Assembly (NCBI GenBank): GCA_050737995.1
Contig: JBOHYR010000066.1
Span: 41,864-105,863, forward strand
Source: Rhodanobacteraceae bacterium
Lineage (GTDB): Bacteria; Pseudomonadota; Gammaproteobacteria; Xanthomonadales; Rhodanobacteraceae
Length of the DNA: 64,000 bases
Direction: 5' to 3'
The notes under the pieces were generated by a model that was not told the DNA's origin, did no database searches, and was given only the letters and a program-made list of their open reading frames with translations. The translations under genes and the position numbers were made by a program. This document shows, in pieces, positions 1 through 64,000 of the stretch; within the stretch, counting starts at the first letter, position 1; each line of letters opens with the position of its first letter.

Positions 1-1
1 A

Positions 2-430
2 GTGAGCTGCGACCGACCCGCGCCGTTGTGGCGCCGCTTTGCCTGCATGTTTTACGATTTGTTGCCATTGATCGCGCTGTGGATGATCGCGGCGGCGATG
101 TGGGTCTTGGCGTTCCATCGCGGCTACGATCCGCAGCATCCGGGAATTGTTATGCGCGTATTGCTGGAGGCGTGGTTGCTGGTGGTAACCGCCGCCTATT
201 TCATGGTGTCGTGGGTAAAGGTCGGCCAGACCATCGGCATGCGTGCGTGGAAGGTGAAGCTGGTAAGCGGAGAGGGCGCTCGGATTGGCACGCGGTTGGC
301 GGCGTTGCGTTTCGTGCTCGCGCTGGTGTCGTTCGCAATCGCTGGTTGTGGATTCTGGTACGCGCTGTTCGATCCGGAAAAGCGCACGTGGCATGACAAG
401 ATGTGTGGGACGCGCATGACCCATCTTTGA
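2..430 (+). CDS. RDD family membrane protein (starts at window edge, may be 5' partial)
   Basis: ORF 2..430. It has an N-terminal RRF.A...D.L pattern, hydrophobic helices and a C-terminal WHD motif, as in RDD domain proteins. Confidence 0.6.
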   Translation: MSCDRPAPLWRRFACMFYDLLPLIALWMIAAAMWVLAFHRGYDPQHPGIVMRVLLEAWLLVVTAAYFMVSWVKVGQTIGMRAWKVKLVSGEGARIGTRLAALRFVLALVSFAIAGCGFWYALFDPEKRTWHDKMCGTRMTHL

Positions 431-545
431 TCCGGGCGCGATGTGTAGTTCGCGACGCGAGGCCGTTGCTCTGTCGCGATCGCCCCAAGACGCGGAACCA
501 GACCGCGATTTTATGGCGTCAAACGGGCCGCAACCTTGCCCTTCA

Positions 546-1658
546 CTACGCCCGTCGGTAATACACGACCGCGATTGCCAGCAACAGCAGGGGGGGAATC
601 AGGTTCACCACCAGCGGCGACGCGCCGAACACGGTGCCTGTGCTGACAACGGCACGTTGTACGAAGTACCATGCGATCGCGACGATGACGCCGAGGAACA
701 GGCGTTTTCCGAGCCCTCCCGAACGCAGTGCGCCAAAACCGAACGGCAGCGCGCACAACACCAGTAACAGTGTGTCGATCGGGTAGAACACGCGTTCCCA
801 CCACGCATTCCGGTATACGCCAGGATTCTGGCGGTTCGCACGCAGGTAGGCGATATTCCGAGACAGGTCGCGCAGCGACAGGTATTCCGGGTGCACCACG
901 GACGCCTCGAGCACGGCGGGGTCGAGGCTGGTTTGCCATGCCAGTCGCTTGTACGTGGTACTCACGGCACCGGCAACCGAGACGCGGGTATCGCGCACGT
1001 TGTCCAGCACCCAGGATTTACCTGCCTGAGTAGCCAGCTTTGCCCAGCGGAACGAGGTCAGTTCATTTGCCTCGTTGAAGCCGAATATCCGCACGTCCGC
1101 AAGCTCGACCTCCGGCCGGCCATGCACCATGTGAGCCAAGGCCGCCTTGGCGTTGATGATGTCATCGCCGTCGCGTGCCCACAGGCCGCTGCCCTGGCGT
1201 ATCCGCAGCTGACCGGCGCTGCGCTGCAACTGGATTTCCTGCGCGCGTTGTTCGCCGGCGGGTGCGGCGGTTTCGCCGAGAATGAATACGCCGATCATCA
1301 GCACCGTGACCAGGCCGACGGCGGACAGACTGATCCTGAGTTTGGACATGCCGGCGGCGCGCAACGCAGTGAGCTCGCCACTACTTGCCAAGGCCCCGAC
1401 GCCCACCAGACTGCCAATCAGCGCCGCAAATACGAACCACTGGTATGCGCGCCGCGGCACGGTCAGCAGGATGTACACCACCGCCTTGCCGAGCGTGTAC
1501 CCTCCATGGCCGACGCCGCTGATCTGGTTGGCAAACTGGATGAAGGTGTCGAGGCCGGTGAGCACCAGCCAAGTCAGTAGCAGGCCGCCGAGCACCGTGC
1601 CCGCGATCAATAGATCGGCGCGCTTGATCCGGAAGGCTTGCCAGGAAACCCGTCTCAC
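546..1658 (-). CDS. lptG: LPS export ABC transporter permease LptG
   Basis: YjgP/YjgQ-type permease sequence within ORF 546..1946. I chose the GTG at 1658 because it forms a GTGA overlap with the lptF stop (1655-1657) and gives about 370 aa. The longer ORF would overlap lptF. Confidence 0.85.
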   Translation of the reverse strand: MRRVSWQAFRIKRADLLIAGTVLGGLLLTWLVLTGLDTFIQFANQISGVGHGGYTLGKAVVYILLTVPRRAYQWFVFAALIGSLVGVGALASSGELTALRAAGMSKLRISLSAVGLVTVLMIGVFILGETAAPAGEQRAQEIQLQRSAGQLRIRQGSGLWARDGDDIINAKAALAHMVHGRPEVELADVRIFGFNEANELTSFRWAKLATQAGKSWVLDNVRDTRVSVAGAVSTTYKRLAWQTSLDPAVLEASVVHPEYLSLRDLSRNIAYLRANRQNPGVYRNAWWERVFYPIDTLLLVLCALPFGFGALRSGGLGKRLFLGVIVAIAWYFVQRAVVSTGTVFGASPLVVNLIPPLLLLAIAVVYYRRA

Positions 1659-2776
1659 GCGTTGGATCCCGCCATGCCGCGGGGCTTCCGCAAGGCGTAT
1701 TGCCTGGCGAACGCCCACGCCGCGCCAACGAACACCGGCAACAGAATCCACCACATGCCGACGGGCGCGGGCAATCTGCCGCTCGCGATGAATTCGCGAC
1801 CGAAGGTCATCATATCCATCATGATCAGGTACGCGAGCACCCCGATAAGGATGCGCCCAACCGGTGAACTGCGCGGTGCCTGGCGCGACATCGGCAACGC
1901 CAGCATGGCCAGCACGATGAGTCCGAACGGCACCGCGATGCGCCATTGCAGTTCGGCGCGTGCCGCGGAGTCGGGATCGCCGATCAGCGATGCCGTAGTG
2001 CGCAGGCTTTCGGGATCGGTTTCACCGCTGTCGTCTGTTGGCTGCGACAGCGCGATGTCGTTGCGCTGGAATTTCATCAATCGCCAGTTGTCCTGACCGA
2101 GGCGGATGTCGTAGCGATGGCCATCGTGAAGCGCGATGAAACGATTGTCCTCCTGCCCCTCGTGATACAGATCGCCATGGTCAGCGACGATCACATTGAT
2201 GCTGACCACGCCGTCCTTGCCAGTCTGTTCGCTCGAGACGAAGAGCTTGCCGAGACGCGTGCCGTCCGGACTCACGCTATTTGCGAACAGGATGCCTCCG
2301 CGGCCGGACAGACTCGTGAACTGGCCAGCCTCCAGCCCCGCCGCGATCACCGAACGGTTGGCCTGGTCGATCTCGGCATTGGATGCGCGCGCTGCGAGCG
2401 GCCCCAACCACAACGACACCAGCGCCACCACGGCCGCCGTGCCTACGGCGAAGATCGCGGCTGGCTTCAGCAAACCCCTGGGCCCGAATCCGGATGCCGA
2501 CAACACATGCATCTCGCTGTCCCGGTACATCCGCCCAAGCGCCAGCAAGATGCCAAGGAACATCGCCATCGGCAGGAGCGCCTGCAGGGTGTTGACCAGA
2601 TTCAGGCCCAACACCGTGAACATGATCGCGCCGGGCAGGCGGCCGGTTGCCACCTTGTTGACGATGTCCGCGAAAGTGCTGCCGGTGAAAATCACCAGCA
2701 GCACCACGGTGGCCGCCAGGGTGCCGTACAGGAATTCGCGCAGGATGTAACGGTCGAGGATGGTAAAACGCGGCAT
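1655..2776 (-). CDS. lptF: LPS export ABC transporter permease LptF
   Basis: 373-aa ORF starting MPRFTILDRYILREF, typical of the YjgP/YjgQ family. It lies divergent from pepA, the conserved lptFG-pepA arrangement. Confidence 0.85.
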   Translation of the reverse strand: MPRFTILDRYILREFLYGTLAATVVLLVIFTGSTFADIVNKVATGRLPGAIMFTVLGLNLVNTLQALLPMAMFLGILLALGRMYRDSEMHVLSASGFGPRGLLKPAAIFAVGTAAVVALVSLWLGPLAARASNAEIDQANRSVIAAGLEAGQFTSLSGRGGILFANSVSPDGTRLGKLFVSSEQTGKDGVVSINVIVADHGDLYHEGQEDNRFIALHDGHRYDIRLGQDNWRLMKFQRNDIALSQPTDDSGETDPESLRTTASLIGDPDSAARAELQWRIAVPFGLIVLAMLALPMSRQAPRSSPVGRILIGVLAYLIMMDMMTFGREFIASGRLPAPVGMWWILLPVFVGAAWAFARQYALRKPRGMAGSNA

Positions 2777-2855
2777 CGGCTAGACTGGCAGGCTTTGCAG
2801 AGCGCAAGTGTAGTGGCTCGCGCCCGCTTGCCCGGCCATCGAGGAATCAATCGTC

Positions 2856-4331
2856 ATGCTTGAATTCAGCCTGAGTTCCGCAGCCGCTGACACTTCGGAT
2901 ACGCCCTGTGCCGTAGTGGGCGTCTTCGAAGAAGTGCCATCGCCGGCCGCTGCTGCGATTGATGCCGCGAGTGGCGGGGCCGTTGCCCGTTTACGGGAAT
3001 CGGGCGACTTCACCGGCAAGACCGGGACGACACTGGTGCTGCACGGGCTCACGGATGTCGCGGCTCCGCGCGTGATGCTGGTGGGGTTGGGTTCCGAAGA
3101 CGATTTTGATGCGCAGGCCTTCCAACGTGCCTGCAGCGAGGCCGGAAAAGCACTGAAGCGCATGCCTGTCATGAGCGCTTGTGCATGGTTGCCGCAACTC
3201 GACGTGCAAGGGCGTGACCTCGACTGGCGCGTACGCATCTGCGCACTGGCGATCGATCATGCGTGCTTTCGTTACACGGCGACCCTCAACCGGGTCAACG
3301 GCGATGTTCATCGTCTGAAGAAACTGGAACTGGCGGCTGGTGACGATGCGGAAGACGGACTGGAACAGGCGCGTGCCATCGCGAGAGGCGTCGCGTTCGC
3401 GCGCGAGCTCGGTTGCCTGCCGCCGAACCTGTGCACGCCGACCCACATCGCCGCGCAGGCGAAGACGATCGCCGACGAACATCCGGGTGTCGCGCTGGAA
3501 GTGCTGGAACGCGAGGACATGCAGAAGCTCGGCATGGGTGCGCTGCTGGCGGTGTCGTCCGGCGCCGCGACGCCGCCCAAGCTGATCGTGTTGCAGTATC
3601 AGGGGGCGGGTGACGCCAAGCCCTATGCGCTGGTCGGCAAGGGTGTCACGTTCGATACCGGTGGCATGAACCTCAAGCCCACCGGTTCCATGGAAGAGAT
3701 GAAATACGACATGTGCGGCGCGGCCGGGGTCCTGGGCGCGTTCCTCGCGGCAGTCGAGATGAAACTGCCGATCAACCTGGTGTGTGTCGTACCGTCGGTC
3801 GAAAACATGCCGGACGGCGCAGGCTATCGTCCCAGCGACGTGCTGCACACCCACGCCGGCATCTCGGTGGAAGTGTTGAACACCGATGCCGAAGGACGCC
3901 TGATTCTGTGTGACGCGCTGTCATATACCTGCAAGCGTTTCCAGCCGCAGGCGCTGGTTGACGCGGCGACGCTGACTGGTGCATGCGTGATCGCATTGGG
4001 GGCGCACGCTTCGGGTCTGTTCAGCGCCGACGACGAACTGGCTGACGATCTGCTCGCCGCCGGCACCAAATCGCTGGATCGCGCGTGGCGCCTGCCGTTG
4101 TGGGACGACTATCGCAATCAGCTCGAATCCGCCTTCGCAGACATTGCCAACGTCGGTGGCAAGAGTGCCGGCGCGGTCACCGCCGCGTTGTTCCTGTCGC
4201 GCTTCACCGAAGGCACGCGCTGGGCGCATCTGGATGTCGCGGGCACGGCGTGGGTCAGCGGACGCAAGGGTTATGCCACCGGCCGGCCGGTGCCTTTGCT
4301 TGCGCAATGGCTGATCGATCACGCGACCTGA
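2856..4331 (+). CDS. pepA: Leucyl aminopeptidase (M17)
   Basis: 491-aa ORF with the M17 signature NTDAEGRL and the KGVTFDTGG motif. Confidence 0.95.
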   Translation: MLEFSLSSAAADTSDTPCAVVGVFEEVPSPAAAAIDAASGGAVARLRESGDFTGKTGTTLVLHGLTDVAAPRVMLVGLGSEDDFDAQAFQRACSEAGKALKRMPVMSACAWLPQLDVQGRDLDWRVRICALAIDHACFRYTATLNRVNGDVHRLKKLELAAGDDAEDGLEQARAIARGVAFARELGCLPPNLCTPTHIAAQAKTIADEHPGVALEVLEREDMQKLGMGALLAVSSGAATPPKLIVLQYQGAGDAKPYALVGKGVTFDTGGMNLKPTGSMEEMKYDMCGAAGVLGAFLAAVEMKLPINLVCVVPSVENMPDGAGYRPSDVLHTHAGISVEVLNTDAEGRLILCDALSYTCKRFQPQALVDAATLTGACVIALGAHASGLFSADDELADDLLAAGTKSLDRAWRLPLWDDYRNQLESAFADIANVGGKSAGAVTAALFLSRFTEGTRWAHLDVAGTAWVSGRKGYATGRPVPLLAQWLIDHAT

Positions 4332-4711
4332 TTGCTTCCTTGGGTATGAGAAACGTAGTAAATGCCTTCTGTCGTTTGGTTGTACAGGTTCAGACCGGTA
4401 CCCTCGTCGTCGGCCCACAATCGTCCGTCGCGATCGACCAGCACGGCCGAGATGTCGTTGGCGGGCAACGATGCGGATAGTTTCGGGTCGTGGCGGAAGA
4501 CCTGGAATTCCCGGCTGTCGTAGCGCACCAGCCCACCGTGGGTTCCGATCCAGAGGTAGCCCGCGAGGTCCTGGGTGACGACATAGACGTCCGCCGACGG
4601 CAGGCCGTCGGCCACGCCGTAGCTGCGGAAGGTCGGTGTGGGCGGTACGCCGGTTGCGGCGGGCACCGCGCCGCTCGCCAAGGCTCCCGCCAGCAACAAT
4701 GCATCCAGCAT
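4319..4711 (-). pseudogene. N-terminal fragment of a two-component-regulator-propeller (Reg_prop) type periplasmic sensor protein
   Basis: ATG at 4711 gives a signal-like MLDALLLAGALASGAVPA. Reg_prop-like repeats follow (DGLPSADVYVVTQDLAGYLWIGTHGGLVRYD, then ANDISAVLVDRDGRLWA). The ORF stops after about 130 aa and overlaps the pepA 3' end. Family members are normally several hundred aa longer. Confidence 0.4.
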
Positions 4712-4815
4712 TTCGCGTCTCCCCACCAACCGGTCTCCGATAATGCCGCAAATGCGCCAGCCATGCGCGCCGTGCCGGGCTGTGCGACGATGTTTGCGGT
4801 GTGAAGGAGGTGGCT

Positions 4816-5451
4816 GTGCGTCGGATTTCGCCATGGTTGATGGGCTTTGCGTTGTTGGTCGCCGGCACGGCGGTCGCGCATCCGCTCGACTACCGCATCG
4901 ACACCGTTCATTCGCAGGTGTTGTTCAGCGCAGATCATGACGGTTACTCGCGTCCGGTCGGCCGACTCGCCATCGTGCGCGGCTGGCTGCGGTTTGACCC
5001 GGACGACTGGGGCGCATCGAAAGTCGTCGCCGACATCGACACCACCTCTGCCGATCTCGGCGACAAGGAGTGGGATGCCGCAGTCACCGGGCACAATTTC
5101 CTCGATGCCGGAGCGTTCCCGCTCGCGCATTTCGAGAGCGAGTCGGTGACGAAGACGGGAGACGGCACGGGAGTGCTCGATGGCAAGCTGACGCTACGCG
5201 GTGTCACGCTACCTGTGAAGGTCCATTTCACCGTCAACCGGGTCGGCATGACCTTGTTCGGTTTCGAGACCATCGCGGGTTTTTCGGGGCATGCCGAGCT
5301 CGACCGCACGAAGTTCGGCATGACAGCGTTTCCGAAAGCGGTCGGTACCCGGGTAACGATTCGTCTGGAAATCGAGGCGAAGCTGGATCGCGATGCCGAG
5401 CGCGATTATCTGCAGAAAGGGGGGAAAGCGCGTGCGGCTGCGCAGCACTGA
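4816..5451 (+). CDS. YceI family periplasmic polyisoprenoid-binding protein
   Basis: Signal peptide plus the YceI pattern DTVHSQVLFSADHDGYSRPVGRL. The GTG at 4816 was chosen because an AAGGAGG lies 6 nt upstream. Confidence 0.85.
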   Translation: MRRISPWLMGFALLVAGTAVAHPLDYRIDTVHSQVLFSADHDGYSRPVGRLAIVRGWLRFDPDDWGASKVVADIDTTSADLGDKEWDAAVTGHNFLDAGAFPLAHFESESVTKTGDGTGVLDGKLTLRGVTLPVKVHFTVNRVGMTLFGFETIAGFSGHAELDRTKFGMTAFPKAVGTRVTIRLEIEAKLDRDAERDYLQKGGKARAAAQH

Positions 5452-6001
5452 TACGGGCTGGGGCGTGCCGATGCGCGCTTTCCATTGGCTGATCGCGATA
5501 TTGATCCTCGCCCAGGCGATCATCGGCCTGACGATGGTGGGCATGGGATTGACGCCCGCCAAGGTGCGGGTATTCGCACTCCACAAGTCGATCGGGATCA
5601 CCATCCTCGCACTGGTGCTGCTCCGGATCGCCTGGCGTTTGGGGGAACACCGTCCGGGCGATCCGCCGATGACGCCGCGCTGGCAGCGCCGCGCAGCGCA
5701 CGGGATGCACTTTGCGTTGTACGTATTGATCCTCGCCATCCCGCTCAGTGGCTGGTGGTTCAACTCCGCGTCGAACGCGCCACTGGTGTGGTTCGGATTG
5801 TTCGAGGTGCCGAGTCTCACCGGTGGGTACGATCCGGTCTGGAAGCCGCGCGCGCTGTTATTGCACCAGGCCTTGTTCTGGATTCTGGTCGCGTTGCTGG
5901 TGGGACATGTCGGCGCGGCTTTGTGGCACCATGTCCGGCAGCGCGACGATGTGTTGTTGCGAATGCTGCGTGGTGCGCCGAAACGAGGAGGCAAGCGATG
6001 A
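5432..6001 (+). CDS. Cytochrome b561 family protein
   Basis: Four hydrophobic helices with conserved His (FHWLIA, LHKSIG, HQALFW, HHV). The GTG at 5432 follows a purine-rich SD. The gene is sandwiched between two yceI genes, a common arrangement. Confidence 0.85.
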   Translation: MRLRSTDTGWGVPMRAFHWLIAILILAQAIIGLTMVGMGLTPAKVRVFALHKSIGITILALVLLRIAWRLGEHRPGDPPMTPRWQRRAAHGMHFALYVLILAIPLSGWWFNSASNAPLVWFGLFEVPSLTGGYDPVWKPRALLLHQALFWILVALLVGHVGAALWHHVRQRDDVLLRMLRGAPKRGGKR

Positions 6002-6561
6002 GATGTTGGATAGGCCGGGTCGGCATGTTTGCGGTCGCGCTGATTGCGGCGCCCGCGCTGGCGCAGACGTGGCAGGTCGATCCCACGCACAGCACGCTTG
6101 CGTTCACCAACACGTATCAAGACGTTCAATACATGGGGCAATTCCGCCGCTTCACGGCAGCGATCGACTACGACCCGGCTGATCTCGCCCACGCAAAGTT
6201 CGATGTCACGGTCGACATCGCCAGCCTCGATACGCAGAACAGCGAGCGCGACCACGCAGCGCTGAGCGCGGATTTCTTCGACACCACGAAGTTTCCGCGC
6301 GCGCACTTCGTCACGGCAGATTTCCGAAACGGGCCACACGGTGAAGTGCTGGCCGACGGCACACTGATCCTGCGTGGTGTCAGCCGCCCGGTGACACTTG
6401 TCGTGAAGTTCGCGCCGCACGGCGACACCGCAACCCTGGATGTGAGTACGCAACTAAAACGCCTCGATTTCGGGATCGGGGCGGGTCAATGGGCCGACAC
6501 ATCGATGATCGGCAATGGCGTCGCCGTGCACGGCCACCTGTTGCTGACGGCAAAACCATGA
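5998..6561 (+). CDS. YceI family protein (second copy)
   Basis: The ATG at 5998 overlaps the cytochrome b561 stop (ATGA). It has a signal peptide ending ALAQ, then WQVDPTHSTLAFT and the rest of a YceI fold pattern. The longer ORF 5485..6561 is an upstream run-on. Confidence 0.85.
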   Translation: MRCWIGRVGMFAVALIAAPALAQTWQVDPTHSTLAFTNTYQDVQYMGQFRRFTAAIDYDPADLAHAKFDVTVDIASLDTQNSERDHAALSADFFDTTKFPRAHFVTADFRNGPHGEVLADGTLILRGVSRPVTLVVKFAPHGDTATLDVSTQLKRLDFGIGAGQWADTSMIGNGVAVHGHLLLTAKP

Positions 6562-6629
6562 AACGCGAGTCTTAGGAGCCGGTCGGTAAATCAGGATCGG
6601 TATGCCCGTCATTCCGGCGGGCGCCGGCA

Positions 6630-6866
6630 TCAATCGGTCACGCCGATGAACTCACGTAATGCCGCTGCATCGAATGGCCAGTCGAGTTCGCGTCCGGTAT
6701 CCCCGTCGCGCAGCACTGGCACCCGGATGCCGTAGCGCGCTTCCAGTTCGGCATCGCCATCGATCCACACGCCCTCGAAATCCGGCGCCCGTACTGTTGC
6801 CAGCAGCGCGATGGCTTCGTCACACAGCTTGCAGTCATCGCTTTGGTAGAGCGTAAGGCGGTACAA
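6630..6866 (-). CDS. Glutaredoxin-like small protein (DUF836-type)
   Basis: 78-aa ORF with a CKLC redox motif near the N-terminus and a VPVL motif typical of the thioredoxin fold. Confidence 0.7.
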   Translation of the reverse strand: MYRLTLYQSDDCKLCDEAIALLATVRAPDFEGVWIDGDAELEARYGIRVPVLRDGDTGRELDWPFDAAALREFIGVTD

Positions 6867-6996
6867 TTGGTGTTCACCGAGTGGCGGGCAGAAGTTGGAG
6901 CATAACGCCTGCGATTGCTACCGGGCTGGGTTCGCACTCAATCCTGCGCTATCTGGAAATGAGCGCAGATCGCTTCCGGCGGGTGACGACCGCGGT

Positions 6997-8174
6997 TCAG
7001 CGTTGCGTCGCCGTGTCCCCGCCCGTGTGTCCGGAGGGTGTCCACGCGGTAAAAACATCCGGGCCGAACACCGGAACGCTGTCCGATTGCGCATAACCGA
7101 GATACGGCAGGCCGAACCACTGCTCGACACTGCGCAGCGTCGAGTAGTGTTTGTAGGGCTGGCTGGAAACCGTCCCCGGCTTGACGAAGGGTGACAGCAC
7201 CAGGGCACCGATGCGCCCGCCGCCGGGGCCGCGTCTGCCGGGCTTGGGCCCGCCGGGAAGAGGCTGTTCGCCACAGCAGGCGGTGGTGTCGGCGGTGTCG
7301 CTTTCGTCGAACGTTATGATGAGGATGCCGTCCTTGCGGAAGGCCGGTGATGCGATGATCCGCGGTACCCAGGTACGCAGGAACTTGTCGGCCGACGTCA
7401 GCCCACCGGGTTCGCCGTTCACGCAAGGCGAGTTGTGGCCGTCGTGACAAAGATCAGGCGTGACGAACGCGTAGTTCGGGGTTGTCGCGACTTGCTGTAG
7501 ATCCCGCTGAAGATTTTTATTGGCACGAGATGTTGCTTGCAGTATGTCGCATCGTCGATGATCGAATGGAAATACACGAACGGATTGTGCTTGTCGGCGT
7601 AGCGGTCGGTGGGCGTGGCGGCGTTGGTCCAGTCGAGGCTGCCGATGACGGCATGCCCGCAGTCCGCGGACTCGCGCATGGGGTCTTTGCCCATGTCCTC
7701 CATGTAACCCTTCCACGACAGTCCCGCGTCACTCAACTGGTTGGCCACTGTCTTCACGACCGCCGGATAGATGCACCCGCTTCCGGCAAGTTGGCCGTTG
7801 GCGTCGAGTTTGCCCGTGGTGGGCGTGAAGTCGTCGTAGAGATGGCAATCCTCTTGCGTATCACGATTTGGCGCCTGCCCGCTGATCAGTGCAATGTAGT
7901 TGTCGAGGCTGTCGTGACCGGTCGCGTAGTACTTGGTCAGCAGCATGCCTTGTCCGGGCAACGTGTGTGCGAGGTATGGCGCCGGGGATTTGGGTCCGAA
8001 GGTGACGTCGAAGGGCTCGTTCTCCAGCACGATCAGAAACACGTGACGTATCGGCGGGGGTGTCGTCGCGGGAGCGCGCGTGGCCATCACGGCGAGCGGT
8101 GGGTCGGCGCACCCTGCCAGCAACATGGTCATCAAAAGCGCTATGGACCCAAGTGATACCAAAACGCGTTGCAT
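6997..8174 (-). pseudogene. Phosphoesterase family (AcpA / phospholipase C-like) lipoprotein, frameshifted
   Basis: The ATG at 8174 has an SD, and a lipobox LLAGC is present. The N-terminal two thirds read in the frame of ORF 7419..8630 (IRHVFLIVLENEPFD through DKHNPFVYFHSI). The C-terminal third reads in the frame of ORF 6997..7716 (NYAFVTPDLCHDGH through ILIITFDESD). The frames switch at an A5 run on the coding strand, at 7514-7518. Confidence 0.75.
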
Positions 8175-8244
8175 GGGTTCTCCTTGGGTGGTGGGAAGGC
8201 GCAGGAGCGTAGAATAAAGCTTTCCGCGTCCGCATACTGTCACC

Positions 8245-9627
8245 ATGGCAGTCAGTGTCTTCGACATCTTCAAGATCGGCATCGGGCCATCGTCCTCGCA
8301 CACAATCGGACCCATGCGTGCGGCGGCGCGGTTCGTCGAACGCTGGCTGGTCGAGACGGGCGAGCTGGAACGTGTCACACGCGCAACGGTGGAACTGTTC
8401 GGTTCGCTGGCGATGACCGGGCGTGGCCATGGCACCGACAAGGCGGTGATTTGCGGCCTCGAAGGCAACTGGCCCGACAAGATCGACCCCGATGAGATTC
8501 CGGCGGTGCTGGGACGGGTGCGTGGCGACAAGCGTATCCGCTTGCACGACAGCCACGAAATCGACTTCGATGAAAAGCACGATCTCTTGTTCAACAAGCG
8601 CCAGAAGCTGCCATACCATGTCAACGGCATGCGCTACACCGCGTACGACGCGAGCGGCGAGATCATCGTCACGCGCGATTACTACTCGGTGGGCGGCGGT
8701 TTCGTGGTCAATGTCGATGAGGCAGCGGCCGATCGCATCGTTGCCGACGCCACACCGCTTCCGTATCCGTTCCATTCCGGCGATGGACTGATTGCCTTGT
8801 GCGAGCAACATGCCATGAGCATCGCGCAACTGATGCTGGAAAACGAAAAAGTCTGGCGCGGCGAGGCAGAGATTCGCGCGGGATTGCTGCAAATCTGGAA
8901 AGCCATGCAGGATTGCGTCGCACGCGGGTTACGTTCGCCCGGCGAGTTGCCGGGCGGCCTCCACGTCAAGCGCCGTGCGCCCGCGATGGCTGCCGAGTTG
9001 AGGGACAAACCCGAGGACGCGTTGAAGGACCCGCTCACGGTGCTGGACTGGGTGAACCTTTATGCGCTGGCCATCAATGAGGAAAACGCTGCGGGTGGGC
9101 GCGTCGTGACGGCGCCGACCAATGGCGCAGCCGGCATCGTGCCCGCGGTGCTGCATTACTACGATCGTTTTTCCCCCAAATCGAACGAACAGGGGGTGAT
9201 CGATTTCCTGCTCACCGCCGGCGCGATCGGGATTCTCTACAAGGAAAATGCGTCCATCAGTGGCGCCGAGGTCGGCTGTCAGGGCGAAGTCGGCGTCGCC
9301 TGTTCGATGGCCGCCGGTGGCTTGGTGGCCGCACTTGGCGGCAGCGTCCACCAGATCGAGAACGCCGCCGAGATCGGCATGGAACACAACCTCGGGCTGA
9401 CCTGCGATCCGATCGGTGGGCTGGTGCAGATTCCGTGCATCGAGCGCAACGCGATGGGTTCGGTCAAAGCCATCAACGCGCAGCGCATGGCCATGAAGAG
9501 CGACGGCAAGCACCGCGTCTCGCTGGACAGGGTCATCAAGACCATGCGCGACACCGGCCGCGACATGAAGGACAAGTACAAGGAAACCAGTCGCGGTGGG
9601 TTGGCAGTCAACGTGATTGAGTGCTGA
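8245..9627 (+). CDS. sdaA: L-serine ammonia-lyase (iron-sulfur dependent, single chain)
   Basis: 460-aa ORF starting [24 protein letters not shown], with full-length SdaA-like sequence. Confidence 0.95.
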
Positions 9628-9660
9628 GCGCTTATTTGGCTTCGATTCGGCTCAACCGGC

Positions 9661-10593
9661 CTATTTTTGTTTGACCAGCCAGATTCCCAACCCTTGGGCA
9701 TTCAACTCGATGTCCATTCCGATCAATTCGTCCAGCCGCGCGGCATCGCCGAGCCAGCCATGGCGCGTGGCGCGGCGCGCGTACAGCTCGCGCAAGCCTT
9801 GCCTCAGCGCCGAATGACGCAGGTCGCCGCATTCATTGGCAACCAGCGAGATGGCGACCATGGCGTCGATCTGCTCGTGCAGGTCGTTGCCTAGGCGGTT
9901 GACGTCCTCGATTCGGCCGAAGTGGGTGGGGTAGATTGCTGGCGGTTCGAGTGTCAGCAGGCGGTCGATGGAGTGGTGCAGGGCATCGGGATCGAATTGC
10001 ACGGGTGAGGTGGTCGGCAGGATGAAGGGTCCGTTGTCGGTGTCGAATTCGCGGTAGGACAGGCCGAAGGTGTCGCCGCTGAAGATGCATCCGGAAGCCG
10101 CATCGTGGATCGCGTTGTGATGGCGCGCGTGGCCCGGGGTGTCCAGACACGTCAGTCTGCGGCCCACCAGATCCACGACGTGTCCATCGGGTGCCTCGAC
10201 CACCCGTTCGGCCGGAACCGGGCGGATGCCACCGTAGCTGTGCTGCATCTCCTCTTCGCCGTACACCGCAGTGGCCCCGGCCCACAGCTTCGACGGGTCG
10301 ATCATGTGGCGAGCGCCGCGCGGATGCACTACTAAGCGCGCGTTGGTCAGTTGTGCCATCAGCTCGCCGGCGCCGCCCGCGTGATCCAGGTGCACGTGGG
10401 TCAGGATCAGCCAGTCGACCGCGCCGGGTTCAAGACCCGCGGCGCCCAGCGCGTCGAGCAGGCGCGGTACCGAATGCCGGGTGCCACAGTCGATGAATGC
10501 CGCGCGTCCTTTCTCGATCAGCAGATAGGCGGCGTCGAACACGGGACGCTGAAACCCGGTGTCGATGGTGCGGATGCCGTACTCTTCGGTCAT
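9661..10593 (-). CDS. MBL-fold metallo-hydrolase
   Basis: THVHLDHAGG (HxHxDH) motif. The start is uncertain: I chose the ATG at 10593, with 10662 as the alternative. Confidence 0.75.
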   Translation of the reverse strand: MTEEYGIRTIDTGFQRPVFDAAYLLIEKGRAAFIDCGTRHSVPRLLDALGAAGLEPGAVDWLILTHVHLDHAGGAGELMAQLTNARLVVHPRGARHMIDPSKLWAGATAVYGEEEMQHSYGGIRPVPAERVVEAPDGHVVDLVGRRLTCLDTPGHARHHNAIHDAASGCIFSGDTFGLSYREFDTDNGPFILPTTSPVQFDPDALHHSIDRLLTLEPPAIYPTHFGRIEDVNRLGNDLHEQIDAMVAISLVANECGDLRHSALRQGLRELYARRATRHGWLGDAARLDELIGMDIELNAQGLGIWLVKQK

Positions 10594-11089
10594 GTCGGAA
10601 TACGTCGGCTCCTGCCGGAGAGGGTCTTGGGCGATTCGTGAAACCTGGCTCGCCGAGTACATTTGCAGCGTGCCGTCGTTCGCGCATGAACGTCAGCATG
10701 TCATCCGTCAGTTCCACGCTGACCGCGCGAAAGTGCGGCGAACCTCGCTGCCGTCGGCATCGTCCAGCCACACTGCGTAAACGCCAACTCCGCGATAGTC
10801 GAGGCAATCCAGTGCTTCGTTTGCACGATGGATCTTGTCGTGCTCATGCTACCAGTGATCGGAAAAGACCCGTCCATCGAAAGGGTGCCAAGCGCAAGCC
10901 GACGCTCGACGCCGCTGAACAGATCACCGGGTCCGCTCGCGTTGCCGCCCGCAAGTTCCGCTGTGGCGGTAGCTTCGCGCATCAAGACGATGGCGGCTTT
11001 GAACATCGCCGAACGCCCGTATCGTCCGAAACCGGCGACGCACAACCCGAGCGACTTCCGGCAAAAACTCGCGATCATTGAGCAGTTGA

Positions 11090-11651
11090 CGAAGAGCGGC
11101 GTGCTTCGGCGCCTGCTTATGCCCTTGGGTGATTGCGCGCATGCGCATCTTCGAAGTTGCGGCGCGCGTTCGATTCACGATTGCTGCGCATGTTGGGGCC
11201 GCTGTTGTTGAAGGTCGACACCGAGCACACGATGCGCACGCTGGGCTCGATGCTGAAGAACGGCGTGCCTCTGCTGGCCGCGCTCGAGATTGCGCGCCTG
11301 GTTATGTCCAAGCGTGAGTTATCCGGGCCATCGGACTCCTCGATGGAGCCGTCAAGGAAAGCGATTCGCTGTCCCATGCATTGTCGGTTCACGCGCATTG
11401 CCCGAAACTCGCGATCCAGATCACCATTGTTGGCGAGGAATCGGGCACGCTGGACGATATGCTGATGCGTGTGGCCGGGACCTGCGACGGCGAGGTGAAG
11501 TCGGTGATCGACAGGATACTGTCGCGCTGCTGCCGACCCTGACGTTCTTGATGGCGTTGCTGACGGCGGGCATCATGCGGTCGATCCTGCTCGGGGCATC
11601 ATGCTGTCGATCTTGCTGCCGCTGCTGAGCCTGACGGGCAGCATCCAATGA
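11090..11651 (+). pseudogene. Type II secretion platform protein GspF, 5'-truncated and multiply frameshifted
   Basis: GspF C-terminal-half motifs are spread over three frames: TLGSMLKNGVPLLAALEIAR; LSHALS..PKLAIQITIVGEESGTLDDML; LLPTLTFLMALLTAGIM; GIMLSILLPLLSLTGSIQ-stop. No N-terminal half was found. It sits directly upstream of gspG, as in T2SS operons. Confidence 0.65.
11568..11619 (+). repeat. Imperfect 26-bp tandem duplication inside the gspF remnant
   Basis: Copy 1 (11568-11593) is gggcatcatgcggtcgatcctgctcg. Copy 2 (11594-11619) is gggcatcatgctgtcgatcttgctgc. They match at 22 of 26 positions. The unit length is not a multiple of 3, so the duplication shifts the frame. Confidence 0.85.
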
Positions 11652-11670
11652 GACATTCGGAGATGATCAG

Positions 11671-12096
11671 ATGACGGGTTTGAAGAAGCGGCGCACGAAG
11701 CGCGCCATCGGATTCACCCTGCTCGAAATGCTTGCGGTGGTCGTGCTGCTAGGCATAGTCGGCGTGATCGTTGCGCGTTCGGTCTCGGGCAGCGTCGACA
11801 AAGGCAAGTGGGGGGCCGGCAAGATCGGCGTCACCAGACTCGACCAGGACGTACAGGCTTACGTCCTTGACAACGGTTCGCCTCCCAAGTCACTCGACGA
11901 CCTGCTCACCAAACCATTCAATGCGCCTTCCTGGAACGGACCATACGCCAAGCCGACCGATCTCAAGGATCCCTTCGGACACTCTTATGGCTATGTTTAT
12001 CCGGGCAAGCAAAGCCAGTTCGACATCGTCTTCTATGGCCGCGACGGCAAGCCCGGTGGCGAGAAGATTGATCGTGATTACGGCAACTGGCAATGA
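11671..12096 (+). CDS. gspG: Type II secretion major pseudopilin GspG
   Basis: Prepilin leader followed by GFTLLE and a hydrophobic helix. It also has WNGPY and the C-terminal GRDGKPGGEKIDRDYGNW, typical of GspG. Confidence 0.85.
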   Translation: MTGLKKRRTKRAIGFTLLEMLAVVVLLGIVGVIVARSVSGSVDKGKWGAGKIGVTRLDQDVQAYVLDNGSPPKSLDDLLTKPFNAPSWNGPYAKPTDLKDPFGHSYGYVYPGKQSQFDIVFYGRDGKPGGEKIDRDYGNWQ

Positions 12097-12826
12097 AATC
12101 GGATTCCGCTGGCCCCGCGCTGTCAAGCCAACCCATGTGCTGGTCGCAACCGCAATGTTGCTGATCGCCTCCACGATCGGACTCCCTTCGACCGGCAAGT
12201 CCGTACAAAGCGTCGGTCGCCGTGCGGCGAGACGGCGCGGTTGAACGTGCGCAATGACTGCTTTGCGAGCGGGCGCCGGCGGAACCTCTCAAGAACCAAA
12301 TCCTCTCCGGAAATTTCGATGGCGGCTGAGGTTGATGTTGAATATCCATGTGCCGCTGGGACAGGCGGCCGCGCCGGATGTCGAAATCAGTGTGTCGATG
12401 CGGCACTCGGGAACGATGATGGCGCATACGGTCAACGACATCTACCGACTCGACATCGCGGTGCGATATGACGCCCGCCGCACCCTCGGTTGTCGAGCCA
12501 GCACGTACGGATCGCGCCGGTGGGCGCATTGGTTGCAGCGGACGTCGCGCAGCCGGTTTTGCTTAGAAAGGTGATGACGGATGCGCCTCATCGAACGGCA
12601 GTGCCGACGGCATTCGGACCGGTGCGTTGTACAGGTCGATCCTTGTTTCGTACTGTTGACGCCGGTGGGGAGTGCGCTGCCCATGCCGGATGCAACAGGC
12701 GAATACTGGCAACGCCAACCAAATGATACTTTGCTGAAGCGCAATGACGCGCTTGCACATCCCGCTCTCTGATTGTTGTCGTCGCGCTCGATGTCAGACT
12801 TAGTTGGCGGCAGCTAAACTGCTCGG

Positions 12827-13711
12827 ATGATTGGTTCCGTTGTCTCGATCGTCATCGTCGCCGCCGATAGCGGTGCGTCCTTGCGTGAATGCGTGACCCA
12901 CGCGTTGGCATCAAGCGTGACGGTGGAAGTGGTGGTTGTTGACAATGCTTCGAGCGACGGCATACCGCAAGCCATCGCCCGCGCATATCAAGACGACGAG
13001 CGTGTGCGCGTCGTCTACAACCACGCCAATCTTGGATTCGGCCCCGCGGTGAACGTGGGTGCGCGTGCGGCGGACGGCGGCGCGCTATTGGTTCTGAATC
13101 CCGATTGCCTGCTGGATCGCGAGACGATCGCGCAAATGCTGCATGTGCTGCAAGCGCATTCCGATGTCGGTGTGGTCGGCGCGGTGGTGCGCGATGCAGA
13201 CGGCACGCCGGATCCGGCTTCGCGACGGCGCGATCCGTTGCTGCGACGTTCGTTGAATACGTTAACCGGGCGTGCGAAACGCGAAACGGTTGATGCGCGG
13301 TTCGAGGGCGTGGATGTACCGGGACCGCTGCCAGAAAAAATCATCGAAGTCGAGAACGTTTCAGGTGCGTTGATGCTGCTGCCTTGTGCGGCGTTCGAAC
13401 GATTGCAAGGTTTCGACGAGGGTTACTTCCTGCATTGCGAGGACCTGGCCCTGTGTCGGCGCGCGCGCGACGCCGGCTACAAGGTGATGCTCGCGGGTGG
13501 CGTGCGGGTGTGTCATGGCAAGGGCGGATCCAGCGCGCATCGCCCGGTGTTCGTCAGTTACCATAAGCATCGCGGCATGTGGCGATGGTTTCGCAAGTTC
13601 GATCCGGCCGCGCGCAGGCTGCCGACGCGCGTGCTGGTGTGGTGCGGCATCGCCGCACATTTTCTCGCGACTGCGCCGTTACTTTGGTTGCGCCGCGCCA
13701 TCCGATACTGA
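12827..13711 (+). CDS. Family 2 glycosyltransferase
   Basis: The N-terminal VSIVIVA...VVVVDNASSDG pattern and a DxD-like region are typical of the GT2 fold. Confidence 0.8.
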   Translation: MIGSVVSIVIVAADSGASLRECVTHALASSVTVEVVVVDNASSDGIPQAIARAYQDDERVRVVYNHANLGFGPAVNVGARAADGGALLVLNPDCLLDRETIAQMLHVLQAHSDVGVVGAVVRDADGTPDPASRRRDPLLRRSLNTLTGRAKRETVDARFEGVDVPGPLPEKIIEVENVSGALMLLPCAAFERLQGFDEGYFLHCEDLALCRRARDAGYKVMLAGGVRVCHGKGGSSAHRPVFVSYHKHRGMWRWFRKFDPAARRLPTRVLVWCGIAAHFLATAPLLWLRRAIRY

Positions 13712-13728
13712 TTGCAATGGTGTAATGC

Positions 13729-14265
13729 ATGATTCGCGAAATCCTGAAAATGGGCGATCCGCGCCTGCTGCGCGTCGCGCCGCCGGTACCTGAGTCGATG
13801 TTCGGTACCACCGATCTCGATGGTCTGATCAGCGACCTGTTCGAGACCATGCAGGCTGCCGATGGGGTAGGTCTGGCAGCGCCACAGATCGGCGTCGACC
13901 TGCAACTGACTGTGTTCGGTTTCGAGCATTCCAACCGTTACCCCGATGAACCCGAAGTACCTCGCACAATCCTTCTCAACCCTATGATTACGCCATTGTC
14001 GAAAGACATGGAAGACGGCTGGGAAGGTTGCCTGTCGGTACCCGGGTTGCGCGGCGTGGTCAGTCGCCACTCCATGATCCGCTATCAGGGCGTCGACCCG
14101 AGAGGTACGATGATCGATCGCACCGCCGAGGGTTTTCATGCGCGGGTGGTGCAGCACGAGTGTGATCACCTGATCGGGCGACTGTATCCGTCACGCATCA
14201 CGGATTTTTCGAAATTCGGCTTCATCGACGTGCTGTTTCCGGACGAGGCCGGCGCGGCGGAATAG
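13729..14265 (+). CDS. def: Peptide deformylase
   Basis: All three Def motifs are present: [18 protein letters not shown] and QHECDHL. Confidence 0.95.
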
Positions 14266-14272
14266 GCTCTGG

Positions 14273-15259
14273 TCACAGCACCATCAAATCGTGGCCGATG
14301 ATCAGCCGACCCTTGAAGTGCGGTTTGACCGCGTCGTACCAGACCTGATCCGGGATGGGCATCGTGCCGGGCACGAAGTGATTCAGCACCAGCGTCTTGA
14401 CGCCGGCCCTGGTTGCGATCTGCCCGACTTCCGACATCGGCGTGTGGGCGGCTTCGAGGTGCGCGCGCAGGCGGGTCGCCACGGCTTCGTCTTTCACGAC
14501 TTGGCCAATTGCCTTGAGGTCGATCACCTCGTGCACCAGGATGTCGGCGCCGCGCGCGAGTTCGATCAGGTTTTCGGAGGGGCGTGTATCGCCTGAAAAC
14601 ACGATCGAACGATCCGGGCAATCGAAGCGATAGGCGAAGGCTGGCACGACCGGCGGATGCTGCACCAGCGCCGCTGTCACCCTGACGTTTTCGTCGTGCA
14701 TCACCGGGCCGCCGTGCGTAATCTCGTGTGGCTCGATCAATGGCGCAAGCGGTGGGCCGCCTTCATCGGATTCGCGGATGTGGATGTCGTAGGCATCCAT
14801 TTCCAGGAATAGTTCGGTCATCCTGGCGAGTGGCGGCGGCCCATAAGTGTTGACGCGTGTATGCAGGTCGGTTTCCCACGCCAGCAACAAGAGATTGCCA
14901 TAGTCGGCGTTGTGGTCGGAATGATGGTGTGTGATGAAAACATCACGGATGTGGCCGAGATCCAGCCCGGCCTTCACCATCTGCCGCGCGACACCGTTGC
15001 CGCAATCGATCACGTAGATAACGTCACCGATCACGATCGCATTTGCGGGCGCCGAGCGATCCACCTTGGGCGTCGAGCCGCCTGCCGTGCCAAGCAGTAC
15101 GAGTTTTGAGCGGGGGCTGACTGGCATGGGTAGGTATTTCGGCTTGGTGTCGGCAGAAAGTGCGCGTGTATTTGCCGTTGCGATGGCCGCCAGCGACAAT
15201 CCGGCGGCCCGCAGCAGCCGACGCCGGGACCGGTCGATGTCGTCGTGCGATTGGGGCAT
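14273..15259 (-). CDS. MBL-fold metallo-hydrolase with Tat-type signal peptide
   Basis: The ATG at 15259 gives MPQSHDDIDRSRRRLLRAAGLSLAAIATA (twin-arginine). An ITHHHSDH metal-binding motif is present. Confidence 0.75.
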   Translation of the reverse strand: MPQSHDDIDRSRRRLLRAAGLSLAAIATANTRALSADTKPKYLPMPVSPRSKLVLLGTAGGSTPKVDRSAPANAIVIGDVIYVIDCGNGVARQMVKAGLDLGHIRDVFITHHHSDHNADYGNLLLLAWETDLHTRVNTYGPPPLARMTELFLEMDAYDIHIRESDEGGPPLAPLIEPHEITHGGPVMHDENVRVTAALVQHPPVVPAFAYRFDCPDRSIVFSGDTRPSENLIELARGADILVHEVIDLKAIGQVVKDEAVATRLRAHLEAAHTPMSEVGQIATRAGVKTLVLNHFVPGTMPIPDQVWYDAVKPHFKGRLIIGHDLMVL

Positions 15260-15352
15260 GGCTCCCGCGATCCAGTGCGCATCGGTTCGAAGGCTGCAAT
15301 CCACCACTTCGCCGTTCTGCACCCGGGCGGCAGGTGGCAGACTGTCGCTGGT

Positions 15353-18292
15353 TCAGGCTTGCAGTTTCTCGGATTGCTCGTGCAGCGCGTCGAGTTGTGT
15401 GGTCCAGTCGGTCAGTCGTGCGCGCTCCAGCTCGACCACAGCGTCGGGCGCGTGATCGACGAAGTTGGCGTTGCCGAGTTTGCCCTCGCACTTTTTTATT
15501 TCGTCCTTGATGCGCGCGATTTCCTTTTTCAGGCGCGTACGCTCGGCACCGAGATCGATCAGGCCGGCCAACGGAATCAACACGCAAAGGTTGCCGATCA
15601 CCGCCGCTGCCGCGGCAGTTTCCTCCTCACCGGCCGCCAACCGGCGAGGTGGTTCGCAATGCGCGAGGAATTCGATCTGTGTGCTGAATTTGCCCATGCG
15701 TCGGTGATCTTCGGTGTCGCCGTTGGCGAAGAGGACCGGAATGATCTTGCCCGGCGGAATGTTCATCTCGCTGCGAATGCGCCGCACACTCGTCAGTACC
15801 GACTTGAACCATTCGATTTCGGCGCTGGCGGTCTCGTCCCCGGCGAACTCGTCGGCGCGTGGATACGGGCGTTGCAGAATGCTCTGCTCTTTGAGGCCTA
15901 GTTTTGGGGCCACCGATTGCCAGATTTCCTCGGTAATGAACGGAATGATAGGGTGCAGCGCACGTAATGCCGCTTCCAGCACCACCAGCAACGTCTGGCG
16001 GGTCGAGGCAGCGGCACTCGCATCGTCGCCATTCAACGCCGGTTTCGACAATTCCAGAAACCAGTCGCAATACTCGTTCCATACGAACTCATACAGCGTC
16101 TGCGCCAAGTGGTCGAAGCGATAGCTGGCGAAGTACTGTTCGACTTCGGCCAGCATCTTGTGCAGCCGCGAGACGATCCAGCGTTCCGCCTCGGTGGCGG
16201 GCGCGTTTGTTGTTCCCGGTTCTCCGCTCGATGCCTCTCCCACATTCATCAGCACGAACCGCGCCGCATTCCACAGCTTGTTGCAGAACGCCTTGTAGCC
16301 TTCGGCGCGTTTCAGGTCGAAGTTGATGGTGCGGCTGTAGCTTGCGAGCGCGGCGAAGGTAAAGCGCAGCGCATCGGTGCCGATCGCGGCGATGCCGTCG
16401 GGATATTCCTTCCGGATGCGCTTCTCGACTTTCTCGCGTACCTGCGGAATCAGCAACGATTTGGTGGACTTGGCCACCAGTGCGTCGCGTTCGATGCCGT
16501 CGATCAGATCCAGCGGGTCCAGGGTGTTGCCCTTGGACTTGGACATCTTCTGGCCTTCGGCGTCGCGCACGATGGCGTTGATGTACACCTCGTGAAAAGG
16601 GACGCGGCCGGTGAAGTAGCGGGTCGTCATTACCATCCGCGCGACCCAGAAGAAGATGATGTCGAAACCGGTGACCAGCACTGCGCTCGGCAGAAATATC
16701 TTGTCGGTCGACCAGTTCGCGACGATTTCGCCGCGCTCGTTTTTCACGGCTTCACTCGACGGCCAGCCGAGCGTCGAGAACGGCCACAGCGCCGAAGAGA
16801 ACCAGGTGTCGAGCACGTCCTCGTCCTGGCGCAACGTGCCATTTGGTTTGACGGACGAATGTGCGATCGCGTCGGCCTCGTCTTCGCCGACGAAGATGTT
16901 TCCTTCCTTGTCGTACCACGCCGGAATCCGGTGCCCCCACCACAACTGCCGGCTGATGCACCAGTCCTGGATGTTGTCCAGCCACTGCGTATAGGTCGTC
17001 GTCCAGTTCTCCGGCACGAACTTGATTTCGCCGGAACGCACCGCTTCGAGCGCCGGCCCGGTAATCGCCTTGCGGCCGCCCGGCGAACCGGCCGGCTGGG
17101 CACGGCCTTCCGGCAACGTGTCGCCGGTGAGATCCACGAACCATTGATCCGTCAGCATCGGTTCGATCACCGCATCGGAACGCTGGCTGATCGGCACCTG
17201 CAGCTTGTGCCGCTTCGTCTCGACCAGGAGACCTTCTGCTTCCAGTTGGGTAAGAACTTTTTTTCGCGCTTCGTATCGATCCAGTCCTCGATAGGTTTCA
17301 GGTATTCCGATGTCGCCAGCCATATCGATGTAATTGATACGCAGCTTCCCTGATCCGCCTGGCTTGGCCACACGGGCGGCCCAATCGGCATCACCAACGA
17401 TTCTGGCGTCGAGCGTGAAGATGTTGAACTGTGGAAGCTTGTGTCGCAGGCCGATCGCGTAGTCGTTGAAGTCATGCGCCGGCGTGATCTTCACTGCGCC
17501 CGTCCCGAACTCTCGGTCGACGTAATCATCGAGAATGATGGGAACTTCGCGGCCCGTGATCGGTAGCCGTAAACGCTTGCCATGCAAACGCTTGTAGCGC
17601 TCATCCTCCGGATGCACGGCAACCGCCGCGTCGCCCAGCATGGTTTCCGGACGCGTGGTGGCGATCACCACGCTGTCGCTGCCATCGACAGTCGGATAGC
17701 AAATCGACCACAGGAATCCGTCGCGTTCGATGTTGTTGACCTCGAGGTCCGACACCGCGGTCATCAACACAGGATCCCAGTTCACCAGCCGGTTGCCGCG
17801 ATAGATCAATCCGGCGCGATACCACTCCACGAATACTTTGCGCACCGCGGCCGACAGGCCTTCATCCATGGTGAAACGTTCGCGCGACCAGTCCACGCAC
17901 GCGCCCAGCCGGCGCATCTGTTGCGTAATCGTGGAGCCCGATTCCTGTTTCCATCGCCACACGCGCTCGATGAAGGCGTCGCGGCCCAGATCGTGGCGCG
18001 TCTTTCCTTCGGCTGCGAGCTGGTTTTCGACGATTTTTTGCGTCGCGATGCCCGCGTGGTCACTGCCGCCTTGCCACAGTGTGTTGTGCCCGGTCATCCG
18101 CGCATGCCGGATCAGCGCGTCCATGATGGTCTGCTGGAATGCATGGCCCATGTGCAGCGTGCCGGTGACGTTCGGCGGCGGCAGCAGGATGCAGTACGGC
18201 TCGCCTTGGCCGGATGGCTTGAAGCAGTTGGCCTGCTCCCAGCGCGCGTACCACTTCGATTCGATCTGCTTGGGGTCGAAACTCTTGTCCAT
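15353..18292 (-). CDS. valS: Valine--tRNA ligase
   Basis: HIGH-type motif (TLHMGHAF), KMSKS, and a C-terminal coiled coil. The start was chosen at [15 protein letters not shown]. Confidence 0.97.
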
Positions 18293-18473
18293 CACGGGTC
18301 CGGGTTCCGCGCTCCGCGCGGTTCGCAAAAACGAACGGCGATTGTAGCGATTCCCGGACGACGCTTGCGGCGCGAGGTGACGGTGATGACAAAGCAGGCC
18401 ATGGGCGGCCGCCGTGTTTGCGTCAGGCGCGAAACCATCACGAGGGTGTCATTGGCCTCCGGTGCGTGACGCG

Positions 18474-19613
18474 CTACACCGTCCACTTGCGGTGTGCATG
18501 GATCGACATCACTACCCCGAATCCGGTCAGCAGGGTGATCGCCGAGGTGCCGCCGTAGCTGACCAGCGGCAATGGCACGCCTACCACCGGAAGCAGGCCC
18601 GTGATCATGCCGCCGTTGACGATGACGTACACGAAGAAGGCGAGGCCGAAGGCGCCGGCGAGAAGACGCGAGTAGGTGTCGCGCGCGTTGGCTGCGATCC
18701 ACAGGCAGCGACCGACGATGAAGGCGTACAGCGCAAGCAGTACCAGTGCACCGATCAGCCCGAACTCCTCGCCGAGCACCGCGAAGATGAAATCGGTGGT
18801 GTGTTCGGGCAGGAACTCCAGTTTCGACTGGGTGCCTTGGTTGAAGCCTTTGCCGAGGATGCCGCCTGAACCGACCGCGATCATCGACTGCAGGATGTGC
18901 CAACCGCTACCCAGCGGGTCGCTTTCCGGGTGGAGGAAGGTCAGCACGCGTTGGCGCTGATAACCGTGCAGGAAGTAGCCGTGCAGGAAGTGCCATGCCA
19001 CCGGTGCGGCGGCCGCGAGCGCGGCCAGCATCGCGCCGATCTTCCACCATTGCAGCCCCGCGAGAAACAGCACGAACACCCCAGACGCGGCGACCAGCAG
19101 CGCGGTGCCGAGGTCGGGTTGCTTGACAATCAGCAACACGGGCAGCCCGACGAGGATTGCAATCGCGAAGATGTCGCGCCAGCGTGGAGGCAGCGGACGC
19201 GGGTGCAGGTACCACGCGATCATCATCGGCATTGCCAGCTTCATCAGCTCGGACGGCTGGAAGCGGATAACGCCGATGTCCAGCCAGCGGTTCGCGCCCT
19301 GGCCTTCGCCCAATACCTTCACCACCACCAGCAGCAGGACGCCGAGCACGTAGAACCATGGTGTCCAGGCGCGCAGCAGCGACGGCGGAATGCGCGACAC
19401 CGCGACGAGCAATGCCGCGCCGATAAGGAAACGCACGGCTTGCCCGATCAGCATGCTCGTGTCGAGATTGCTGGCGCTGTACAGCACTGTCAGTCCGATC
19501 GCGGCGAGGATCAGCAGCGCAATGGCGAGGGGCAGATCGATGCGGGGGCGCGAGAAAATCCGGCGCCCGATCCGCATGGCGCGTCCACCAACGCTGGCTA
19601 CCAGGGTGTTCAT
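18474..19613 (-). CDS. rodA: SEDS family peptidoglycan polymerase RodA
   Basis: Polytopic membrane protein with RodA/FtsW-like sequence. The ATG at 19613 overlaps the mrdA stop (ATGA). The longer ORF to 20249 is a run-on into mrdA. Confidence 0.9.
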   Translation of the reverse strand: MNTLVASVGGRAMRIGRRIFSRPRIDLPLAIALLILAAIGLTVLYSASNLDTSMLIGQAVRFLIGAALLVAVSRIPPSLLRAWTPWFYVLGVLLLVVVKVLGEGQGANRWLDIGVIRFQPSELMKLAMPMMIAWYLHPRPLPPRWRDIFAIAILVGLPVLLIVKQPDLGTALLVAASGVFVLFLAGLQWWKIGAMLAALAAAAPVAWHFLHGYFLHGYQRQRVLTFLHPESDPLGSGWHILQSMIAVGSGGILGKGFNQGTQSKLEFLPEHTTDFIFAVLGEEFGLIGALVLLALYAFIVGRCLWIAANARDTYSRLLAGAFGLAFFVYVIVNGGMITGLLPVVGVPLPLVSYGGTSAITLLTGFGVVMSIHAHRKWTV

Positions 19614-21535
19614 GGCGAGCCCGGCTCCCCGACCGTGGATGGCTGTGTTCCGGCGGTTACCGGCAGTGGCGGGCGTTCCGAGGGAGGGGTGTCGACCAGC
19701 CACTGATCCAGTATCTTGCGGGCGATCGGCGCCGCCGCGCTGCCGCCCCAAGCGCCGTGTTCCAGCACCACCGCGATCGCGATCTGCGGATGTTCGGCAG
19801 GTGCGTAGCAGATGAACCAGGCACGATGCCGCTTGGCGAGGTACTCGAGATTCTTGTCGGTGTTGTAGGCGTTGCTGGTGCGCGAGTAGCGTTCCGCGGT
19901 GCCGGTTTTTCCCGCGATCTGGTACGGGAAGCCGACGCCGATGCCGGCCCTGAAAGCCGTACCGAGCGGGCTGTACATCACCCCAAGCATGCCCTGCTTG
20001 ACCGCGGCGAGATCGGCGGGATCGTGGGTGATTTGCACAGGTGGCGGTTGCCTGTACGGAATCTCCGACGACTTCAGTCCGTCGCTGGTCGCGGCGAGCA
20101 GGTGCGGGGTGCGCGCGAGGCCGCCGTCGGCCATCGACGCCAGCGCATGCGCCATTTGCAGCGGCGTCACCATCCAATAGCCTTGACCGATGCCCGTGAT
20201 CACCGTTTCGCCTGGATACCACGGCTTGTCGAAGGTCTTGCGCTTCCATTCGGGCGAAGGCAGCACGCCACCGGTTTCATCGGGCAGGTCGATGCCGGTC
20301 GGACTTCCGAAACCGAATTTGGCCATCCATCGGTCGAGGCGCTGGATGCCCATCTTGAGCGCCAGCGAATAGAAATAGGTGTTGACCGATTGCGTAATGG
20401 CCTGGACCAGATCGACGCGACCGGCGCCATAGCGCTGGTCGTCGCGATAACCGCGCGACGAGCCTGGAATGTAAAACGTACCGGTGGACAGCACCGTGTC
20501 GGAGGGCTTGCGCAGGCCGAGTTCGACGCCACCAAGTCCAAGGAAAGGTTTGACCGTGGACCCCGGTGGATAGCCGCCGCGCATTGCGCGGTTGAGCAAG
20601 GGTTTCTCGGGGTTGTCGAGCAGCGCGGAATAGTCGGCCTGGCTGATGCCGTTGACGAACAGGTTGGGATCGAAGCTCGGGACGGTCACCATTGCGAGGA
20701 CGTCGCCGTTGCGCGGATCGATCGCGACCGCAGCGCCCGTTTGCCCGTCGAATGCCGCGAACGTTGCCCGTTGCAGGCGCTCATCAATGGTCAGGTAAAG
20801 ATTCTTGCCGGGTTTGGCCGGCACCCGCTGCAATACACGCAACGGCCGCTGTTCGGCGTTGACTTCCACCAACTCGTAGCCGGGCGTGCCGTGCAGAAGG
20901 CTCTCGTATTCCTTTTCCAGCCCGGTCTTGCCGATATGGGTGGTGCCGGCGTAACGATCGGGGTCGAGCCGTTGGAGGTCCTTCTCGTCGATGCGGCCGA
21001 CGTATCCCACGACATGCGCGAACTCCGGGCCATAAGGATAATTTCGCGTCAGGTACGGGTCGATACTGACACCCGGAAACTGCCACTGGTTGACCGCAAA
21101 GCGGTCGCGTTCGCTTTCGGTAAGGTGAAATTTCAGCGGCACCTGATCGAACGGCCGGTGTTGCTTGAGGCTCTGCTTGAAGCGGCGGATGTCGTCACCG
21201 GTCAGGGGCACGATCGCAGACAGCTTGTCCAGCATCGCGTCCATGTGCCGGATCTTGTCCGGTATGACGTCCAGCCGGAATGCGGGCACGTTGTCGGCGA
21301 GCAACTTGCCGTCGCGGTCGTAAATCAGTCCACGCGGCGGCGGCAGATGCCGCAGGCGTACCCGGTTGGCCTTGGCGCGGGTCGAGTATTCCGCGTGTTC
21401 GAACACTTGCAGATACACGAAGCGCCCGCCGACCACCATCAGCAGCGCCAGCATGATCGCGAAGCCTGCCAGTGCGCGCCGTCCGAAACGCGCACGCTGC
21501 GCGCCTTCGTCCCGCAGCTCGTCGCGCCGGTTCAT
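19610..21535 (-). CDS. mrdA: Penicillin-binding protein 2 (elongasome transpeptidase)
   Basis: SxxK (GSTVKP), SxN (QSVN) and KTGT motifs. It is positioned between mreD and rodA. Confidence 0.93.
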   Translation of the reverse strand: MNRRDELRDEGAQRARFGRRALAGFAIMLALLMVVGGRFVYLQVFEHAEYSTRAKANRVRLRHLPPPRGLIYDRDGKLLADNVPAFRLDVIPDKIRHMDAMLDKLSAIVPLTGDDIRRFKQSLKQHRPFDQVPLKFHLTESERDRFAVNQWQFPGVSIDPYLTRNYPYGPEFAHVVGYVGRIDEKDLQRLDPDRYAGTTHIGKTGLEKEYESLLHGTPGYELVEVNAEQRPLRVLQRVPAKPGKNLYLTIDERLQRATFAAFDGQTGAAVAIDPRNGDVLAMVTVPSFDPNLFVNGISQADYSALLDNPEKPLLNRAMRGGYPPGSTVKPFLGLGGVELGLRKPSDTVLSTGTFYIPGSSRGYRDDQRYGAGRVDLVQAITQSVNTYFYSLALKMGIQRLDRWMAKFGFGSPTGIDLPDETGGVLPSPEWKRKTFDKPWYPGETVITGIGQGYWMVTPLQMAHALASMADGGLARTPHLLAATSDGLKSSEIPYRQPPPVQITHDPADLAAVKQGMLGVMYSPLGTAFRAGIGVGFPYQIAGKTGTAERYSRTSNAYNTDKNLEYLAKRHRAWFICYAPAEHPQIAIAVVLEHGAWGGSAAAPIARKILDQWLVDTPPSERPPLPVTAGTQPSTVGEPGSP

Positions 21536-22032
21536 GTCGCCTTCGCGCCCTTGCCGCGCAGGCGGGTGTTGACGTCGTCAAGCAGCAGGAACACGAACGG
21601 CCAGATGGCTGCGCCGACTTCCGGCGCGAGCCAGGACAACGCGGGCATCGGGGAGTCACCCGCAAACGCGCGGATCAGCGCCTGCAGCACGTGGTTGTTG
21701 AGCAGCAGCAGCCACACAGCCAGCGCCTGTTGCCACATCGGGAAGAAGCGCAGACGCGACCGGAAACGCAGCACGATGAACACCAGTACGGCCAGTCTGA
21801 GCGCCTGATCGCCCAGCAACGCTCCATTCAGGAGATCGGCGGCGAGGCCGACGCCGAACGCAAGACCGACACTCACCCGGTCGGTCGCCTCCAGCGCCCA
21901 GTAAACGAGTACCAGCGCAGGCCAGTACGGCTTCAACGGCTGGATCAGCGCCGGCAGCGGCATCAGCATCAGCAGCAGCGCCAGTGCGATGCCGATCCAG
22001 AACGTCCACCCTTGCGCACGCACGCGGTTCAA
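21532..22032 (-). CDS. mreD: Rod shape-determining protein MreD
   Basis: 166-aa polytopic membrane ORF. It overlaps the mreC stop and the mrdA start by 4 bp. Confidence 0.85.
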   Translation of the reverse strand: MNRVRAQGWTFWIGIALALLLMLMPLPALIQPLKPYWPALVLVYWALEATDRVSVGLAFGVGLAADLLNGALLGDQALRLAVLVFIVLRFRSRLRFFPMWQQALAVWLLLLNNHVLQALIRAFAGDSPMPALSWLAPEVGAAIWPFVFLLLDDVNTRLRGKGAKAT

Positions 22033-22979
22033 TGCCCGGCTCCGGCAGGTGCGGCGGGAGGCCCGGACGTGGTGGCTGTCGGCGCGAGCGAATCCGGCGG
22101 CCCGACCTGTGGTGCTGGCGCAGGGGGGCCAACCGGGTCCGGCTGGTCGCGTAACAGCAGCACCTCGCCGCTGCGATCGAGTTCGGCCGCGGGCTTCACG
22201 AACGCCTGCAGGAACATGCCCGATGGATCGCGTTCGAGCCGGGTGATCGTGCCCACGGGAAACCCTGCCGGAAAGCGCCCGCCGAGCCCCGAGGTGACCA
22301 ATTGGTCACCGGGCTTCACGTCCGAGGACAGCGGCAAGTTGGGCACTACGAGTTCACTCGTATCGCCGGTGCCGTGTGCGACTCCTCGCAAGCCCGTGCG
22401 CGAGACGGCGACGGGTACCGAATGATCGGGATCGATCACCAGCATCGCGATCGAAGCGTGCGGCAGGGTTTCGACAATCTGGCCCATCACGCCGTGCGAA
22501 TCGATCACGACCTGACCTGTGTGAACGCCTTCCCGCGCGCCGACGTTCAGCATCACCCGGTCGCGGGTGGGACCCAATTGCACATCGATGAGACGTGCCA
22601 GTTGCGCGTGCATGCCCAGCAGGTGTTGTGTGTCCAGCAGATGCTTCAGGCGCACGTTCTGGTGCGTGACCGCGTTCATGCGGTTGAGCCGCGCTTCGGC
22701 CAACAGCAGGCCTTCGCGCAGTTGCCGATTTTCGTCGATCAGTGTTTTGCGCTCCGTGAACGCGATGCTGGTAGCGTGGATCCAGTCTGCCGGCGCCGCC
22801 GCGAGCTTGTAGATCGGCACGATTGCGGCTGCGGTGGCGTAGCGCGCCCGATGTAGCCAGCCATTGCGGTGGTCCAGCACCATCAGCACCGCGGCGAGCG
22901 CGAGATAGACGATCAGGCGCAGAGTGCCCGCGGTCGCATCCGAGAAGATCGGAGTGGATTCCTTTTGCGGAAGCGCCAT
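22029..22979 (-). CDS. mreC: Rod shape-determining protein MreC
   Basis: N-terminal TM helix, a coiled-coil region and two beta domains (GDQLVTSGLGGRFPAGFPVG), followed by a Pro-rich tail. Confidence 0.9.
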   Translation of the reverse strand: MALPQKESTPIFSDATAGTLRLIVYLALAAVLMVLDHRNGWLHRARYATAAAIVPIYKLAAAPADWIHATSIAFTERKTLIDENRQLREGLLLAEARLNRMNAVTHQNVRLKHLLDTQHLLGMHAQLARLIDVQLGPTRDRVMLNVGAREGVHTGQVVIDSHGVMGQIVETLPHASIAMLVIDPDHSVPVAVSRTGLRGVAHGTGDTSELVVPNLPLSSDVKPGDQLVTSGLGGRFPAGFPVGTITRLERDPSGMFLQAFVKPAAELDRSGEVLLLRDQPDPVGPPAPAPQVGPPDSLAPTATTSGPPAAPAGAGH

Positions 22980-23206
22980 GGCGGTACGGGCGGGGCGAAG
23001 CGAGGTCTACAGACTAACAATAGTCAGCGTCGCGTGCCGCCACGGCTGACAAAGAATGTGCGGCCCGTGGGGTTTTTGACAACAGTCACGCTCGAAAGGG
23101 CCTGTCGCGAAAAGTCAGGCCATGGACGGCTGTTCTTGAGCTGAAGACAGCGGGGCATTGCAAGTCTGTCGTACACCGTCCGAAGCAGCGTTCACGGAAG
23201 AACGCA

Positions 23207-24310
<1,104 letters not shown>

Positions 24311-24461
24311 CTAGTCAGTGGGGGCATGCCGCGCAAGGTAGGAATCGCCAAAAAACGCCGATACGCCAACCTTTGCGCTAGCGAGAGGGTGACGGAACTC
24401 GAAACCGTGCAACGCAACCGTTACGATCAGGGGATCGTGGCTGAAAAAAGGAACCGAACCG

Positions 24462-25400
24462 ATGTCTGCTGCGCTGATCTGTGGCTCCATGGCCTACGAC
24501 ACCATCATGGTGTTCGAGGATCGCTTCAAGAACCACATCCTGCCGGACAAGGTGCACATGCTGAACGTGTCTTTCCTGGTGCCGCAGATGCGACGGGAGT
24601 TCGGTGGCTGCGCGGGCAACATCGCCTACAATCTGAAGTTGCTCGGCGGCGATCCGGTCCCGATGGCAACGGTCGGGCAGGATTTTGCGCCATACCGCGA
24701 GTGGTTCGAACAGCAGGGCATTCGGCTCGACCAAGTGCGCGAGCTACCGGATGCGTTCACCGCTCAGGGTTTCGTCATTACCGATCAGGACAACAATCAG
24801 ATCTGGGGGTTTCATCCTGGCGCAATGAATTTCAGCCAGAACAATCATGTGGTCGACGTGGCTGACGTTGCCATCGGCATCGTTGCGCCGGATGGACGCG
24901 AGGGGATGCTTCAACACGCGGCCGAATTCGCCTCACGCGGCACGCCCTTCATCTTCGATCCTGGCCAGGCCATGCCGTTGTTTTCGGGCGAGGAATTCCG
25001 CAAGTTCATCGAACAGGCCGATTACGTCGCCGTGAACAGCTACGAAGCTAGCCTGCTGTCCGAGCGCACCGGTTGGTCGGAAGCCGACATAGCTGGCCGG
25101 GCAAAGGCCTACATCGTGACGCATGGGGCGGAAGGTTCGACGATTCACGCGGGTGGAACGATCCACGGCATCCCCGCGGCAAAGCCGCGCGACGTGGTCG
25201 ATCCAACCGGTTGCGGTGACGCGTACCGCGCGGGGTTGATCCACGGGATCTTGCGTGGTCTGGATTGGCCGAACGTCGGGCGTGTGGCCTCGCTGATGGG
25301 AGCGCTCAAGATCGCACACCCGGGTACCCAGAACCAGCATTTCGACGTTGCAGAATTCGCGGCCGAATTCAAGGCGCAGTTCGGACATGCGCTGGATTGA
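24462..25400 (+). CDS. PfkB family carbohydrate/nucleoside kinase
   Basis: GGCAGNIAYNL (PfkB motif 1) and DPTGCGDAYRAG (PfkB motif 2). Confidence 0.8.
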   Translation: MSAALICGSMAYDTIMVFEDRFKNHILPDKVHMLNVSFLVPQMRREFGGCAGNIAYNLKLLGGDPVPMATVGQDFAPYREWFEQQGIRLDQVRELPDAFTAQGFVITDQDNNQIWGFHPGAMNFSQNNHVVDVADVAIGIVAPDGREGMLQHAAEFASRGTPFIFDPGQAMPLFSGEEFRKFIEQADYVAVNSYEASLLSERTGWSEADIAGRAKAYIVTHGAEGSTIHAGGTIHGIPAAKPRDVVDPTGCGDAYRAGLIHGILRGLDWPNVGRVASLMGALKIAHPGTQNQHFDVAEFAAEFKAQFGHALD

Positions 25401-25568
25401 TCCGCGTGTCTTGCCTGAAATATCAAGTAAATTCAAACAAGTAACATAGACGAGCTAAACCGCGATCCCGGCTCAACCTGAATGGTCGGCGTCATGTCAG
25501 ATGACGGCGAGGCCCGTGGCGCGCGAGAATGCGCGTGTTGTATTCCGCTCGACCCAAGGAGAATCTCC

Positions 25569-26009
25569 ATGCAAACCGCACGTACCTTCGCGCTTGTCGC
25601 GTTGCTCGCCGGCGCTCCGCTGCTGTACGCAGGCAATGCCAGCGCTGCGAACGAGGTCAGTTGCAAGATGCACTTCGAGCTCCACGGATGGTCCGCGTTT
25701 TACAAGACTGCCAGTGGCACGGGTGACGTCACCTGCAGCAACGGCCAACACATGAAAGTCCATTTGCGCAGCAAGGGCGGTGGCCTGACCATCGGCAAAT
25801 CCCGCATCGAAGGGGTCGGCAAGTTTTCGGGTATCTTCAACATCGACAGCATCCTCGGCACCTACGCGGTCGGCGAAGCCCACGCGGGCGCGGCCGCTTC
25901 CGCGCGAGGGACCGTAATGACCAAGGGCAACGTCTCACTCGCCCTCAGCGGCACCGGCACGGGTTGGAACATTGGCGTCGATTTCGGCAAGTTCACAATT
26001 TCACGCTGA
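25569..26009 (+). CDS. Hypothetical secreted protein (no family recognised)
   Basis: The ATG at 25569 is preceded by AAGGAGA. A signal peptide ends NASA-ANE. The Gly-rich beta-type sequence contains two Cys. Confidence 0.6.
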   Translation: MQTARTFALVALLAGAPLLYAGNASAANEVSCKMHFELHGWSAFYKTASGTGDVTCSNGQHMKVHLRSKGGGLTIGKSRIEGVGKFSGIFNIDSILGTYAVGEAHAGAAASARGTVMTKGNVSLALSGTGTGWNIGVDFGKFTISR

Positions 26010-26229
26010 TCCGTTCAATCTGATTGCATGCGCACAGTCCGTGGATGAACGCGAATAACGCAGGTATTCGACGCCCGTGACCGCGCTTGGCGTCGCTGGT
26101 TGATTCGCGTTTACCTGCGTCCATTTGTGGATGCGGACAGCTTCATGGCGAAATCCGAGCCGGGGAATGACCTCGCCGGCGTGGAGTGGAGCTCAGTCTC
26201 ACATCGCGTTTCCGATCCTGATGCACCGT

Positions 26230-26271
26230 GACGTGGCAGTGGCATGCATGCGTACATGCCCCCGCCACGTC
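26230..26271. repeat. Nested perfect inverted repeat (8 bp outer, 6 bp inner) in a 430-bp non-coding gap
   Basis: GACGTGGC-agt-GGCATG-catgcgta-CATGCC-ccc-GCCACGTC, read directly from the sequence. Confidence 0.6.
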
Positions 26272-26329
26272 GATGTCGGTCAGTTGAGTCCGCTACGCTT
26301 GTCTGACGGTGGCGTTCGACAGCCCGCTT

Positions 26330-26347
26330 CAAGGACAAGCGTCCTTG
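26330..26347 (+). terminator. Candidate stem-loop (7-bp stem, 4-nt loop) with a weak T-rich tail
   Basis: CAAGGAC-aagc-GTCCTTG is followed by tggttgcttccgttc. The U-tract is poor, so terminator function is uncertain. Confidence 0.3.
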
Positions 26348-26437
26348 TGGTTGCTTCCGTTCTGACTACCTCCCTCGGCGCGCCAGTCAGAGCAGGTGCT
26401 CTTGGCTCGTTGCGCAAGCCTTGGTCGTGGGGCCGCC

Positions 26438-27313
26438 TCAAAGCGTGGCGAAGTCGCTCCGATATCCGGGTTTCAGGAATTTCGCGAACACGTTCGCCGG
26501 TACCTCCACCGTCTGGGCGCCGTAGACGTAGGGAGCGACTTGGTAGGGCGGGAAAATCAACGTAAGCCCCGGGCTGGAGGCACCCGCTTTGTCACCAGCT
26601 CGCACCACGAATACCGAATAGTTGACCGAGGTGGGTTTGGTGCCATCGTTGAGCATTTGCACCATGTTCGATTTCCACTCACGGATTGCATTCGGCGAGG
26701 CGCCCTCGCCCGGTTTGGGCGCATCGTTCGAGAACTTCTTCAGCAGCGTGTCATGGGCGAAATTGGCCAGCGTCTTGCGCGCCGTATCGGCGTCGGCGAA
26801 CAGGTCGTCCAACGCGATCAGTTTGCCGGCCTTGCGATCGAACACAAAGGAGGCCTGGACTGGGATCGGATGCGCGCCGCCAGTGTCCTGCATGCCGGTC
26901 TCGCGCACACTGGTGAAGGCTGGCGTATCCGCTGCGATCCTGAAGTCGAGCAGCAGCTCGAATTGGCGATTGGCGAATTCGGGCATGTCGGCCGGGTCGG
27001 GGAGTGCCTTCAAGAACTCGCGCTTGGCATTGTCGGCTGTCGTGCGCAATGCACCGGCGAGTGGCTTCTCGTCGGACGGCAGAGTCGGCAGCGTGATCGC
27101 GATCTTGTAATGTTTCGTGGCGGCGTGATCGACCGGGAGTCCCGCGGTGCCCGCGCTGGCCGGCGCGGCCGCAATGATCGGCGCGGACGTGCTGGTGTCA
27201 GCAGATGCTGAGCTGGCGGGAGCGGACGACGTCTCGGCCGGCTCTTGATTGCACGCCCCCAGCATCAGGGTGGCAAGCGCGGTGATCAGGCAGGTTGACG
27301 TGAGCGTTTTCAT
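26438..27313 (-). CDS. Lipoprotein, probably a DUF3298/DUF4163-type (RsiV-like) domain protein
   Basis: Lipobox LMLGAC, a Ser/Ala-rich linker, and C-terminal sequence resembling DUF3298 proteins (GGAHPIPV...SVF). The family call was made by eye only. Confidence 0.65.
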   Translation of the reverse strand: MKTLTSTCLITALATLMLGACNQEPAETSSAPASSASADTSTSAPIIAAAPASAGTAGLPVDHAATKHYKIAITLPTLPSDEKPLAGALRTTADNAKREFLKALPDPADMPEFANRQFELLLDFRIAADTPAFTSVRETGMQDTGGAHPIPVQASFVFDRKAGKLIALDDLFADADTARKTLANFAHDTLLKKFSNDAPKPGEGASPNAIREWKSNMVQMLNDGTKPTSVNYSVFVVRAGDKAGASSPGLTLIFPPYQVAPYVYGAQTVEVPANVFAKFLKPGYRSDFATL

Positions 27314-27405
27314 CGGCGGGCTCGAGCGGAACGGGGTGGGAGTCTAGGCGACGCGGCGTTAAGCATTTGCTGTGGTGGCTGCGTGGAGTTCTCTATCATG
27401 TGCGT

Positions 27406-28401
27406 ATGGACGTGCAAGCTCTGAACCCTTGGCGCCTGTGCGTGGCACCGATGATGGATTGGACAGACCGGCATTGCCGGTACTTCCATCGCCTGCTGGC
27501 GCCACACGCACGGCTGTATACCGAAATGGTGACCGCTGCGGCGCTGGTCCGCGGGCAACGCGCGCGTTTGCTGGAGTACGACGGCCGGGAACACCCTTTG
27601 GCATTGCAATTGGGCGGCGCGGATCCGGTGGAGCTGGCGTCGGCAGCACGCCACGGCGCCGAGGCCGGCTACGACGAAGTCAACCTCAATGTTGGTTGTC
27701 CTTCGGACCGCGTGCAGTCGGGTCGCTTCGGCGCCTGCCTGATGCGCGAACCAGGACTGGTTGCAGATTGCGTGCGTGCGATGCGCGAAGCGGTCGCGGT
27801 GCCGGTGACAGTCAAGTGCCGCATAGGCGTCGACGACCAGGACGACGACGCAGACCTGTTCGCGTTCGCGGCCGGCATGTTCGACGCCGGTGTGCGAGTA
27901 TTGATCGTCCATGCTCGCAAGGCGTGGCTGCAGGGGCTCTCGCCAAAGCAGAATCGTGATGTGCCGCCGCTCAACTATCCGCGCGTGTACCGCCTGAAAC
28001 GGGAATTTCCCGACCTCACGGTGATACTCAATGGCGGCATCGAAGGGCCGGAGGCCGTGCATGAACATCTGCGGCATGTCGATGGCGTCATGCTGGGCCG
28101 GCTTGCCTACCACGATCCATACGCGCTGGCTTGCATCGATGCGGCGTTGTTCGATGGTGAAGAACCCAAGCGCGCGAGCGTACTCCGCCGCCTGGCGCCG
28201 TACGCCGAGGCCGAGCGCGCGCGCGGCGTCAGGCTTGCCTCGATCACGCGGCACGTGCTCGGCCTGTACCACGGCGAGCCCGGCGGCAAGGCCTTCCGCA
28301 GGCTCCTATCGGAGCGCACGCAGGCGGCCGGGGCAGGCTGGGAGGCCGTCGAGGCGGCGCTGCAGCAGGTTGGCATTCTCGCTGCCCGCAAGATGGCATA
28401 A
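27406..28401 (+). CDS. dusA: tRNA dihydrouridine(20/20a) synthase DusA
   Basis: CVAPMMDWTDRHCRYF, LNVGCPSDRV and full-length DusA-like sequence. Confidence 0.9.
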   Translation: MDVQALNPWRLCVAPMMDWTDRHCRYFHRLLAPHARLYTEMVTAAALVRGQRARLLEYDGREHPLALQLGGADPVELASAARHGAEAGYDEVNLNVGCPSDRVQSGRFGACLMREPGLVADCVRAMREAVAVPVTVKCRIGVDDQDDDADLFAFAAGMFDAGVRVLIVHARKAWLQGLSPKQNRDVPPLNYPRVYRLKREFPDLTVILNGGIEGPEAVHEHLRHVDGVMLGRLAYHDPYALACIDAALFDGEEPKRASVLRRLAPYAEAERARGVRLASITRHVLGLYHGEPGGKAFRRLLSERTQAAGAGWEAVEAALQQVGILAARKMA

Positions 28402-28522
28402 CACGGGCGACGGCCTCACGGCCCGTGGGCGTTCCGGGCCGTACTTACAGGGTGTTCAGCACGAATTCAATGCGTCACCGCATGATCGTTGGGGAGATCC
28501 GCATGAATTCGTATGGGTAGCC

Positions 28523-28828
28523 ATGAAATTCCGGGTAACTCCATTGGTGCTGGCGGGCACGATGTGGCTGTGCGCCGCGACTGCATTCGCGCGCAAACCG
28601 CCGCCACCGCCACCCCGGCCAGCCAGCCTCGAGCAGGCCGTCAGGCAGGTGCAGCACCAGACGCGCGGACATATCCTTGCGGCAGATACGATCCAGCGCG
28701 GTCAGGCCAAGGTTTATCGCGTCAAGGTACTGACCCCGCAGGGTCAGGTGCGCGTGATGCAGTTGCATTCCAGGCCGCGGTCACAGACCGAGCCCAACAA
28801 ACCCGATTCCGATCAAGGAGGGCACTGA
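28523..28828 (+). CDS. PepSY domain-containing small periplasmic protein
   Basis: Signal peptide, a poly-Pro linker, then a PepSY-like segment (LEQAVRQVQHQTRGHILAADTIQRGQAKVYRVKVLTPQGQVRVM). Its stop overlaps the response regulator start (ATGA-type overlap at 28826-28830). Confidence 0.65.
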   Translation: MKFRVTPLVLAGTMWLCAATAFARKPPPPPPRPASLEQAVRQVQHQTRGHILAADTIQRGQAKVYRVKVLTPQGQVRVMQLHSRPRSQTEPNKPDSDQGGH

Positions 28829-29523
28829 TGCGAATCCTTTTGGTGGAAGACGAAGCGCCTTTGCGCGAGACGCTGGCCGCACGCCTGAAACGCGACGGAT
28901 TCGCGGTGGATGCCGCGGCCGACGGCGAGGAAGGTCTGTATCTCGGTCGCGAGGTCCCGTTCGATCTCGCGATCGTGGATCTCGGTCTGCCGAAGCTTTC
29001 CGGTATGGAACTCGTCGAGATCCTGCGCAAGGAAGGCCACAGCTATCCGATTCTGATCCTGACCGCGCGCTCATCCTGGCAGGACAAGGTGGAAGGACTG
29101 AAATTCGGCGCCGACGATTATCTCGTCAAGCCGTTCCACGTCGAGGAACTGCTTGCGCGCATCAACGCGCTGGTGCGCCGTGCATCGGGTTGGGCCAAGC
29201 CGGTGTTGTCATGCGGGCCGGTGCGCCTCGATACCACCGCGCAGACGGTGACGGTAGAGGGCAGGCCCACCGACCTGACCAGCTACGAGTACAAGGTGCT
29301 CGAGTACCTGATGCTTCACGCTGGCGAACTGGTATCGAAAGCCGACCTGACCGAACACATCTACCAGCAGGATTTCGATCGCGATTCCAACGTTCTTGAA
29401 GTGTTCATCGGCCGTCTGCGGCGCAAACTCGATCCTGAAAGCAGTTTGAAGCCGATCGAAACCGTGCGCGGACGTGGCTATCGTTTCGCCATTGCACGCG
29501 ACGAGACGGTTGCCGAAGAATAA
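28828..29523 (+). CDS. OmpR/PhoB family response regulator (PhoP-like)
   Basis: Receiver domain (MRILLVEDE, DLAIVDLGLP) and a winged-helix output domain (VRGRGYRF). Confidence 0.9.
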   Translation: MRILLVEDEAPLRETLAARLKRDGFAVDAAADGEEGLYLGREVPFDLAIVDLGLPKLSGMELVEILRKEGHSYPILILTARSSWQDKVEGLKFGADDYLVKPFHVEELLARINALVRRASGWAKPVLSCGPVRLDTTAQTVTVEGRPTDLTSYEYKVLEYLMLHAGELVSKADLTEHIYQQDFDRDSNVLEVFIGRLRRKLDPESSLKPIETVRGRGYRFAIARDETVAEE

Positions 29524-29611
29524 GCTGCTCGTCCCGCCGCTCCGAGTTGCACGAATACGCCACACACGGCGATCATGATCGCGGGTGTGACCGCGCAAGG
29601 GCCAAGGCCGG

Positions 29612-31015
29612 ATGGCTTCAGAGGACATCACTTCGCGCAGACCTCTTTCACTGGTCTCGCGGTCGACGATTGCCACCCTGCTGGTGCTGATCGGATTCCT
29701 GGGCGTCACCGGTTTCGCACTGGATCGTGCCTATGGTCAGGCGGCGTTGGCGGGAATGCGCGCGCGACTGCAAAGTTATGCCTATACCTATCTCGCCGGG
29801 ATTGATTTCAGTGCGCGTTCCAATCGGATGATTCCGCCGGACTCGGCACCGCCAAATCCGGATTTCCTGCGCCCAGGCTCGGGTCTTTACGCTGTGATCG
29901 TGGGCCAGGACGGCCCCCCCTGGGAATCGCCCTCGGCGCTAGGCCGCGATCTGCCGTTTCACCAGTTGCTGGTGCCTGGCGTCACCCGTTTCGCAGGGCC
30001 GGTCGCAACCCAGGCCGGCCAGTTGTACGTGCTGAGCCAAGGCGTCGACTGGGTGCTGCAGGACCATAGCGGCTATCGACTCACGGTCTATATCGCCGAA
30101 AACGAAGGGTTATACCAGGCCGGGCTGGCGGCGTATCGGCGCACCCTGTTCGGCTGGCTGGGCGCACTCGGGTTGGCATTGCTGGTGTTGCAACAGATTC
30201 TATTGCGCTGGAGCCTCTCGCCGCTGAGACGCGTGGCGCGAGACCTCGCCAGAATCGAGCGCGGCAACGCCGAGAGGCTGGGTGGACCCTATCCACGTGA
30301 GGTGTCGGTGTTGACGCGTGGCCTGAACCGCTTCATCGAGAGTGAACGCGAACACCTGAAGCGGTACCGCAACACGCTCGATGACCTGGCGCACAGCCTC
30401 AAGACGCCGCTGGCGGTGGCGCGATCTCGGTTGGAATCAGGCGACAGCGAAGCGGATATCCGCGATGAACTCATGTCGCAGGTGCAGCACATGGACCAGA
30501 TCGTCGCGTACCAGCTCGCGCGCGCCAAGATGTCAGGCCATTCCACCTTTGCCGCGCCGATCCCGGTGCAAAATCACGCCGAGGCGGTCGTGCGCAGCCT
30601 GGAACGCGTGTATGCCGGCAAGAAAGTCCTGTGCGAGTTCGATATCGACGAGGGCACGAATTTCTTCGGCGAAGAAGGTGACTTGCTGGAGTTGCTTGGC
30701 AACCTGCTGGAGAACGCGTTCAAGTGGGCCAATCACCGTGTACTGTTGAGTGTGAAGAAACTTGCCCCGGAAAATCCAAGGGCATGGCGCCTCGGCCTGG
30801 ACATCCGTGTCGAAGACGACGGCCCCGGGATTCCGCCAGAACAATTGGAGCAGGTGCTGCAACGGGGTGTGCGTGGCGACGAGCGCGTGCAGGGTCACGG
30901 CATCGGGCTTGCCATCGTCGAGGACATCGTGCGTTCGTATAGCGGCACACTGCAGGTGGATCGCTCCGCCGAACTGGGCGGCGCGTGCTTCCACGTGAGC
31001 ATCACAGAAACGTGA
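29612..31015 (+). CDS. Sensor histidine kinase (PhoQ-like)
   Basis: Two TM segments flank a periplasmic domain, followed by a HAMP region. It has H-box LAHSLKTPLA, N-box LLENAFKWA and G-boxes DDGPGI and GHGIGLAI. Confidence 0.88.
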   Translation: MASEDITSRRPLSLVSRSTIATLLVLIGFLGVTGFALDRAYGQAALAGMRARLQSYAYTYLAGIDFSARSNRMIPPDSAPPNPDFLRPGSGLYAVIVGQDGPPWESPSALGRDLPFHQLLVPGVTRFAGPVATQAGQLYVLSQGVDWVLQDHSGYRLTVYIAENEGLYQAGLAAYRRTLFGWLGALGLALLVLQQILLRWSLSPLRRVARDLARIERGNAERLGGPYPREVSVLTRGLNRFIESEREHLKRYRNTLDDLAHSLKTPLAVARSRLESGDSEADIRDELMSQVQHMDQIVAYQLARAKMSGHSTFAAPIPVQNHAEAVVRSLERVYAGKKVLCEFDIDEGTNFFGEEGDLLELLGNLLENAFKWANHRVLLSVKKLAPENPRAWRLGLDIRVEDDGPGIPPEQLEQVLQRGVRGDERVQGHGIGLAIVEDIVRSYSGTLQVDRSAELGGACFHVSITET

Positions 31016-31028
31016 GTCCGGAGGCTGG

Positions 31029-31403
31029 TTACTGGATGGAACCCGGGAGCAGTGACTGCCAAGATGCGGAGCTGGGAGCAGTCGTAGGCTTGGCCGTCCC
31101 GCCGCGGGGCTTGTTGCTTGCCGATGTCCGGTGGATGGGCCGTGCTGCGTTCGATGGCGCTGGCGTGGACCCGGCGTGGGGCATCGCTGGCGGGGTACCG
31201 GAAGAATCATCCTCGCTGGCTTCAGCAACGTCGAGTTTCGGCATCGCGCCCGTTGGCGCGGTATGCGCCTGCGCGTCGGGTAGCTGCGGCGCACCGTTTT
31301 CTGAAGCAAGCAGCGGGCGATTCGGGCCATAATCAAGCGCTGCCGCAACGAGCGGCAACGCCCCCAAAATCAACGCCGTCAGCAACAACGACAGGTGTTT
31401 CAT
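31029..31403 (-). CDS. Hypothetical Pro/Ala/Ser-rich secreted protein
   Basis: The ATG at 31403 gives a signal peptide, MKHLSLLLTALILGALPLVAAA. The rest is low complexity. Coding status is uncertain in this GC background. Confidence 0.4.
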   Translation of the reverse strand: MKHLSLLLTALILGALPLVAAALDYGPNRPLLASENGAPQLPDAQAHTAPTGAMPKLDVAEASEDDSSGTPPAMPHAGSTPAPSNAARPIHRTSASNKPRGGTAKPTTAPSSASWQSLLPGSIQ

Positions 31404-31501
31404 GACAGCCCCCGAGACAGCGCATGCCGGATGCCCATATTGACACATCCCTCCAGCGGTCGCCACAGACCCTCGTGGTGTCCGGTTTGACGCCGTCGGC
31501 G

Positions 31502-32467
31502 ATGCCATCAGTGGTGCATCTGCTGGCTTCCGGAGCTTCGCTCGCCGGACCGGATCTGGCCCGGCGGCTGGGCATTTCGCGGGCTGCGGTCTGGAAACAG
31601 ATCGACGTGTTGCGGCACGCCGGTCTCGAAGTGATGTCGGATGCGCGCGGCTACCGGCTTCAGAGGCGACTCGACCTGCTGGACGTGGAACAGATCCGCG
31701 CGGACCTGTCCTCTGCGCTGCGGCGCCAGGTCGGCCAGATCGAAAACCATTGGCGACTCGATTCGACCTCCAACGAACTGGCACGGCGGGCGGCGAGCTT
31801 GCCCGACCTGTCCTTCGTGTTCGCAGACTGGCAACAGGCAGGGCGCGGTCGGCGTGGCCGGCAGTGGCTTTCGCCCCCGGCCAGCAATCTCCAGTTTTCC
31901 TGTCTGAAACGTTTCAACGGCAGCTACGCGGCGCTATCTGGGCTGTCGCTAGCCGTGGGCATCGCCGCGGTCCGGGCGCTGGAGTCCTGCGGTGTCGGGG
32001 GTGTCGCCCTGAAGTGGCCGAACGACCTGGTGCACCACGGTGCGAAACTCGGCGGTATTCTGGTCGAACTGGGTGGTGAGTTCATGGGGCCGTGCTACGC
32101 GATCATCGGAATCGGGATCAACATGTATCTGCCCGAGGTAATGCGCCGCACGCTGGATAAGCCGAGTGTGGACTTGACCGAGCTGTGCGGTGGCGCAGTG
32201 CCGACGCGCAATGAACTGGCGGGTGCGTTGATCGCGCGGCTGGCCGTGGAACTGGAGGCGTTCGACCAATCCGGATTTTCCGCCTTTGCGGAAACATGGG
32301 CAGCACGCGACGCACTGGCCGGGCGCCGCGTCCGCATTGAGCAAGCGCGCGGCCACTTCGATGATGGGATTGCTGAGGGCGTCGATGCGCGTGGGGCCTT
32401 GCGGGTGCGCACCGCGGCGGGGCTGTGCAGCATCGATAGTGGCGAAGTGACGGTGCGACCAGCGTGA
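31502..32467 (+). CDS. birA: Bifunctional biotin--[acetyl-CoA-carboxylase] ligase / biotin operon repressor
   Basis: N-terminal HTH (LARRLGISRAAVWKQIDVLR) and the GRGRRGRQW biotin-binding motif. The ATG at 31502 was preferred over 31424 on length grounds. Confidence 0.88.
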   Translation: MPSVVHLLASGASLAGPDLARRLGISRAAVWKQIDVLRHAGLEVMSDARGYRLQRRLDLLDVEQIRADLSSALRRQVGQIENHWRLDSTSNELARRAASLPDLSFVFADWQQAGRGRRGRQWLSPPASNLQFSCLKRFNGSYAALSGLSLAVGIAAVRALESCGVGGVALKWPNDLVHHGAKLGGILVELGGEFMGPCYAIIGIGINMYLPEVMRRTLDKPSVDLTELCGGAVPTRNELAGALIARLAVELEAFDQSGFSAFAETWAARDALAGRRVRIEQARGHFDDGIAEGVDARGALRVRTAAGLCSIDSGEVTVRPA

Positions 32468-32478
32468 GCGTGTGGCCA

Positions 32479-33246
32479 ATGGAAACATGGTTGCTGGATC
32501 TCGGCAACTCGCGCGCAAAGCTGGCTCGCCTGGAACGGACCGCGCTGATCGACATTGCTGCGCTGGATTGGGCAGGACGCGATTTCGCCCCGGCATTGCG
32601 CGGCGTGTTGGATGCCTGGCCACGGCCGGATCGCATCCTGGTGGCGTCGGTGGCTCCGGCGACGTGTAACAAGGTTTTGCAGGAGTGTCTGCCGAGTGGC
32701 CCAAGCATTCGGGTGGAATGGCTGCGTTCGCCTCGCCAGGCTTGTGGTGTTCGCAATCGTTACGCGAAACCGGAACGGCTCGGCATCGACCGTTTTCTTT
32801 CCATGGTGGCCGTGCGTGCGCGGGCGGCCGGCACGGGCATGGTGGTCGGCTGCGGTACCGCTTTGACGCTGGATGCCATCGCCGCAGACGGCGACCACGC
32901 AGCGGGCCTGACTGCGCTGTCGCCAACGCGAATGCTGGAAGCCTTGGACAGCGACACGGCGATCGCCGACACCAATCCGGATGCGTTCCATGGCCATGGC
33001 GGTGACGATACGGCGGCCGCGTTGCGGGCAGGGTGCTGGGCTGCGGCGGGCGCGTTGGTCGAATGGTTTGCGACACGCCAGAGAGCAGTGTTCGGTGAGG
33101 CGCCTGTCTGGCTGCATGGTGGCTGGGCGGATCCGTTAGCAGAGTGGCTGGCACGCGACGGGTTTGTCGTGGAGGTACTCGAATACGCTGTACTGCATGG
33201 GCTGGCGGTATGGGCCAAAGTGCGAGATATGGAACATGCGACGTAG
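32479..33246 (+). CDS. coaX: Type III pantothenate kinase
   Basis: The LLDLGNSRAKLA N-terminal motif and its position after birA. An alternative GTG start at 32464 overlaps the birA stop. Confidence 0.88.
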   Translation: METWLLDLGNSRAKLARLERTALIDIAALDWAGRDFAPALRGVLDAWPRPDRILVASVAPATCNKVLQECLPSGPSIRVEWLRSPRQACGVRNRYAKPERLGIDRFLSMVAVRARAAGTGMVVGCGTALTLDAIAADGDHAAGLTALSPTRMLEALDSDTAIADTNPDAFHGHGGDDTAAALRAGCWAAAGALVEWFATRQRAVFGEAPVWLHGGWADPLAEWLARDGFVVEVLEYAVLHGLAVWAKVRDMEHAT

Positions 33247-33290
33247 AATCCCCAACACGCGACGGTCGCAATGCCATTCATGGGAGCCTG

Positions 33291-33977
33291 ATGTTCGTTC
33301 GCCTCTTGTTCCTGTTGCTGCTGGCGCTTAACGTTGGTGCAGGCGCGTGGCTGCTGTTCGGCCGTGCGCCCGCGGCGTCGTTCCCGCCGGCAACGGATCC
33401 CGGCGTACCCGAGTTGCGTCTGTGGTCGGAGAGGACGAAGGCCATGGGTCGTGCCGGGTCGGCAGCCAGCGCAATGTCCCTTGCGCCATCCGTTGCGTCG
33501 ACCGCCGCACCGCTTACCTCGGATTCCTGCATGACCCTCGGCCCTTTCATGACCACCGTCGACATGCGTGCTGCGATGCAAACCCTGTCGCCACACGTTG
33601 CCCGCATCCAGTATCGCGAGGAACAGGTGAGCCGTTCGCACGGCTACTGGGTCTACCTGCCCGCGGCAGCAAGCCGCGAGGCGGCGCTGGACGACGCGCG
33701 CCAGCTCTCTGCCAAGGACATCCACGATTACTACGTCGTCACCGCGGGCGATTCCCAGAACACGATCTCGCTCGGCTTGTTCAACGACGAAGGCAATGCG
33801 AACAAGCGCGTTGCGACGCTGTTGGAAAAAGGGTTCCCAGCCAAGGTCGAGCAACGCGTCGACACCGAGCCCGCATACTGGCTGGATTACGCGACGCCGA
33901 CAGGCAGCGCGTTCGACTGGCAGGCGTGGCTGCCCGGCCGCAACGACCTGCAATCGAAATCAATCGATTGCTTTTGA
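33291..33977 (+). CDS. SPOR domain-containing membrane protein
   Basis: The ATG at 33291 has a GGGAG SD. It has an N-terminal TM helix and a C-terminal SPOR-like repeat (YWVYLPAAASREAA...ISLGLFNDEGNANKRV). Confidence 0.7.
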   Translation: MFVRLLFLLLLALNVGAGAWLLFGRAPAASFPPATDPGVPELRLWSERTKAMGRAGSAASAMSLAPSVASTAAPLTSDSCMTLGPFMTTVDMRAAMQTLSPHVARIQYREEQVSRSHGYWVYLPAAASREAALDDARQLSAKDIHDYYVVTAGDSQNTISLGLFNDEGNANKRVATLLEKGFPAKVEQRVDTEPAYWLDYATPTGSAFDWQAWLPGRNDLQSKSIDCF

Positions 33978-34014
33978 TCCCCGTTATCGCGTCGTGCGAT
34001 GATGGCGCCGGCGT

Positions 34015-34087
34015 GCCGGCATAGCTCAGTTGGTAGAGCAACCGCCTTGTAAGCGGTAGGTCGTCTGTTCGAGTCAGACTGCCGGCA
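34015..34087 (+). tRNA. tRNA-Thr (anticodon TGT)
   Basis: Manual cloverleaf: acceptor GCCGGCA/TGCCGGC, D-arm GCTC-AGTTGGTA-GAGC, anticodon arm ACCGC-CTTGTAA-GCGGT, T-arm GTCTG-TTCGAGT-CAGAC. CCA is not encoded. Confidence 0.93.
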
Positions 34088-34123
34088 TCACACGGATACC
34101 CCGGCGGTACGGACAGATGAGCG

Positions 34124-34465
34124 ATGGCGGCTGAATTGGATCCTCGCGAAGTGGCGTTCCAGGCGCAAATCGAGGCGCTGCGCCGGCATTTTATGCAAGA
34201 GTTGCCCGAGCGCCGCGCGGCGCTGGCTGCCGCCTGGAACGATTGCGCCAACGCTGGCGATGAAGCGCCGTGGCAGCGCCTGCGAGATGTTGCGCACAAG
34301 CTGTCGGGGTCGGCGCCGTGTTATGGGCTCGATGCTATCGGCAACATGGCCCGCGATCTGGACAAGCTGCTTTCCGGGCGCGCTCCGTGCCGCGAGCGAG
34401 CTGCGGTCGAAGTCGCCGTCACGGCGCTGGTTGTGGCGCTGGACGTGGCGATCGGGTCAACGTAA
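34124..34465 (+). CDS. Stand-alone Hpt (histidine phosphotransfer) domain protein
   Basis: 113-aa helical ORF with the Hpt signature HKLSGSA in a four-helix-bundle-like context. Confidence 0.7.
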   Translation: MAAELDPREVAFQAQIEALRRHFMQELPERRAALAAAWNDCANAGDEAPWQRLRDVAHKLSGSAPCYGLDAIGNMARDLDKLLSGRAPCRERAAVEVAVTALVVALDVAIGST

Positions 34466-34537
34466 CGCTGCGGGTGGTGGCAGCCGTGACCGCCGGTTAT
34501 GCTTGTGTGTTCGAGCGCAAGCTTCGGGTGACGGAAC

Positions 34538-35461
34538 GTGGTGACCAAGGCAAAATCGATTTCCCTGATCGGCGCGCCCACCGACATCGGCGCGTCGGAT
34601 CGCGGCTCTTCGATGGGTCCGGAGGCCTTGCGTGTGGCCGGATTGCCTGAGGCGCTTGCGGCGCGCGGGCTTGATGTCGTCGATCGCGGCAATGTTTCCG
34701 GGCCGCCCAATCCGTGGCAGCCCCCGCACGATGGTTACCGGCATTTTGATGAAGTCGTCGCCTGGAACCAGGCAGTGATGCAGGCCGAACTGGCCGAGCT
34801 CGAGGGCGGTCGGATGCCGATCCTGATGGGCGGCGATCATTGCTTGGGCATCGGCTCGATCAGCGCGGTCGCCCGGTATTGCCGGGAACGCGATCGCAAA
34901 CTGCGTGTGTTCTGGCTGGATGCCCACTCCGATTTCAACACCTCCGAAATCAGCCCCTCGGGCAACATCCACGGCATGCCCGTCGCGTGCCTTTGCGGGC
35001 TCGGTCCGCGCGAGCTGACCGAGATGAACGGCACGGTCTCTGCGCTCACGGCCGACATGATTCGCCAGATCGGCATCCGCTCGGTCGATCCGAACGAGAA
35101 GAGGCTGGTCCACCAGGCGGGTCTCGAAATCTTTGACATGCGCTACATCGATGAGGTCGGGATGAAGCGGGTCATGGAGGAATCGCTGGGAGGCCTCGAC
35201 CGGAACACCCACCTGCATGTCAGTTTCGACGTCGATTTCCTCGACCCGTCGATCGCGCCGGCGGTCGGGACCACGGTGCTGGGCGGTCCGAGCTACCGTG
35301 AGGCGCAGCTTTGCATGGAGATGATCGCGGATACGGGATTGGCGGCTTCGCTTGACATCATGGAGTTGAATCCGGCGCTGGACGAACGCAATCGCACCGC
35401 CGAACTGGTGGTGGATCTCGTGGAAAGCCTGTTCGGAAAATCGACCCTGATGCGGACCTAG
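34538..35461 (+). CDS. Arginase (ureohydrolase family)
   Basis: Mn-binding motifs GGDHCLG, DAHSDFN and SFDVDFLDP, with full-length arginase-like sequence. GTG start. Confidence 0.9.
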   Translation: MVTKAKSISLIGAPTDIGASDRGSSMGPEALRVAGLPEALAARGLDVVDRGNVSGPPNPWQPPHDGYRHFDEVVAWNQAVMQAELAELEGGRMPILMGGDHCLGIGSISAVARYCRERDRKLRVFWLDAHSDFNTSEISPSGNIHGMPVACLCGLGPRELTEMNGTVSALTADMIRQIGIRSVDPNEKRLVHQAGLEIFDMRYIDEVGMKRVMEESLGGLDRNTHLHVSFDVDFLDPSIAPAVGTTVLGGPSYREAQLCMEMIADTGLAASLDIMELNPALDERNRTAELVVDLVESLFGKSTLMRT

Positions 35462-35743
35462 GACTCTTTGATCGGTTTCTGCGCGAATGCTTCCCAACGC
35501 GCTCTTTATCCGCTCGCTGGAACCACCCTGTTCGTTCGCAATTCCTCGTTGCGGTGGTTTGACATACAAGCAGCCTGTCTGCCCCGGCGCGCTTCGATTT
35601 GCGAGCAGACGGGAACGGGGGTGACACCTACGTGGGGGCCAACCGGAGCACTTTTGCAGCGTCAGAATGTGCCGCTATGCGTCCCGGTATGAGACGCGCG
35701 TCAACAATCAGTTGTTCATCTGGTCAACAACTGTCACGCGAGC

Positions 35744-37648
35744 ATGGACGGTGCACGTGCGAGCACGCCTCTTGCACCAGACGCTCCGGCATCGCAATGG
35801 TCGCGGTGCACGGATCGCGCTCAAGGAGGCGTCGTGGCGGCAAACAGGGGACAACTCGGCATTCTCGCAGCCATTCCAGGCGCACGTGCATCGCTGCGCT
35901 GGCACGGATGGCTCGGGATCGCGTTGTTGGTGATTCCGGCGGTCTTTTTGGCCGTACTGGCGGAAACTGGTGGCAACCTCGCGCTGGCTGACAACGTGGG
36001 ATTCCTGCTGGCGGCGCTCGGGGTATTGGCGCTGACGGGAACCGGCGTTTTGCTGATATTGATCCTCGCTGGCCTGCGCCGGGTTACGGAATTGGCCCAA
36101 TTGCTTTGCGAGCGCAGCCACGATCCCGTATTTGTCAAGGACGCCGGACACCGCTATCGATTCCTCAATGAGGCTGCGGCGGCACTGCTCGAGCGTCGAG
36201 CGGCGGACGTGGTCGGGCGGTCCGATAGCGAACTCCAGCCCGGTGCGGAAGCGCTGGCCTACGAAGAAAACGACCGCGTTTGCCTGGATCGCGACCTGCC
36301 CACAATGTTTCGCGAGTCACAAAAGATCGCCGGCGGCGGTGAGCGCATTTTCCTGGTCTCCAAATACCCCATACACGACACGCGTGGCAGAAACACGGGG
36401 TTGGTCGGGTCGGCACGCAACATCACGGACGAGCTTGAACTGCAGCGAATGGTTCGTAGACGCGCAGACGAACAGCGCGTGTGGTTCGACCAGAATCCGC
36501 TACCGGTGGTGATATTCGCCAGTTCCAGCTTGCGCATCATCAAGGCCAATGCGGCGGCCGAACAATGTTATGGCCATGGTCGCCAGAGCTTGCAACAGAT
36601 GCACCTGCCAGAATTGTTTACCGAGGCGGAGGCGGACCGTTTGCGCGCCTATCTGCGTGACGACGGGCGTGTCATCCCGCCGGGTAGCGTCGGCTGGCGC
36701 CATCGTCGCGCCACGGGTGAGGCGTTCGATGCGCTCACGGATATCGGCAATCTCCTGCACGAGGATATCCCTGCGCGCGTCATGATGGTGCGGGACGTGT
36801 CCGCGGAAAACGCCATGAAGCACGCGATGAACGATTGCGCGACACGCTACGAAGACCTCGTGGAATCGGGTCTATCGATGGTTTGGATGCACGATCTGGA
36901 CGGACGCCTGCTCAGGGTCAATACCGCGATGGCGCATGCGCTGGGCTACGAACGCGAGGAAATGGTCGGACGGCCGCTCGTCGACTTCATTGCCGAGGAA
37001 GCGCAGGAAACATGGAACGACTACATGAACCGTACCCATAGCCTCAGGCGTGACGCTGGCGTGTTGCATTTCGTGTCGCGCAATGGCGAGCGGAGAGTGT
37101 GGCAGTACCAGTTCGTCTGCTACCCGGATGCCGAGCCGACACCGTATGTCCTTGGTGCCGCGCAGGATGTGACCTTGCGGCACCGCTACGAGTCGCGCCT
37201 GCGGGAGCAGAACCAACGCGACACCCTCACCGGTTGCCGCACTCGCCGATTCCTGGACGCCTTCGCGCTGCAGGCCGCACACGACCAGGTTTGGGGTTGC
37301 GTGGTGGTCGACATCGACTACTTTCGACAGTTGAACGCCAGCGAAGGTCGGGCTCGCGGTGACGCGTTGTTGCGCGAGATGGCAACGTTGCTCGACAACA
37401 ACGCGGGTTCGAGCGACATTGTCGTGCGGATGGGTGCTGACGAGTTCGCGGTGGTGATGCCGAACGCGACCGAAAACACTGCGCGCGAACTGGCAGAGCG
37501 GCTTGGCGTAGCTTCGCGTGATGGCATGCCGGCGGTATTTTCGCTGGGCTGGGCGATTCGCGAATCCGAAGAACCGCTGGAATCGACCCTGAGACGTGCA
37601 GACAAGATGCTGCTGCGTGCGAAGATCCAGGAGTGCGGCTCGGTTTAG
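35744..37648 (+). CDS. Membrane-anchored multi-PAS diguanylate cyclase-type protein with a variant GADEF active-site motif
   Basis: N-terminal hydrophobic helices, repeated PAS-like segments, and a C-terminal GGDEF domain (DTLTGCRTRRF, VVVDIDYFRQLN, RMGADEFAVVM). The start codon is uncertain. Confidence 0.8.
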   Translation: MDGARASTPLAPDAPASQWSRCTDRAQGGVVAANRGQLGILAAIPGARASLRWHGWLGIALLVIPAVFLAVLAETGGNLALADNVGFLLAALGVLALTGTGVLLILILAGLRRVTELAQLLCERSHDPVFVKDAGHRYRFLNEAAAALLERRAADVVGRSDSELQPGAEALAYEENDRVCLDRDLPTMFRESQKIAGGGERIFLVSKYPIHDTRGRNTGLVGSARNITDELELQRMVRRRADEQRVWFDQNPLPVVIFASSSLRIIKANAAAEQCYGHGRQSLQQMHLPELFTEAEADRLRAYLRDDGRVIPPGSVGWRHRRATGEAFDALTDIGNLLHEDIPARVMMVRDVSAENAMKHAMNDCATRYEDLVESGLSMVWMHDLDGRLLRVNTAMAHALGYEREEMVGRPLVDFIAEEAQETWNDYMNRTHSLRRDAGVLHFVSRNGERRVWQYQFVCYPDAEPTPYVLGAAQDVTLRHRYESRLREQNQRDTLTGCRTRRFLDAFALQAAHDQVWGCVVVDIDYFRQLNASEGRARGDALLREMATLLDNNAGSSDIVVRMGADEFAVVMPNATENTARELAERLGVASRDGMPAVFSLGWAIRESEEPLESTLRRADKMLLRAKIQECGSV

Positions 37649-37726
37649 ATTGCACAGCAGCATGGTCGCGCTTAGCATTGGCGGTTTGGCCTGCCACGCG
37701 CGCAGGCACGCGGAGTCGGGCAGTCG

Positions 37727-39490
37727 ATGCGTAGCCACTATTGCGGATTGATCGGGGAACGGGACGTCGGCCAGCGAGTGGCCATGTGCGGCTGGGCGGA
37801 TGCGCGCCGCGACCATGGCGGCGTTGTGTTCGTCGACCTGCGCGATCACGAGGGTATCGTGCAGGTCGTGGCCGATCCCGACAACGCTACGGTGTTTGCG
37901 ATCGCATCCAGGATCGGTTACGAGGACTGCCTGCGCGTTACCGGCACCGTGCGGTTGCGCAGCAACATCAACGACCGAATTCCAACCGGCCGCTTCGAGG
38001 TCGTGGCCGAATCCATCGAATTGCTGAACGCCGTGCGTGGCCTGCCGTTCGCATTGCATGAGAACCCGAATGAGGAGATACGGCTGAAGTACCGCTATCT
38101 AGATCTGCGCCGCCCCGAGATGCAGAAAATGATGCGTACGCGCGTCAATTTGGTGCAGGCGTTGCGTCGTTGGCTGGACGCGCGTGGTTTCATGGACATC
38201 GAGACGCCGATCCTGACCAAGGCGACGCCCGAAGGCGCTCGCGATTACCTCGTTCCTTCGCGTGTGCACGCAGGACAGTTCTACGCGTTGCCGCAATCGC
38301 CGCAGCTGTTCAAACAGCTCCTGATGATTGCAGGCTTCGATCGCTACTACCAGGTCGCGCGTTGTTTCCGCGACGAGGACCTGCGCGCCGACCGCCAGCC
38401 GGAGTTCACCCAACTCGACATGGAGTTTGCGTTCGTCGAGGAACACGATGTGCAGGATTGTGTCGAGGCGATGATCCGCGATGTGTTCAGGGAAGTTGCG
38501 GGGATCGAACTGGCTGCTCCGTTTCCGCGTCTGACCTGGGCCGAAGCGATGCGTCGTTACGGTTCGGACAAGCCGGATCTGCGCATCGACCTGGAATTGG
38601 TCGATATCGCCAGCGCGGTGAGGCAGATCGAGTTCAAGGTATTCGCCGAACCGGCCAACGCTCGGGACGGGCGCGTTGTTGCGCTGAAGGTTCCGGGTGG
38701 CCACGACCTCTCCCGCAAGCAACTCGATGACTACGCCGCGCACGCCGCGAAGTTCGGTGCCAAAGGCCTCGCGTGGCTGAAGATCGAGGATGCCACGAAG
38801 GGATTGCAAGGCATCAATTCGCCCGTCGCCAAGTTCCTCGACGAGACGACGCTTACGCGTATCCTCGAACTCACCGGTGCTCAAAGCGGCGATGCGTTGT
38901 TGTTCGGCGCCGGCAAGTGGAAAGCGGTGAGCGACTCCATGGGCGCTTTGCGGGTCAAGGTGGCGCGCGATCGCGGCTTGGTCGAAAAGGGATGGAAGCC
39001 ATTGTGGGTGACGGACTTCCCGATGTTCGAATACTCCGCCGCCGAGCGACGTTACGTTGCGTTGCATCACCCGTTCACTGCACCAAAGGTGGATGATCCC
39101 ACGGTCCTCGCGGCCGATCCCGCACACGCGGCCAGTCGCGGCTACGACATGGTGCTGAACGGCGCCGAGGTGGGCGGTGGTTCGATTCGTATCCACCGCC
39201 CGGAAATGCAGAGCGCGGTATTCCGGCTGCTAGGCATCGGCGAGGACGAGGCCCGCGCCAAGTTCGGGTTTCTGCTCGATGCCCTGAAGTTCGGCGCGCC
39301 GCCGCACGGCGGCATCGCCTTCGGCATTGACCGGCTGGCGATGCTGGTGGGTGGTACCGAGGCCATTCGCGACGTAATCGCTTTTCCCAAGACCACCAGC
39401 GCGCAGGATCTGATGACCGATGCGCCGAGTACGATCGACGCCAAACAGCTGGCCGAATTGCACGTCAAAACGATCGAGCCTGCGCCCTGA
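37727..39490 (+). CDS. aspS: Aspartate--tRNA ligase
   Basis: Class II motifs [26 protein letters not shown] and [12 protein letters not shown]. Confidence 0.97.
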
Positions 39491-39654
39491 CACGGTAAAT
39501 GCATGTTGACCCCCTTGAATCGAGGCGGCGACCGAGTCGTTCAACGTTTTGGCACGGGTGGGGGGAATGCAAACCATGGGGGAGGATGCGAAGTCGTGGC
39601 GGATTGCCAAGTGTTTCCCTAGACTTTCAGGTTTTCAGCATTGACGGAGCCCCC

Positions 39655-40377
39655 ATGGGCAGAGGTCCCTCCATCGCCGGCCGCAAGAACGCGCAGGATG
39701 CCAAGCGTGGCCAGATATTCACCAAGCTGGTGCGCGAGATCACCGTGGCCGCGCGCATCGGTGGTGGCGACCCGGATGGCAATCCACGCCTGCGCAGCGC
39801 GATCGACAAGGCGCTGGCGGCGTCGATGCCCAAGGACAACATCGATCGCGCGATCAAGAAGGCGACAGGCGAACTGGCAGGCGTTACCTACGAGGAACTG
39901 CGCTTCGAGGGTTATGCGACCGGCGGTGTCGCGGTGCTGGTCGAGTGCCTGACCGACAATCGCCAGCGCACCATTTCCGACGTGCGTCACGCTTTCACGA
40001 AATTCGGCGGAAACCTCGGCACCGACGGTTCGGTTGCCTACCTGTTCAACAAAATCGGCGTGTTGTCCTACGAAAAGAGCGTGGATGAAGAGAAACTCAC
40101 TGACGCCGCGATCATGGCTGGGGCCGAGGACATCAAGGTGTGGCCCGAGGACGGCCAGATCGACGTGATCACCGCGCCCGAAACGTTCGAGGCCGTGCGC
40201 GACGCGATGGCCGCCACAGGGCTGAAGCCCGATCATGCCGAAGTGACCATGCGCGCCGAAACCGACGTGCCCATCTCGCCCGATCAGGTCGAGGCGGTGC
40301 AGGGGCTGCTGGCACGACTGGACGAACTGGATGATGTGCAGGCAGTGCATTCCAACGCGGACCTTCCGGCAGGGTGA
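39655..40377 (+). CDS. YebC/PmpR family DNA-binding transcriptional regulator
   Basis: The ATG at 39655 has an SD. N-terminus [21 protein letters not shown]. It lies upstream of ruvC, the conserved position. Confidence 0.9.
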
Positions 40378-40916
40378 ACGTGGCCGGATCCGCGCCGCTG
40401 CGCATCCTTGGCATCGATCCCGGTAGCCAGCGAACCGGAGTGGGTATCATCGAGGCCGATGCGGCAGGCAAACTCCGTTGCGTGTTTCGCACGACGCTGG
40501 TGGTTGCGGGGGAGGAGACGTTTCCGTTGCGCCTGAAACGGATCTACGACGAGTTGGGGGATATTATCGATCAGCAGATGCCGCACGAGGCGGCGATTGA
40601 GCGCGTGTTCATGGCCAAGAATGCCGATTCTGCGTTGAAGCTGGGACAGGCGCGCGGCGCGGCGATTTGCGCAGTGGTCGGGCACGGGTTGTCCGTCAGC
40701 GAGTATGCGCCAAATGCGGTCAAGCAAGCGGTGGTCGGCAGGGGCCATGCCGGAAAGGAGCAGGTGCAACACATGGTCGGCATTTTGTTGAACGTGCATG
40801 AACCCATACAGGCCGACGCCGCCGACGCGCTCGCGCTCGCGATTACCCATGCGCATCTGCGGGCGAGCGAGGCGCGCACCGGAATTGCTGCCGCGGCGTG
40901 GGGGCGACGCCGGTGA
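40374..40916 (+). CDS. ruvC: Crossover junction endodeoxyribonuclease RuvC
   Basis: [13 protein letters not shown]-terminal catalytic motif. The GTG start overlaps the yebC stop. Confidence 0.93.
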
Positions 40917-41503
40917 TCGGCCGTCTGCGTGGCAAACTGATCGTCAAGCGTCCGCCATGGGTGCTTGTCGAGGTAGGCGGCGTCGGTTATGAGCTGGAAG
41001 TGCCGATGTCCACCCTGTACGACTTGCCGGACGTCGGCAGCGAAGTGTTATTGCTGACGCACTATGCGCACAAGGAGGATACCGTCGCGCTCTACGGTTT
41101 CCTGCGCGACGAGGAGCGCGTCTTGTTCCGCGACCTGCAGAAGGTTTCGGGGATCGGCGCACGAATCGCGCTCGCCGTACTCTCGGGCGTCTCGACATCC
41201 GAGTTCGCGCGGTTGGTGCAGACCGGCGATATCGCGGCGCTCACGCGCGTACCCGGCATCGGAAAGAAGACGGCCGAACGCATCGTGGTCGAGCTGCGCG
41301 ATCGCGTTACGCAGACTGCACCCTCCACGCCGCAGGGAAGCGCGCCGCTGCCGCGTGGTGCGCGCGGAGAAGCCGAGGCCGCATTGCAACAGCTCGGCTA
41401 CAAGCCAGCCGAAGCCGTACGCCTCGCCGCGGCGGCTTCGGCCGATGGTGACGACGCCGAGACGATCATCCGCAAGGCGCTGCGGGCGGCATTGGGGCGG
41501 TGA
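40913..41503 (+). CDS. ruvA: Holliday junction branch migration complex subunit RuvA
   Basis: (V)IGRLRGKL N-terminus and HhH motifs ([22 protein letters not shown]). The GTG at 40913 overlaps the ruvC stop. Confidence 0.93.
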
Positions 41504-43404
41504 TGAGTACGACCCCTGCCGAAACCGCCGGCTCCGATTCCGGCAAGAAGGCGATGCGGACGATGGTCGTCGGTGCGATCGGTGTAGTGTTCGGCGATAT
41601 CGGCACCAGCCCGCTGTATACCCTGCAGGAAGCCTTCAGCGGCGAACACGGCATACCACCGCATCCGTTCAACATTCTCGGCGTGCTGTCGCTGGTGGTA
41701 TGGACGCTGGTGATCGTGGTGGCCTTCAAGTACATCACCTTGATCATGCGCGCCGACAACAAGGGCGAAGGCGGCATCATGGCAATGATGGCGTTGGCGC
41801 AGCGCGCCACACGCGACTACCCGCGCACCCGCAAGTTGGTGGCGTTGGCCGCCGTGCTGGGTGCCGCGTTGTTTTTCGGCGATGGCGTGATCACGCCATC
41901 GATCACCACGCTGTCCGCGATCGAGGGCCTCCGCGTTGCCGCACCCGCATTGTCGCATTGGGTTGTCTGGGTTGCGGTGGGCGTGTTGTTGGGCGTGTTC
42001 TGGTTCCAGAAGCACGGCACGGGGCGCGTGGGAAGTGTGTTCGGACCGGTCATGTGCCTGTGGTTCGTGTGCATCGGTCTGGTCGGTCTCTACAACATCG
42101 TGCAGCACCCGTTGGTATTGCGCGCGGTCAATCCGTGGTACGGCGTCAACTTCTTCCTCCACCACGGTGCGGACAGCTTTCTGGTTCTCGGTGCTGTAGT
42201 GCTGTGCGTGACCGGCGCCGAGGCGTTGTATGCGGACATGGGCCACTTCGGACGCAACCCGATCCGGGTCGCTTGGTATGCGTTCGTGATGCCCGGACTT
42301 CTTTTGAACTACTTCGGGCAGGGTGCGTTGTTGCTGCATCATCCTGAAGCGGCCAGCAACCCGTTCTACCTTGCGATCCCGAAGTGGGGTCTGTATCCGA
42401 TGATCGCGCTTGCCACCGCGGCCGCGGTAATCGCTTCGCAGGCGGTGATTTCCGGCACCTTTTCGATCACGCGTCAGGCGATCCAGCTCGGTTTCCTGCC
42501 GCGCATGCCGGTGGTACACACCTCGCACGAGGAAATCGGGCAGATCTATTTGCCGTGGATCAACCGCATCCTGCTGATCATGGTGGTGCTGGTGGTGATC
42601 GGGTTCGGTTCGTCCCTTGCGCTGGCTGGCGCGTACGGGATCGCGGTCACCGGCAGCATGACCATCGACACCACGCTGTTCCTGATCGTGGCGTGGCGGA
42701 TGTGGAAATGGAATCCCGCATTGGTCGCACTGTTGGGGCTTGGCCTGCTGACAGTCGATCTTTCGTTCTTCGGCGCCAACACGCTGAAACTGCTGGACGG
42801 CGGCTGGTTCCCGCTGGTGCTGGCGCTTGCGGTGTTCACGGTCCTGACAACCTGGCGGCGTGGCAGGGAGCTGGTACTGCGCCAACTCAAGCATGGCGGA
42901 CTGGCGCTGGCACCATTCATCGCGAACCTCGCCGAGCATCCGCCGACGCGCGTGGAAGGCACCGCCATTTTCCTGGTCAGCGATCCCGACGCCGTACCAC
43001 ATGCGCTGCTGCACAACCTCAAGCACAACAAGGTGCTGCACAAGCGCAACGTGATCCTGACCGTCGATACGCTGGAAACCCCATACGCCGATCGCGACGA
43101 GCGGATCGAGATCGCCGACCTCGGACATGATTTCCACCGGCTGATCCTGCGCTTCGGCTTCGCCGAGGATCCGGACGTGCCGAAGGCACTGCACGAGTGC
43201 AGCAAGCAGGGACTCGATTTCAAACTGATGGACACGACGTTCTTCCTGTCGCGTGAAACCATCGTCGCCACCGACCGCGCCGGCATGGTCCGGTGGCGGG
43301 ACAAACTGTTCGCGTTCCTCGCCCGCAACGCGCTGCCTGCGACCGCGTTCTTCAGCATTCCCGGCAATCGCCTGATCGAACTGGGTGCGCAGGTCGAGAT
43401 TTAG
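41500..43404 (+). CDS. kup: KUP/HAK/KT family potassium transporter (copy 1)
   Basis: GDIGTSPLY and ADNKGEGG motifs, 12 TM segments plus a cytoplasmic C-terminal domain. The start overlaps the ruvA stop (GTGATG at 41500-41505). Confidence 0.93.
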
Positions 43405-43499
43405 CGTCTCGGGCGTACGCGGTGGCGCGCAGATAGAATGGCCGCCCTTCCAGAGTCGCGCTCCGGCAATTGGCCCTTTAAGGTGTGCGTCCAAGACCC

Positions 43500-45395
43500 A
43501 TGACTTCGACCGTCGGTGTGAACGAGCCCCCCTCTGCTCCCTCGCTGCGTGCGCTGACGATCGGCGCGGTCGGCGTAGTGTTCGGCGACATCGGCACCAG
43601 CCCCTTGTACGTACTGCAGGAAGTCTTCAGTAGCCAGTACGGTCTCGGCATCAGCCGCGTGACCGTGTTGGGCGTACTGTCGCTGGTGTTCTGGTCGCTG
43701 ATGCTGGTGGTGACCCTCAAATACGTGATCTTCGTGATGCGTGCTGACAACAAGGGCGAGGGCGGCATCATGGCGTTGCTCGCGCTGGCGCAGCGGAGTG
43801 TGCGCGGGATGCCGAGACTTCGCTGGCTGGTCGTGCTGGCCGCGATTTTCGGCGCCGCGCTGTTCTACGGCGATGGCGTGATCACTCCGGCGATCTCGGT
43901 GCTGTCGGCAGTGGAAGGCGTCAAGGTCGCCGAACCCTCGCTGGCGCGCTTGGTAGTGCCGATCAGCGTCGCGATCCTGCTGCTGTTGTTTTTGCTGCAG
44001 AAATACGGTACCGCGAAGGTCGGCGCGGTGTTCGCGCCAGTGATGTGTGTGTGGTTCGTAGTGATCGCGCTGCTCGGCCTGCATATGATCCTGCGTGGAC
44101 CGCAGATTCTGACCGCGCTGAACCCGTACTACGCAATCCGGTTTTTCAATTCACATGGTATCGCCGCGTTCGTGGCGCTGGGTGGCGTGGTGCTGGCAGT
44201 CACCGGCACCGAGGCCCTGTACGCCGACATGGGACACTTCGGCAAGTCACCGATCCGACGTGCATGGTTGTTCTTCGTGTTTCCGGCGTTGCTGCTGAAT
44301 TACTTCGGCCAAGGTGCGCTGCTGCTGCGCAATCCGCACGCGAGCGGTAATCCGTTTTACCTGCTGGTACCCCGTGCGCTGCTGTTCCCAATGATCGCGC
44401 TGGCCGCGGCGGCTACGGTGATTGCCTCGCAAGCCGTAATTTCGGGCGCGTTCTCGATGACCCGTGAAGCCGTGCAGCTCGGCTATTCGCCAAGGATGCA
44501 GGTGGTGCATACCTCGAGCCGCGTGTCGGGGCAGATCTTCGTACCGGGGATCAACTGGATGCTGTTGGTGCTGGTGTTGCTGGCGGTGGTCGGTTTCCGC
44601 TCTTCCGAAAATCTTGGCGCCGCGTATGGCATCGCGGTGACCGGTACGATGGTCATCACAACCCTGTTGGCGTTGCTGGTGGCATGGCGCATGTGGCACT
44701 GGAAATGGCCGCTTGTGATCGCGCTGGGGATCCCCATGCTGATCATCGATTGTGCATTCTTCAGCGCCAACCTGCTGAAGGTCGAGCACGGGGGCTGGTT
44801 TCCGCTGGTGTTGGGCCTTGCTGTGTTCACGGTGATGACCACCTGGCGCCGGGGCCGCGAACTGGTGCTGCGCCAACTCAAACACGGCGGTCTCGCGCTC
44901 GCGCCGTTTATTGCCAGCATTGCAGAACACCCACCGACCCGCGTGCCCGGCACCGCTGTGTTCATGACCGCCAACCTGAGCGCGGTGCCGCATGCCCTGT
45001 TGCACAGCCTGAAGCACTTCAAGGCGCTGCACGCACGCAATGTGCTGCTTAGCGTCGAAACGCTGGAGACGCCATTCGCCGACCCCAGCGAACGAATCGA
45101 ACTGCATGACCATGGCCATTCCTTCCATACCGCGACGCTGCGTTTTGGCTTCGCCGAGGATCCCGACGTGCCTGCGGCGTTGGCCGAATGTTCCAAACAT
45201 GGCCTCGTGTTCGACATGATGGATACCACGTTCTTCCTGTCCCGCGAGAACGTGGTTGCCACCAAACGTCCCGGCATGGCGCCGTGGCGGGACAAACTGT
45301 TCGCGTTCCTCTCTCGCAACGCCTTGCCCGCCACCGCGTTCTTCCACATCCCCGGCAATCGGCTGGTCGAGCTGGGCACGCAGGTCGAAATCTGA
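43500..45395 (+). CDS. kup: KUP/HAK/KT family potassium transporter (copy 2)
   Basis: Same motifs and length as copy 1, and collinear along the whole protein. Confidence 0.93.
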   Translation: MTSTVGVNEPPSAPSLRALTIGAVGVVFGDIGTSPLYVLQEVFSSQYGLGISRVTVLGVLSLVFWSLMLVVTLKYVIFVMRADNKGEGGIMALLALAQRSVRGMPRLRWLVVLAAIFGAALFYGDGVITPAISVLSAVEGVKVAEPSLARLVVPISVAILLLLFLLQKYGTAKVGAVFAPVMCVWFVVIALLGLHMILRGPQILTALNPYYAIRFFNSHGIAAFVALGGVVLAVTGTEALYADMGHFGKSPIRRAWLFFVFPALLLNYFGQGALLLRNPHASGNPFYLLVPRALLFPMIALAAAATVIASQAVISGAFSMTREAVQLGYSPRMQVVHTSSRVSGQIFVPGINWMLLVLVLLAVVGFRSSENLGAAYGIAVTGTMVITTLLALLVAWRMWHWKWPLVIALGIPMLIIDCAFFSANLLKVEHGGWFPLVLGLAVFTVMTTWRRGRELVLRQLKHGGLALAPFIASIAEHPPTRVPGTAVFMTANLSAVPHALLHSLKHFKALHARNVLLSVETLETPFADPSERIELHDHGHSFHTATLRFGFAEDPDVPAALAECSKHGLVFDMMDTTFFLSRENVVATKRPGMAPWRDKLFAFLSRNALPATAFFHIPGNRLVELGTQVEI

Positions 45396-45585
45396 TTCCG
45401 AGGCCTTCGTGCGATGCCGCGATGTACGAGCCGTTGGCGAAAACATGATATCCTGGCGCGATGGCTTTGGTTACGGTCCGAAAGGGGAATTTGACCCGTT
45501 AGCCCGGGGGCTGGCGAAATGAGGACATCGATGCCGAGGCGCGGCAACGAGCGATTCGCCACGTCACCTCTGCCATAATCGTACG

Positions 45586-46629
45586 ATGAACGCCGATCGC
45601 GTCGTCGACGCCACCGGGACCCGTGACGAGGAAGTGCTGGAAGCCAGCATTCGTCCGCGCTCGCTTGCCGAGTACGTGGGCCAGGCGGCGATGCGCGAGC
45701 AACTTTCGCTGTCGATCGAGGCGGCACGCAAGCGCGGCGACGCGCTGGACCACGTACTCGTATTCGGTCCGCCCGGCCTCGGCAAGACCACGCTCTCGCA
45801 CGTGATCGCCAACGAGCTCGGCGTCAATCTGCGCAGCACATCCGGGCCGGTGCTGGAGCGTGCCGGCGATCTTGCCGCGCTGCTGACCAACCTTCAGCCA
45901 CGCGACGTGCTGTTCATCGACGAAATCCATCGCCTGTCGCCGGTCGTGGAAGAGGTGTTGTATCCCGCGCTCGAGGATTTCCAGATCGACATCATGCTGG
46001 GCGAGGGGCCAGCCGCACGCTCGATCAAGCTGGACCTGCCGCCGTTCACGCTGGTCGGCGCGACCACCCGTGCAGGCATGCTGACCAGCCCCTTGCGCGA
46101 CCGATTCGGGATCGTGCACCGGCTCGAGTTTTACACGGCGGCAGAGTTGGCCGCGATCGTGCGGCGCGCTACGCGGATCCTCGACATCGCTTGTGACGAC
46201 GAAGGCGCCGATGAAATCGCGCGCCGCGCGCGCGGCACGCCCCGCATTGCCAATCGCCTGTTGCGTCGCGTGCGCGACTACGCCGAAGTGCGTGCGGGTG
46301 GGAACATCACCCGCAAGGTGGCGTCGGCGGCTTTGGATATGCTGAAGATCGACGCCGGCGGTTTCGACGATCTCGACCGTCGTCTGCTGCGGCTGGTCGT
46401 GGAGCAATTCGAGGGCGGCCCGGTTGGCGTGGAGTCGCTGGCGGCTGCACTGGCCGAGGATCGCGACACCATCGAGGACGTGCTGGAACCGTACCTGATC
46501 CAGCAGGGCCTGCTGGCGCGCACTGCGCGCGGGCGCATGGCCACGGCCAAAGCCTGGCGGCATTTCGGCCTGAAACCTCCGCACGGGGGCCCCCTTGCAA
46601 TGAACCTGTTTGACGAAAAGGGGTCATAG
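45586..46629 (+). CDS. ruvB: Holliday junction branch migration DNA helicase RuvB
   Basis: Walker [10 protein letters not shown], Walker B LFIDEIH, and full-length RuvB sequence. Confidence 0.97.
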
Positions 46630-47070
46630 ATGGCCGAGACGACCAAGGAGGCCGACCCGGCGTTCAGTTGGCGGATAAGGGTCTATTGGGAAGATACCGA
46701 TGCGGGCGGCGTGGTTTACCACGCGGGTTACCTCCGTTTTCTCGAACGCGCGCGCAGCGAATGGATGCGTGCCGTGGGACTGGGACAGGATGCGTTGCGC
46801 CGGTCGCACGGGGTCGTGTTCGTGGTGCGAGAACTCGACATCGCCTATGACCAGCCGGCCAGACTCGACGATGAACTGGATGCGACCGTGCGGGTCATGC
46901 GCCTCCGTGCAGCCAGCATCGATATTGCGCAAGTGGTGCTGCGGGTCGTCGATGGCGTTACGCTGGTACGCGCAAGTGTCCGCGTTGCCTGCGTCGGTGC
47001 ACAGACCTTCACGCCGTGCAGAATCCCTCCTGAAATCGCCGCCCTGATCCAAGGAAACAACCTCGCATGA
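46630..47070 (+). CDS. ybgC: Tol-Pal associated acyl-CoA thioesterase YbgC
   Basis: 4HBT hot-dog fold pattern (VYWEDTDAGGVVYHAGYLRFLERAR). It lies immediately upstream of tolQ. Confidence 0.85.
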   Translation: MAETTKEADPAFSWRIRVYWEDTDAGGVVYHAGYLRFLERARSEWMRAVGLGQDALRRSHGVVFVVRELDIAYDQPARLDDELDATVRVMRLRAASIDIAQVVLRVVDGVTLVRASVRVACVGAQTFTPCRIPPEIAALIQGNNLA

Positions 47071-47786
47071 ACGGTTCCATCAACATCTTCGATCTGGTCC
47101 TGCACGCCAGCCTGCCGGTGCAGTGCGTGCTGGCGATCCTGATCATCTTTTCGTTCTCGTCGTGGGTGATCATCTTCCGCAAGAAGATGATGCTGGACGC
47201 GGCCACCCGCGACGCCGACGGTTTCGAGGAACGCTTTTGGTCGGGCGTGGACCTGGCGGCACTGTTCCGCGAGGTCAGCCATCGCGCCGGCGATGCAGGC
47301 GGGCTTGCGGCCGTGTTCGAATCGGGCTTCCGGGAATTCGTGCGCCAGCGCCAGCGCGGCGGCGGCGAGGACCGGCGCGCGGTGATGGAGGCCTCCGAAC
47401 GCGCGATGCGGGTCGTGGGTACGCGCGAAGTCGAGAAGCTCGAAAGCAACCTCGAATACCTCGCCAACGTCGGTTCGATCAGCACCTACGTCGGGCTGTT
47501 CGGCACGGTATGGGGCATCATGATCGCCTTCCAGGGCCTCGGCAGCCTGAAGCAGGCCACCATCGCCACGGTCGCGCCCGGGATTTCCGAGGCGCTGGTC
47601 GCAACCGCGATGGGCCTGTTCGCCGCGATTCCCGCGGTGTGGGCGTACAACCGTTATTCGACGCGGCTGGAGCGCATGATGGTGCGCTACGACACTTTCC
47701 AGGAAGAGTTCTCATCCGTCCTGCAACGGCAGATGCAGACTGATCAGCCCGCGAAGCCAGGTCAAGCGGAAGCGCGGGCGCGCTGA
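47067..47786 (+). CDS. tolQ: Tol-Pal system protein TolQ
   Basis: MotA/TolQ/ExbB family sequence with three TM helices. It overlaps the ybgC stop. Confidence 0.92.
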   Translation: MNGSINIFDLVLHASLPVQCVLAILIIFSFSSWVIIFRKKMMLDAATRDADGFEERFWSGVDLAALFREVSHRAGDAGGLAAVFESGFREFVRQRQRGGGEDRRAVMEASERAMRVVGTREVEKLESNLEYLANVGSISTYVGLFGTVWGIMIAFQGLGSLKQATIATVAPGISEALVATAMGLFAAIPAVWAYNRYSTRLERMMVRYDTFQEEFSSVLQRQMQTDQPAKPGQAEARAR

Positions 47787-47803
47787 AGGCGGGAGGGAAC
47801 GTC

Positions 47804-48262
47804 ATGGCACTTCCGCACCGAAGTCATCGCCGCCGCCGCAGGATGGCGGAAATCAACATCGTGCCCTACATCGATGTGATGCTGGTGCTGTTGATCATCT
47901 TCATGGTCACCGCGCCGATGTTGAACCTCGGCGCCGACATCCAGTTGCCGCAATCGGCGGCCAAGGCCCTGCAGGACGAGAAACAGCCGGTGGTGGTGTC
48001 GGTCGACGAGCAGGGCGATGTCTTCCTGACTCTAGGCAAGACTCCGCGCGAAAAAGTTGATGACAAAACACTGGTCAAGGACGTGTCCGCGTTCGTCAAG
48101 CAGGATCCAAAAGTGTCGGTATTGCTGGGTGGCGACAAGCGCGTCGATTACGGCCGCGTCAATCAGGTGCTGGGGTTGCTGCAACAGGCCGGTGTCGCCA
48201 AGGTCGGACTGATGAGCCAGCCCGAGACCACCGTCGTTCCCGCGAGCAATGGAAAGCGCTGA
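47804..48262 (+). CDS. tolR: Tol-Pal system protein TolR
   Basis: ExbD/TolR motif EINIVPYIDVMLVLLIIFM. Confidence 0.9.
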   Translation: MALPHRSHRRRRRMAEINIVPYIDVMLVLLIIFMVTAPMLNLGADIQLPQSAAKALQDEKQPVVVSVDEQGDVFLTLGKTPREKVDDKTLVKDVSAFVKQDPKVSVLLGGDKRVDYGRVNQVLGLLQQAGVAKVGLMSQPETTVVPASNGKR

Positions 48263-49175
48263 CGCCACCCCGCGCGCGGTCGTCTATTCCGCGTTATTGC
48301 ACCTCGGTATCGTCGGCTTCCTGGCGTTGGCGATGCTCAACTGCACCCATTGGGAAGACCTGGCCAATCTGTTGCATCTGCCCGAGGCTTTGCGCCCGGT
48401 GACCTGCACGCGCATGGTGCGCTTGGAAGGACCGGTGATCGAGGCAACGTTGGTGGGTCCGGTTGGCGCGCCACCGCCACCGGCCGCCCGCCATGCGCGC
48501 AAGGCCTCGCCACCGCACGAGCAGAAAGCAGAACCCAAGCCGAAACCACCCCCGCCCGCCAACGTGCGGGTGCTGCCGACGCCGGTGCCGCAGCCAAAAT
48601 TGAAGGATCAGGAAAAGATCGCGCAGATCGCCGATCAACAAGCGGCACAGGCAAAACAGGCGCAGCAGCAGGAGCAGAAACAGCGGATGGCCGAACTGAC
48701 CAGACAGAAGGAGGCCGAGCGGATCCTCAAGGAATTGGCCAAGGTCCAAGCCGAGAGCCAGGCCCAGCAGCATCGGGTCAATCTGGAACAACAGAAAGCT
48801 CAGCAACTCGCTGATCTGCGTAAGGCCAATGAAAGCCAGAACGCCGAAAATGTGCCGGTGGCCAAACAGGCGATGACGGGGCAGGCTGGTACCGACAATG
48901 CAGCATACGTGGCGGCATTGCAGAACGCGATCACCCAGAACTGGCTGCGTCCGGACAACATCCCGGTCGGAACGGCATGTCCAGTTGAAATCGTGCAGAT
49001 ACCGGGGGGTCAGGTTATCTCTGCCAAAGTACTGCCGAGTTGTCCGTTCAACGAGGTTGGCAGGCACTCGGTGGAAGCGGCGGTGCTGCGTTCCTCGCCA
49101 TTGCCGTACAAAGGGTTTGAAAAAGAGTTCTCACGCGACATCATTTTCAACTTCAAGGTGACCTCATCACAATGA
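48249..49175 (+). CDS. tolA: Tol-Pal system protein TolA
   Basis: N-terminal TM helix, a long K/A/Q/E-rich helical region, a C-terminal TolA/TonB-like domain, and operon position. Confidence 0.8.
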   Translation: MESADATPRAVVYSALLHLGIVGFLALAMLNCTHWEDLANLLHLPEALRPVTCTRMVRLEGPVIEATLVGPVGAPPPPAARHARKASPPHEQKAEPKPKPPPPANVRVLPTPVPQPKLKDQEKIAQIADQQAAQAKQAQQQEQKQRMAELTRQKEAERILKELAKVQAESQAQQHRVNLEQQKAQQLADLRKANESQNAENVPVAKQAMTGQAGTDNAAYVAALQNAITQNWLRPDNIPVGTACPVEIVQIPGGQVISAKVLPSCPFNEVGRHSVEAAVLRSSPLPYKGFEKEFSRDIIFNFKVTSSQ

Positions 49176-50503
49176 AGGGTGCTCGAATCATGCGAATCAC
49201 CAGAATCCTGCCGATACTGATCCTCGCCTTCGCGTCGCTGTTTTTCGCGGTGCAGGCCGGCGCACAGGGACTTACCGTCCAGATCGTCAATGGCGTGCCT
49301 TCGGCGATCCCGATCACCGTGGTGCCGTTCGGACAGCAGGGTTCGGGGCCGGCCTCGCCCGTCGACATTGCCCAGATCGTCAGCATGGATCTGGACCGCT
49401 GCGGCAAGTTCCGCACATTGCCCACCAGCGAAATCGTCGAGTCGCCAACCACCGGCTCGCAGATCAAGTTCGCGACGTGGCAGCAGTTGAAGCAGGATTA
49501 CATCGTGGTTGGTCGCACGTCCTACGAGGGCGGCGTGCTCAAGGCCGACTTTGAACTGTGGGATGTCAACAAGCAGCAACAGTTGCTGGGGCTGTCGATT
49601 AGCGGACAGGGCAGCGATCTGCGCCGCGTCGCACACCAGATCGCCGACCAGATCTATCAGAAGATCATCGGCGTGCGCGGTGCGTTCGACACCCGTATCG
49701 CCTACGTCACCATGGTCGGGCTGGGCAACAACGCGCAGTATTCGCTGGTGGTTGCCGATTCCGATGGCTACAACCCGCAGACCGTGGTCCGTTCGCACGA
49801 AGCGCTACTGTCGCCGACTTGGTCGCCGGACGGCAAGGAACTCGCGTACGTGTCGTTCGAAAGCGGCGATTCGGCGGTCTACATCCAGAACATCGCCACC
49901 GGCGCGCGCCGCGTGGTATCGGCGCGGCCCGGCATCAACGGTGCGCCGCGCTTTTCACCTGACGGCAAGAAACTCGCGCTCAGCCTGTCGTTCCAAGGCA
50001 ATCCAGAAATCTACGTGATGGATCTCGCCACGGGCGCGCTGACGCGCCTCACCCACAATCTTGCGATCGATACGGAGCCGTCATGGACACCGGATGGGCA
50101 GAACATCATCTTCACCTCCGATCGCTCCGGCAAGCCGCAGTTGTATGAAATCCCCGCTGCCGGCGGGACGCCCCAGCGCGTCACCTTCCAGGGCCAATGG
50201 AACGGCGACGTCGCCGTCAGCTACGATGGCAAGAAGCTGGCCATGGTCCAAGGGAATGGAAACGTGTATCGTATTGCGGTGATGGACCGTTCACTAGGTG
50301 GTCAAGAGATTTTCGTTTCCCCGGGCAATCTGGACGAATCCCCCAGCTGGGCGCCTAATGCCAGCATGCTTCTCTATGCAGCCACCGAAGGCCCTCGCGG
50401 CGTCCTGTACGCGGTGTCGGCCGACGGACGAGTGCGCCAGCGACTCGTGCTGAGCGATGGCGACGTCAGAGAGCCTGCCTGGGGTCCGTACCGGAATCCT
50501 TGA
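49172..50503 (+). CDS. tolB: Tol-Pal system beta-propeller protein TolB
   Basis: Signal peptide and repeated SPDGK / TPDGQ propeller motifs. The ATGA overlaps the tolA stop. Confidence 0.93.
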   Translation: MKGARIMRITRILPILILAFASLFFAVQAGAQGLTVQIVNGVPSAIPITVVPFGQQGSGPASPVDIAQIVSMDLDRCGKFRTLPTSEIVESPTTGSQIKFATWQQLKQDYIVVGRTSYEGGVLKADFELWDVNKQQQLLGLSISGQGSDLRRVAHQIADQIYQKIIGVRGAFDTRIAYVTMVGLGNNAQYSLVVADSDGYNPQTVVRSHEALLSPTWSPDGKELAYVSFESGDSAVYIQNIATGARRVVSARPGINGAPRFSPDGKKLALSLSFQGNPEIYVMDLATGALTRLTHNLAIDTEPSWTPDGQNIIFTSDRSGKPQLYEIPAAGGTPQRVTFQGQWNGDVAVSYDGKKLAMVQGNGNVYRIAVMDRSLGGQEIFVSPGNLDESPSWAPNASMLLYAATEGPRGVLYAVSADGRVRQRLVLSDGDVREPAWGPYRNP

Positions 50504-50587
50504 CGCCATTTTGATTGTCACAATGCTTCAATCTAAGATGTTGTTCCTCAACCACCCACTCACTTGTTCAAAAAGGATGGATTCGCC

Positions 50588-51097
50588 ATGAACGCAACCG
50601 TTCGCGTCTCCGTGATTGCGCTTTTCTGCCTGGCCGCTGCGGCTTGTGCGAAAAAGCAGGAGGTCAAGCCGCCCCCACCACCGGAGCAACCCACCACAAC
50701 CACTGCCCCCACGACCACCGAGGGCGCCTTCACGCCGGCCGATCTGCAAACCAATGCCTGCTTGCGTACCCGGGTGATCTATTTCGACTTCGACAAGAGC
50801 AACATCCAGTCGCAGTTCGACAACATCGTCGCCTGTCACGCAAAGTACCTGCGTGACCGTCCGATGGCACGGATGACGCTGGAAGGCAATACCGATGAGC
50901 GCGGTACTCGCGAATACAACCTCGGCCTTGGTGAGCGCCGTGGCAATTCCGTCGCCAGTGCGCTCGAGGCCGACGGTGCCTCGTCCGACCAGATCAAGGT
51001 CGTGAGCTACGGCGAGGAACGCCCGGTGTGCCGTGAGCACAATGAAGGCTGCTGGCATCTGAACCGCCGCGTCAACATCGTCTACACCACCGAGTAA
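50588..51097 (+). CDS. pal: Peptidoglycan-associated lipoprotein Pal
   Basis: Lipobox LAAAAC and OmpA-like motif NTDERGTREYNLGLGERR. Confidence 0.93.
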   Translation: MNATVRVSVIALFCLAAAACAKKQEVKPPPPPEQPTTTTAPTTTEGAFTPADLQTNACLRTRVIYFDFDKSNIQSQFDNIVACHAKYLRDRPMARMTLEGNTDERGTREYNLGLGERRGNSVASALEADGASSDQIKVVSYGEERPVCREHNEGCWHLNRRVNIVYTTE

Positions 51098-51102
51098 GCG
51101 GT

Positions 51103-51906
51103 GTGATGATCGCTGCACGAGTGCGCCGCATGCCGCGCAAGGCTGCTGCAATGTTCATGGCCGCTTCGGCGGCCATGATCGTTGCTGGAACTTGCGTGCC
51201 GGAAGCGTGGGCGCAGGACACGGGTCAGGCGCCTCCGGCGCCTTCTAACGCTCTGGTGCTGGTCAACGAGATCCAGAACCTGCAGTCGCAGATGCGACAG
51301 ATGCAGGGCGAGATCGAAGAGCTGCAACACAAGTTGAAGTTGCTCCAGCAGACCAGCAAGGACCAATACGTCGATCTCGACTCGCGTGTTGGCAAGCTGG
51401 AACACACGCAACCCGCCCCGGCGGCGAGCGCGGCGCTGGTTTCATCGGCGTCCGCCAGTGTCGTGCCCGCGGCGTCCGGGACTGCCGCCGAGCCCATGTC
51501 CACGGCCGACAAGGCCGCTGCGCAAGTCGCGTACGACGCGGCATTCAAGTCGCTACGCGACGGCAATTATGTCGATTCCGCGCGCGGCTTCCGGGCCTTC
51601 ATCGACAAGTATCCGCATAGTGTGCTTGTCTCCAATGCGTACTACTGGCTTGGCGGTTCTTACTACGTCACGCAGAATTACAAGCCCGCTCTGGCGGCAT
51701 TCCAGACGTTGTTGAGCAAATATCCGGACAGCCCCAAGGCGGCGGAGTCGCAGCTTCGGATCGCCGATTGCCAAATCGCGCTCAAGGACTACGCCGCCGC
51801 GCGCCGGACGTTGCAGGCGACGATCAAGGCGAATCCTGGCACTGCGCTGGAGAAACGCGCACGCGACAAGCTGCAGGACATGCCCACCAAAACCGGTGCG
51901 CAATGA
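51103..51906 (+). CDS. cpoB: Tol-Pal system protein CpoB (YbgF)
   Basis: Signal peptide, an N-terminal coiled coil ([19 protein letters not shown]), C-terminal TPR repeats, and a position after pal. Confidence 0.8.
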
Positions 51907-51913
51907 CGCAGCG

Positions 51914-52612
51914 ATGACGCCGGGACAATCTGAACCGCGCAAGGCGGTGGTGCTTGTCTCGGGTGGCATGGATTCAGCGGTCACGCTGGCGCTCGCGCAG
52001 GAATCCGGTTTCGTGTGTTACTCGCTATCGGTCGCCTACGGACAACGGCATGCCTCGGAACTCGTCGCCGCCGCGCGCGTCGCGGCGATGCTCGGCGCCG
52101 TCGGGCACAAAACCGTGTCGATCGACCTGCGCAGCATCGGTGGTTCGGCCCTGACCTCCGACATCGCGGTGCCAGAGTATTCCGACACACACGGCGAGCA
52201 CGCTATCCCGGCCACCTACGTGCCTGCACGCAACACCATCATGCTGGCTATCGCGCTGGGTTGGGCGGAAACGTTGGCTGCCAGCGATTTGTTCTGCGGC
52301 GTCAACGCGGTCGATTATTCCGGTTACCCGGATTGCCGGCCGGAATTCGTGGAAGCATTCGAACGCCTCGCCAATCTCGCGACCCGCACAGGTGTCGGAG
52401 GTGCGGAATTGCGCGTGCATGCACCGCTTATCGACAAGTCCAAGGCCGATATCGTGCGTGAGGGAATGCGTCTGGGCGTCGACTTCTCCGCCACGGTTTC
52501 CTGCTATCGCGCCGATGCCAAGGGACGTGCCTGCGGTCACTGCGACGCGTGCGTACTGCGCGCGCGTGGATTCGCGGACGCTGGTGTCGCCGACCCGACG
52601 CACTACGTTTGA
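51914..52612 (+). CDS. queC: 7-cyano-7-deazaguanine synthase
   Basis: VSGGMDS PP-loop and a C-terminal Cys cluster, CGHCDAC. Confidence 0.93.
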
Positions 52613-52679
52613 TGCCAGTTGCCGTTACAATGCGCGGCTTGTCATGATCGTCGTGATGACGAGCATGCCTGTTGTTCCA

Positions 52680-52754
52680 GGGCCGTTAGCTCAGCGGTAG
52701 AGCAGTGGACTTTTAATCCATTGGTCGATGGTTCGATCCCATCACGGCCCACCA
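52680..52754 (+). tRNA. tRNA-Lys (anticodon TTT)
   Basis: Manual cloverleaf: acceptor GGGCCGT/ACGGCCC, D-arm GCTC-AGCGGTA-GAGC, anticodon arm GTGGA-CTTTTAA-TCCAT, T-arm GATGG-TTCGATC-CCATC. CCA is encoded. Confidence 0.93.
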
Positions 52755-53140
52755 ATTTAATCAATAACTTGTGATGACGACGTCCAATGGCAACACGTAG
52801 AATAAGGAAAAAGTCCCCACACAATCCCCATTTGGCGTGATTTCGATTCCCAGGGTCACAAGTGCCAACATTGGGGGAGACTGCACTGCCCAATCACTGC
52901 TTATCGACCATGATCGCTGCTGGTGTCGGAGCGACAATTCGCAGCGAAGATGGCTTGGAGTAAGCGGAATTGTTGGTCGCTCATGCGCCGTCGCGACGAA
53001 TAGTCACTGGACCTGCTGGATGGTGCGCCGTCGCTGCGGCGTGGCAACCCGAAGCGTTACGCGCAAGCGGATCTCTCGACGTGTGGTAACTTTCGACTTA
53101 CCGCCATCGCGATCCTCGACAAACACGGAAAGAATGCTTG

Positions 53141-53425
53141 ATGCCGACGAAGCAGAAGAAACGACTGACACTGCAGGAGCTGCGTGAAAATCCCGATCGT
53201 TACCCCGGAATCATGCAGACCGCAGAGTCGTTCAAAAAGGTCGTTGCTCGCTTTCTCGCGGCCAAAAGGGAAGCCGAGGAAGTGTTTGAAAGTCTGCGCG
53301 ACGCGGACATGGATGAATCTGTGGCGTACTGCCGGGGCCATCCGCTGAGCCCGGAAGCTGTCGCGGCCTTGATCTATGTGGCGCATCGGGCACTGATGTT
53401 GGAGCAAGTGAAAGCTGGAGCCTAG
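53141..53425 (+). CDS. Hypothetical small helical protein (no family recognised)
   Basis: 94-aa ORF from the ATG at 53141, in the lower-GC stretch that follows tRNA-Lys. No motif was recognised and coding status is unproven. Confidence 0.35.
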   Translation: MPTKQKKRLTLQELRENPDRYPGIMQTAESFKKVVARFLAAKREAEEVFESLRDADMDESVAYCRGHPLSPEAVAALIYVAHRALMLEQVKAGA

Positions 53426-53566
53426 TCCAGGCCGTCTTGGCCCGGCGGACTTCGATGCTCGCCCGGGAACGGCGTCTAGCGCAGCGCTACGGCAATCGAC
53501 AGGCAGCTCATTACTTCAAACGTGCGCTGGCGTTGCGCGAGCAGCATGCTCGGAATAGGCATGCAC

Positions 53567-54532
53567 TCATCGAACCGCAGAGGGTCGTTCAGGCGCGCGG
53601 ATTGATTTTCGTTGCGGGTGCGCGCGGCGCAGGCAATCCAAGATGATTTGGACCAGGCGCGATGGTGGTGGCGAGCGCCGGAAAATGGCTGCGAACTGAC
53701 AGTTGTAATGGAAGCGAGTCGGATACAGCGGACGCAACTGCTTCTGCGTCTCGAATAGACGGGCGTAGTGGGTGGGAAGGAAGCCGACGAAGCGTCCTGA
53801 GAGGATCAGCGTGGCGACGGCTTCCTGATCTGATGCCTCGGCTGCGCGCTCCAGCCCGAGGCTGTTGCCAGTCTCCATGTTCGGCGAGTGAAACGCCAAT
53901 CCTGCGTACCGATGTGCCCACACCTCGCGTTCTTGGCCGGACACGTCGGGGCGCTCGAACAGTGGATGGCCGCGACCGCAATACAGGCGCATCTGTTCAT
54001 AGAACAACGGCAAGTACTCGAGCGCTGGTGACGGCCGGTGGGTTGGAATGATGCCGACTTGCCAGACGTTGTCGATAACTCCAGCCTCGATCCGGTGGGT
54101 AGGAGCAACGTCAAGCTCGACCTTCACGTCCGGTGCGCGGGAAGCGAAGGCGCCCAGAGCATCTGCGATGTGCGAATCCGGATTGGTCACCGTTTTGTCG
54201 AACAATACGAGGCGCAACCTACCCCGTACGCGATCGTTGATTTCCCCCACTTCTGTGCGGAACTGACTCACCGCAGTCAGCAACCGCTCGGCCGCCTCGA
54301 ATACCCGGGTGCCCTCGTCCGTCATAGCGAATCCGGACCGTCCGCGATGGCAGAGCGTGGTGCCGAGGCGCTCCTCGAGTGCCTTGAGGTGGCGGCTGAT
54401 GGTAGAGCGCCCGATGTTCAGCTCTGACTCCGCGGCCGTCAATCCGCCGCAGCGGACGACAGCTTGGAAAAGTCTCAACTCGCGAAGGCCCGCGTCGGCG
54501 AGCACTGGAGTCCGAATGGTTGATTGTTTCAT
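53567..54532 (-). CDS. LysR family transcriptional regulator
   Basis: N-terminal HTH (LRLFQAVVRCGGLTAAESELNIGRSTISRHLKALEERLG) and a LysR substrate-binding domain. It is divergent from the TonB-dependent receptor genes. Confidence 0.88.
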   Translation of the reverse strand: MKQSTIRTPVLADAGLRELRLFQAVVRCGGLTAAESELNIGRSTISRHLKALEERLGTTLCHRGRSGFAMTDEGTRVFEAAERLLTAVSQFRTEVGEINDRVRGRLRLVLFDKTVTNPDSHIADALGAFASRAPDVKVELDVAPTHRIEAGVIDNVWQVGIIPTHRPSPALEYLPLFYEQMRLYCGRGHPLFERPDVSGQEREVWAHRYAGLAFHSPNMETGNSLGLERAAEASDQEAVATLILSGRFVGFLPTHYARLFETQKQLRPLYPTRFHYNCQFAAIFRRSPPPSRLVQIILDCLRRAHPQRKSIRAPERPSAVR

Positions 54533-54847
54533 TTTGATGAAACTCAGGTTGGCTTCACAGCCGTTTACACAACCTTAGCGCATGTGTAGCGTTACAGAGA
54601 AGGGCTTCATGAGCGTCGGAGTCGAGAGGCAATGTCAGAGTAACGGCCATCTTTTGCTTTCATGAGCTAAATGGCTGACCGCCACCACCGAGTACCGGCG
54701 GCCCGAGTGAACCAATGCCTGCAGCGTGGCCGGGCGTTTGGCCAGCTCGTGTCGCCCGTGTGCCGGATCACGCCCCGGCTTGCTGCAAGCGTACGCAGCG
54801 AGTCAAGCAGTAAGTAAGAAACCAACGAACGCATTCTCGAGGGGGCT

Positions 54848-55110
54848 ATGAAAACGGACCCGAATACGATGTCAATAGCGATGCTTGCTGCGCTATGCGC
54901 AGGTGCTGCCTCGGCGGCCGGTGTACCGGCACGGCCTTCGCGCAAAACACGTCTCCAGGCGCGACGGCACAAACGAGTAGCAACGAAATCACGGTCGCAT
55001 TGCAGACCATCACGGTCACCGGTTCACAGCCTCGTCGCTTGGAACTCGAGATTGATAATCCGGCGGTTACGGTAACCAGCTAGCAAATCCAGCAGACGGG
55101 AAAGCTGGCT
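54848..55110 (+). pseudogene. 5' stub of a TonB-dependent receptor gene (frameshift, in-frame stop, 3' truncation)
   Basis: It starts ATGAAAAC like the intact receptor. The signal peptide is in one frame. A second frame reads TAFAQNTSPGATAQTSSNEITVALQTITVTGSQPRRLELEIDNPAVTVTS-stop-QIQQTG, collinear with residues 1-90 of the 55166 receptor (TLQTIEVTGSHISRAEVETDNPVIVLGSSQIQQTG). Confidence 0.6.
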
Positions 55111-55165
55111 CGGCGGTTCAGCGCGAGTCGGAAATCAAATGTAACAGTTAAAGACCGGAGGGGTT

Positions 55166-58078
55166 ATGAAAACAAGTCAGCGTTCACTGTCCGTGGCGAT
55201 ACGCGCAATACTACTCGCTGGGACCGCAGTTATGGGTTGCAGTGCCGGGGTCGCAGTTGCGCAGGATGCGACGCAAAGTGCGACACCGCAAGCGGACAGT
55301 AAGTCCAATATGACGACCCTGCAGACGATCGAGGTCACCGGTTCGCACATCAGCCGGGCGGAGGTTGAGACAGATAATCCAGTTATTGTCTTAGGGAGCA
55401 GCCAAATCCAACAAACGGGCAGTCTTACATTGGGGGATTTAGTAGCGCGCCTACCCCAAATAACTGGCTTGGTAACGAATAGTACAACTGGTGGTGGGAC
55501 GACACTTGTGGGCTTGCGTGGCTTAGGGTCGAGTCGCACTCTAATCCTTATCGACGGGCAACGAGTAGTTAATAAAGATCTCAACTCAATACCAATAGCC
55601 GCAGTGGAGCGCGTCGAGGTACTGCCTAGCGGTGCGTCTGCGATTTATGGGTCAGATGCAATTGGCGGTGTGATTAATTTTATTACGAAGAGTAACTATA
55701 GTGGTGCACAAGTGATGCTCAACTATGGAATATCGAATCATGACGATGGACAACGGAGTGGCGAAAACTTTATGTTTGGCCAAGCGTCAGACAAGGGTAG
55801 CATTCTGGTGGATGTTGCCCACGCTAAGTTTGGCGCAATCGACGCGCAAAGCCGGGCGTTTGCTGCCCATACACTGTTTCTGAACCCACAGGGGGATGGG
55901 TTTACCGCAGGCGGGACAAACTTCGCACCCCGCGGCTTCATCGTCGTGTCACCAACGTTGTCGACTGAGTTCGGCTGCCCGTCAGGCGGTGCGTTGGGGC
56001 TAAACCAAGACGTCTTCGCTAGCGGTGAAAGCCCAACTCGACCGGGAGATTACCATTGCTGGGGGACGGAGCCTGGTGACCTGTATGACTTTCAGGCGAA
56101 CGGCAATCGGGTTGTGAATCCGTCCGAAAGTACCAACGTGATGTTCAAAGGCACATACCACGTAACGCCAAATATTGAACTCTTCGCAACTTATTATCAC
56201 TATCAGGACAAGCAAAGCATACAGGTCTGGCCCTCCGTCTTTGGTACCAGGAGCGTCGGCGGGCAGACCATAAGTGCAGACAGCTATTATAACCCGTTTG
56301 GTGTGGATTTTTCAGATCCTGATGGTGCAGCGCTCAGCACGCTGCTGTTTAACATTGGAACGCTACGATACTTTAACTCAACGAATACAACTGACCAACT
56401 AATAAGCGGGGTCAAGGGACACTTGAGTGTCTTCAACCATCGCTGGGATTGGGATGTCGGCTTCAATTTTGGTCACTTGTTGTCCAACGTCCACCTTATC
56501 GGGTGGCCGAATCAACCGTTTCTGCTACAGGGGCTGGGACCGTCGTTCCTGAATACCGCCGGTGTGGTGCAGTGCGGCACAGCCGCGGATCCAATTAGCC
56601 TCAGCACTTGCGTGCCTTGGGATCCGTTTAACATGAACTCGCCATCTGCGCTGGCAACGGTGGCGAAGGCAAATGCGCCCGTAGCAAACTCTACATGGCA
56701 GATTGAACGGACGTATCACGCGGACGTTACAGGTGGCGTGTTGGATCTCCCGGCCGGTACTGCGCAGTTGGCCATGGGTATATCGTACCGAGAGGAGTAT
56801 TCGAATAACTTCATTGGCGCGCTTCAGACGAATCCACCACCTCCGTCTACTCAACTTTGTGGCTTGGGAAGTCAGTGTTCGGCGCACCTAAACGGCGGCT
56901 TCAACGTCAAAGAAGCATACGCTGAGTTGTTTATCCCGATCCTGCAAGATTTGGCATTCGCACATGGCCTGAATGTGACACTGGCAGATCGCTACTCGAA
57001 ATATAGCGACTTCGGCAGCACTAATAACTGGAAGGTTGGAGTTGAGTACCGCCCGGTCACAGATTTGCTGTTGCGAGGGACTGTCTCGCAAGTGTTCCGT
57101 GCGCCGACGATATCTGATCTCTTCACCGCGCCGCAGAGTACCGCGACCTTTCTCGCGAAAGACCCATGCGATGGCATCAAGACTCCAGGCAACCCCGCGT
57201 GTGTAGGAGTCCCAACGGACGGGAGCTTTCAGAGCTTATATGACGGCAATGCCCTTCAGCTGAGGGCGCAGACCGAGGGTGCGGAAGCTGCAGGGTTCCC
57301 GATACAGCCAGAGAGGGGCAAGTCGTTCGACTTTGGCTTCGTTTATTCGCCACATCAGATTCCTGGACTCTCGGTAAGTCTCGATCAATGGCGCATTTAT
57401 CTCAATGATAACATCACACAGATTTCGGCTCAGACAGTTGTAAACGAGTGCTACAGCGGGAATTTGTTGTTTTGCAAGTTCATCCAGAGGACTCAGGGAG
57501 GGCCTGGCGCAGGGCAGTTGACACTGGTGATTCTTCCCGATGGGAATTTGGGCCGTCTAGATGTAAAGGGTACCGATTTATCGTTAGTCTACAAATTACC
57601 TGCGACGAGACTAGGTCGGTTCCAAGTTAGCGTAAACGGAACGTATTTGGATCAGTACAAAGTGCAGACTGCGCCTGGTCAAGTTAGCAATACAGCTGTC
57701 AACCTCGCTGGTACACAAGGGAATATTATAGCTCAGCTGTTTCCTCGCGTCCGAGCGTTGGGTAGTGTTGGTTGGACGCTCGGACCGTGGGAGGCAGAAT
57801 GGACACTGCACTACATCGGCAAGTTTGTTGACCAAGAATATATGAATGGAGACTGTCACGAGAGCTTCAGTTGTTTTGGGTCGTGGGTATATAATGACGT
57901 GAGCTTGGGCTATCACGTTAAGCCGATTAAGTCGTTGATCCAGGTTGGAGTGGACAACGTATTTGACAAGGAACCTCCTCTCCTGGGCACAAACATTGGG
58001 AACGCGTCGAATACGGACGCCGATAACTTTGATGTTGTTGGCAGGTATTATTGGGCGCGCCTTACTGTGAACTTCTGA
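55166..58078 (+). CDS. TonB-dependent outer membrane receptor
   Basis: 970-aa ORF with a signal peptide, a plug region (TLQTIEVTG, VERVEVLPSGASAIYGSDAIGGVINFITK), a long beta-barrel and a terminal aromatic residue (RLTVNF). Its GC and codon usage are clearly lower than the neighbours. Confidence 0.92.
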   Translation: MKTSQRSLSVAIRAILLAGTAVMGCSAGVAVAQDATQSATPQADSKSNMTTLQTIEVTGSHISRAEVETDNPVIVLGSSQIQQTGSLTLGDLVARLPQITGLVTNSTTGGGTTLVGLRGLGSSRTLILIDGQRVVNKDLNSIPIAAVERVEVLPSGASAIYGSDAIGGVINFITKSNYSGAQVMLNYGISNHDDGQRSGENFMFGQASDKGSILVDVAHAKFGAIDAQSRAFAAHTLFLNPQGDGFTAGGTNFAPRGFIVVSPTLSTEFGCPSGGALGLNQDVFASGESPTRPGDYHCWGTEPGDLYDFQANGNRVVNPSESTNVMFKGTYHVTPNIELFATYYHYQDKQSIQVWPSVFGTRSVGGQTISADSYYNPFGVDFSDPDGAALSTLLFNIGTLRYFNSTNTTDQLISGVKGHLSVFNHRWDWDVGFNFGHLLSNVHLIGWPNQPFLLQGLGPSFLNTAGVVQCGTAADPISLSTCVPWDPFNMNSPSALATVAKANAPVANSTWQIERTYHADVTGGVLDLPAGTAQLAMGISYREEYSNNFIGALQTNPPPPSTQLCGLGSQCSAHLNGGFNVKEAYAELFIPILQDLAFAHGLNVTLADRYSKYSDFGSTNNWKVGVEYRPVTDLLLRGTVSQVFRAPTISDLFTAPQSTATFLAKDPCDGIKTPGNPACVGVPTDGSFQSLYDGNALQLRAQTEGAEAAGFPIQPERGKSFDFGFVYSPHQIPGLSVSLDQWRIYLNDNITQISAQTVVNECYSGNLLFCKFIQRTQGGPGAGQLTLVILPDGNLGRLDVKGTDLSLVYKLPATRLGRFQVSVNGTYLDQYKVQTAPGQVSNTAVNLAGTQGNIIAQLFPRVRALGSVGWTLGPWEAEWTLHYIGKFVDQEYMNGDCHESFSCFGSWVYNDVSLGYHVKPIKSLIQVGVDNVFDKEPPLLGTNIGNASNTDADNFDVVGRYYWARLTVNF

Positions 58079-58458
58079 TGTCATCCGTGCTACGTTAGTC
58101 GTTGCGCCGCGCCGACCGCGCGCAATGCTGCCGACAGCCGGCTTCCGTAGCCGAGTAGACGCGTGGAAGTGCGCGGAGCGTTACTACGAGGTATAACGGA
58201 AATTTGGGTTCAACGTTCACTTCGCCGTATCGACGGGTTCGAGCGCAATTTAGACATTTTTGCCTGTAGCGATACTCGATACGAGCTTTGACATGGTAGG
58301 TGGCACACGCTGTAGGCAGTTCACATCAATACACTGCCGATCCCGGACCGCGTTCTCTGGGTGAGAATAGGCCCGAAAGCCTCATCTATATTGACGGGTT
58401 TTGGTGACACTCTGCGACTACGTCCACCACGGGTTGCATTGATAGGAGGCAACAAACC

Positions 58459-59835
58459 GTGAGCAGCGATCGTATTACGAGCGCGACCGAGACAAACACT
58501 GACGCGCGGGCGCGTGACCAAGCCCATGTATTCCACTCTTGGTCTGCACAAAAGCACATCAATCCGCTCCCGATTGCACGGGCCAAAGGCTCGGTATTCT
58601 GGGATTACGACGGGCATCGCTACCTCGACTTTGCTTCGCAGCTGGTGTACCTCAATCTTGGTCATCAGCACCCTGAAATGGTGGCAGCGATCGTCACGCA
58701 GGCACAAACGCTGACGACGTGCGCGCCGGGTTTTGCGAACGACGCACGCTCAGAGGCGGCGCGCTTGATTTCGGAAATTGCGCCGGGCGACCTCAACAGG
58801 GTTTTCTTCACCAGCGGAGGTGCCGAAGCAAACGAACATGCGATGCGCATGGCGCGGCGCCACACTGGGCGGCTCAAGATACTGGCGGCCTACCGCAGCT
58901 ATCACGGTGCGACCGCAGGAGCGATCGCGGCGACCGGCGACCCGAGGCGATGGGGTTCCGAGCCGGCTGCGCCGGGGGTGGTGCACTTTTGGGGTCCGTA
59001 CACCTACCGGTCAGCGTTCCACTCGAACAGCGAGCGGGAGGAGTGCGAGCGCGCCTTGACCCATTTGCGCGACATGGTCATGGTCGAAGGCGCGGACACG
59101 ATCGCGGCGATCCTGCTTGAAACCGTTGTCGGAACCAATGGCATATTGGTGCCGCCAGATGGTTACCTAGTCGGGGTGCGCAATCTCTGCGACGAGTTCG
59201 GCATCCTGTTCATCGCCGATGAGGTCATGGCCGGGTTCGGTCGCTGTGGCGAATGGTTTGCCGTAGACCACTGGAAGGTGACGCCCGATCTCATCACCTT
59301 CGCCAAGGGAGTCAACTCGGGCTACGTGCCTCTGGGTGGGGTGATCATCTCCGAGCGCATCGCTCGCAGTTTCGACGATCAAGTCTATCCGGGCGGGTTG
59401 ACTTATTCGGGTCACCCGCTGGCCTGTGCCGCCGCTGTGGCGTCCATCGGCATTTTCAAGCGCGAAAATCTCATCGCACGCGCCCGTGCCTTAGGCGAAG
59501 ATATCATCGGGCCAGGGTTGCGCGCGTTGGCCGAACGCCACCCCAGCGTCGGTGACGTCCGAGGCCTCGGCGCCTTCTGGGCCGTAGAACTGGTAAAGAA
59601 CCGCGAAACCCGAGAGCCGCTGGTACCGTTCAACGCCAAAGGTATGGCAGCCGCGCCCATGGCCGAATTTGCGCAAGCGTGCAGGGACGGCGGACTATGG
59701 CCGTTCGTCCATTTCAACCGAACGCATGTGGTTCCACCACTGACAACTACGGCAGAGGAGATTCGTGAAGGCATCGCCATCTTGGATCACGCGCTCGCCA
59801 CACCAGATAAGTATTGCGTGGGCCGGCCAGGATAG
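58459..59835 (+). CDS. Class III (omega-amino acid:pyruvate type) aminotransferase
   Basis: GTG start with an AGGAGG SD. Motifs: TSGGAEANE, ADEVMAGFGRCG and the PLP-lysine context TFAKGVNSG. Substrate cannot be assigned by eye. Confidence 0.85.
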   Translation: MSSDRITSATETNTDARARDQAHVFHSWSAQKHINPLPIARAKGSVFWDYDGHRYLDFASQLVYLNLGHQHPEMVAAIVTQAQTLTTCAPGFANDARSEAARLISEIAPGDLNRVFFTSGGAEANEHAMRMARRHTGRLKILAAYRSYHGATAGAIAATGDPRRWGSEPAAPGVVHFWGPYTYRSAFHSNSEREECERALTHLRDMVMVEGADTIAAILLETVVGTNGILVPPDGYLVGVRNLCDEFGILFIADEVMAGFGRCGEWFAVDHWKVTPDLITFAKGVNSGYVPLGGVIISERIARSFDDQVYPGGLTYSGHPLACAAAVASIGIFKRENLIARARALGEDIIGPGLRALAERHPSVGDVRGLGAFWAVELVKNRETREPLVPFNAKGMAAAPMAEFAQACRDGGLWPFVHFNRTHVVPPLTTTAEEIREGIAILDHALATPDKYCVGRPG

Positions 59836-59909
59836 CCAGCAGCCGGTTGCCTTGGCGGGAACGTGTGCGTCAAGCAGTGTACTGATTTAGTTGTAGCGGA
59901 GAACTGAAT

Positions 59910-61439
59910 ATGCAAACCAACAGCATTGCCGCGACCAAGGATCCGGTATCCATCGTCCACTTCATCAACGGTCAGCGAGCCCCTGGTACGGGCGAGCGCA
60001 CAGAGGACGTCTACAATCCTGCCACTGGAGAAGTCACCGGCAGACTGCATATCGCGGACCAAAATGACGTGGACCGTATCGTCAAGACGGCCAAACAAGC
60101 TGGCCTTGCATGGGCAGAGACGTCGCTGACCGCACGTACCCGTGTCCTGTTCAATTTTCGCGAGCGACTCGCGGCGGCAACGGATGAGTTGGCTGCGATT
60201 ATCACAGCCGAACACGGCAAGGTGCTCGCCGACGCCAAGGGTGAAATCGCTCGTGGGTTGGAGACGGTGGAATTCGCGTGCGGCCTGATCGAGCAATTGA
60301 AGGGCGGCTATTCGAGCCAAATATCGACGGACATCGATGTATTTTCTATCCGTGAACCCTTGGGTGTCGTCGCCGGTATAACCCCGTTCAACTTCCCGGC
60401 GATGGTGCCGTTGTGGATGGCGCCCGTTGCGATCGCGACTGGGAATGCATTCATCCTCAAACCTTCGCCGCGCGACCCGTCGGCGTCACTGGTATTGGCG
60501 CGCCTGTGGCAGGAAGCGGGACTGCCAGACGGCGTGTTCAGCGTCTTGCAAGGCGACAAAGAGGCCGTTGACGGATTGTTGGCACATCCCGACGTCGATG
60601 GCATTTCATTTGTTGGATCCACGCCAATCGCCAAGTACGTGCATCAAACAGCAACCGCCCATGGCAAGCGAGTGCAGGCGTTGGGTGGCGCGAAGAATCA
60701 TGCTGTTATCCTGCCGGATGCCAACATGGATCTCGCGGCTGACCACCTCAGCGCTGCAGCTTTTGGCTCGGCCGGACAGCGTTGCATGGCCATCTCAGTA
60801 GCCGTAGCCGTTGGCAAAGCGGCCGACGCGCTGGTTAACGAAGTGGTGGACCGTGCGGGCAAAATCACCGTCAACGAGGGCACCAACAGCAAGTCGGACA
60901 TGGGACCGCTCATCAGCCCGCAAGCCAAGGATCGGGTCATTCGGATCGTGAGCGAGGCCGAGAGGGACGGAGCCAAGATCACCGTGGACGGGCGTGGTCT
61001 CGTAGTCAAGGGTCATGAGCACGGTTTCTTCGTTGGCCCGACGGTGGTAGATCGGGTGGCAACTGGAATGAGCGTCTACCGTGAGGAAGTCTTCGGCCCT
61101 GTCCTCTCGGTGATGCGTGTCGCCAACGTCGATGATGCCATCAGTTTGATCAACGCCAATCCCTACGGCAACGGCACCGGCATCTTCACCAGTTCCGGCG
61201 CGTATGCGCGCAAGTTCCAGCGAGGTGTGAAGGTTGGCATGGTCGGAATCAACGTTCCCATTCCCGTGCCCATCGCTTGGTACAGCTTCGGCGGATGGAA
61301 CGACTCGTTGTTCGGCGACCTTCACATATACGGATCCGATGGTGTGCGTTTCTACACACGCAAGAAAGTCGTGACGCAGCGCTGGCCCGAGTCCGAGCAC
61401 GCTTCGGGCGCATCATTCGCGTTCCCGTCATCCCACTAA
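59910..61439 (+). CDS. mmsA: CoA-acylating methylmalonate/malonate-semialdehyde dehydrogenase
   Basis: MmsA hallmarks: catalytic GQRCMA, GINVPIPVPIAWYSFGGW, and the FYTRKKVVTQRW tail. Confidence 0.9.
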   Translation: MQTNSIAATKDPVSIVHFINGQRAPGTGERTEDVYNPATGEVTGRLHIADQNDVDRIVKTAKQAGLAWAETSLTARTRVLFNFRERLAAATDELAAIITAEHGKVLADAKGEIARGLETVEFACGLIEQLKGGYSSQISTDIDVFSIREPLGVVAGITPFNFPAMVPLWMAPVAIATGNAFILKPSPRDPSASLVLARLWQEAGLPDGVFSVLQGDKEAVDGLLAHPDVDGISFVGSTPIAKYVHQTATAHGKRVQALGGAKNHAVILPDANMDLAADHLSAAAFGSAGQRCMAISVAVAVGKAADALVNEVVDRAGKITVNEGTNSKSDMGPLISPQAKDRVIRIVSEAERDGAKITVDGRGLVVKGHEHGFFVGPTVVDRVATGMSVYREEVFGPVLSVMRVANVDDAISLINANPYGNGTGIFTSSGAYARKFQRGVKVGMVGINVPIPVPIAWYSFGGWNDSLFGDLHIYGSDGVRFYTRKKVVTQRWPESEHASGASFAFPSSH

Positions 61440-61649
61440 TGGGTCAGAGTTTGGATGGAACAGTCATGGTGAGTGGTCGATGGCAAGTTGTGGATGACGC
61501 CCAGGGCTTTGTAGCAGCCAATGGCGCAACAAGCCGGGCTTCGCGTGCCCGTCCGGTTCGGTCGCGTAGCTTGTTGGTTTCGGCGTACGCGGGCGAAGCT
61601 CCTGACGTCACGCAAGCTTCGCGCGTTGCTAGAAATATGGGGTTCGGTC

Positions 61650-63146
61650 ATGGCTAATAAGGTGTCCGCGGGTTCCGTCAGCGATCTACTGCAAAGCGAA
61701 TTTGGTGTGGACAGCACCCGCAACTTCATCGATGGTAAGTGGCGTCGTCCGGAGTCCGGCAATACTTGGCCCATCGAAAATCCCTCGACCGGCGAAACGG
61801 CCGGTCAGATCGCGCGTGGTTCCACCAAAGACATCGACGACGCGCTCCGTGCCGCTCGCAAGGTCCAGCAAGGCGCCTGGGGGTTCATGACCGCCACGGA
61901 ACGTGGTCGCATCATGATGAAGGTCTCGCAGCTGGTATTGGAACGAGCCGACAGCCTGGCGCGGATCGAGGCGCTTGACGTCGGTAAGCCACTTGGCCAG
62001 TCGCTCACAGACGCCAAAGCACTGGCCCGTTACTTCGAGTTCTATGCCGGTGCGGCCGACAAGCTCATGGGCTACACGGTGCCCTATCAGGCCGGCTTCG
62101 TGGTCCGCGTCGAACGTGAACCCTACGGTGTGGTGGCGATCATCATCCCCTGGAATTATCCCATGCAGATCATCGGGCGCGCAGTCGGCGGTGCGCTCGC
62201 GGCGGGCAATGCCGTAGTCATCAAGCCATCGGAAGACGCCTCGGCTACGACCTTGGCCGTTGCGGCAATCGCGCACGAAGCCGGCCTGCCGCGTGGCGCC
62301 CTGAATGTTGTCTGCGGGCTGGGTGGTGAAGTTGGCTCCGCGTTGTCCGGACACCCGGGCGCAGACTACGTGTCCTTCACCGGTTCGGTCAAAACAGGGA
62401 GCCTGATCCAGGCCGCTGCGGCGCGCAACGTCCGGCCGATCAGCCTCGAACTCGGGGGCAAGTCGCCACACATCGTGTTCGACGACTGCGATCTCGACCA
62501 CGCGATGCCGACGCTCGTTGGTGCATGCATGCAGAATGCCGGGCAGACGTGTTCGGCCGCCTCCCGGGTGCTTGTGCAGCGCGGCGTCTACGATGAAGTG
62601 AAGCGGCGCATGGCGGAGATATACTCCGGCCTCACCGCCGGGCCGGCTATGGAGAACTATGACCTTGGCCCGATCATCTCCGCGATGCAGCAGGCGCGGG
62701 TCACCGGCTACATCGACGCCGGCAAGGCGGACCTCCACGTCGCCGCCGAAGGTTCGATCGCGAGCGGCGCGCCCAAGTCCGGGCACTATGTGCGTGCGAC
62801 GCTGTTTTCCGAAGTGCCCGCCAGTCACAAGCTGTTTCAGGAAGAAGTGTTCGGACCGGTGCAGGTGCTGACGCCGTTCAAGGACGAAGAGGAAGCGGTG
62901 TGTCTGGCCAACGGCACCCCGTACGGGCTTGTCGCCGGCGTGTGGACCCGCGATGGCGGCCGCCAGATGCGCATGGCGCGCCGGCTTCGCTGTGGGCAGG
63001 TGTTCGTGAACAACTACGGTGCGGGTGGCGGCATCGAGCTGCCATTCGGCGGCGTGGGAGCATCCGGTCACGGACGCGAGAAGGGCTTCGAAGCGCTTTA
63101 TGAATTTACCCAGCTGAAGACGATCACGACTTTCCATGGTGCGTGA
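61650..63146 (+). CDS. NAD(P)-dependent aldehyde dehydrogenase family protein
   Basis: SFTGS, ELGGKSP, catalytic Cys in GQTCSAASR, and EEVFGPV. The ATG at 61650 was preferred over the 61521 run-on. Confidence 0.88.
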   Translation: MANKVSAGSVSDLLQSEFGVDSTRNFIDGKWRRPESGNTWPIENPSTGETAGQIARGSTKDIDDALRAARKVQQGAWGFMTATERGRIMMKVSQLVLERADSLARIEALDVGKPLGQSLTDAKALARYFEFYAGAADKLMGYTVPYQAGFVVRVEREPYGVVAIIIPWNYPMQIIGRAVGGALAAGNAVVIKPSEDASATTLAVAAIAHEAGLPRGALNVVCGLGGEVGSALSGHPGADYVSFTGSVKTGSLIQAAAARNVRPISLELGGKSPHIVFDDCDLDHAMPTLVGACMQNAGQTCSAASRVLVQRGVYDEVKRRMAEIYSGLTAGPAMENYDLGPIISAMQQARVTGYIDAGKADLHVAAEGSIASGAPKSGHYVRATLFSEVPASHKLFQEEVFGPVQVLTPFKDEEEAVCLANGTPYGLVAGVWTRDGGRQMRMARRLRCGQVFVNNYGAGGGIELPFGGVGASGHGREKGFEALYEFTQLKTITTFHGA

Positions 63147-63325
63147 GGCGGCGCGCGACTGTCGGATTGCAGGAAGAAATCTGCACAGGGTTCGCTTATG
63201 GCCGCCGTGTTGGCGTGGCGTCGATTGTCGGGGCGGTCGATCAGCCGTCAGCTTGGGTGTGTACGCCGAATGAATGCAACGTTCGTCACTCGCGAAACGA
63301 TTATCTAACACAAGGAAACCGCACC

Positions 63326-64000
63326 ATGCACCAATCACGTTTAGTTCCTAGACTTGTCGCGGCCCTGATCCTGTGCACGATTGCTGGGGCGACCGCCGCG
63401 GTGGCCGCGCCAGCGCCGGTGACCACGGCGAAGCCCGGGTTGACGGACACCATCGTAGACGTTCCCGGTATCGAGGTTGGCCAATACCAGCAGGACAAGG
63501 ACGGCTTTCTGACCGGCACGACGGTGGTATATGCGCCCGGCAGAGCAGTCGCCGGGGTGGATGTCGCCGGCGGCGCCCCCGGTACCCGCGAAACCGACCT
63601 GCTCGCACCCGACGAACTGGTGCAGCATGTGAACGCCATTGTGTTGAGTGGCGGCAGCTCATATGGGCTGATTTCCGCATACGGCGTCATGGATTGGCTG
63701 CGCGAACACAAGCAGGGTTTCCGCGTCGGCAAGGATCCATCCGATGTGGTGCCGATCGTGCCAGGGGCGATCATTTTCGATCTTGGACGCGGCGGCCGTT
63801 TTACTGCGACGCCGACGCCGGAGTTCGGCTATAAGGCCATTTCCTCTGCGAGTACCGCAGCGGTAAAGCAGGGCACGGTTGGTGCCGGCACCGGCGCCTT
63901 CTCAGGTCCCCTGAAGGGCGGTGTCGGTTCGGCCAGCGTGGTCTTGCCGAACGGTTACGTCGTGGGTGCCATCGTTGTACTCAACAGCGCCGGCAGCACC
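63326..64000 (+). CDS. Secreted P1/S58 family peptidase (DmpA/BapA-like aminopeptidase), 3' partial at window end
   Basis: This ORF is not in the supplied track because it has no stop in the window. The ATG at 63326 has an AAGGAA SD. The signal peptide is MHQSRLVPRLVAALILCTIAGATAAVAAPA. GTRETDLL and NAIVLSGGSSYGL motifs are typical of the S58 family. Confidence 0.75.
   Translation, partial: MHQSRLVPRLVAALILCTIAGATAAVAAPAPVTTAKPGLTDTIVDVPGIEVGQYQQDKDGFLTGTTVVYAPGRAVAGVDVAGGAPGTRETDLLAPDELVQHVNAIVLSGGSSYGLISAYGVMDWLREHKQGFRVGKDPSDVVPIVPGAIIFDLGRGGRFTATPTPEFGYKAISSASTAAVKQGTVGAGTGAFSGPLKGGVGSASVVLPNGYVVGAIVVLNSAGST

What the first reader, a model, noticed from the sequence alone, without database searches (positions are those of the whole stretch)
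53567..64000. Candidate TonB-dependent beta-aminopeptide / beta-alanine utilisation locus downstream of tRNA-Lys
**Seen in the sequence.** A LysR regulator is divergent from a TonB-dependent receptor (TBDR). On the receptor's strand follow a class III aminotransferase, an MmsA-type CoA-acylating semialdehyde dehydrogenase, a second aldehyde dehydrogenase, and an S58 (DmpA/BapA-like) peptidase that carries an apparent Sec signal peptide.

**Established knowledge.**
- DmpA/BapA enzymes release N-terminal beta- or D-amino acids from peptides and amides.
- In Pseudomonas aeruginosa, beta-alanine catabolism (bau genes) is LysR-controlled. It runs through a beta-alanine:pyruvate transaminase and a malonate-semialdehyde dehydrogenase.
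- Xanthomonad-type bacteria use TBDR-centred loci for scavenging nutrients other than iron.

**Inference.** The genes would form a complete route: outer-membrane uptake, periplasmic release of a beta-amino acid, transamination to malonate semialdehyde, and oxidation to acetyl-CoA. I am not aware of a described TBDR-linked utilisation locus for beta-peptides, which is why I flag it.

**Limits.** The substrate is entirely inferred. No inner-membrane transporter is visible before the window ends.
Basis: partly seen in the sequence, partly recalled or inferred. Interest (0 to 1): 0.7.

Follow-up and report, generated by a model that had tools for sequence, protein, structure and literature searches.

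The report
Probable pantetheine/pantothenate (vitamin B5) catabolic locus
The flagged genes are real, but they are only the first half of a 16-kb cluster that most likely imports and fully breaks down pantetheine/pantothenate (the vitamin B5 part of coenzyme A); this matters because the genes for that 60-year-old pathway have apparently never been identified.

Summary
**Observation: confirmed.** In a Rhodanobacteraceae MAG, downstream of tRNA-Lys, lie lysR (-) and, on the + strand, a TonB-dependent receptor (TBDR), a class-III aminotransferase, MmsA, a second ALDH and a signal-peptide-bearing S58 peptidase.

**Interpretation: partly right.**
- A 15-kb contig identical to the window at 8647 of 8648 overlapping bases continues the + strand run. 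It adds a beta-hydroxyacid dehydrogenase, a tartrate/D-malate-type decarboxylating dehydrogenase, an amidase-signature amidase and a DUF3311 + sodium:solute symporter pair.
- The S58 protein is not BapA/DmpA-like. Its closest solved relative is ThnT, the only known bacterial pantetheine hydrolase (E 4e-71, 49.5% identity, N|T self-cleavage site conserved). BapA scores E 3e-9.

**Proposed function.** The gene set matches the classical pantothenate degradation pathway:
- pantothenase;
- pantoate dehydrogenase, aldopantoate dehydrogenase and dimethylmalate dehydrogenase;
- beta-alanine to malonate semialdehyde to acetyl-CoA.

**Supporting conservation.** The amidase/alcohol-DH/ALDH/decarboxylating-DH module recurs in Variovorax, Ensifer and Actinobacteria, with the alcohol-DH and transporter families swapped between lineages. 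Gemmatimonadota and related metagenomic loci keep the three dehydrogenases beside S58, a TBDR and phosphoesterases, but no amidase was recovered there.

**Novelty.** No paper in the searchable library assigns genes to this pathway. All functions are inferred; nothing was tested biochemically.

The parts
52680..52754 (+). tRNA-Lys(ttt), the left boundary of the locus. Upstream lies a housekeeping block: kup x2, ruvB, tolQRAB-pal-cpoB, queC.
   Evidence: ARAGORN; NCBIfam on the upstream ORFs. No copy of the tRNA 3' end was found in the 393 bp available after the last gene.
53567..54532 (-). LysR-family regulator, divergent from the catabolic genes.
   Evidence: HTH_1 + LysR_substrate domains. 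No NCBIfam equivalog reaches its cut-off. A 73%-identical orthologue sits at the same position in L090/L091.
54527..54542 (.). Palindrome TTTCAT-N4-ATGAAA overlapping the lysR start codon; a candidate LysR autoregulatory/operator site.
   Evidence: Only the ~100 bp next to lysR are conserved between the window and the L090 intergenic regions, and the palindrome is invariant. Function is inferred.
55166..58078 (+). TonB-dependent outer-membrane receptor, 970 aa; proposed uptake of pantetheine, phosphopantetheine or CoA-sized substrates.
   Evidence: Plug + TonB_dep_Rec_b-barrel domains. Signal peptide, TonB-box-like motif and terminal Phe. GC3 is 0.56 against 0.69-0.77 in the neighbouring genes. 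It is not orthologous to the 801-aa TBDR at the same position in L090/L082, with similarity limited to the plug.
58459..59835 (+). Class-III (omega) aminotransferase; proposed beta-alanine (possibly also hypotaurine/taurine) transaminase.
   Evidence: Aminotran_3, 322 bits. NF004718 subfamily, 742 bits against 472. Best PDB hit is 6JIX, taurine:2-oxoglutarate aminotransferase, E 1e-116. No signal peptide.
59910..61439 (+). CoA-acylating malonate/methylmalonate-semialdehyde dehydrogenase (MmsA).
   Evidence: TIGR01722, 699 bits against 448. Catalytic GQRC292MA motif.
61521..63146 (+). Second aldehyde dehydrogenase ('ALDH2'; likely true start ATG 61650); proposed aldopantoate ((R)-4-dehydropantoate) dehydrogenase.
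   Evidence: Aldedh, 506 bits. No equivalog match. Best PDB hit is the uncharacterised 4YWE, 610 bits. Orthologues of 55-58% identity sit beside amidase homologues in Variovorax and Ensifer, and beside SDR + Iso_dh in a Gemmatimonadota MAG.
63326..64000 (+). 5' 225 codons of a 380-aa exported S58/P1 self-processing hydrolase, ThnT-like; proposed periplasmic pantetheine hydrolase. Six further genes follow beyond the window (L001 coordinates, with extrapolated window coordinates in brackets): beta-hydroxyacid DH 9237-10130 (64589-65482); tartrate/D-malate-type DH 10164-11237 (65516-66589); amidase 11320-12750 (66672-68102); DUF3311 12812-13150 (68164-68502); SSS transporter 13147-14625 (68499-69977).
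   Evidence: Peptidase_S58. ThnT: E 3.7e-71, 49.5% identity over 329 aa, with MN|TTIAVVATNA aligned to ThnT LN|TTLAVVATDA. Downstream genes: TIGR02089 539 bits against 470; NF005450 560 bits against 458; MctP-like SSS.

Best explanation
The finding is the first half of a ~16.4-kb, 11-gene locus in a Rhodanobacteraceae bacterium: lysR, then on the other strand TBDR-AT-mmsA-ALDH-S58-HIBADH-like-TTC-amidase-DUF3311-SSS. It most likely scavenges and completely catabolises the pantetheine/pantothenate (vitamin B5) moiety of coenzyme A.

**Proposed route. Every enzymatic step is inferred from family membership, homology and gene context; none was tested.**
1. The TBDR brings pantetheine, or a larger phosphorylated precursor, across the outer membrane.
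2. The exported ThnT-like S58 hydrolase cleaves pantetheine into pantothenate + cysteamine in the periplasm.
3. The DUF3311/SSS symporter imports pantothenate.
4. The cytoplasmic amidase-signature enzyme acts as pantothenase (EC 3.5.1.22), giving pantoate + beta-alanine.
5. Pantoate branch:
   - the HIBADH-like dehydrogenase oxidises pantoate to aldopantoate (EC 1.1.1.106);
   - ALDH2 oxidises that to (R)-3,3-dimethylmalate (EC 1.2.1.33);
   - the tartrate/D-malate-type decarboxylating dehydrogenase converts it to 2-oxoisovalerate + CO2 (EC 1.1.1.84).
6. Beta-alanine branch: the class-III aminotransferase gives malonate semialdehyde, and MmsA gives acetyl-CoA. MmsA could also serve the later valine-type breakdown of 2-oxoisovalerate.
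7. The divergent LysR protein is the presumed regulator.
For: **Shown here.**
1. **Locus extent.** L001 matches the window at 8647 of 8648 overlapping bases and adds six co-directional genes separated by gaps of at most 120 bp.
2. **S58 is ThnT-like.** Among solved structures it is by far closest to ThnT (243 bits). Nylon hydrolases score 130, NylC 53 and BapA 40. Identity is 49.5% and the N|T nucleophile site is conserved. ThnT cleaves the pantetheinyl amide to release cysteamine (PMC6097109).
3. **Two hydrolases for two amide bonds.** Pantetheine has two amide bonds and the locus has two amide hydrolases. One is exported (S58). The other has no signal peptide: the amidase, with K91 and the GGSS164 and GGSIR188 amidase-signature motifs.
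4. **Correct chemistry for the pantoate branch.** The three dehydrogenase families fit CH2OH -> CHO -> COOH -> beta-decarboxylation of a D-malate analogue. The last enzyme is a TIGR02089/3FLK-type enzyme.
5. **The four-enzyme module recurs in distant lineages with family swaps.**
   - Variovorax: TTC (65%)-Dpp-type ABC-SBP_bac_5-amidase (47%, same NF005450 model, 731 bits)-ALDH2 (55%)-HIBADH-like (55%).
   - Ensifer pT173d: ALDH2 (58%)-SDR-Dpp-type ABC-amidase (44%)-LeuB-type DH.
   - Actinobacteria: amidase | TTC-ABC-S58-ALDH(-SDR).
   - A TTC gene lies within 10 kb of the amidase in 25 of 80 genome loci, and S58 in 7 of 80.
6. **S58-anchored loci.** They again carry SDR/ALDH2/TTC, as in L098, L112, L120, L126 and L171.
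7. **TBDR-type loci place phosphoesterases next to S58.** A Gemmatimonadota MAG adds a SusC-like TBDR, AT and a true MMSDH, plus exported PhoD and alkaline phosphatase. Other loci carry a calcineurin-like phosphoesterase, an MBL-fold protein or a PF04185 phosphoesterase. This is as expected if the outside substrate is phosphopantetheine or CoA.
8. **Close relatives keep all genes** despite a transporter/amidase rearrangement and a TBDR swap.

**Established knowledge.**
- The Pseudomonas P-2 / P. fluorescens pathway and its EC numbers are from memory of the 1966 Goodhue, Snell, Magee and Nurmikko papers and the IUBMB entries.
- The pantothenase protein identity was 'currently unknown' in 2023 (PMC10393543).
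Against: - No enzyme was assayed, and substrate specificity cannot be read from these families.
- The S58 subfamily is large. Many actinobacterial, Deinococcus and Gemmatimonadota 'P1 family peptidases' are ~50% identical to the query. ThnT is its only characterised member, so 49.5% identity does not prove pantetheinase activity.
- TTC relatives of 70-76% identity are very widespread, and the enzyme type is a generalist.
- The window amidase is closer (65%) to a lone Brevibacterium amidase in a housekeeping context than to the clustered Variovorax or Ensifer ones.
- A 73%-identical amidase sits in an unrelated context in L084.
- The amidase was not seen inside the Gemmatimonadota-type loci or in L112. 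In three of these the DNA downstream of TTC was simply not available.
- The aminotransferase's nearest characterised relative uses taurine, not beta-alanine.
- The SSS transporter is MctP-like, not a PanF orthologue.
- No gene for cysteamine disposal is evident.
- I could not check whether known pantothenate degraders (P. fluorescens) carry the module.
Confidence: 0.55

Rival explanations
1. Same architecture and chemistry, different substrate. The locus degrades some other exported or environmental pseudo-dipeptide or hydroxyacyl amide that carries two amide bonds, a 2-hydroxy-4-hydroxymethyl acid and a beta- or omega-amino acid. Candidates include pantoyl-taurine-like, homopantothenate-like or unknown natural products.
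For: All assignments are at family level. The AT is nearest to a taurine aminotransferase. Dpp/Opp-type ABC systems in Variovorax, Ensifer and Actinobacteria fit any dipeptide-like ligand. Paralcaligenes has ALDH-HIBADH-TTC with two 2-hydroxyacid dehydrogenases and no amidase.
Against: No other known natural compound accounts at once for the ThnT-like hydrolase, the second amidase, the three-step oxidation to a D-malate analogue, the beta-alanine branch and the recurrent phosphoesterases. Pantetheine/CoA accounts for all of them.
Confidence: 0.2
2. This is a TBDR-linked beta-peptide / beta-alanyl-peptide utilisation locus in which a periplasmic BapA/DmpA-type aminopeptidase releases N-terminal beta-amino acids, which are then transaminated and oxidised.
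For: S58 domain, signal peptide and intact self-processing site. AT + MmsA adjacent. Divergent LysR, as in bau.
Against: S58 is far closer to ThnT (E 4e-71) than to BapA (3e-9) or the D-aminopeptidases (about 5e-5). The AT is not BauA-type. The model leaves the co-conserved amidase, HIBADH-like, ALDH2 and TTC genes and the associated phosphoesterases unexplained.
Confidence: 0.08
3. A mosaic of unrelated operons that happen to be adjacent: a beta-alanine/taurine module (AT, MmsA), a tartrate/D-malate module (TTC + tartronate-semialdehyde-reductase-like enzyme), and a generic amidase, peptidase and transporter.
For: TTC passes the tartrate dehydrogenase equivalog cut-off and is 470 bits to P. 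putida TDH. The HIBADH-like protein's best PDB hit is tartronate semialdehyde reductase. The promoter/terminator scan was uninformative, so co-transcription is unproven.
Against: The same combination recurs with different gene orders and non-orthologous replacements in Gamma-, Beta- and Alphaproteobacteria, Actinobacteria and Gemmatimonadota. By rough estimate that is far beyond chance for families present once or twice per genome. The other tartrate utilisation genes (MFS transporter, hydroxypyruvate reductase, pyruvate kinase) are absent from the window and L001.
Confidence: 0.1
4. A locus for omega-amino-acid oligomers or polyamides (nylon-oligomer-like), with a NylC-like S58 endohydrolase, a NylA-like amidase, a NylD-like aminotransferase and a NylE-like aldehyde dehydrogenase.
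For: S58 hits polyamide hydrolases (9CXR, E 1e-36) and NylC (1e-13). The amidase hits NylA at 92 bits.
Against: These scores are much weaker than the ThnT score for S58, and no better than generic GatA hits for the amidase. MmsA (a C3 semialdehyde enzyme), TTC and the HIBADH-like enzyme have no role in that pathway.
Confidence: 0.04

Closest known systems
ThnR/ThnH/ThnT of the Streptomyces cattleya thienamycin cluster (stepwise CoA -> phosphopantetheine -> pantetheine -> cysteamine)
   Same: The S58/P1 self-processing hydrolase is 49.5% identical to ThnT and keeps the N|T nucleophile site. Related loci pair the S58 gene with phosphoesterases, echoing the phosphatase-then-ThnT order (PMC6097109).
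   Different: ThnT belongs to secondary metabolism and supplies cysteamine to an antibiotic. Here the enzyme is exported, sits in a catabolic locus behind a TBDR, and the pantothenate product, not the cysteamine, appears to be what is consumed. The phosphoesterases are of other families (PhoD, alkaline phosphatase, calcineurin-like, PF04185), not Nudix/HAD. A 2026 review states that ThnT is the only known microbial pantetheine hydrolase (PMC13602198).
Pantothenate degradation pathway of Pseudomonas P-2 / P. fluorescens (EC 3.5.1.22, 1.1.1.106, 1.2.1.33, 1.1.1.84; biochemistry from 1966, recalled from memory)
   Same: One candidate of a chemically suitable family is present for each of the four steps, and the four genes are co-conserved. 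Beta-alanine disposal genes lie alongside.
   Different: The genes and proteins for that pathway are not assigned in any paper I could search; the pantothenase identity was 'currently unknown' in 2023 (PMC10393543). The organism differs. Membership rests on inference only.
Pseudomonas aeruginosa bau (beta-alanine utilisation) genes
   Same: A LysR regulator next to an omega-aminotransferase and a malonate-semialdehyde dehydrogenase.
   Different: The aminotransferase belongs to another subfamily: NF004718, nearest to taurine:2-oxoglutarate AT. The locus has nine further genes with no bau counterpart.
TBDR-centred nutrient loci (Xanthomonas CUT loci; SusC/SusD PULs)
   Same: TBDR + periplasmic hydrolase + inner-membrane transporter + cytoplasmic catabolic enzymes + regulator. 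Gemmatimonadota-type versions use a SusC-like TBDR with a TPR/SusD-like partner.
   Different: The proposed substrate is a cofactor fragment rather than a glycan, and I know of no described TBDR locus for it. The TBDR itself is exchangeable between close relatives.
Mammalian extracellular CoA breakdown (ENPP / alkaline phosphatase / vanin pantetheinase; from memory and PMC13602198)
   Same: The same logic: dephosphorylation outside the cytoplasm, then pantetheine -> pantothenate + cysteamine, then pantothenate uptake by a sodium symporter.
   Different: Vanins are nitrilase-fold enzymes, whereas this one is an S58/P1 Ntn-type hydrolase. Animals recycle pantothenate, whereas this locus appears to burn it.

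Membership tests
DmpA/BapA beta- or D-aminopeptidases (S58) | Peptidase_S58 (DmpA/OAT-fold) domain | tested here: met
   PF03576: E 1.5e-37 for the part inside the window, E 9.7e-60 for the full 380 aa.
DmpA/BapA beta- or D-aminopeptidases (S58) | Self-processing site that exposes an N-terminal nucleophile | tested here: met
   N276|T277 in MNTTIAVVATNA; N276, T277 and T278 are invariant in 12 homologues. The nucleophile is Thr, as in ThnT.
DmpA/BapA beta- or D-aminopeptidases (S58) | Closest sequence relationship is to BapA/DmpA rather than to other S58 subfamilies | tested here: not met
   BapA 3N2W: E 2.7e-9, 40 bits. D-aminopeptidases: about 5e-5. ThnT: E 3.7e-71, 243 bits.
ThnT-like pantetheine hydrolases | High full-length similarity to ThnT with a conserved Asn|Thr autoproteolysis motif | tested here: met
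   49.5% identity over 329 aligned residues; LN|TTLAVVATDA against MN|TTIAVVATNA.
ThnT-like pantetheine hydrolases | Hydrolysis of the pantothenoyl-cysteamine amide bond | not testable with these tools
   Needs an enzyme assay. The subfamily is large and otherwise uncharacterised.
Pantothenate degradation pathway (EC 3.5.1.22 / 1.1.1.106 / 1.2.1.33 / 1.1.1.84) | An amide hydrolase able to act as pantothenase | tested here: inconclusive
   A cytoplasmic amidase-signature enzyme with K91 and the GGSS164 and GGSIR188 motifs; NF005450, 560 bits against 458. It has no characterised close relative; the best PDB hit is 122 bits.
Pantothenate degradation pathway (EC 3.5.1.22 / 1.1.1.106 / 1.2.1.33 / 1.1.1.84) | NAD-dependent alcohol DH, aldehyde DH and Mn/K-type beta-decarboxylating D-malate-analogue DH | tested here: inconclusive
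   Families of the right chemistry are present: HIBADH-like, ALDH, and TIGR02089 at 539 bits against 470. Substrates are untested.
Pantothenate degradation pathway (EC 3.5.1.22 / 1.1.1.106 / 1.2.1.33 / 1.1.1.84) | The four activities are genetically linked across taxa | tested here: met
   Seen in Variovorax, Ensifer, Actinobacteria and close relatives of the window organism. The Gemmatimonadota locus has three of the four within the DNA available.
Pantothenate degradation pathway (EC 3.5.1.22 / 1.1.1.106 / 1.2.1.33 / 1.1.1.84) | Presence in the known pantothenate-degrading Pseudomonas strains | not tested
   The single genome scan returned only the 80 best amidase relatives and none was a Pseudomonas. 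No further scan was allowed.
P. aeruginosa bau beta-alanine catabolism | BauA-type beta-alanine:pyruvate transaminase | tested here: not met
   The AT falls in NF004718 (PRK06062). No beta-alanine-pyruvate transaminase model appears among the top 25. The best structure is a taurine:2-oxoglutarate AT.
P. aeruginosa bau beta-alanine catabolism | CoA-acylating malonate-semialdehyde dehydrogenase | tested here: met
   TIGR01722, 699 bits against 448.
TBDR-centred nutrient utilisation loci | TBDR + regulator + degradative enzymes + inner-membrane transporter in one locus | tested here: met
   A TBDR is present in every Gram-negative version that carries S58: window, L082, L090, L092, L098, L120.
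Tartrate utilisation (ttu-type) | Tartrate dehydrogenase together with a dedicated tartrate transporter, hydroxypyruvate reductase and pyruvate kinase | tested here: not met
   Only the TTC-type enzyme is present. The remaining genes are not in the window or in L001.
Nylon-oligomer (Nyl) degradation | NylC-type S58 and NylA-type amidase as the closest relatives | tested here: not met
   NylC at 53 bits and polyamide hydrolase at 130 bits, against ThnT at 243 bits. NylA at 92 bits, below GatA at 122 bits.

The most novel reading that the evidence does not exclude
TBDR- or SusC/D-headed loci, and their ABC-transporter equivalents in Gram-positives and some Proteobacteria, form a widespread and undescribed system for scavenging and completely catabolising extracellular coenzyme A, 4'-phosphopantetheine, pantetheine and pantothenate. 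This would give the first gene assignments for four orphan enzymes (pantothenase, pantoate 4-dehydrogenase, dehydropantoate dehydrogenase, dimethylmalate dehydrogenase). It would also provide the first primary-metabolic bacterial pantetheinase.
Probability: 0.45. Interest if true: 0.85.

Novelty: new variant of a known kind. Interest (0 to 1): 0.75.

Why it matters
**Orphan enzymes.** Bacterial degradation of vitamin B5 was worked out enzymatically in the 1960s. In the literature I could search, none of its enzymes has a gene; a 2023 paper calls the pantothenase protein 'currently unknown' (PMC10393543). A 2026 review says the only known microbial pantetheine hydrolase is ThnT, from antibiotic biosynthesis (PMC13602198).

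**What the locus offers.** It gives one concrete, testable candidate gene for every step. It also gives a ready comparative framework: a core four-enzyme module, with optional beta-alanine, pantetheinase, phosphoesterase and TBDR/ABC uptake modules.

**If confirmed, it would:**
- close four orphan EC numbers;
- show that environmental bacteria compete for and consume CoA-derived vitamins through TonB-dependent uptake;
- provide markers for B5 turnover in soil and host microbiomes;
- supply pantetheinase and pantothenase enzymes relevant to the stability of pantothenamide drugs.

Tried and rejected
- **Promoter/terminator scan of 52500-64000.** Counts were no higher than in shuffles, so it says nothing about operon structure.
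- **Genomic-island signature.** I searched L001 for a repeat of the tRNA-Lys 3' end and found none, but only 393 bp beyond the last gene were available. The 800 bp between the tRNA and lysR hold no recognisable gene.
- **Contig look-ups.** P0097 is not on record. P0241, the 100% TTC match from an NCBI Rhodanobacteraceae MAG, returned only the same 15-kb Logan contig, so nothing beyond the SSS gene was seen.
- **Uninformative amidase contexts.** Brevibacterium has a lone gene among housekeeping genes. Pseudosulfitobacter plasmids place it next to purine catabolism genes. L084 places it next to ALS-like and puu-like genes.
- **Gene calling in high-GC loci.** Longest-ORF calling produced antisense shadow ORFs. 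I replaced it with a filter requiring GC3 > GC1 > GC2.
- **The 1976 pantothenase purification paper.** Fetching it by DOI failed because it is not held, so the subunit size of the classical enzyme could not be compared with the 476-aa amidase.
- **Alternative models.** Nylon-oligomer, tartrate-only and bau-type readings were rejected on the membership tests above.
- **Aminotransferase specificity.** I did not resolve whether the AT prefers beta-alanine or (hypo)taurine.

Full report
**1. Observation.**

- ARAGORN finds tRNA-Lys(ttt) at 52680-52754.
- The long ORFs are 53567-54532 (-), then 55166-58078, 58459-59835, 59910-61439 and 61521-63146 (+).
- Pfam and NCBIfam identify them as follows:
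  - a LysR regulator;
  - a 970-aa TonB-dependent receptor (Plug + barrel);
  - a class-III aminotransferase (NF004718, 742 bits, cut-off 472);
  - a CoA-acylating methylmalonate/malonate-semialdehyde dehydrogenase (TIGR01722, 699 bits, cut-off 448);
  - a second aldehyde dehydrogenase with no equivalog match.
- The S58 ORF starts at ATG 63326 and runs off the window. Its 225 in-window residues match Peptidase_S58 at E 1.5e-37.
- The S58 N-terminus, MHQSRLVPRLVAALILCTIAGATAAVA|AP, looks like a Sec signal. This is my reading; no predictor was available.
- The 541-aa ALDH ORF most likely starts at ATG 61650, because orthologues are 496 aa.

The upstream DNA is a housekeeping block: two kup genes, ruvB, tolQRAB-pal-cpoB and queC, ending in the tRNA.

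**2. The locus does not end at the window.**

An exact-protein look-up of MmsA returned a 15,018-bp contig, L001. It matches the window at 8647 of 8648 overlapping positions.

After the now complete 380-aa S58 gene, six more + strand genes follow at short spacings:
- a 297-aa beta-hydroxyacid dehydrogenase (NAD_binding_2/11), whose best models are tartronate-semialdehyde reductase/HIBADH types, all below cut-off;
- a 357-aa tartrate/D-malate-type decarboxylating dehydrogenase (TIGR02089, 539 bits, cut-off 470);
- a 476-aa amidase-signature amidase (NF005450, 560 bits, cut-off 458);
- a DUF3311 protein, overlapping by 4 bp;
- a 492-aa sodium:solute symporter, MctP-like.

The TTC protein is 100% identical to one annotated from a Rhodanobacteraceae MAG. 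That confirms the 'xanthomonad-type' guess.

**3. What the S58 protein is.**

Scores against all PDB sequences:

| Solved relative | E-value | Bits |
|---|---|---|
| ThnT | 3.7e-71 | 243 |
| Polyamide hydrolase | 1e-36 | 130 |
| NylC | ~1e-13 | ~53 |
| BapA | 2.7e-9 | 40 |
| D-aminopeptidases | ~5e-5 | ~25 |

- Identity to ThnT is 49.5% over 329 aligned residues.
- The ThnT self-cleavage motif LN|TTLAVVATDA aligns with MN|TTIAVVATNA (N276|T277). These residues are invariant in homologues.
- ThnT is the thienamycin-cluster enzyme that cleaves the pantetheinyl amide to release cysteamine, after ThnR and ThnH have trimmed CoA to pantetheine (PMC6097109).
- A September 2026 review states that ThnT is the only known microbial pantetheine hydrolase (PMC13602198).
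- Caveat: the subfamily is large, and many uncharacterised 'P1 family peptidases' are about 50% identical to the query.

**4. A reading that uses every gene.**

Pantetheine has two amide bonds. The locus has two amide hydrolases, one exported (S58) and one cytoplasmic. The cytoplasmic one is the amidase, with K91 and the GGSS164 and GGSIR188 motifs and no signal peptide.

Cleaving pantetheine gives cysteamine + pantothenate. Cleaving pantothenate gives beta-alanine + pantoate.

The classical pantothenate pathway of Pseudomonas P-2 / P. fluorescens then runs as follows. This comes from my knowledge of the 1966 papers and the IUBMB entries, not from a tool.
- Pantoate is oxidised at C4 to aldopantoate.
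- Aldopantoate is oxidised to 3,3-dimethyl-D-malate.
- That is oxidatively decarboxylated to 2-oxoisovalerate by an enzyme that also accepts D-malate.

The HIBADH-like dehydrogenase, ALDH2 and the tartrate/D-malate-type dehydrogenase have exactly those chemistries. The last of these scores 470 bits to P. putida TDH 3FLK. The aminotransferase + MmsA pair disposes of beta-alanine.

The aminotransferase's nearest solved relative is a taurine:2-oxoglutarate enzyme, at 393 bits against 265 for the next hit. Taurine is the sulfonate analogue of beta-alanine, so specificity remains open. Hypotaurine derived from cysteamine is a possible second substrate.

**5. Comparative test from the amidase.**

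I aligned amidase homologues (A1) and fetched the 80 best genomic loci. I then mapped the cluster proteins onto them with tblastn.
- A TTC-family gene lies within 10 kb of the amidase in 25 of 80 loci, and an S58 gene in 7 of 80.
- These families usually occur once or twice per genome, so this is far above chance. That is my rough estimate, not a computed statistic.
- Seven Variovorax loci have amidase (46-48%)-ALDH2 (54-56%)-HIBADH-like (54-56%) contiguous.
  - In five of them a TTC gene (64-65%) lies ~6.5 kb upstream on the same strand.
  - Pfam shows that the intervening genes are a Dpp-type ABC transporter and SBP_bac_5.
  - The Variovorax amidase scores 731 bits on the same NCBIfam equivalog model.
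- On the Ensifer canadensis megaplasmid pT173d the annotated operon reads: GntR, ALDH (58% to ALDH2), SDR, peptide-type ABC transporter, amidase (44%), LeuB-type dehydrogenase, histidine phosphatase.
- In Actinobacteria such as Humibacillus the amidase is divergent from TTC-ABC(x5)-S58-ALDH, with a GntR regulator and a second, exported S58. A metagenomic example adds an SDR (L126).

So the sequence 'amide hydrolase + alcohol DH + aldehyde DH + decarboxylating DH + dipeptide-like transporter' is conserved. The alcohol DH (HIBADH-like or SDR), the decarboxylating DH (TTC- or LeuB-type) and the transporter (ABC or TBDR + SSS) are interchangeable.

**6. Close relatives and the TBDR.**

Contigs with 66-78% identical enzymes keep the whole set.
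- L082 has the same order.
- L085 has DUF3311-SSS moved ahead of the amidase.
- L090/L091 include the divergent LysR (73%).

The TBDR differs between relatives.
- The 801-aa TBDR at this position in L090/L082 (61% identical to each other) resembles the window's 970-aa TBDR only in the plug.
- The window's TBDR has GC3 of 0.56, against 0.69-0.77 for its neighbours.
- So the receptor was apparently replaced in this lineage, while a TBDR is always retained.

**7. Comparative test from S58.**

A Gemmatimonadota MAG, found through an S58 homologue (L092), carries these genes:
- ALDH2 orthologue (55%)-SDR-Iso_dh;
- a TAT-signal PhoD;
- a SusC-like TBDR with a TPR/SusD-like partner;
- an exported S58;
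- a Sec-signal alkaline phosphatase;
- GntR;
- an aminotransferase and a true MMSDH (TIGR01722, 597 bits).

An S58-anchored metagenome scan gave 80 loci, 33 of them at least 12 kb long. The same partners appear again:

| Locus | Gene order |
|---|---|
| L098 | TTC<-SDR, then SusC-TBDR-514 aa-ALDH2-calcineurin-like phosphoesterase-S58 |
| L120 | TTC<-SDR<-SSF, then TBDR-484 aa-S58-MBL-fold-AT |
| L112 | S58-SDR-ALDH2-TTC |
| L171 | ALDH2-SDR-S58 |

L082 and L091 flank the cluster with a PF04185 phosphoesterase.

Phosphoesterase-type enzymes of several unrelated families beside S58 in the TBDR-type loci suggest that the external substrate is often phosphorylated. That points to 4'-phosphopantetheine or CoA, and parallels the ThnR/ThnH/ThnT route and the mammalian route. 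This last step is inference.

**8. Weak points.**
- Nothing is biochemical.
- The amidase was not seen in L092, L098, L120 or L112. In the first three the DNA downstream of TTC was not available.
- The window amidase is closer to a lone Brevibacterium gene in a housekeeping context (65%) than to the clustered proteobacterial ones.
- A 73%-identical amidase sits in an unrelated context (L084).
- TTC-type enzymes at 70-76% identity are ubiquitous.
- Paralcaligenes has ALDH-HIBADH-TTC without an amidase.
- The SSS transporter is not a PanF orthologue.
- Co-transcription is unproven.
- I could not examine Pseudomonas genomes.

**9. Literature.**

Full-text searches covered pantothenase, aldopantoate, pantoate dehydrogenase, dimethylmalate dehydrogenase, pantothenate catabolism or degradation and related terms.
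- They found no paper that assigns genes to this pathway.
- The library holds open-access papers and bioRxiv preprints only, so a subscription-journal report cannot be excluded.

**10. Verdict.**
- Observation: confirmed.
The TBDR-linked catabolic locus and the beta-alanine branch hold up. The beta-peptide substrate and the BapA-type peptidase do not.
- Best explanation: a CoA-derived pantetheine/pantothenate catabolic locus, confidence about 0.55.
- Main rival: a chemically similar but different amide substrate, about 0.2.
- Novelty: a new variant of a known kind. It is a TBDR/ABC-linked catabolic cluster for a substrate and pathway whose genes appear to be unassigned.
- Interest: 0.75.

Noticed in passing
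window 55166-58078: The TBDR gene has much lower GC (0.52; GC3 0.56) than its neighbours (GC3 0.69-0.77). It is not orthologous to the TBDR at the same position in close relatives (L090/L082). This looks like a recent cassette-like replacement of the receptor; the 380-bp gap before the aminotransferase (84 bp in L090) fits that.
   Followed up: partly
window 54527-54542: A perfect palindrome, TTTCAT-N4-ATGAAA, overlaps the lysR start codon. It lies in the only ~100-bp stretch of the lysR-TBDR intergenic region that is conserved with L090, and is a candidate LysR operator.
   Followed up: partly
window 61521-61650: The ALDH ORF as listed (541 aa) has a 43-codon N-terminal extension that orthologues (496 aa) lack. 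The true start is probably ATG 61650.
   Followed up: yes
window 41500-45395: Two tandem full-length kup (potassium uptake) genes. Both hit the Kup models NF008015 and TIGR00794 strongly, above the TIGR00794 cut-off.
   Followed up: no
window 52755-53566: About 800 bp between tRNA-Lys and lysR contain no recognisable gene; there is only a weak sub-threshold DinB_2 hit for ORF 53138-53425. In relatives the gene upstream of lysR is a PF04185 phosphoesterase instead, so the cluster sits in different genomic contexts. No tRNA-derived direct repeat was found in the DNA available.
   Followed up: partly
L001 11320-12750 and window 58459-59835: The closest named relatives of the amidase (Brevibacterium, 65-66%) and the aminotransferase (an Actinomycetota MAG, 74%, locus L041) are actinobacterial although the host is a gammaproteobacterium. 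This suggests old horizontal transfer of parts of the cluster.
   Followed up: no
L092 2772-4409 and 11176-13284; L098 8301-9893; L082 13804-15495; L120 11065-12171: Phosphoesterase-type genes of several unrelated families sit next to the S58/TBDR genes in related loci. They are PhoD with a TAT signal, an alkaline phosphatase with a Sec signal, a calcineurin-like enzyme, a PF04185 enzyme and a metallo-beta-lactamase-fold protein.
   Followed up: partly
L084 1282-4594: A 73%-identical amidase lies directly downstream of acetolactate-synthase-like large and small subunit genes. Nearby is a puu-like set (Gln-synt_C, Peptidase_C26, DAO, amino-acid permease), with an S58 gene about 10 kb away. This context is unexplained.
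   Followed up: no
L095 6536-12086 (Paralcaligenes sp. KSB-10): An ALDH-HIBADH-like (64%)-TTC (73%) trio is flanked by two D-2-hydroxyacid dehydrogenases and a GntR regulator, with no amidase. It may be a free pantoate/pantolactone or other dihydroxy-acid catabolic operon.
   Followed up: no
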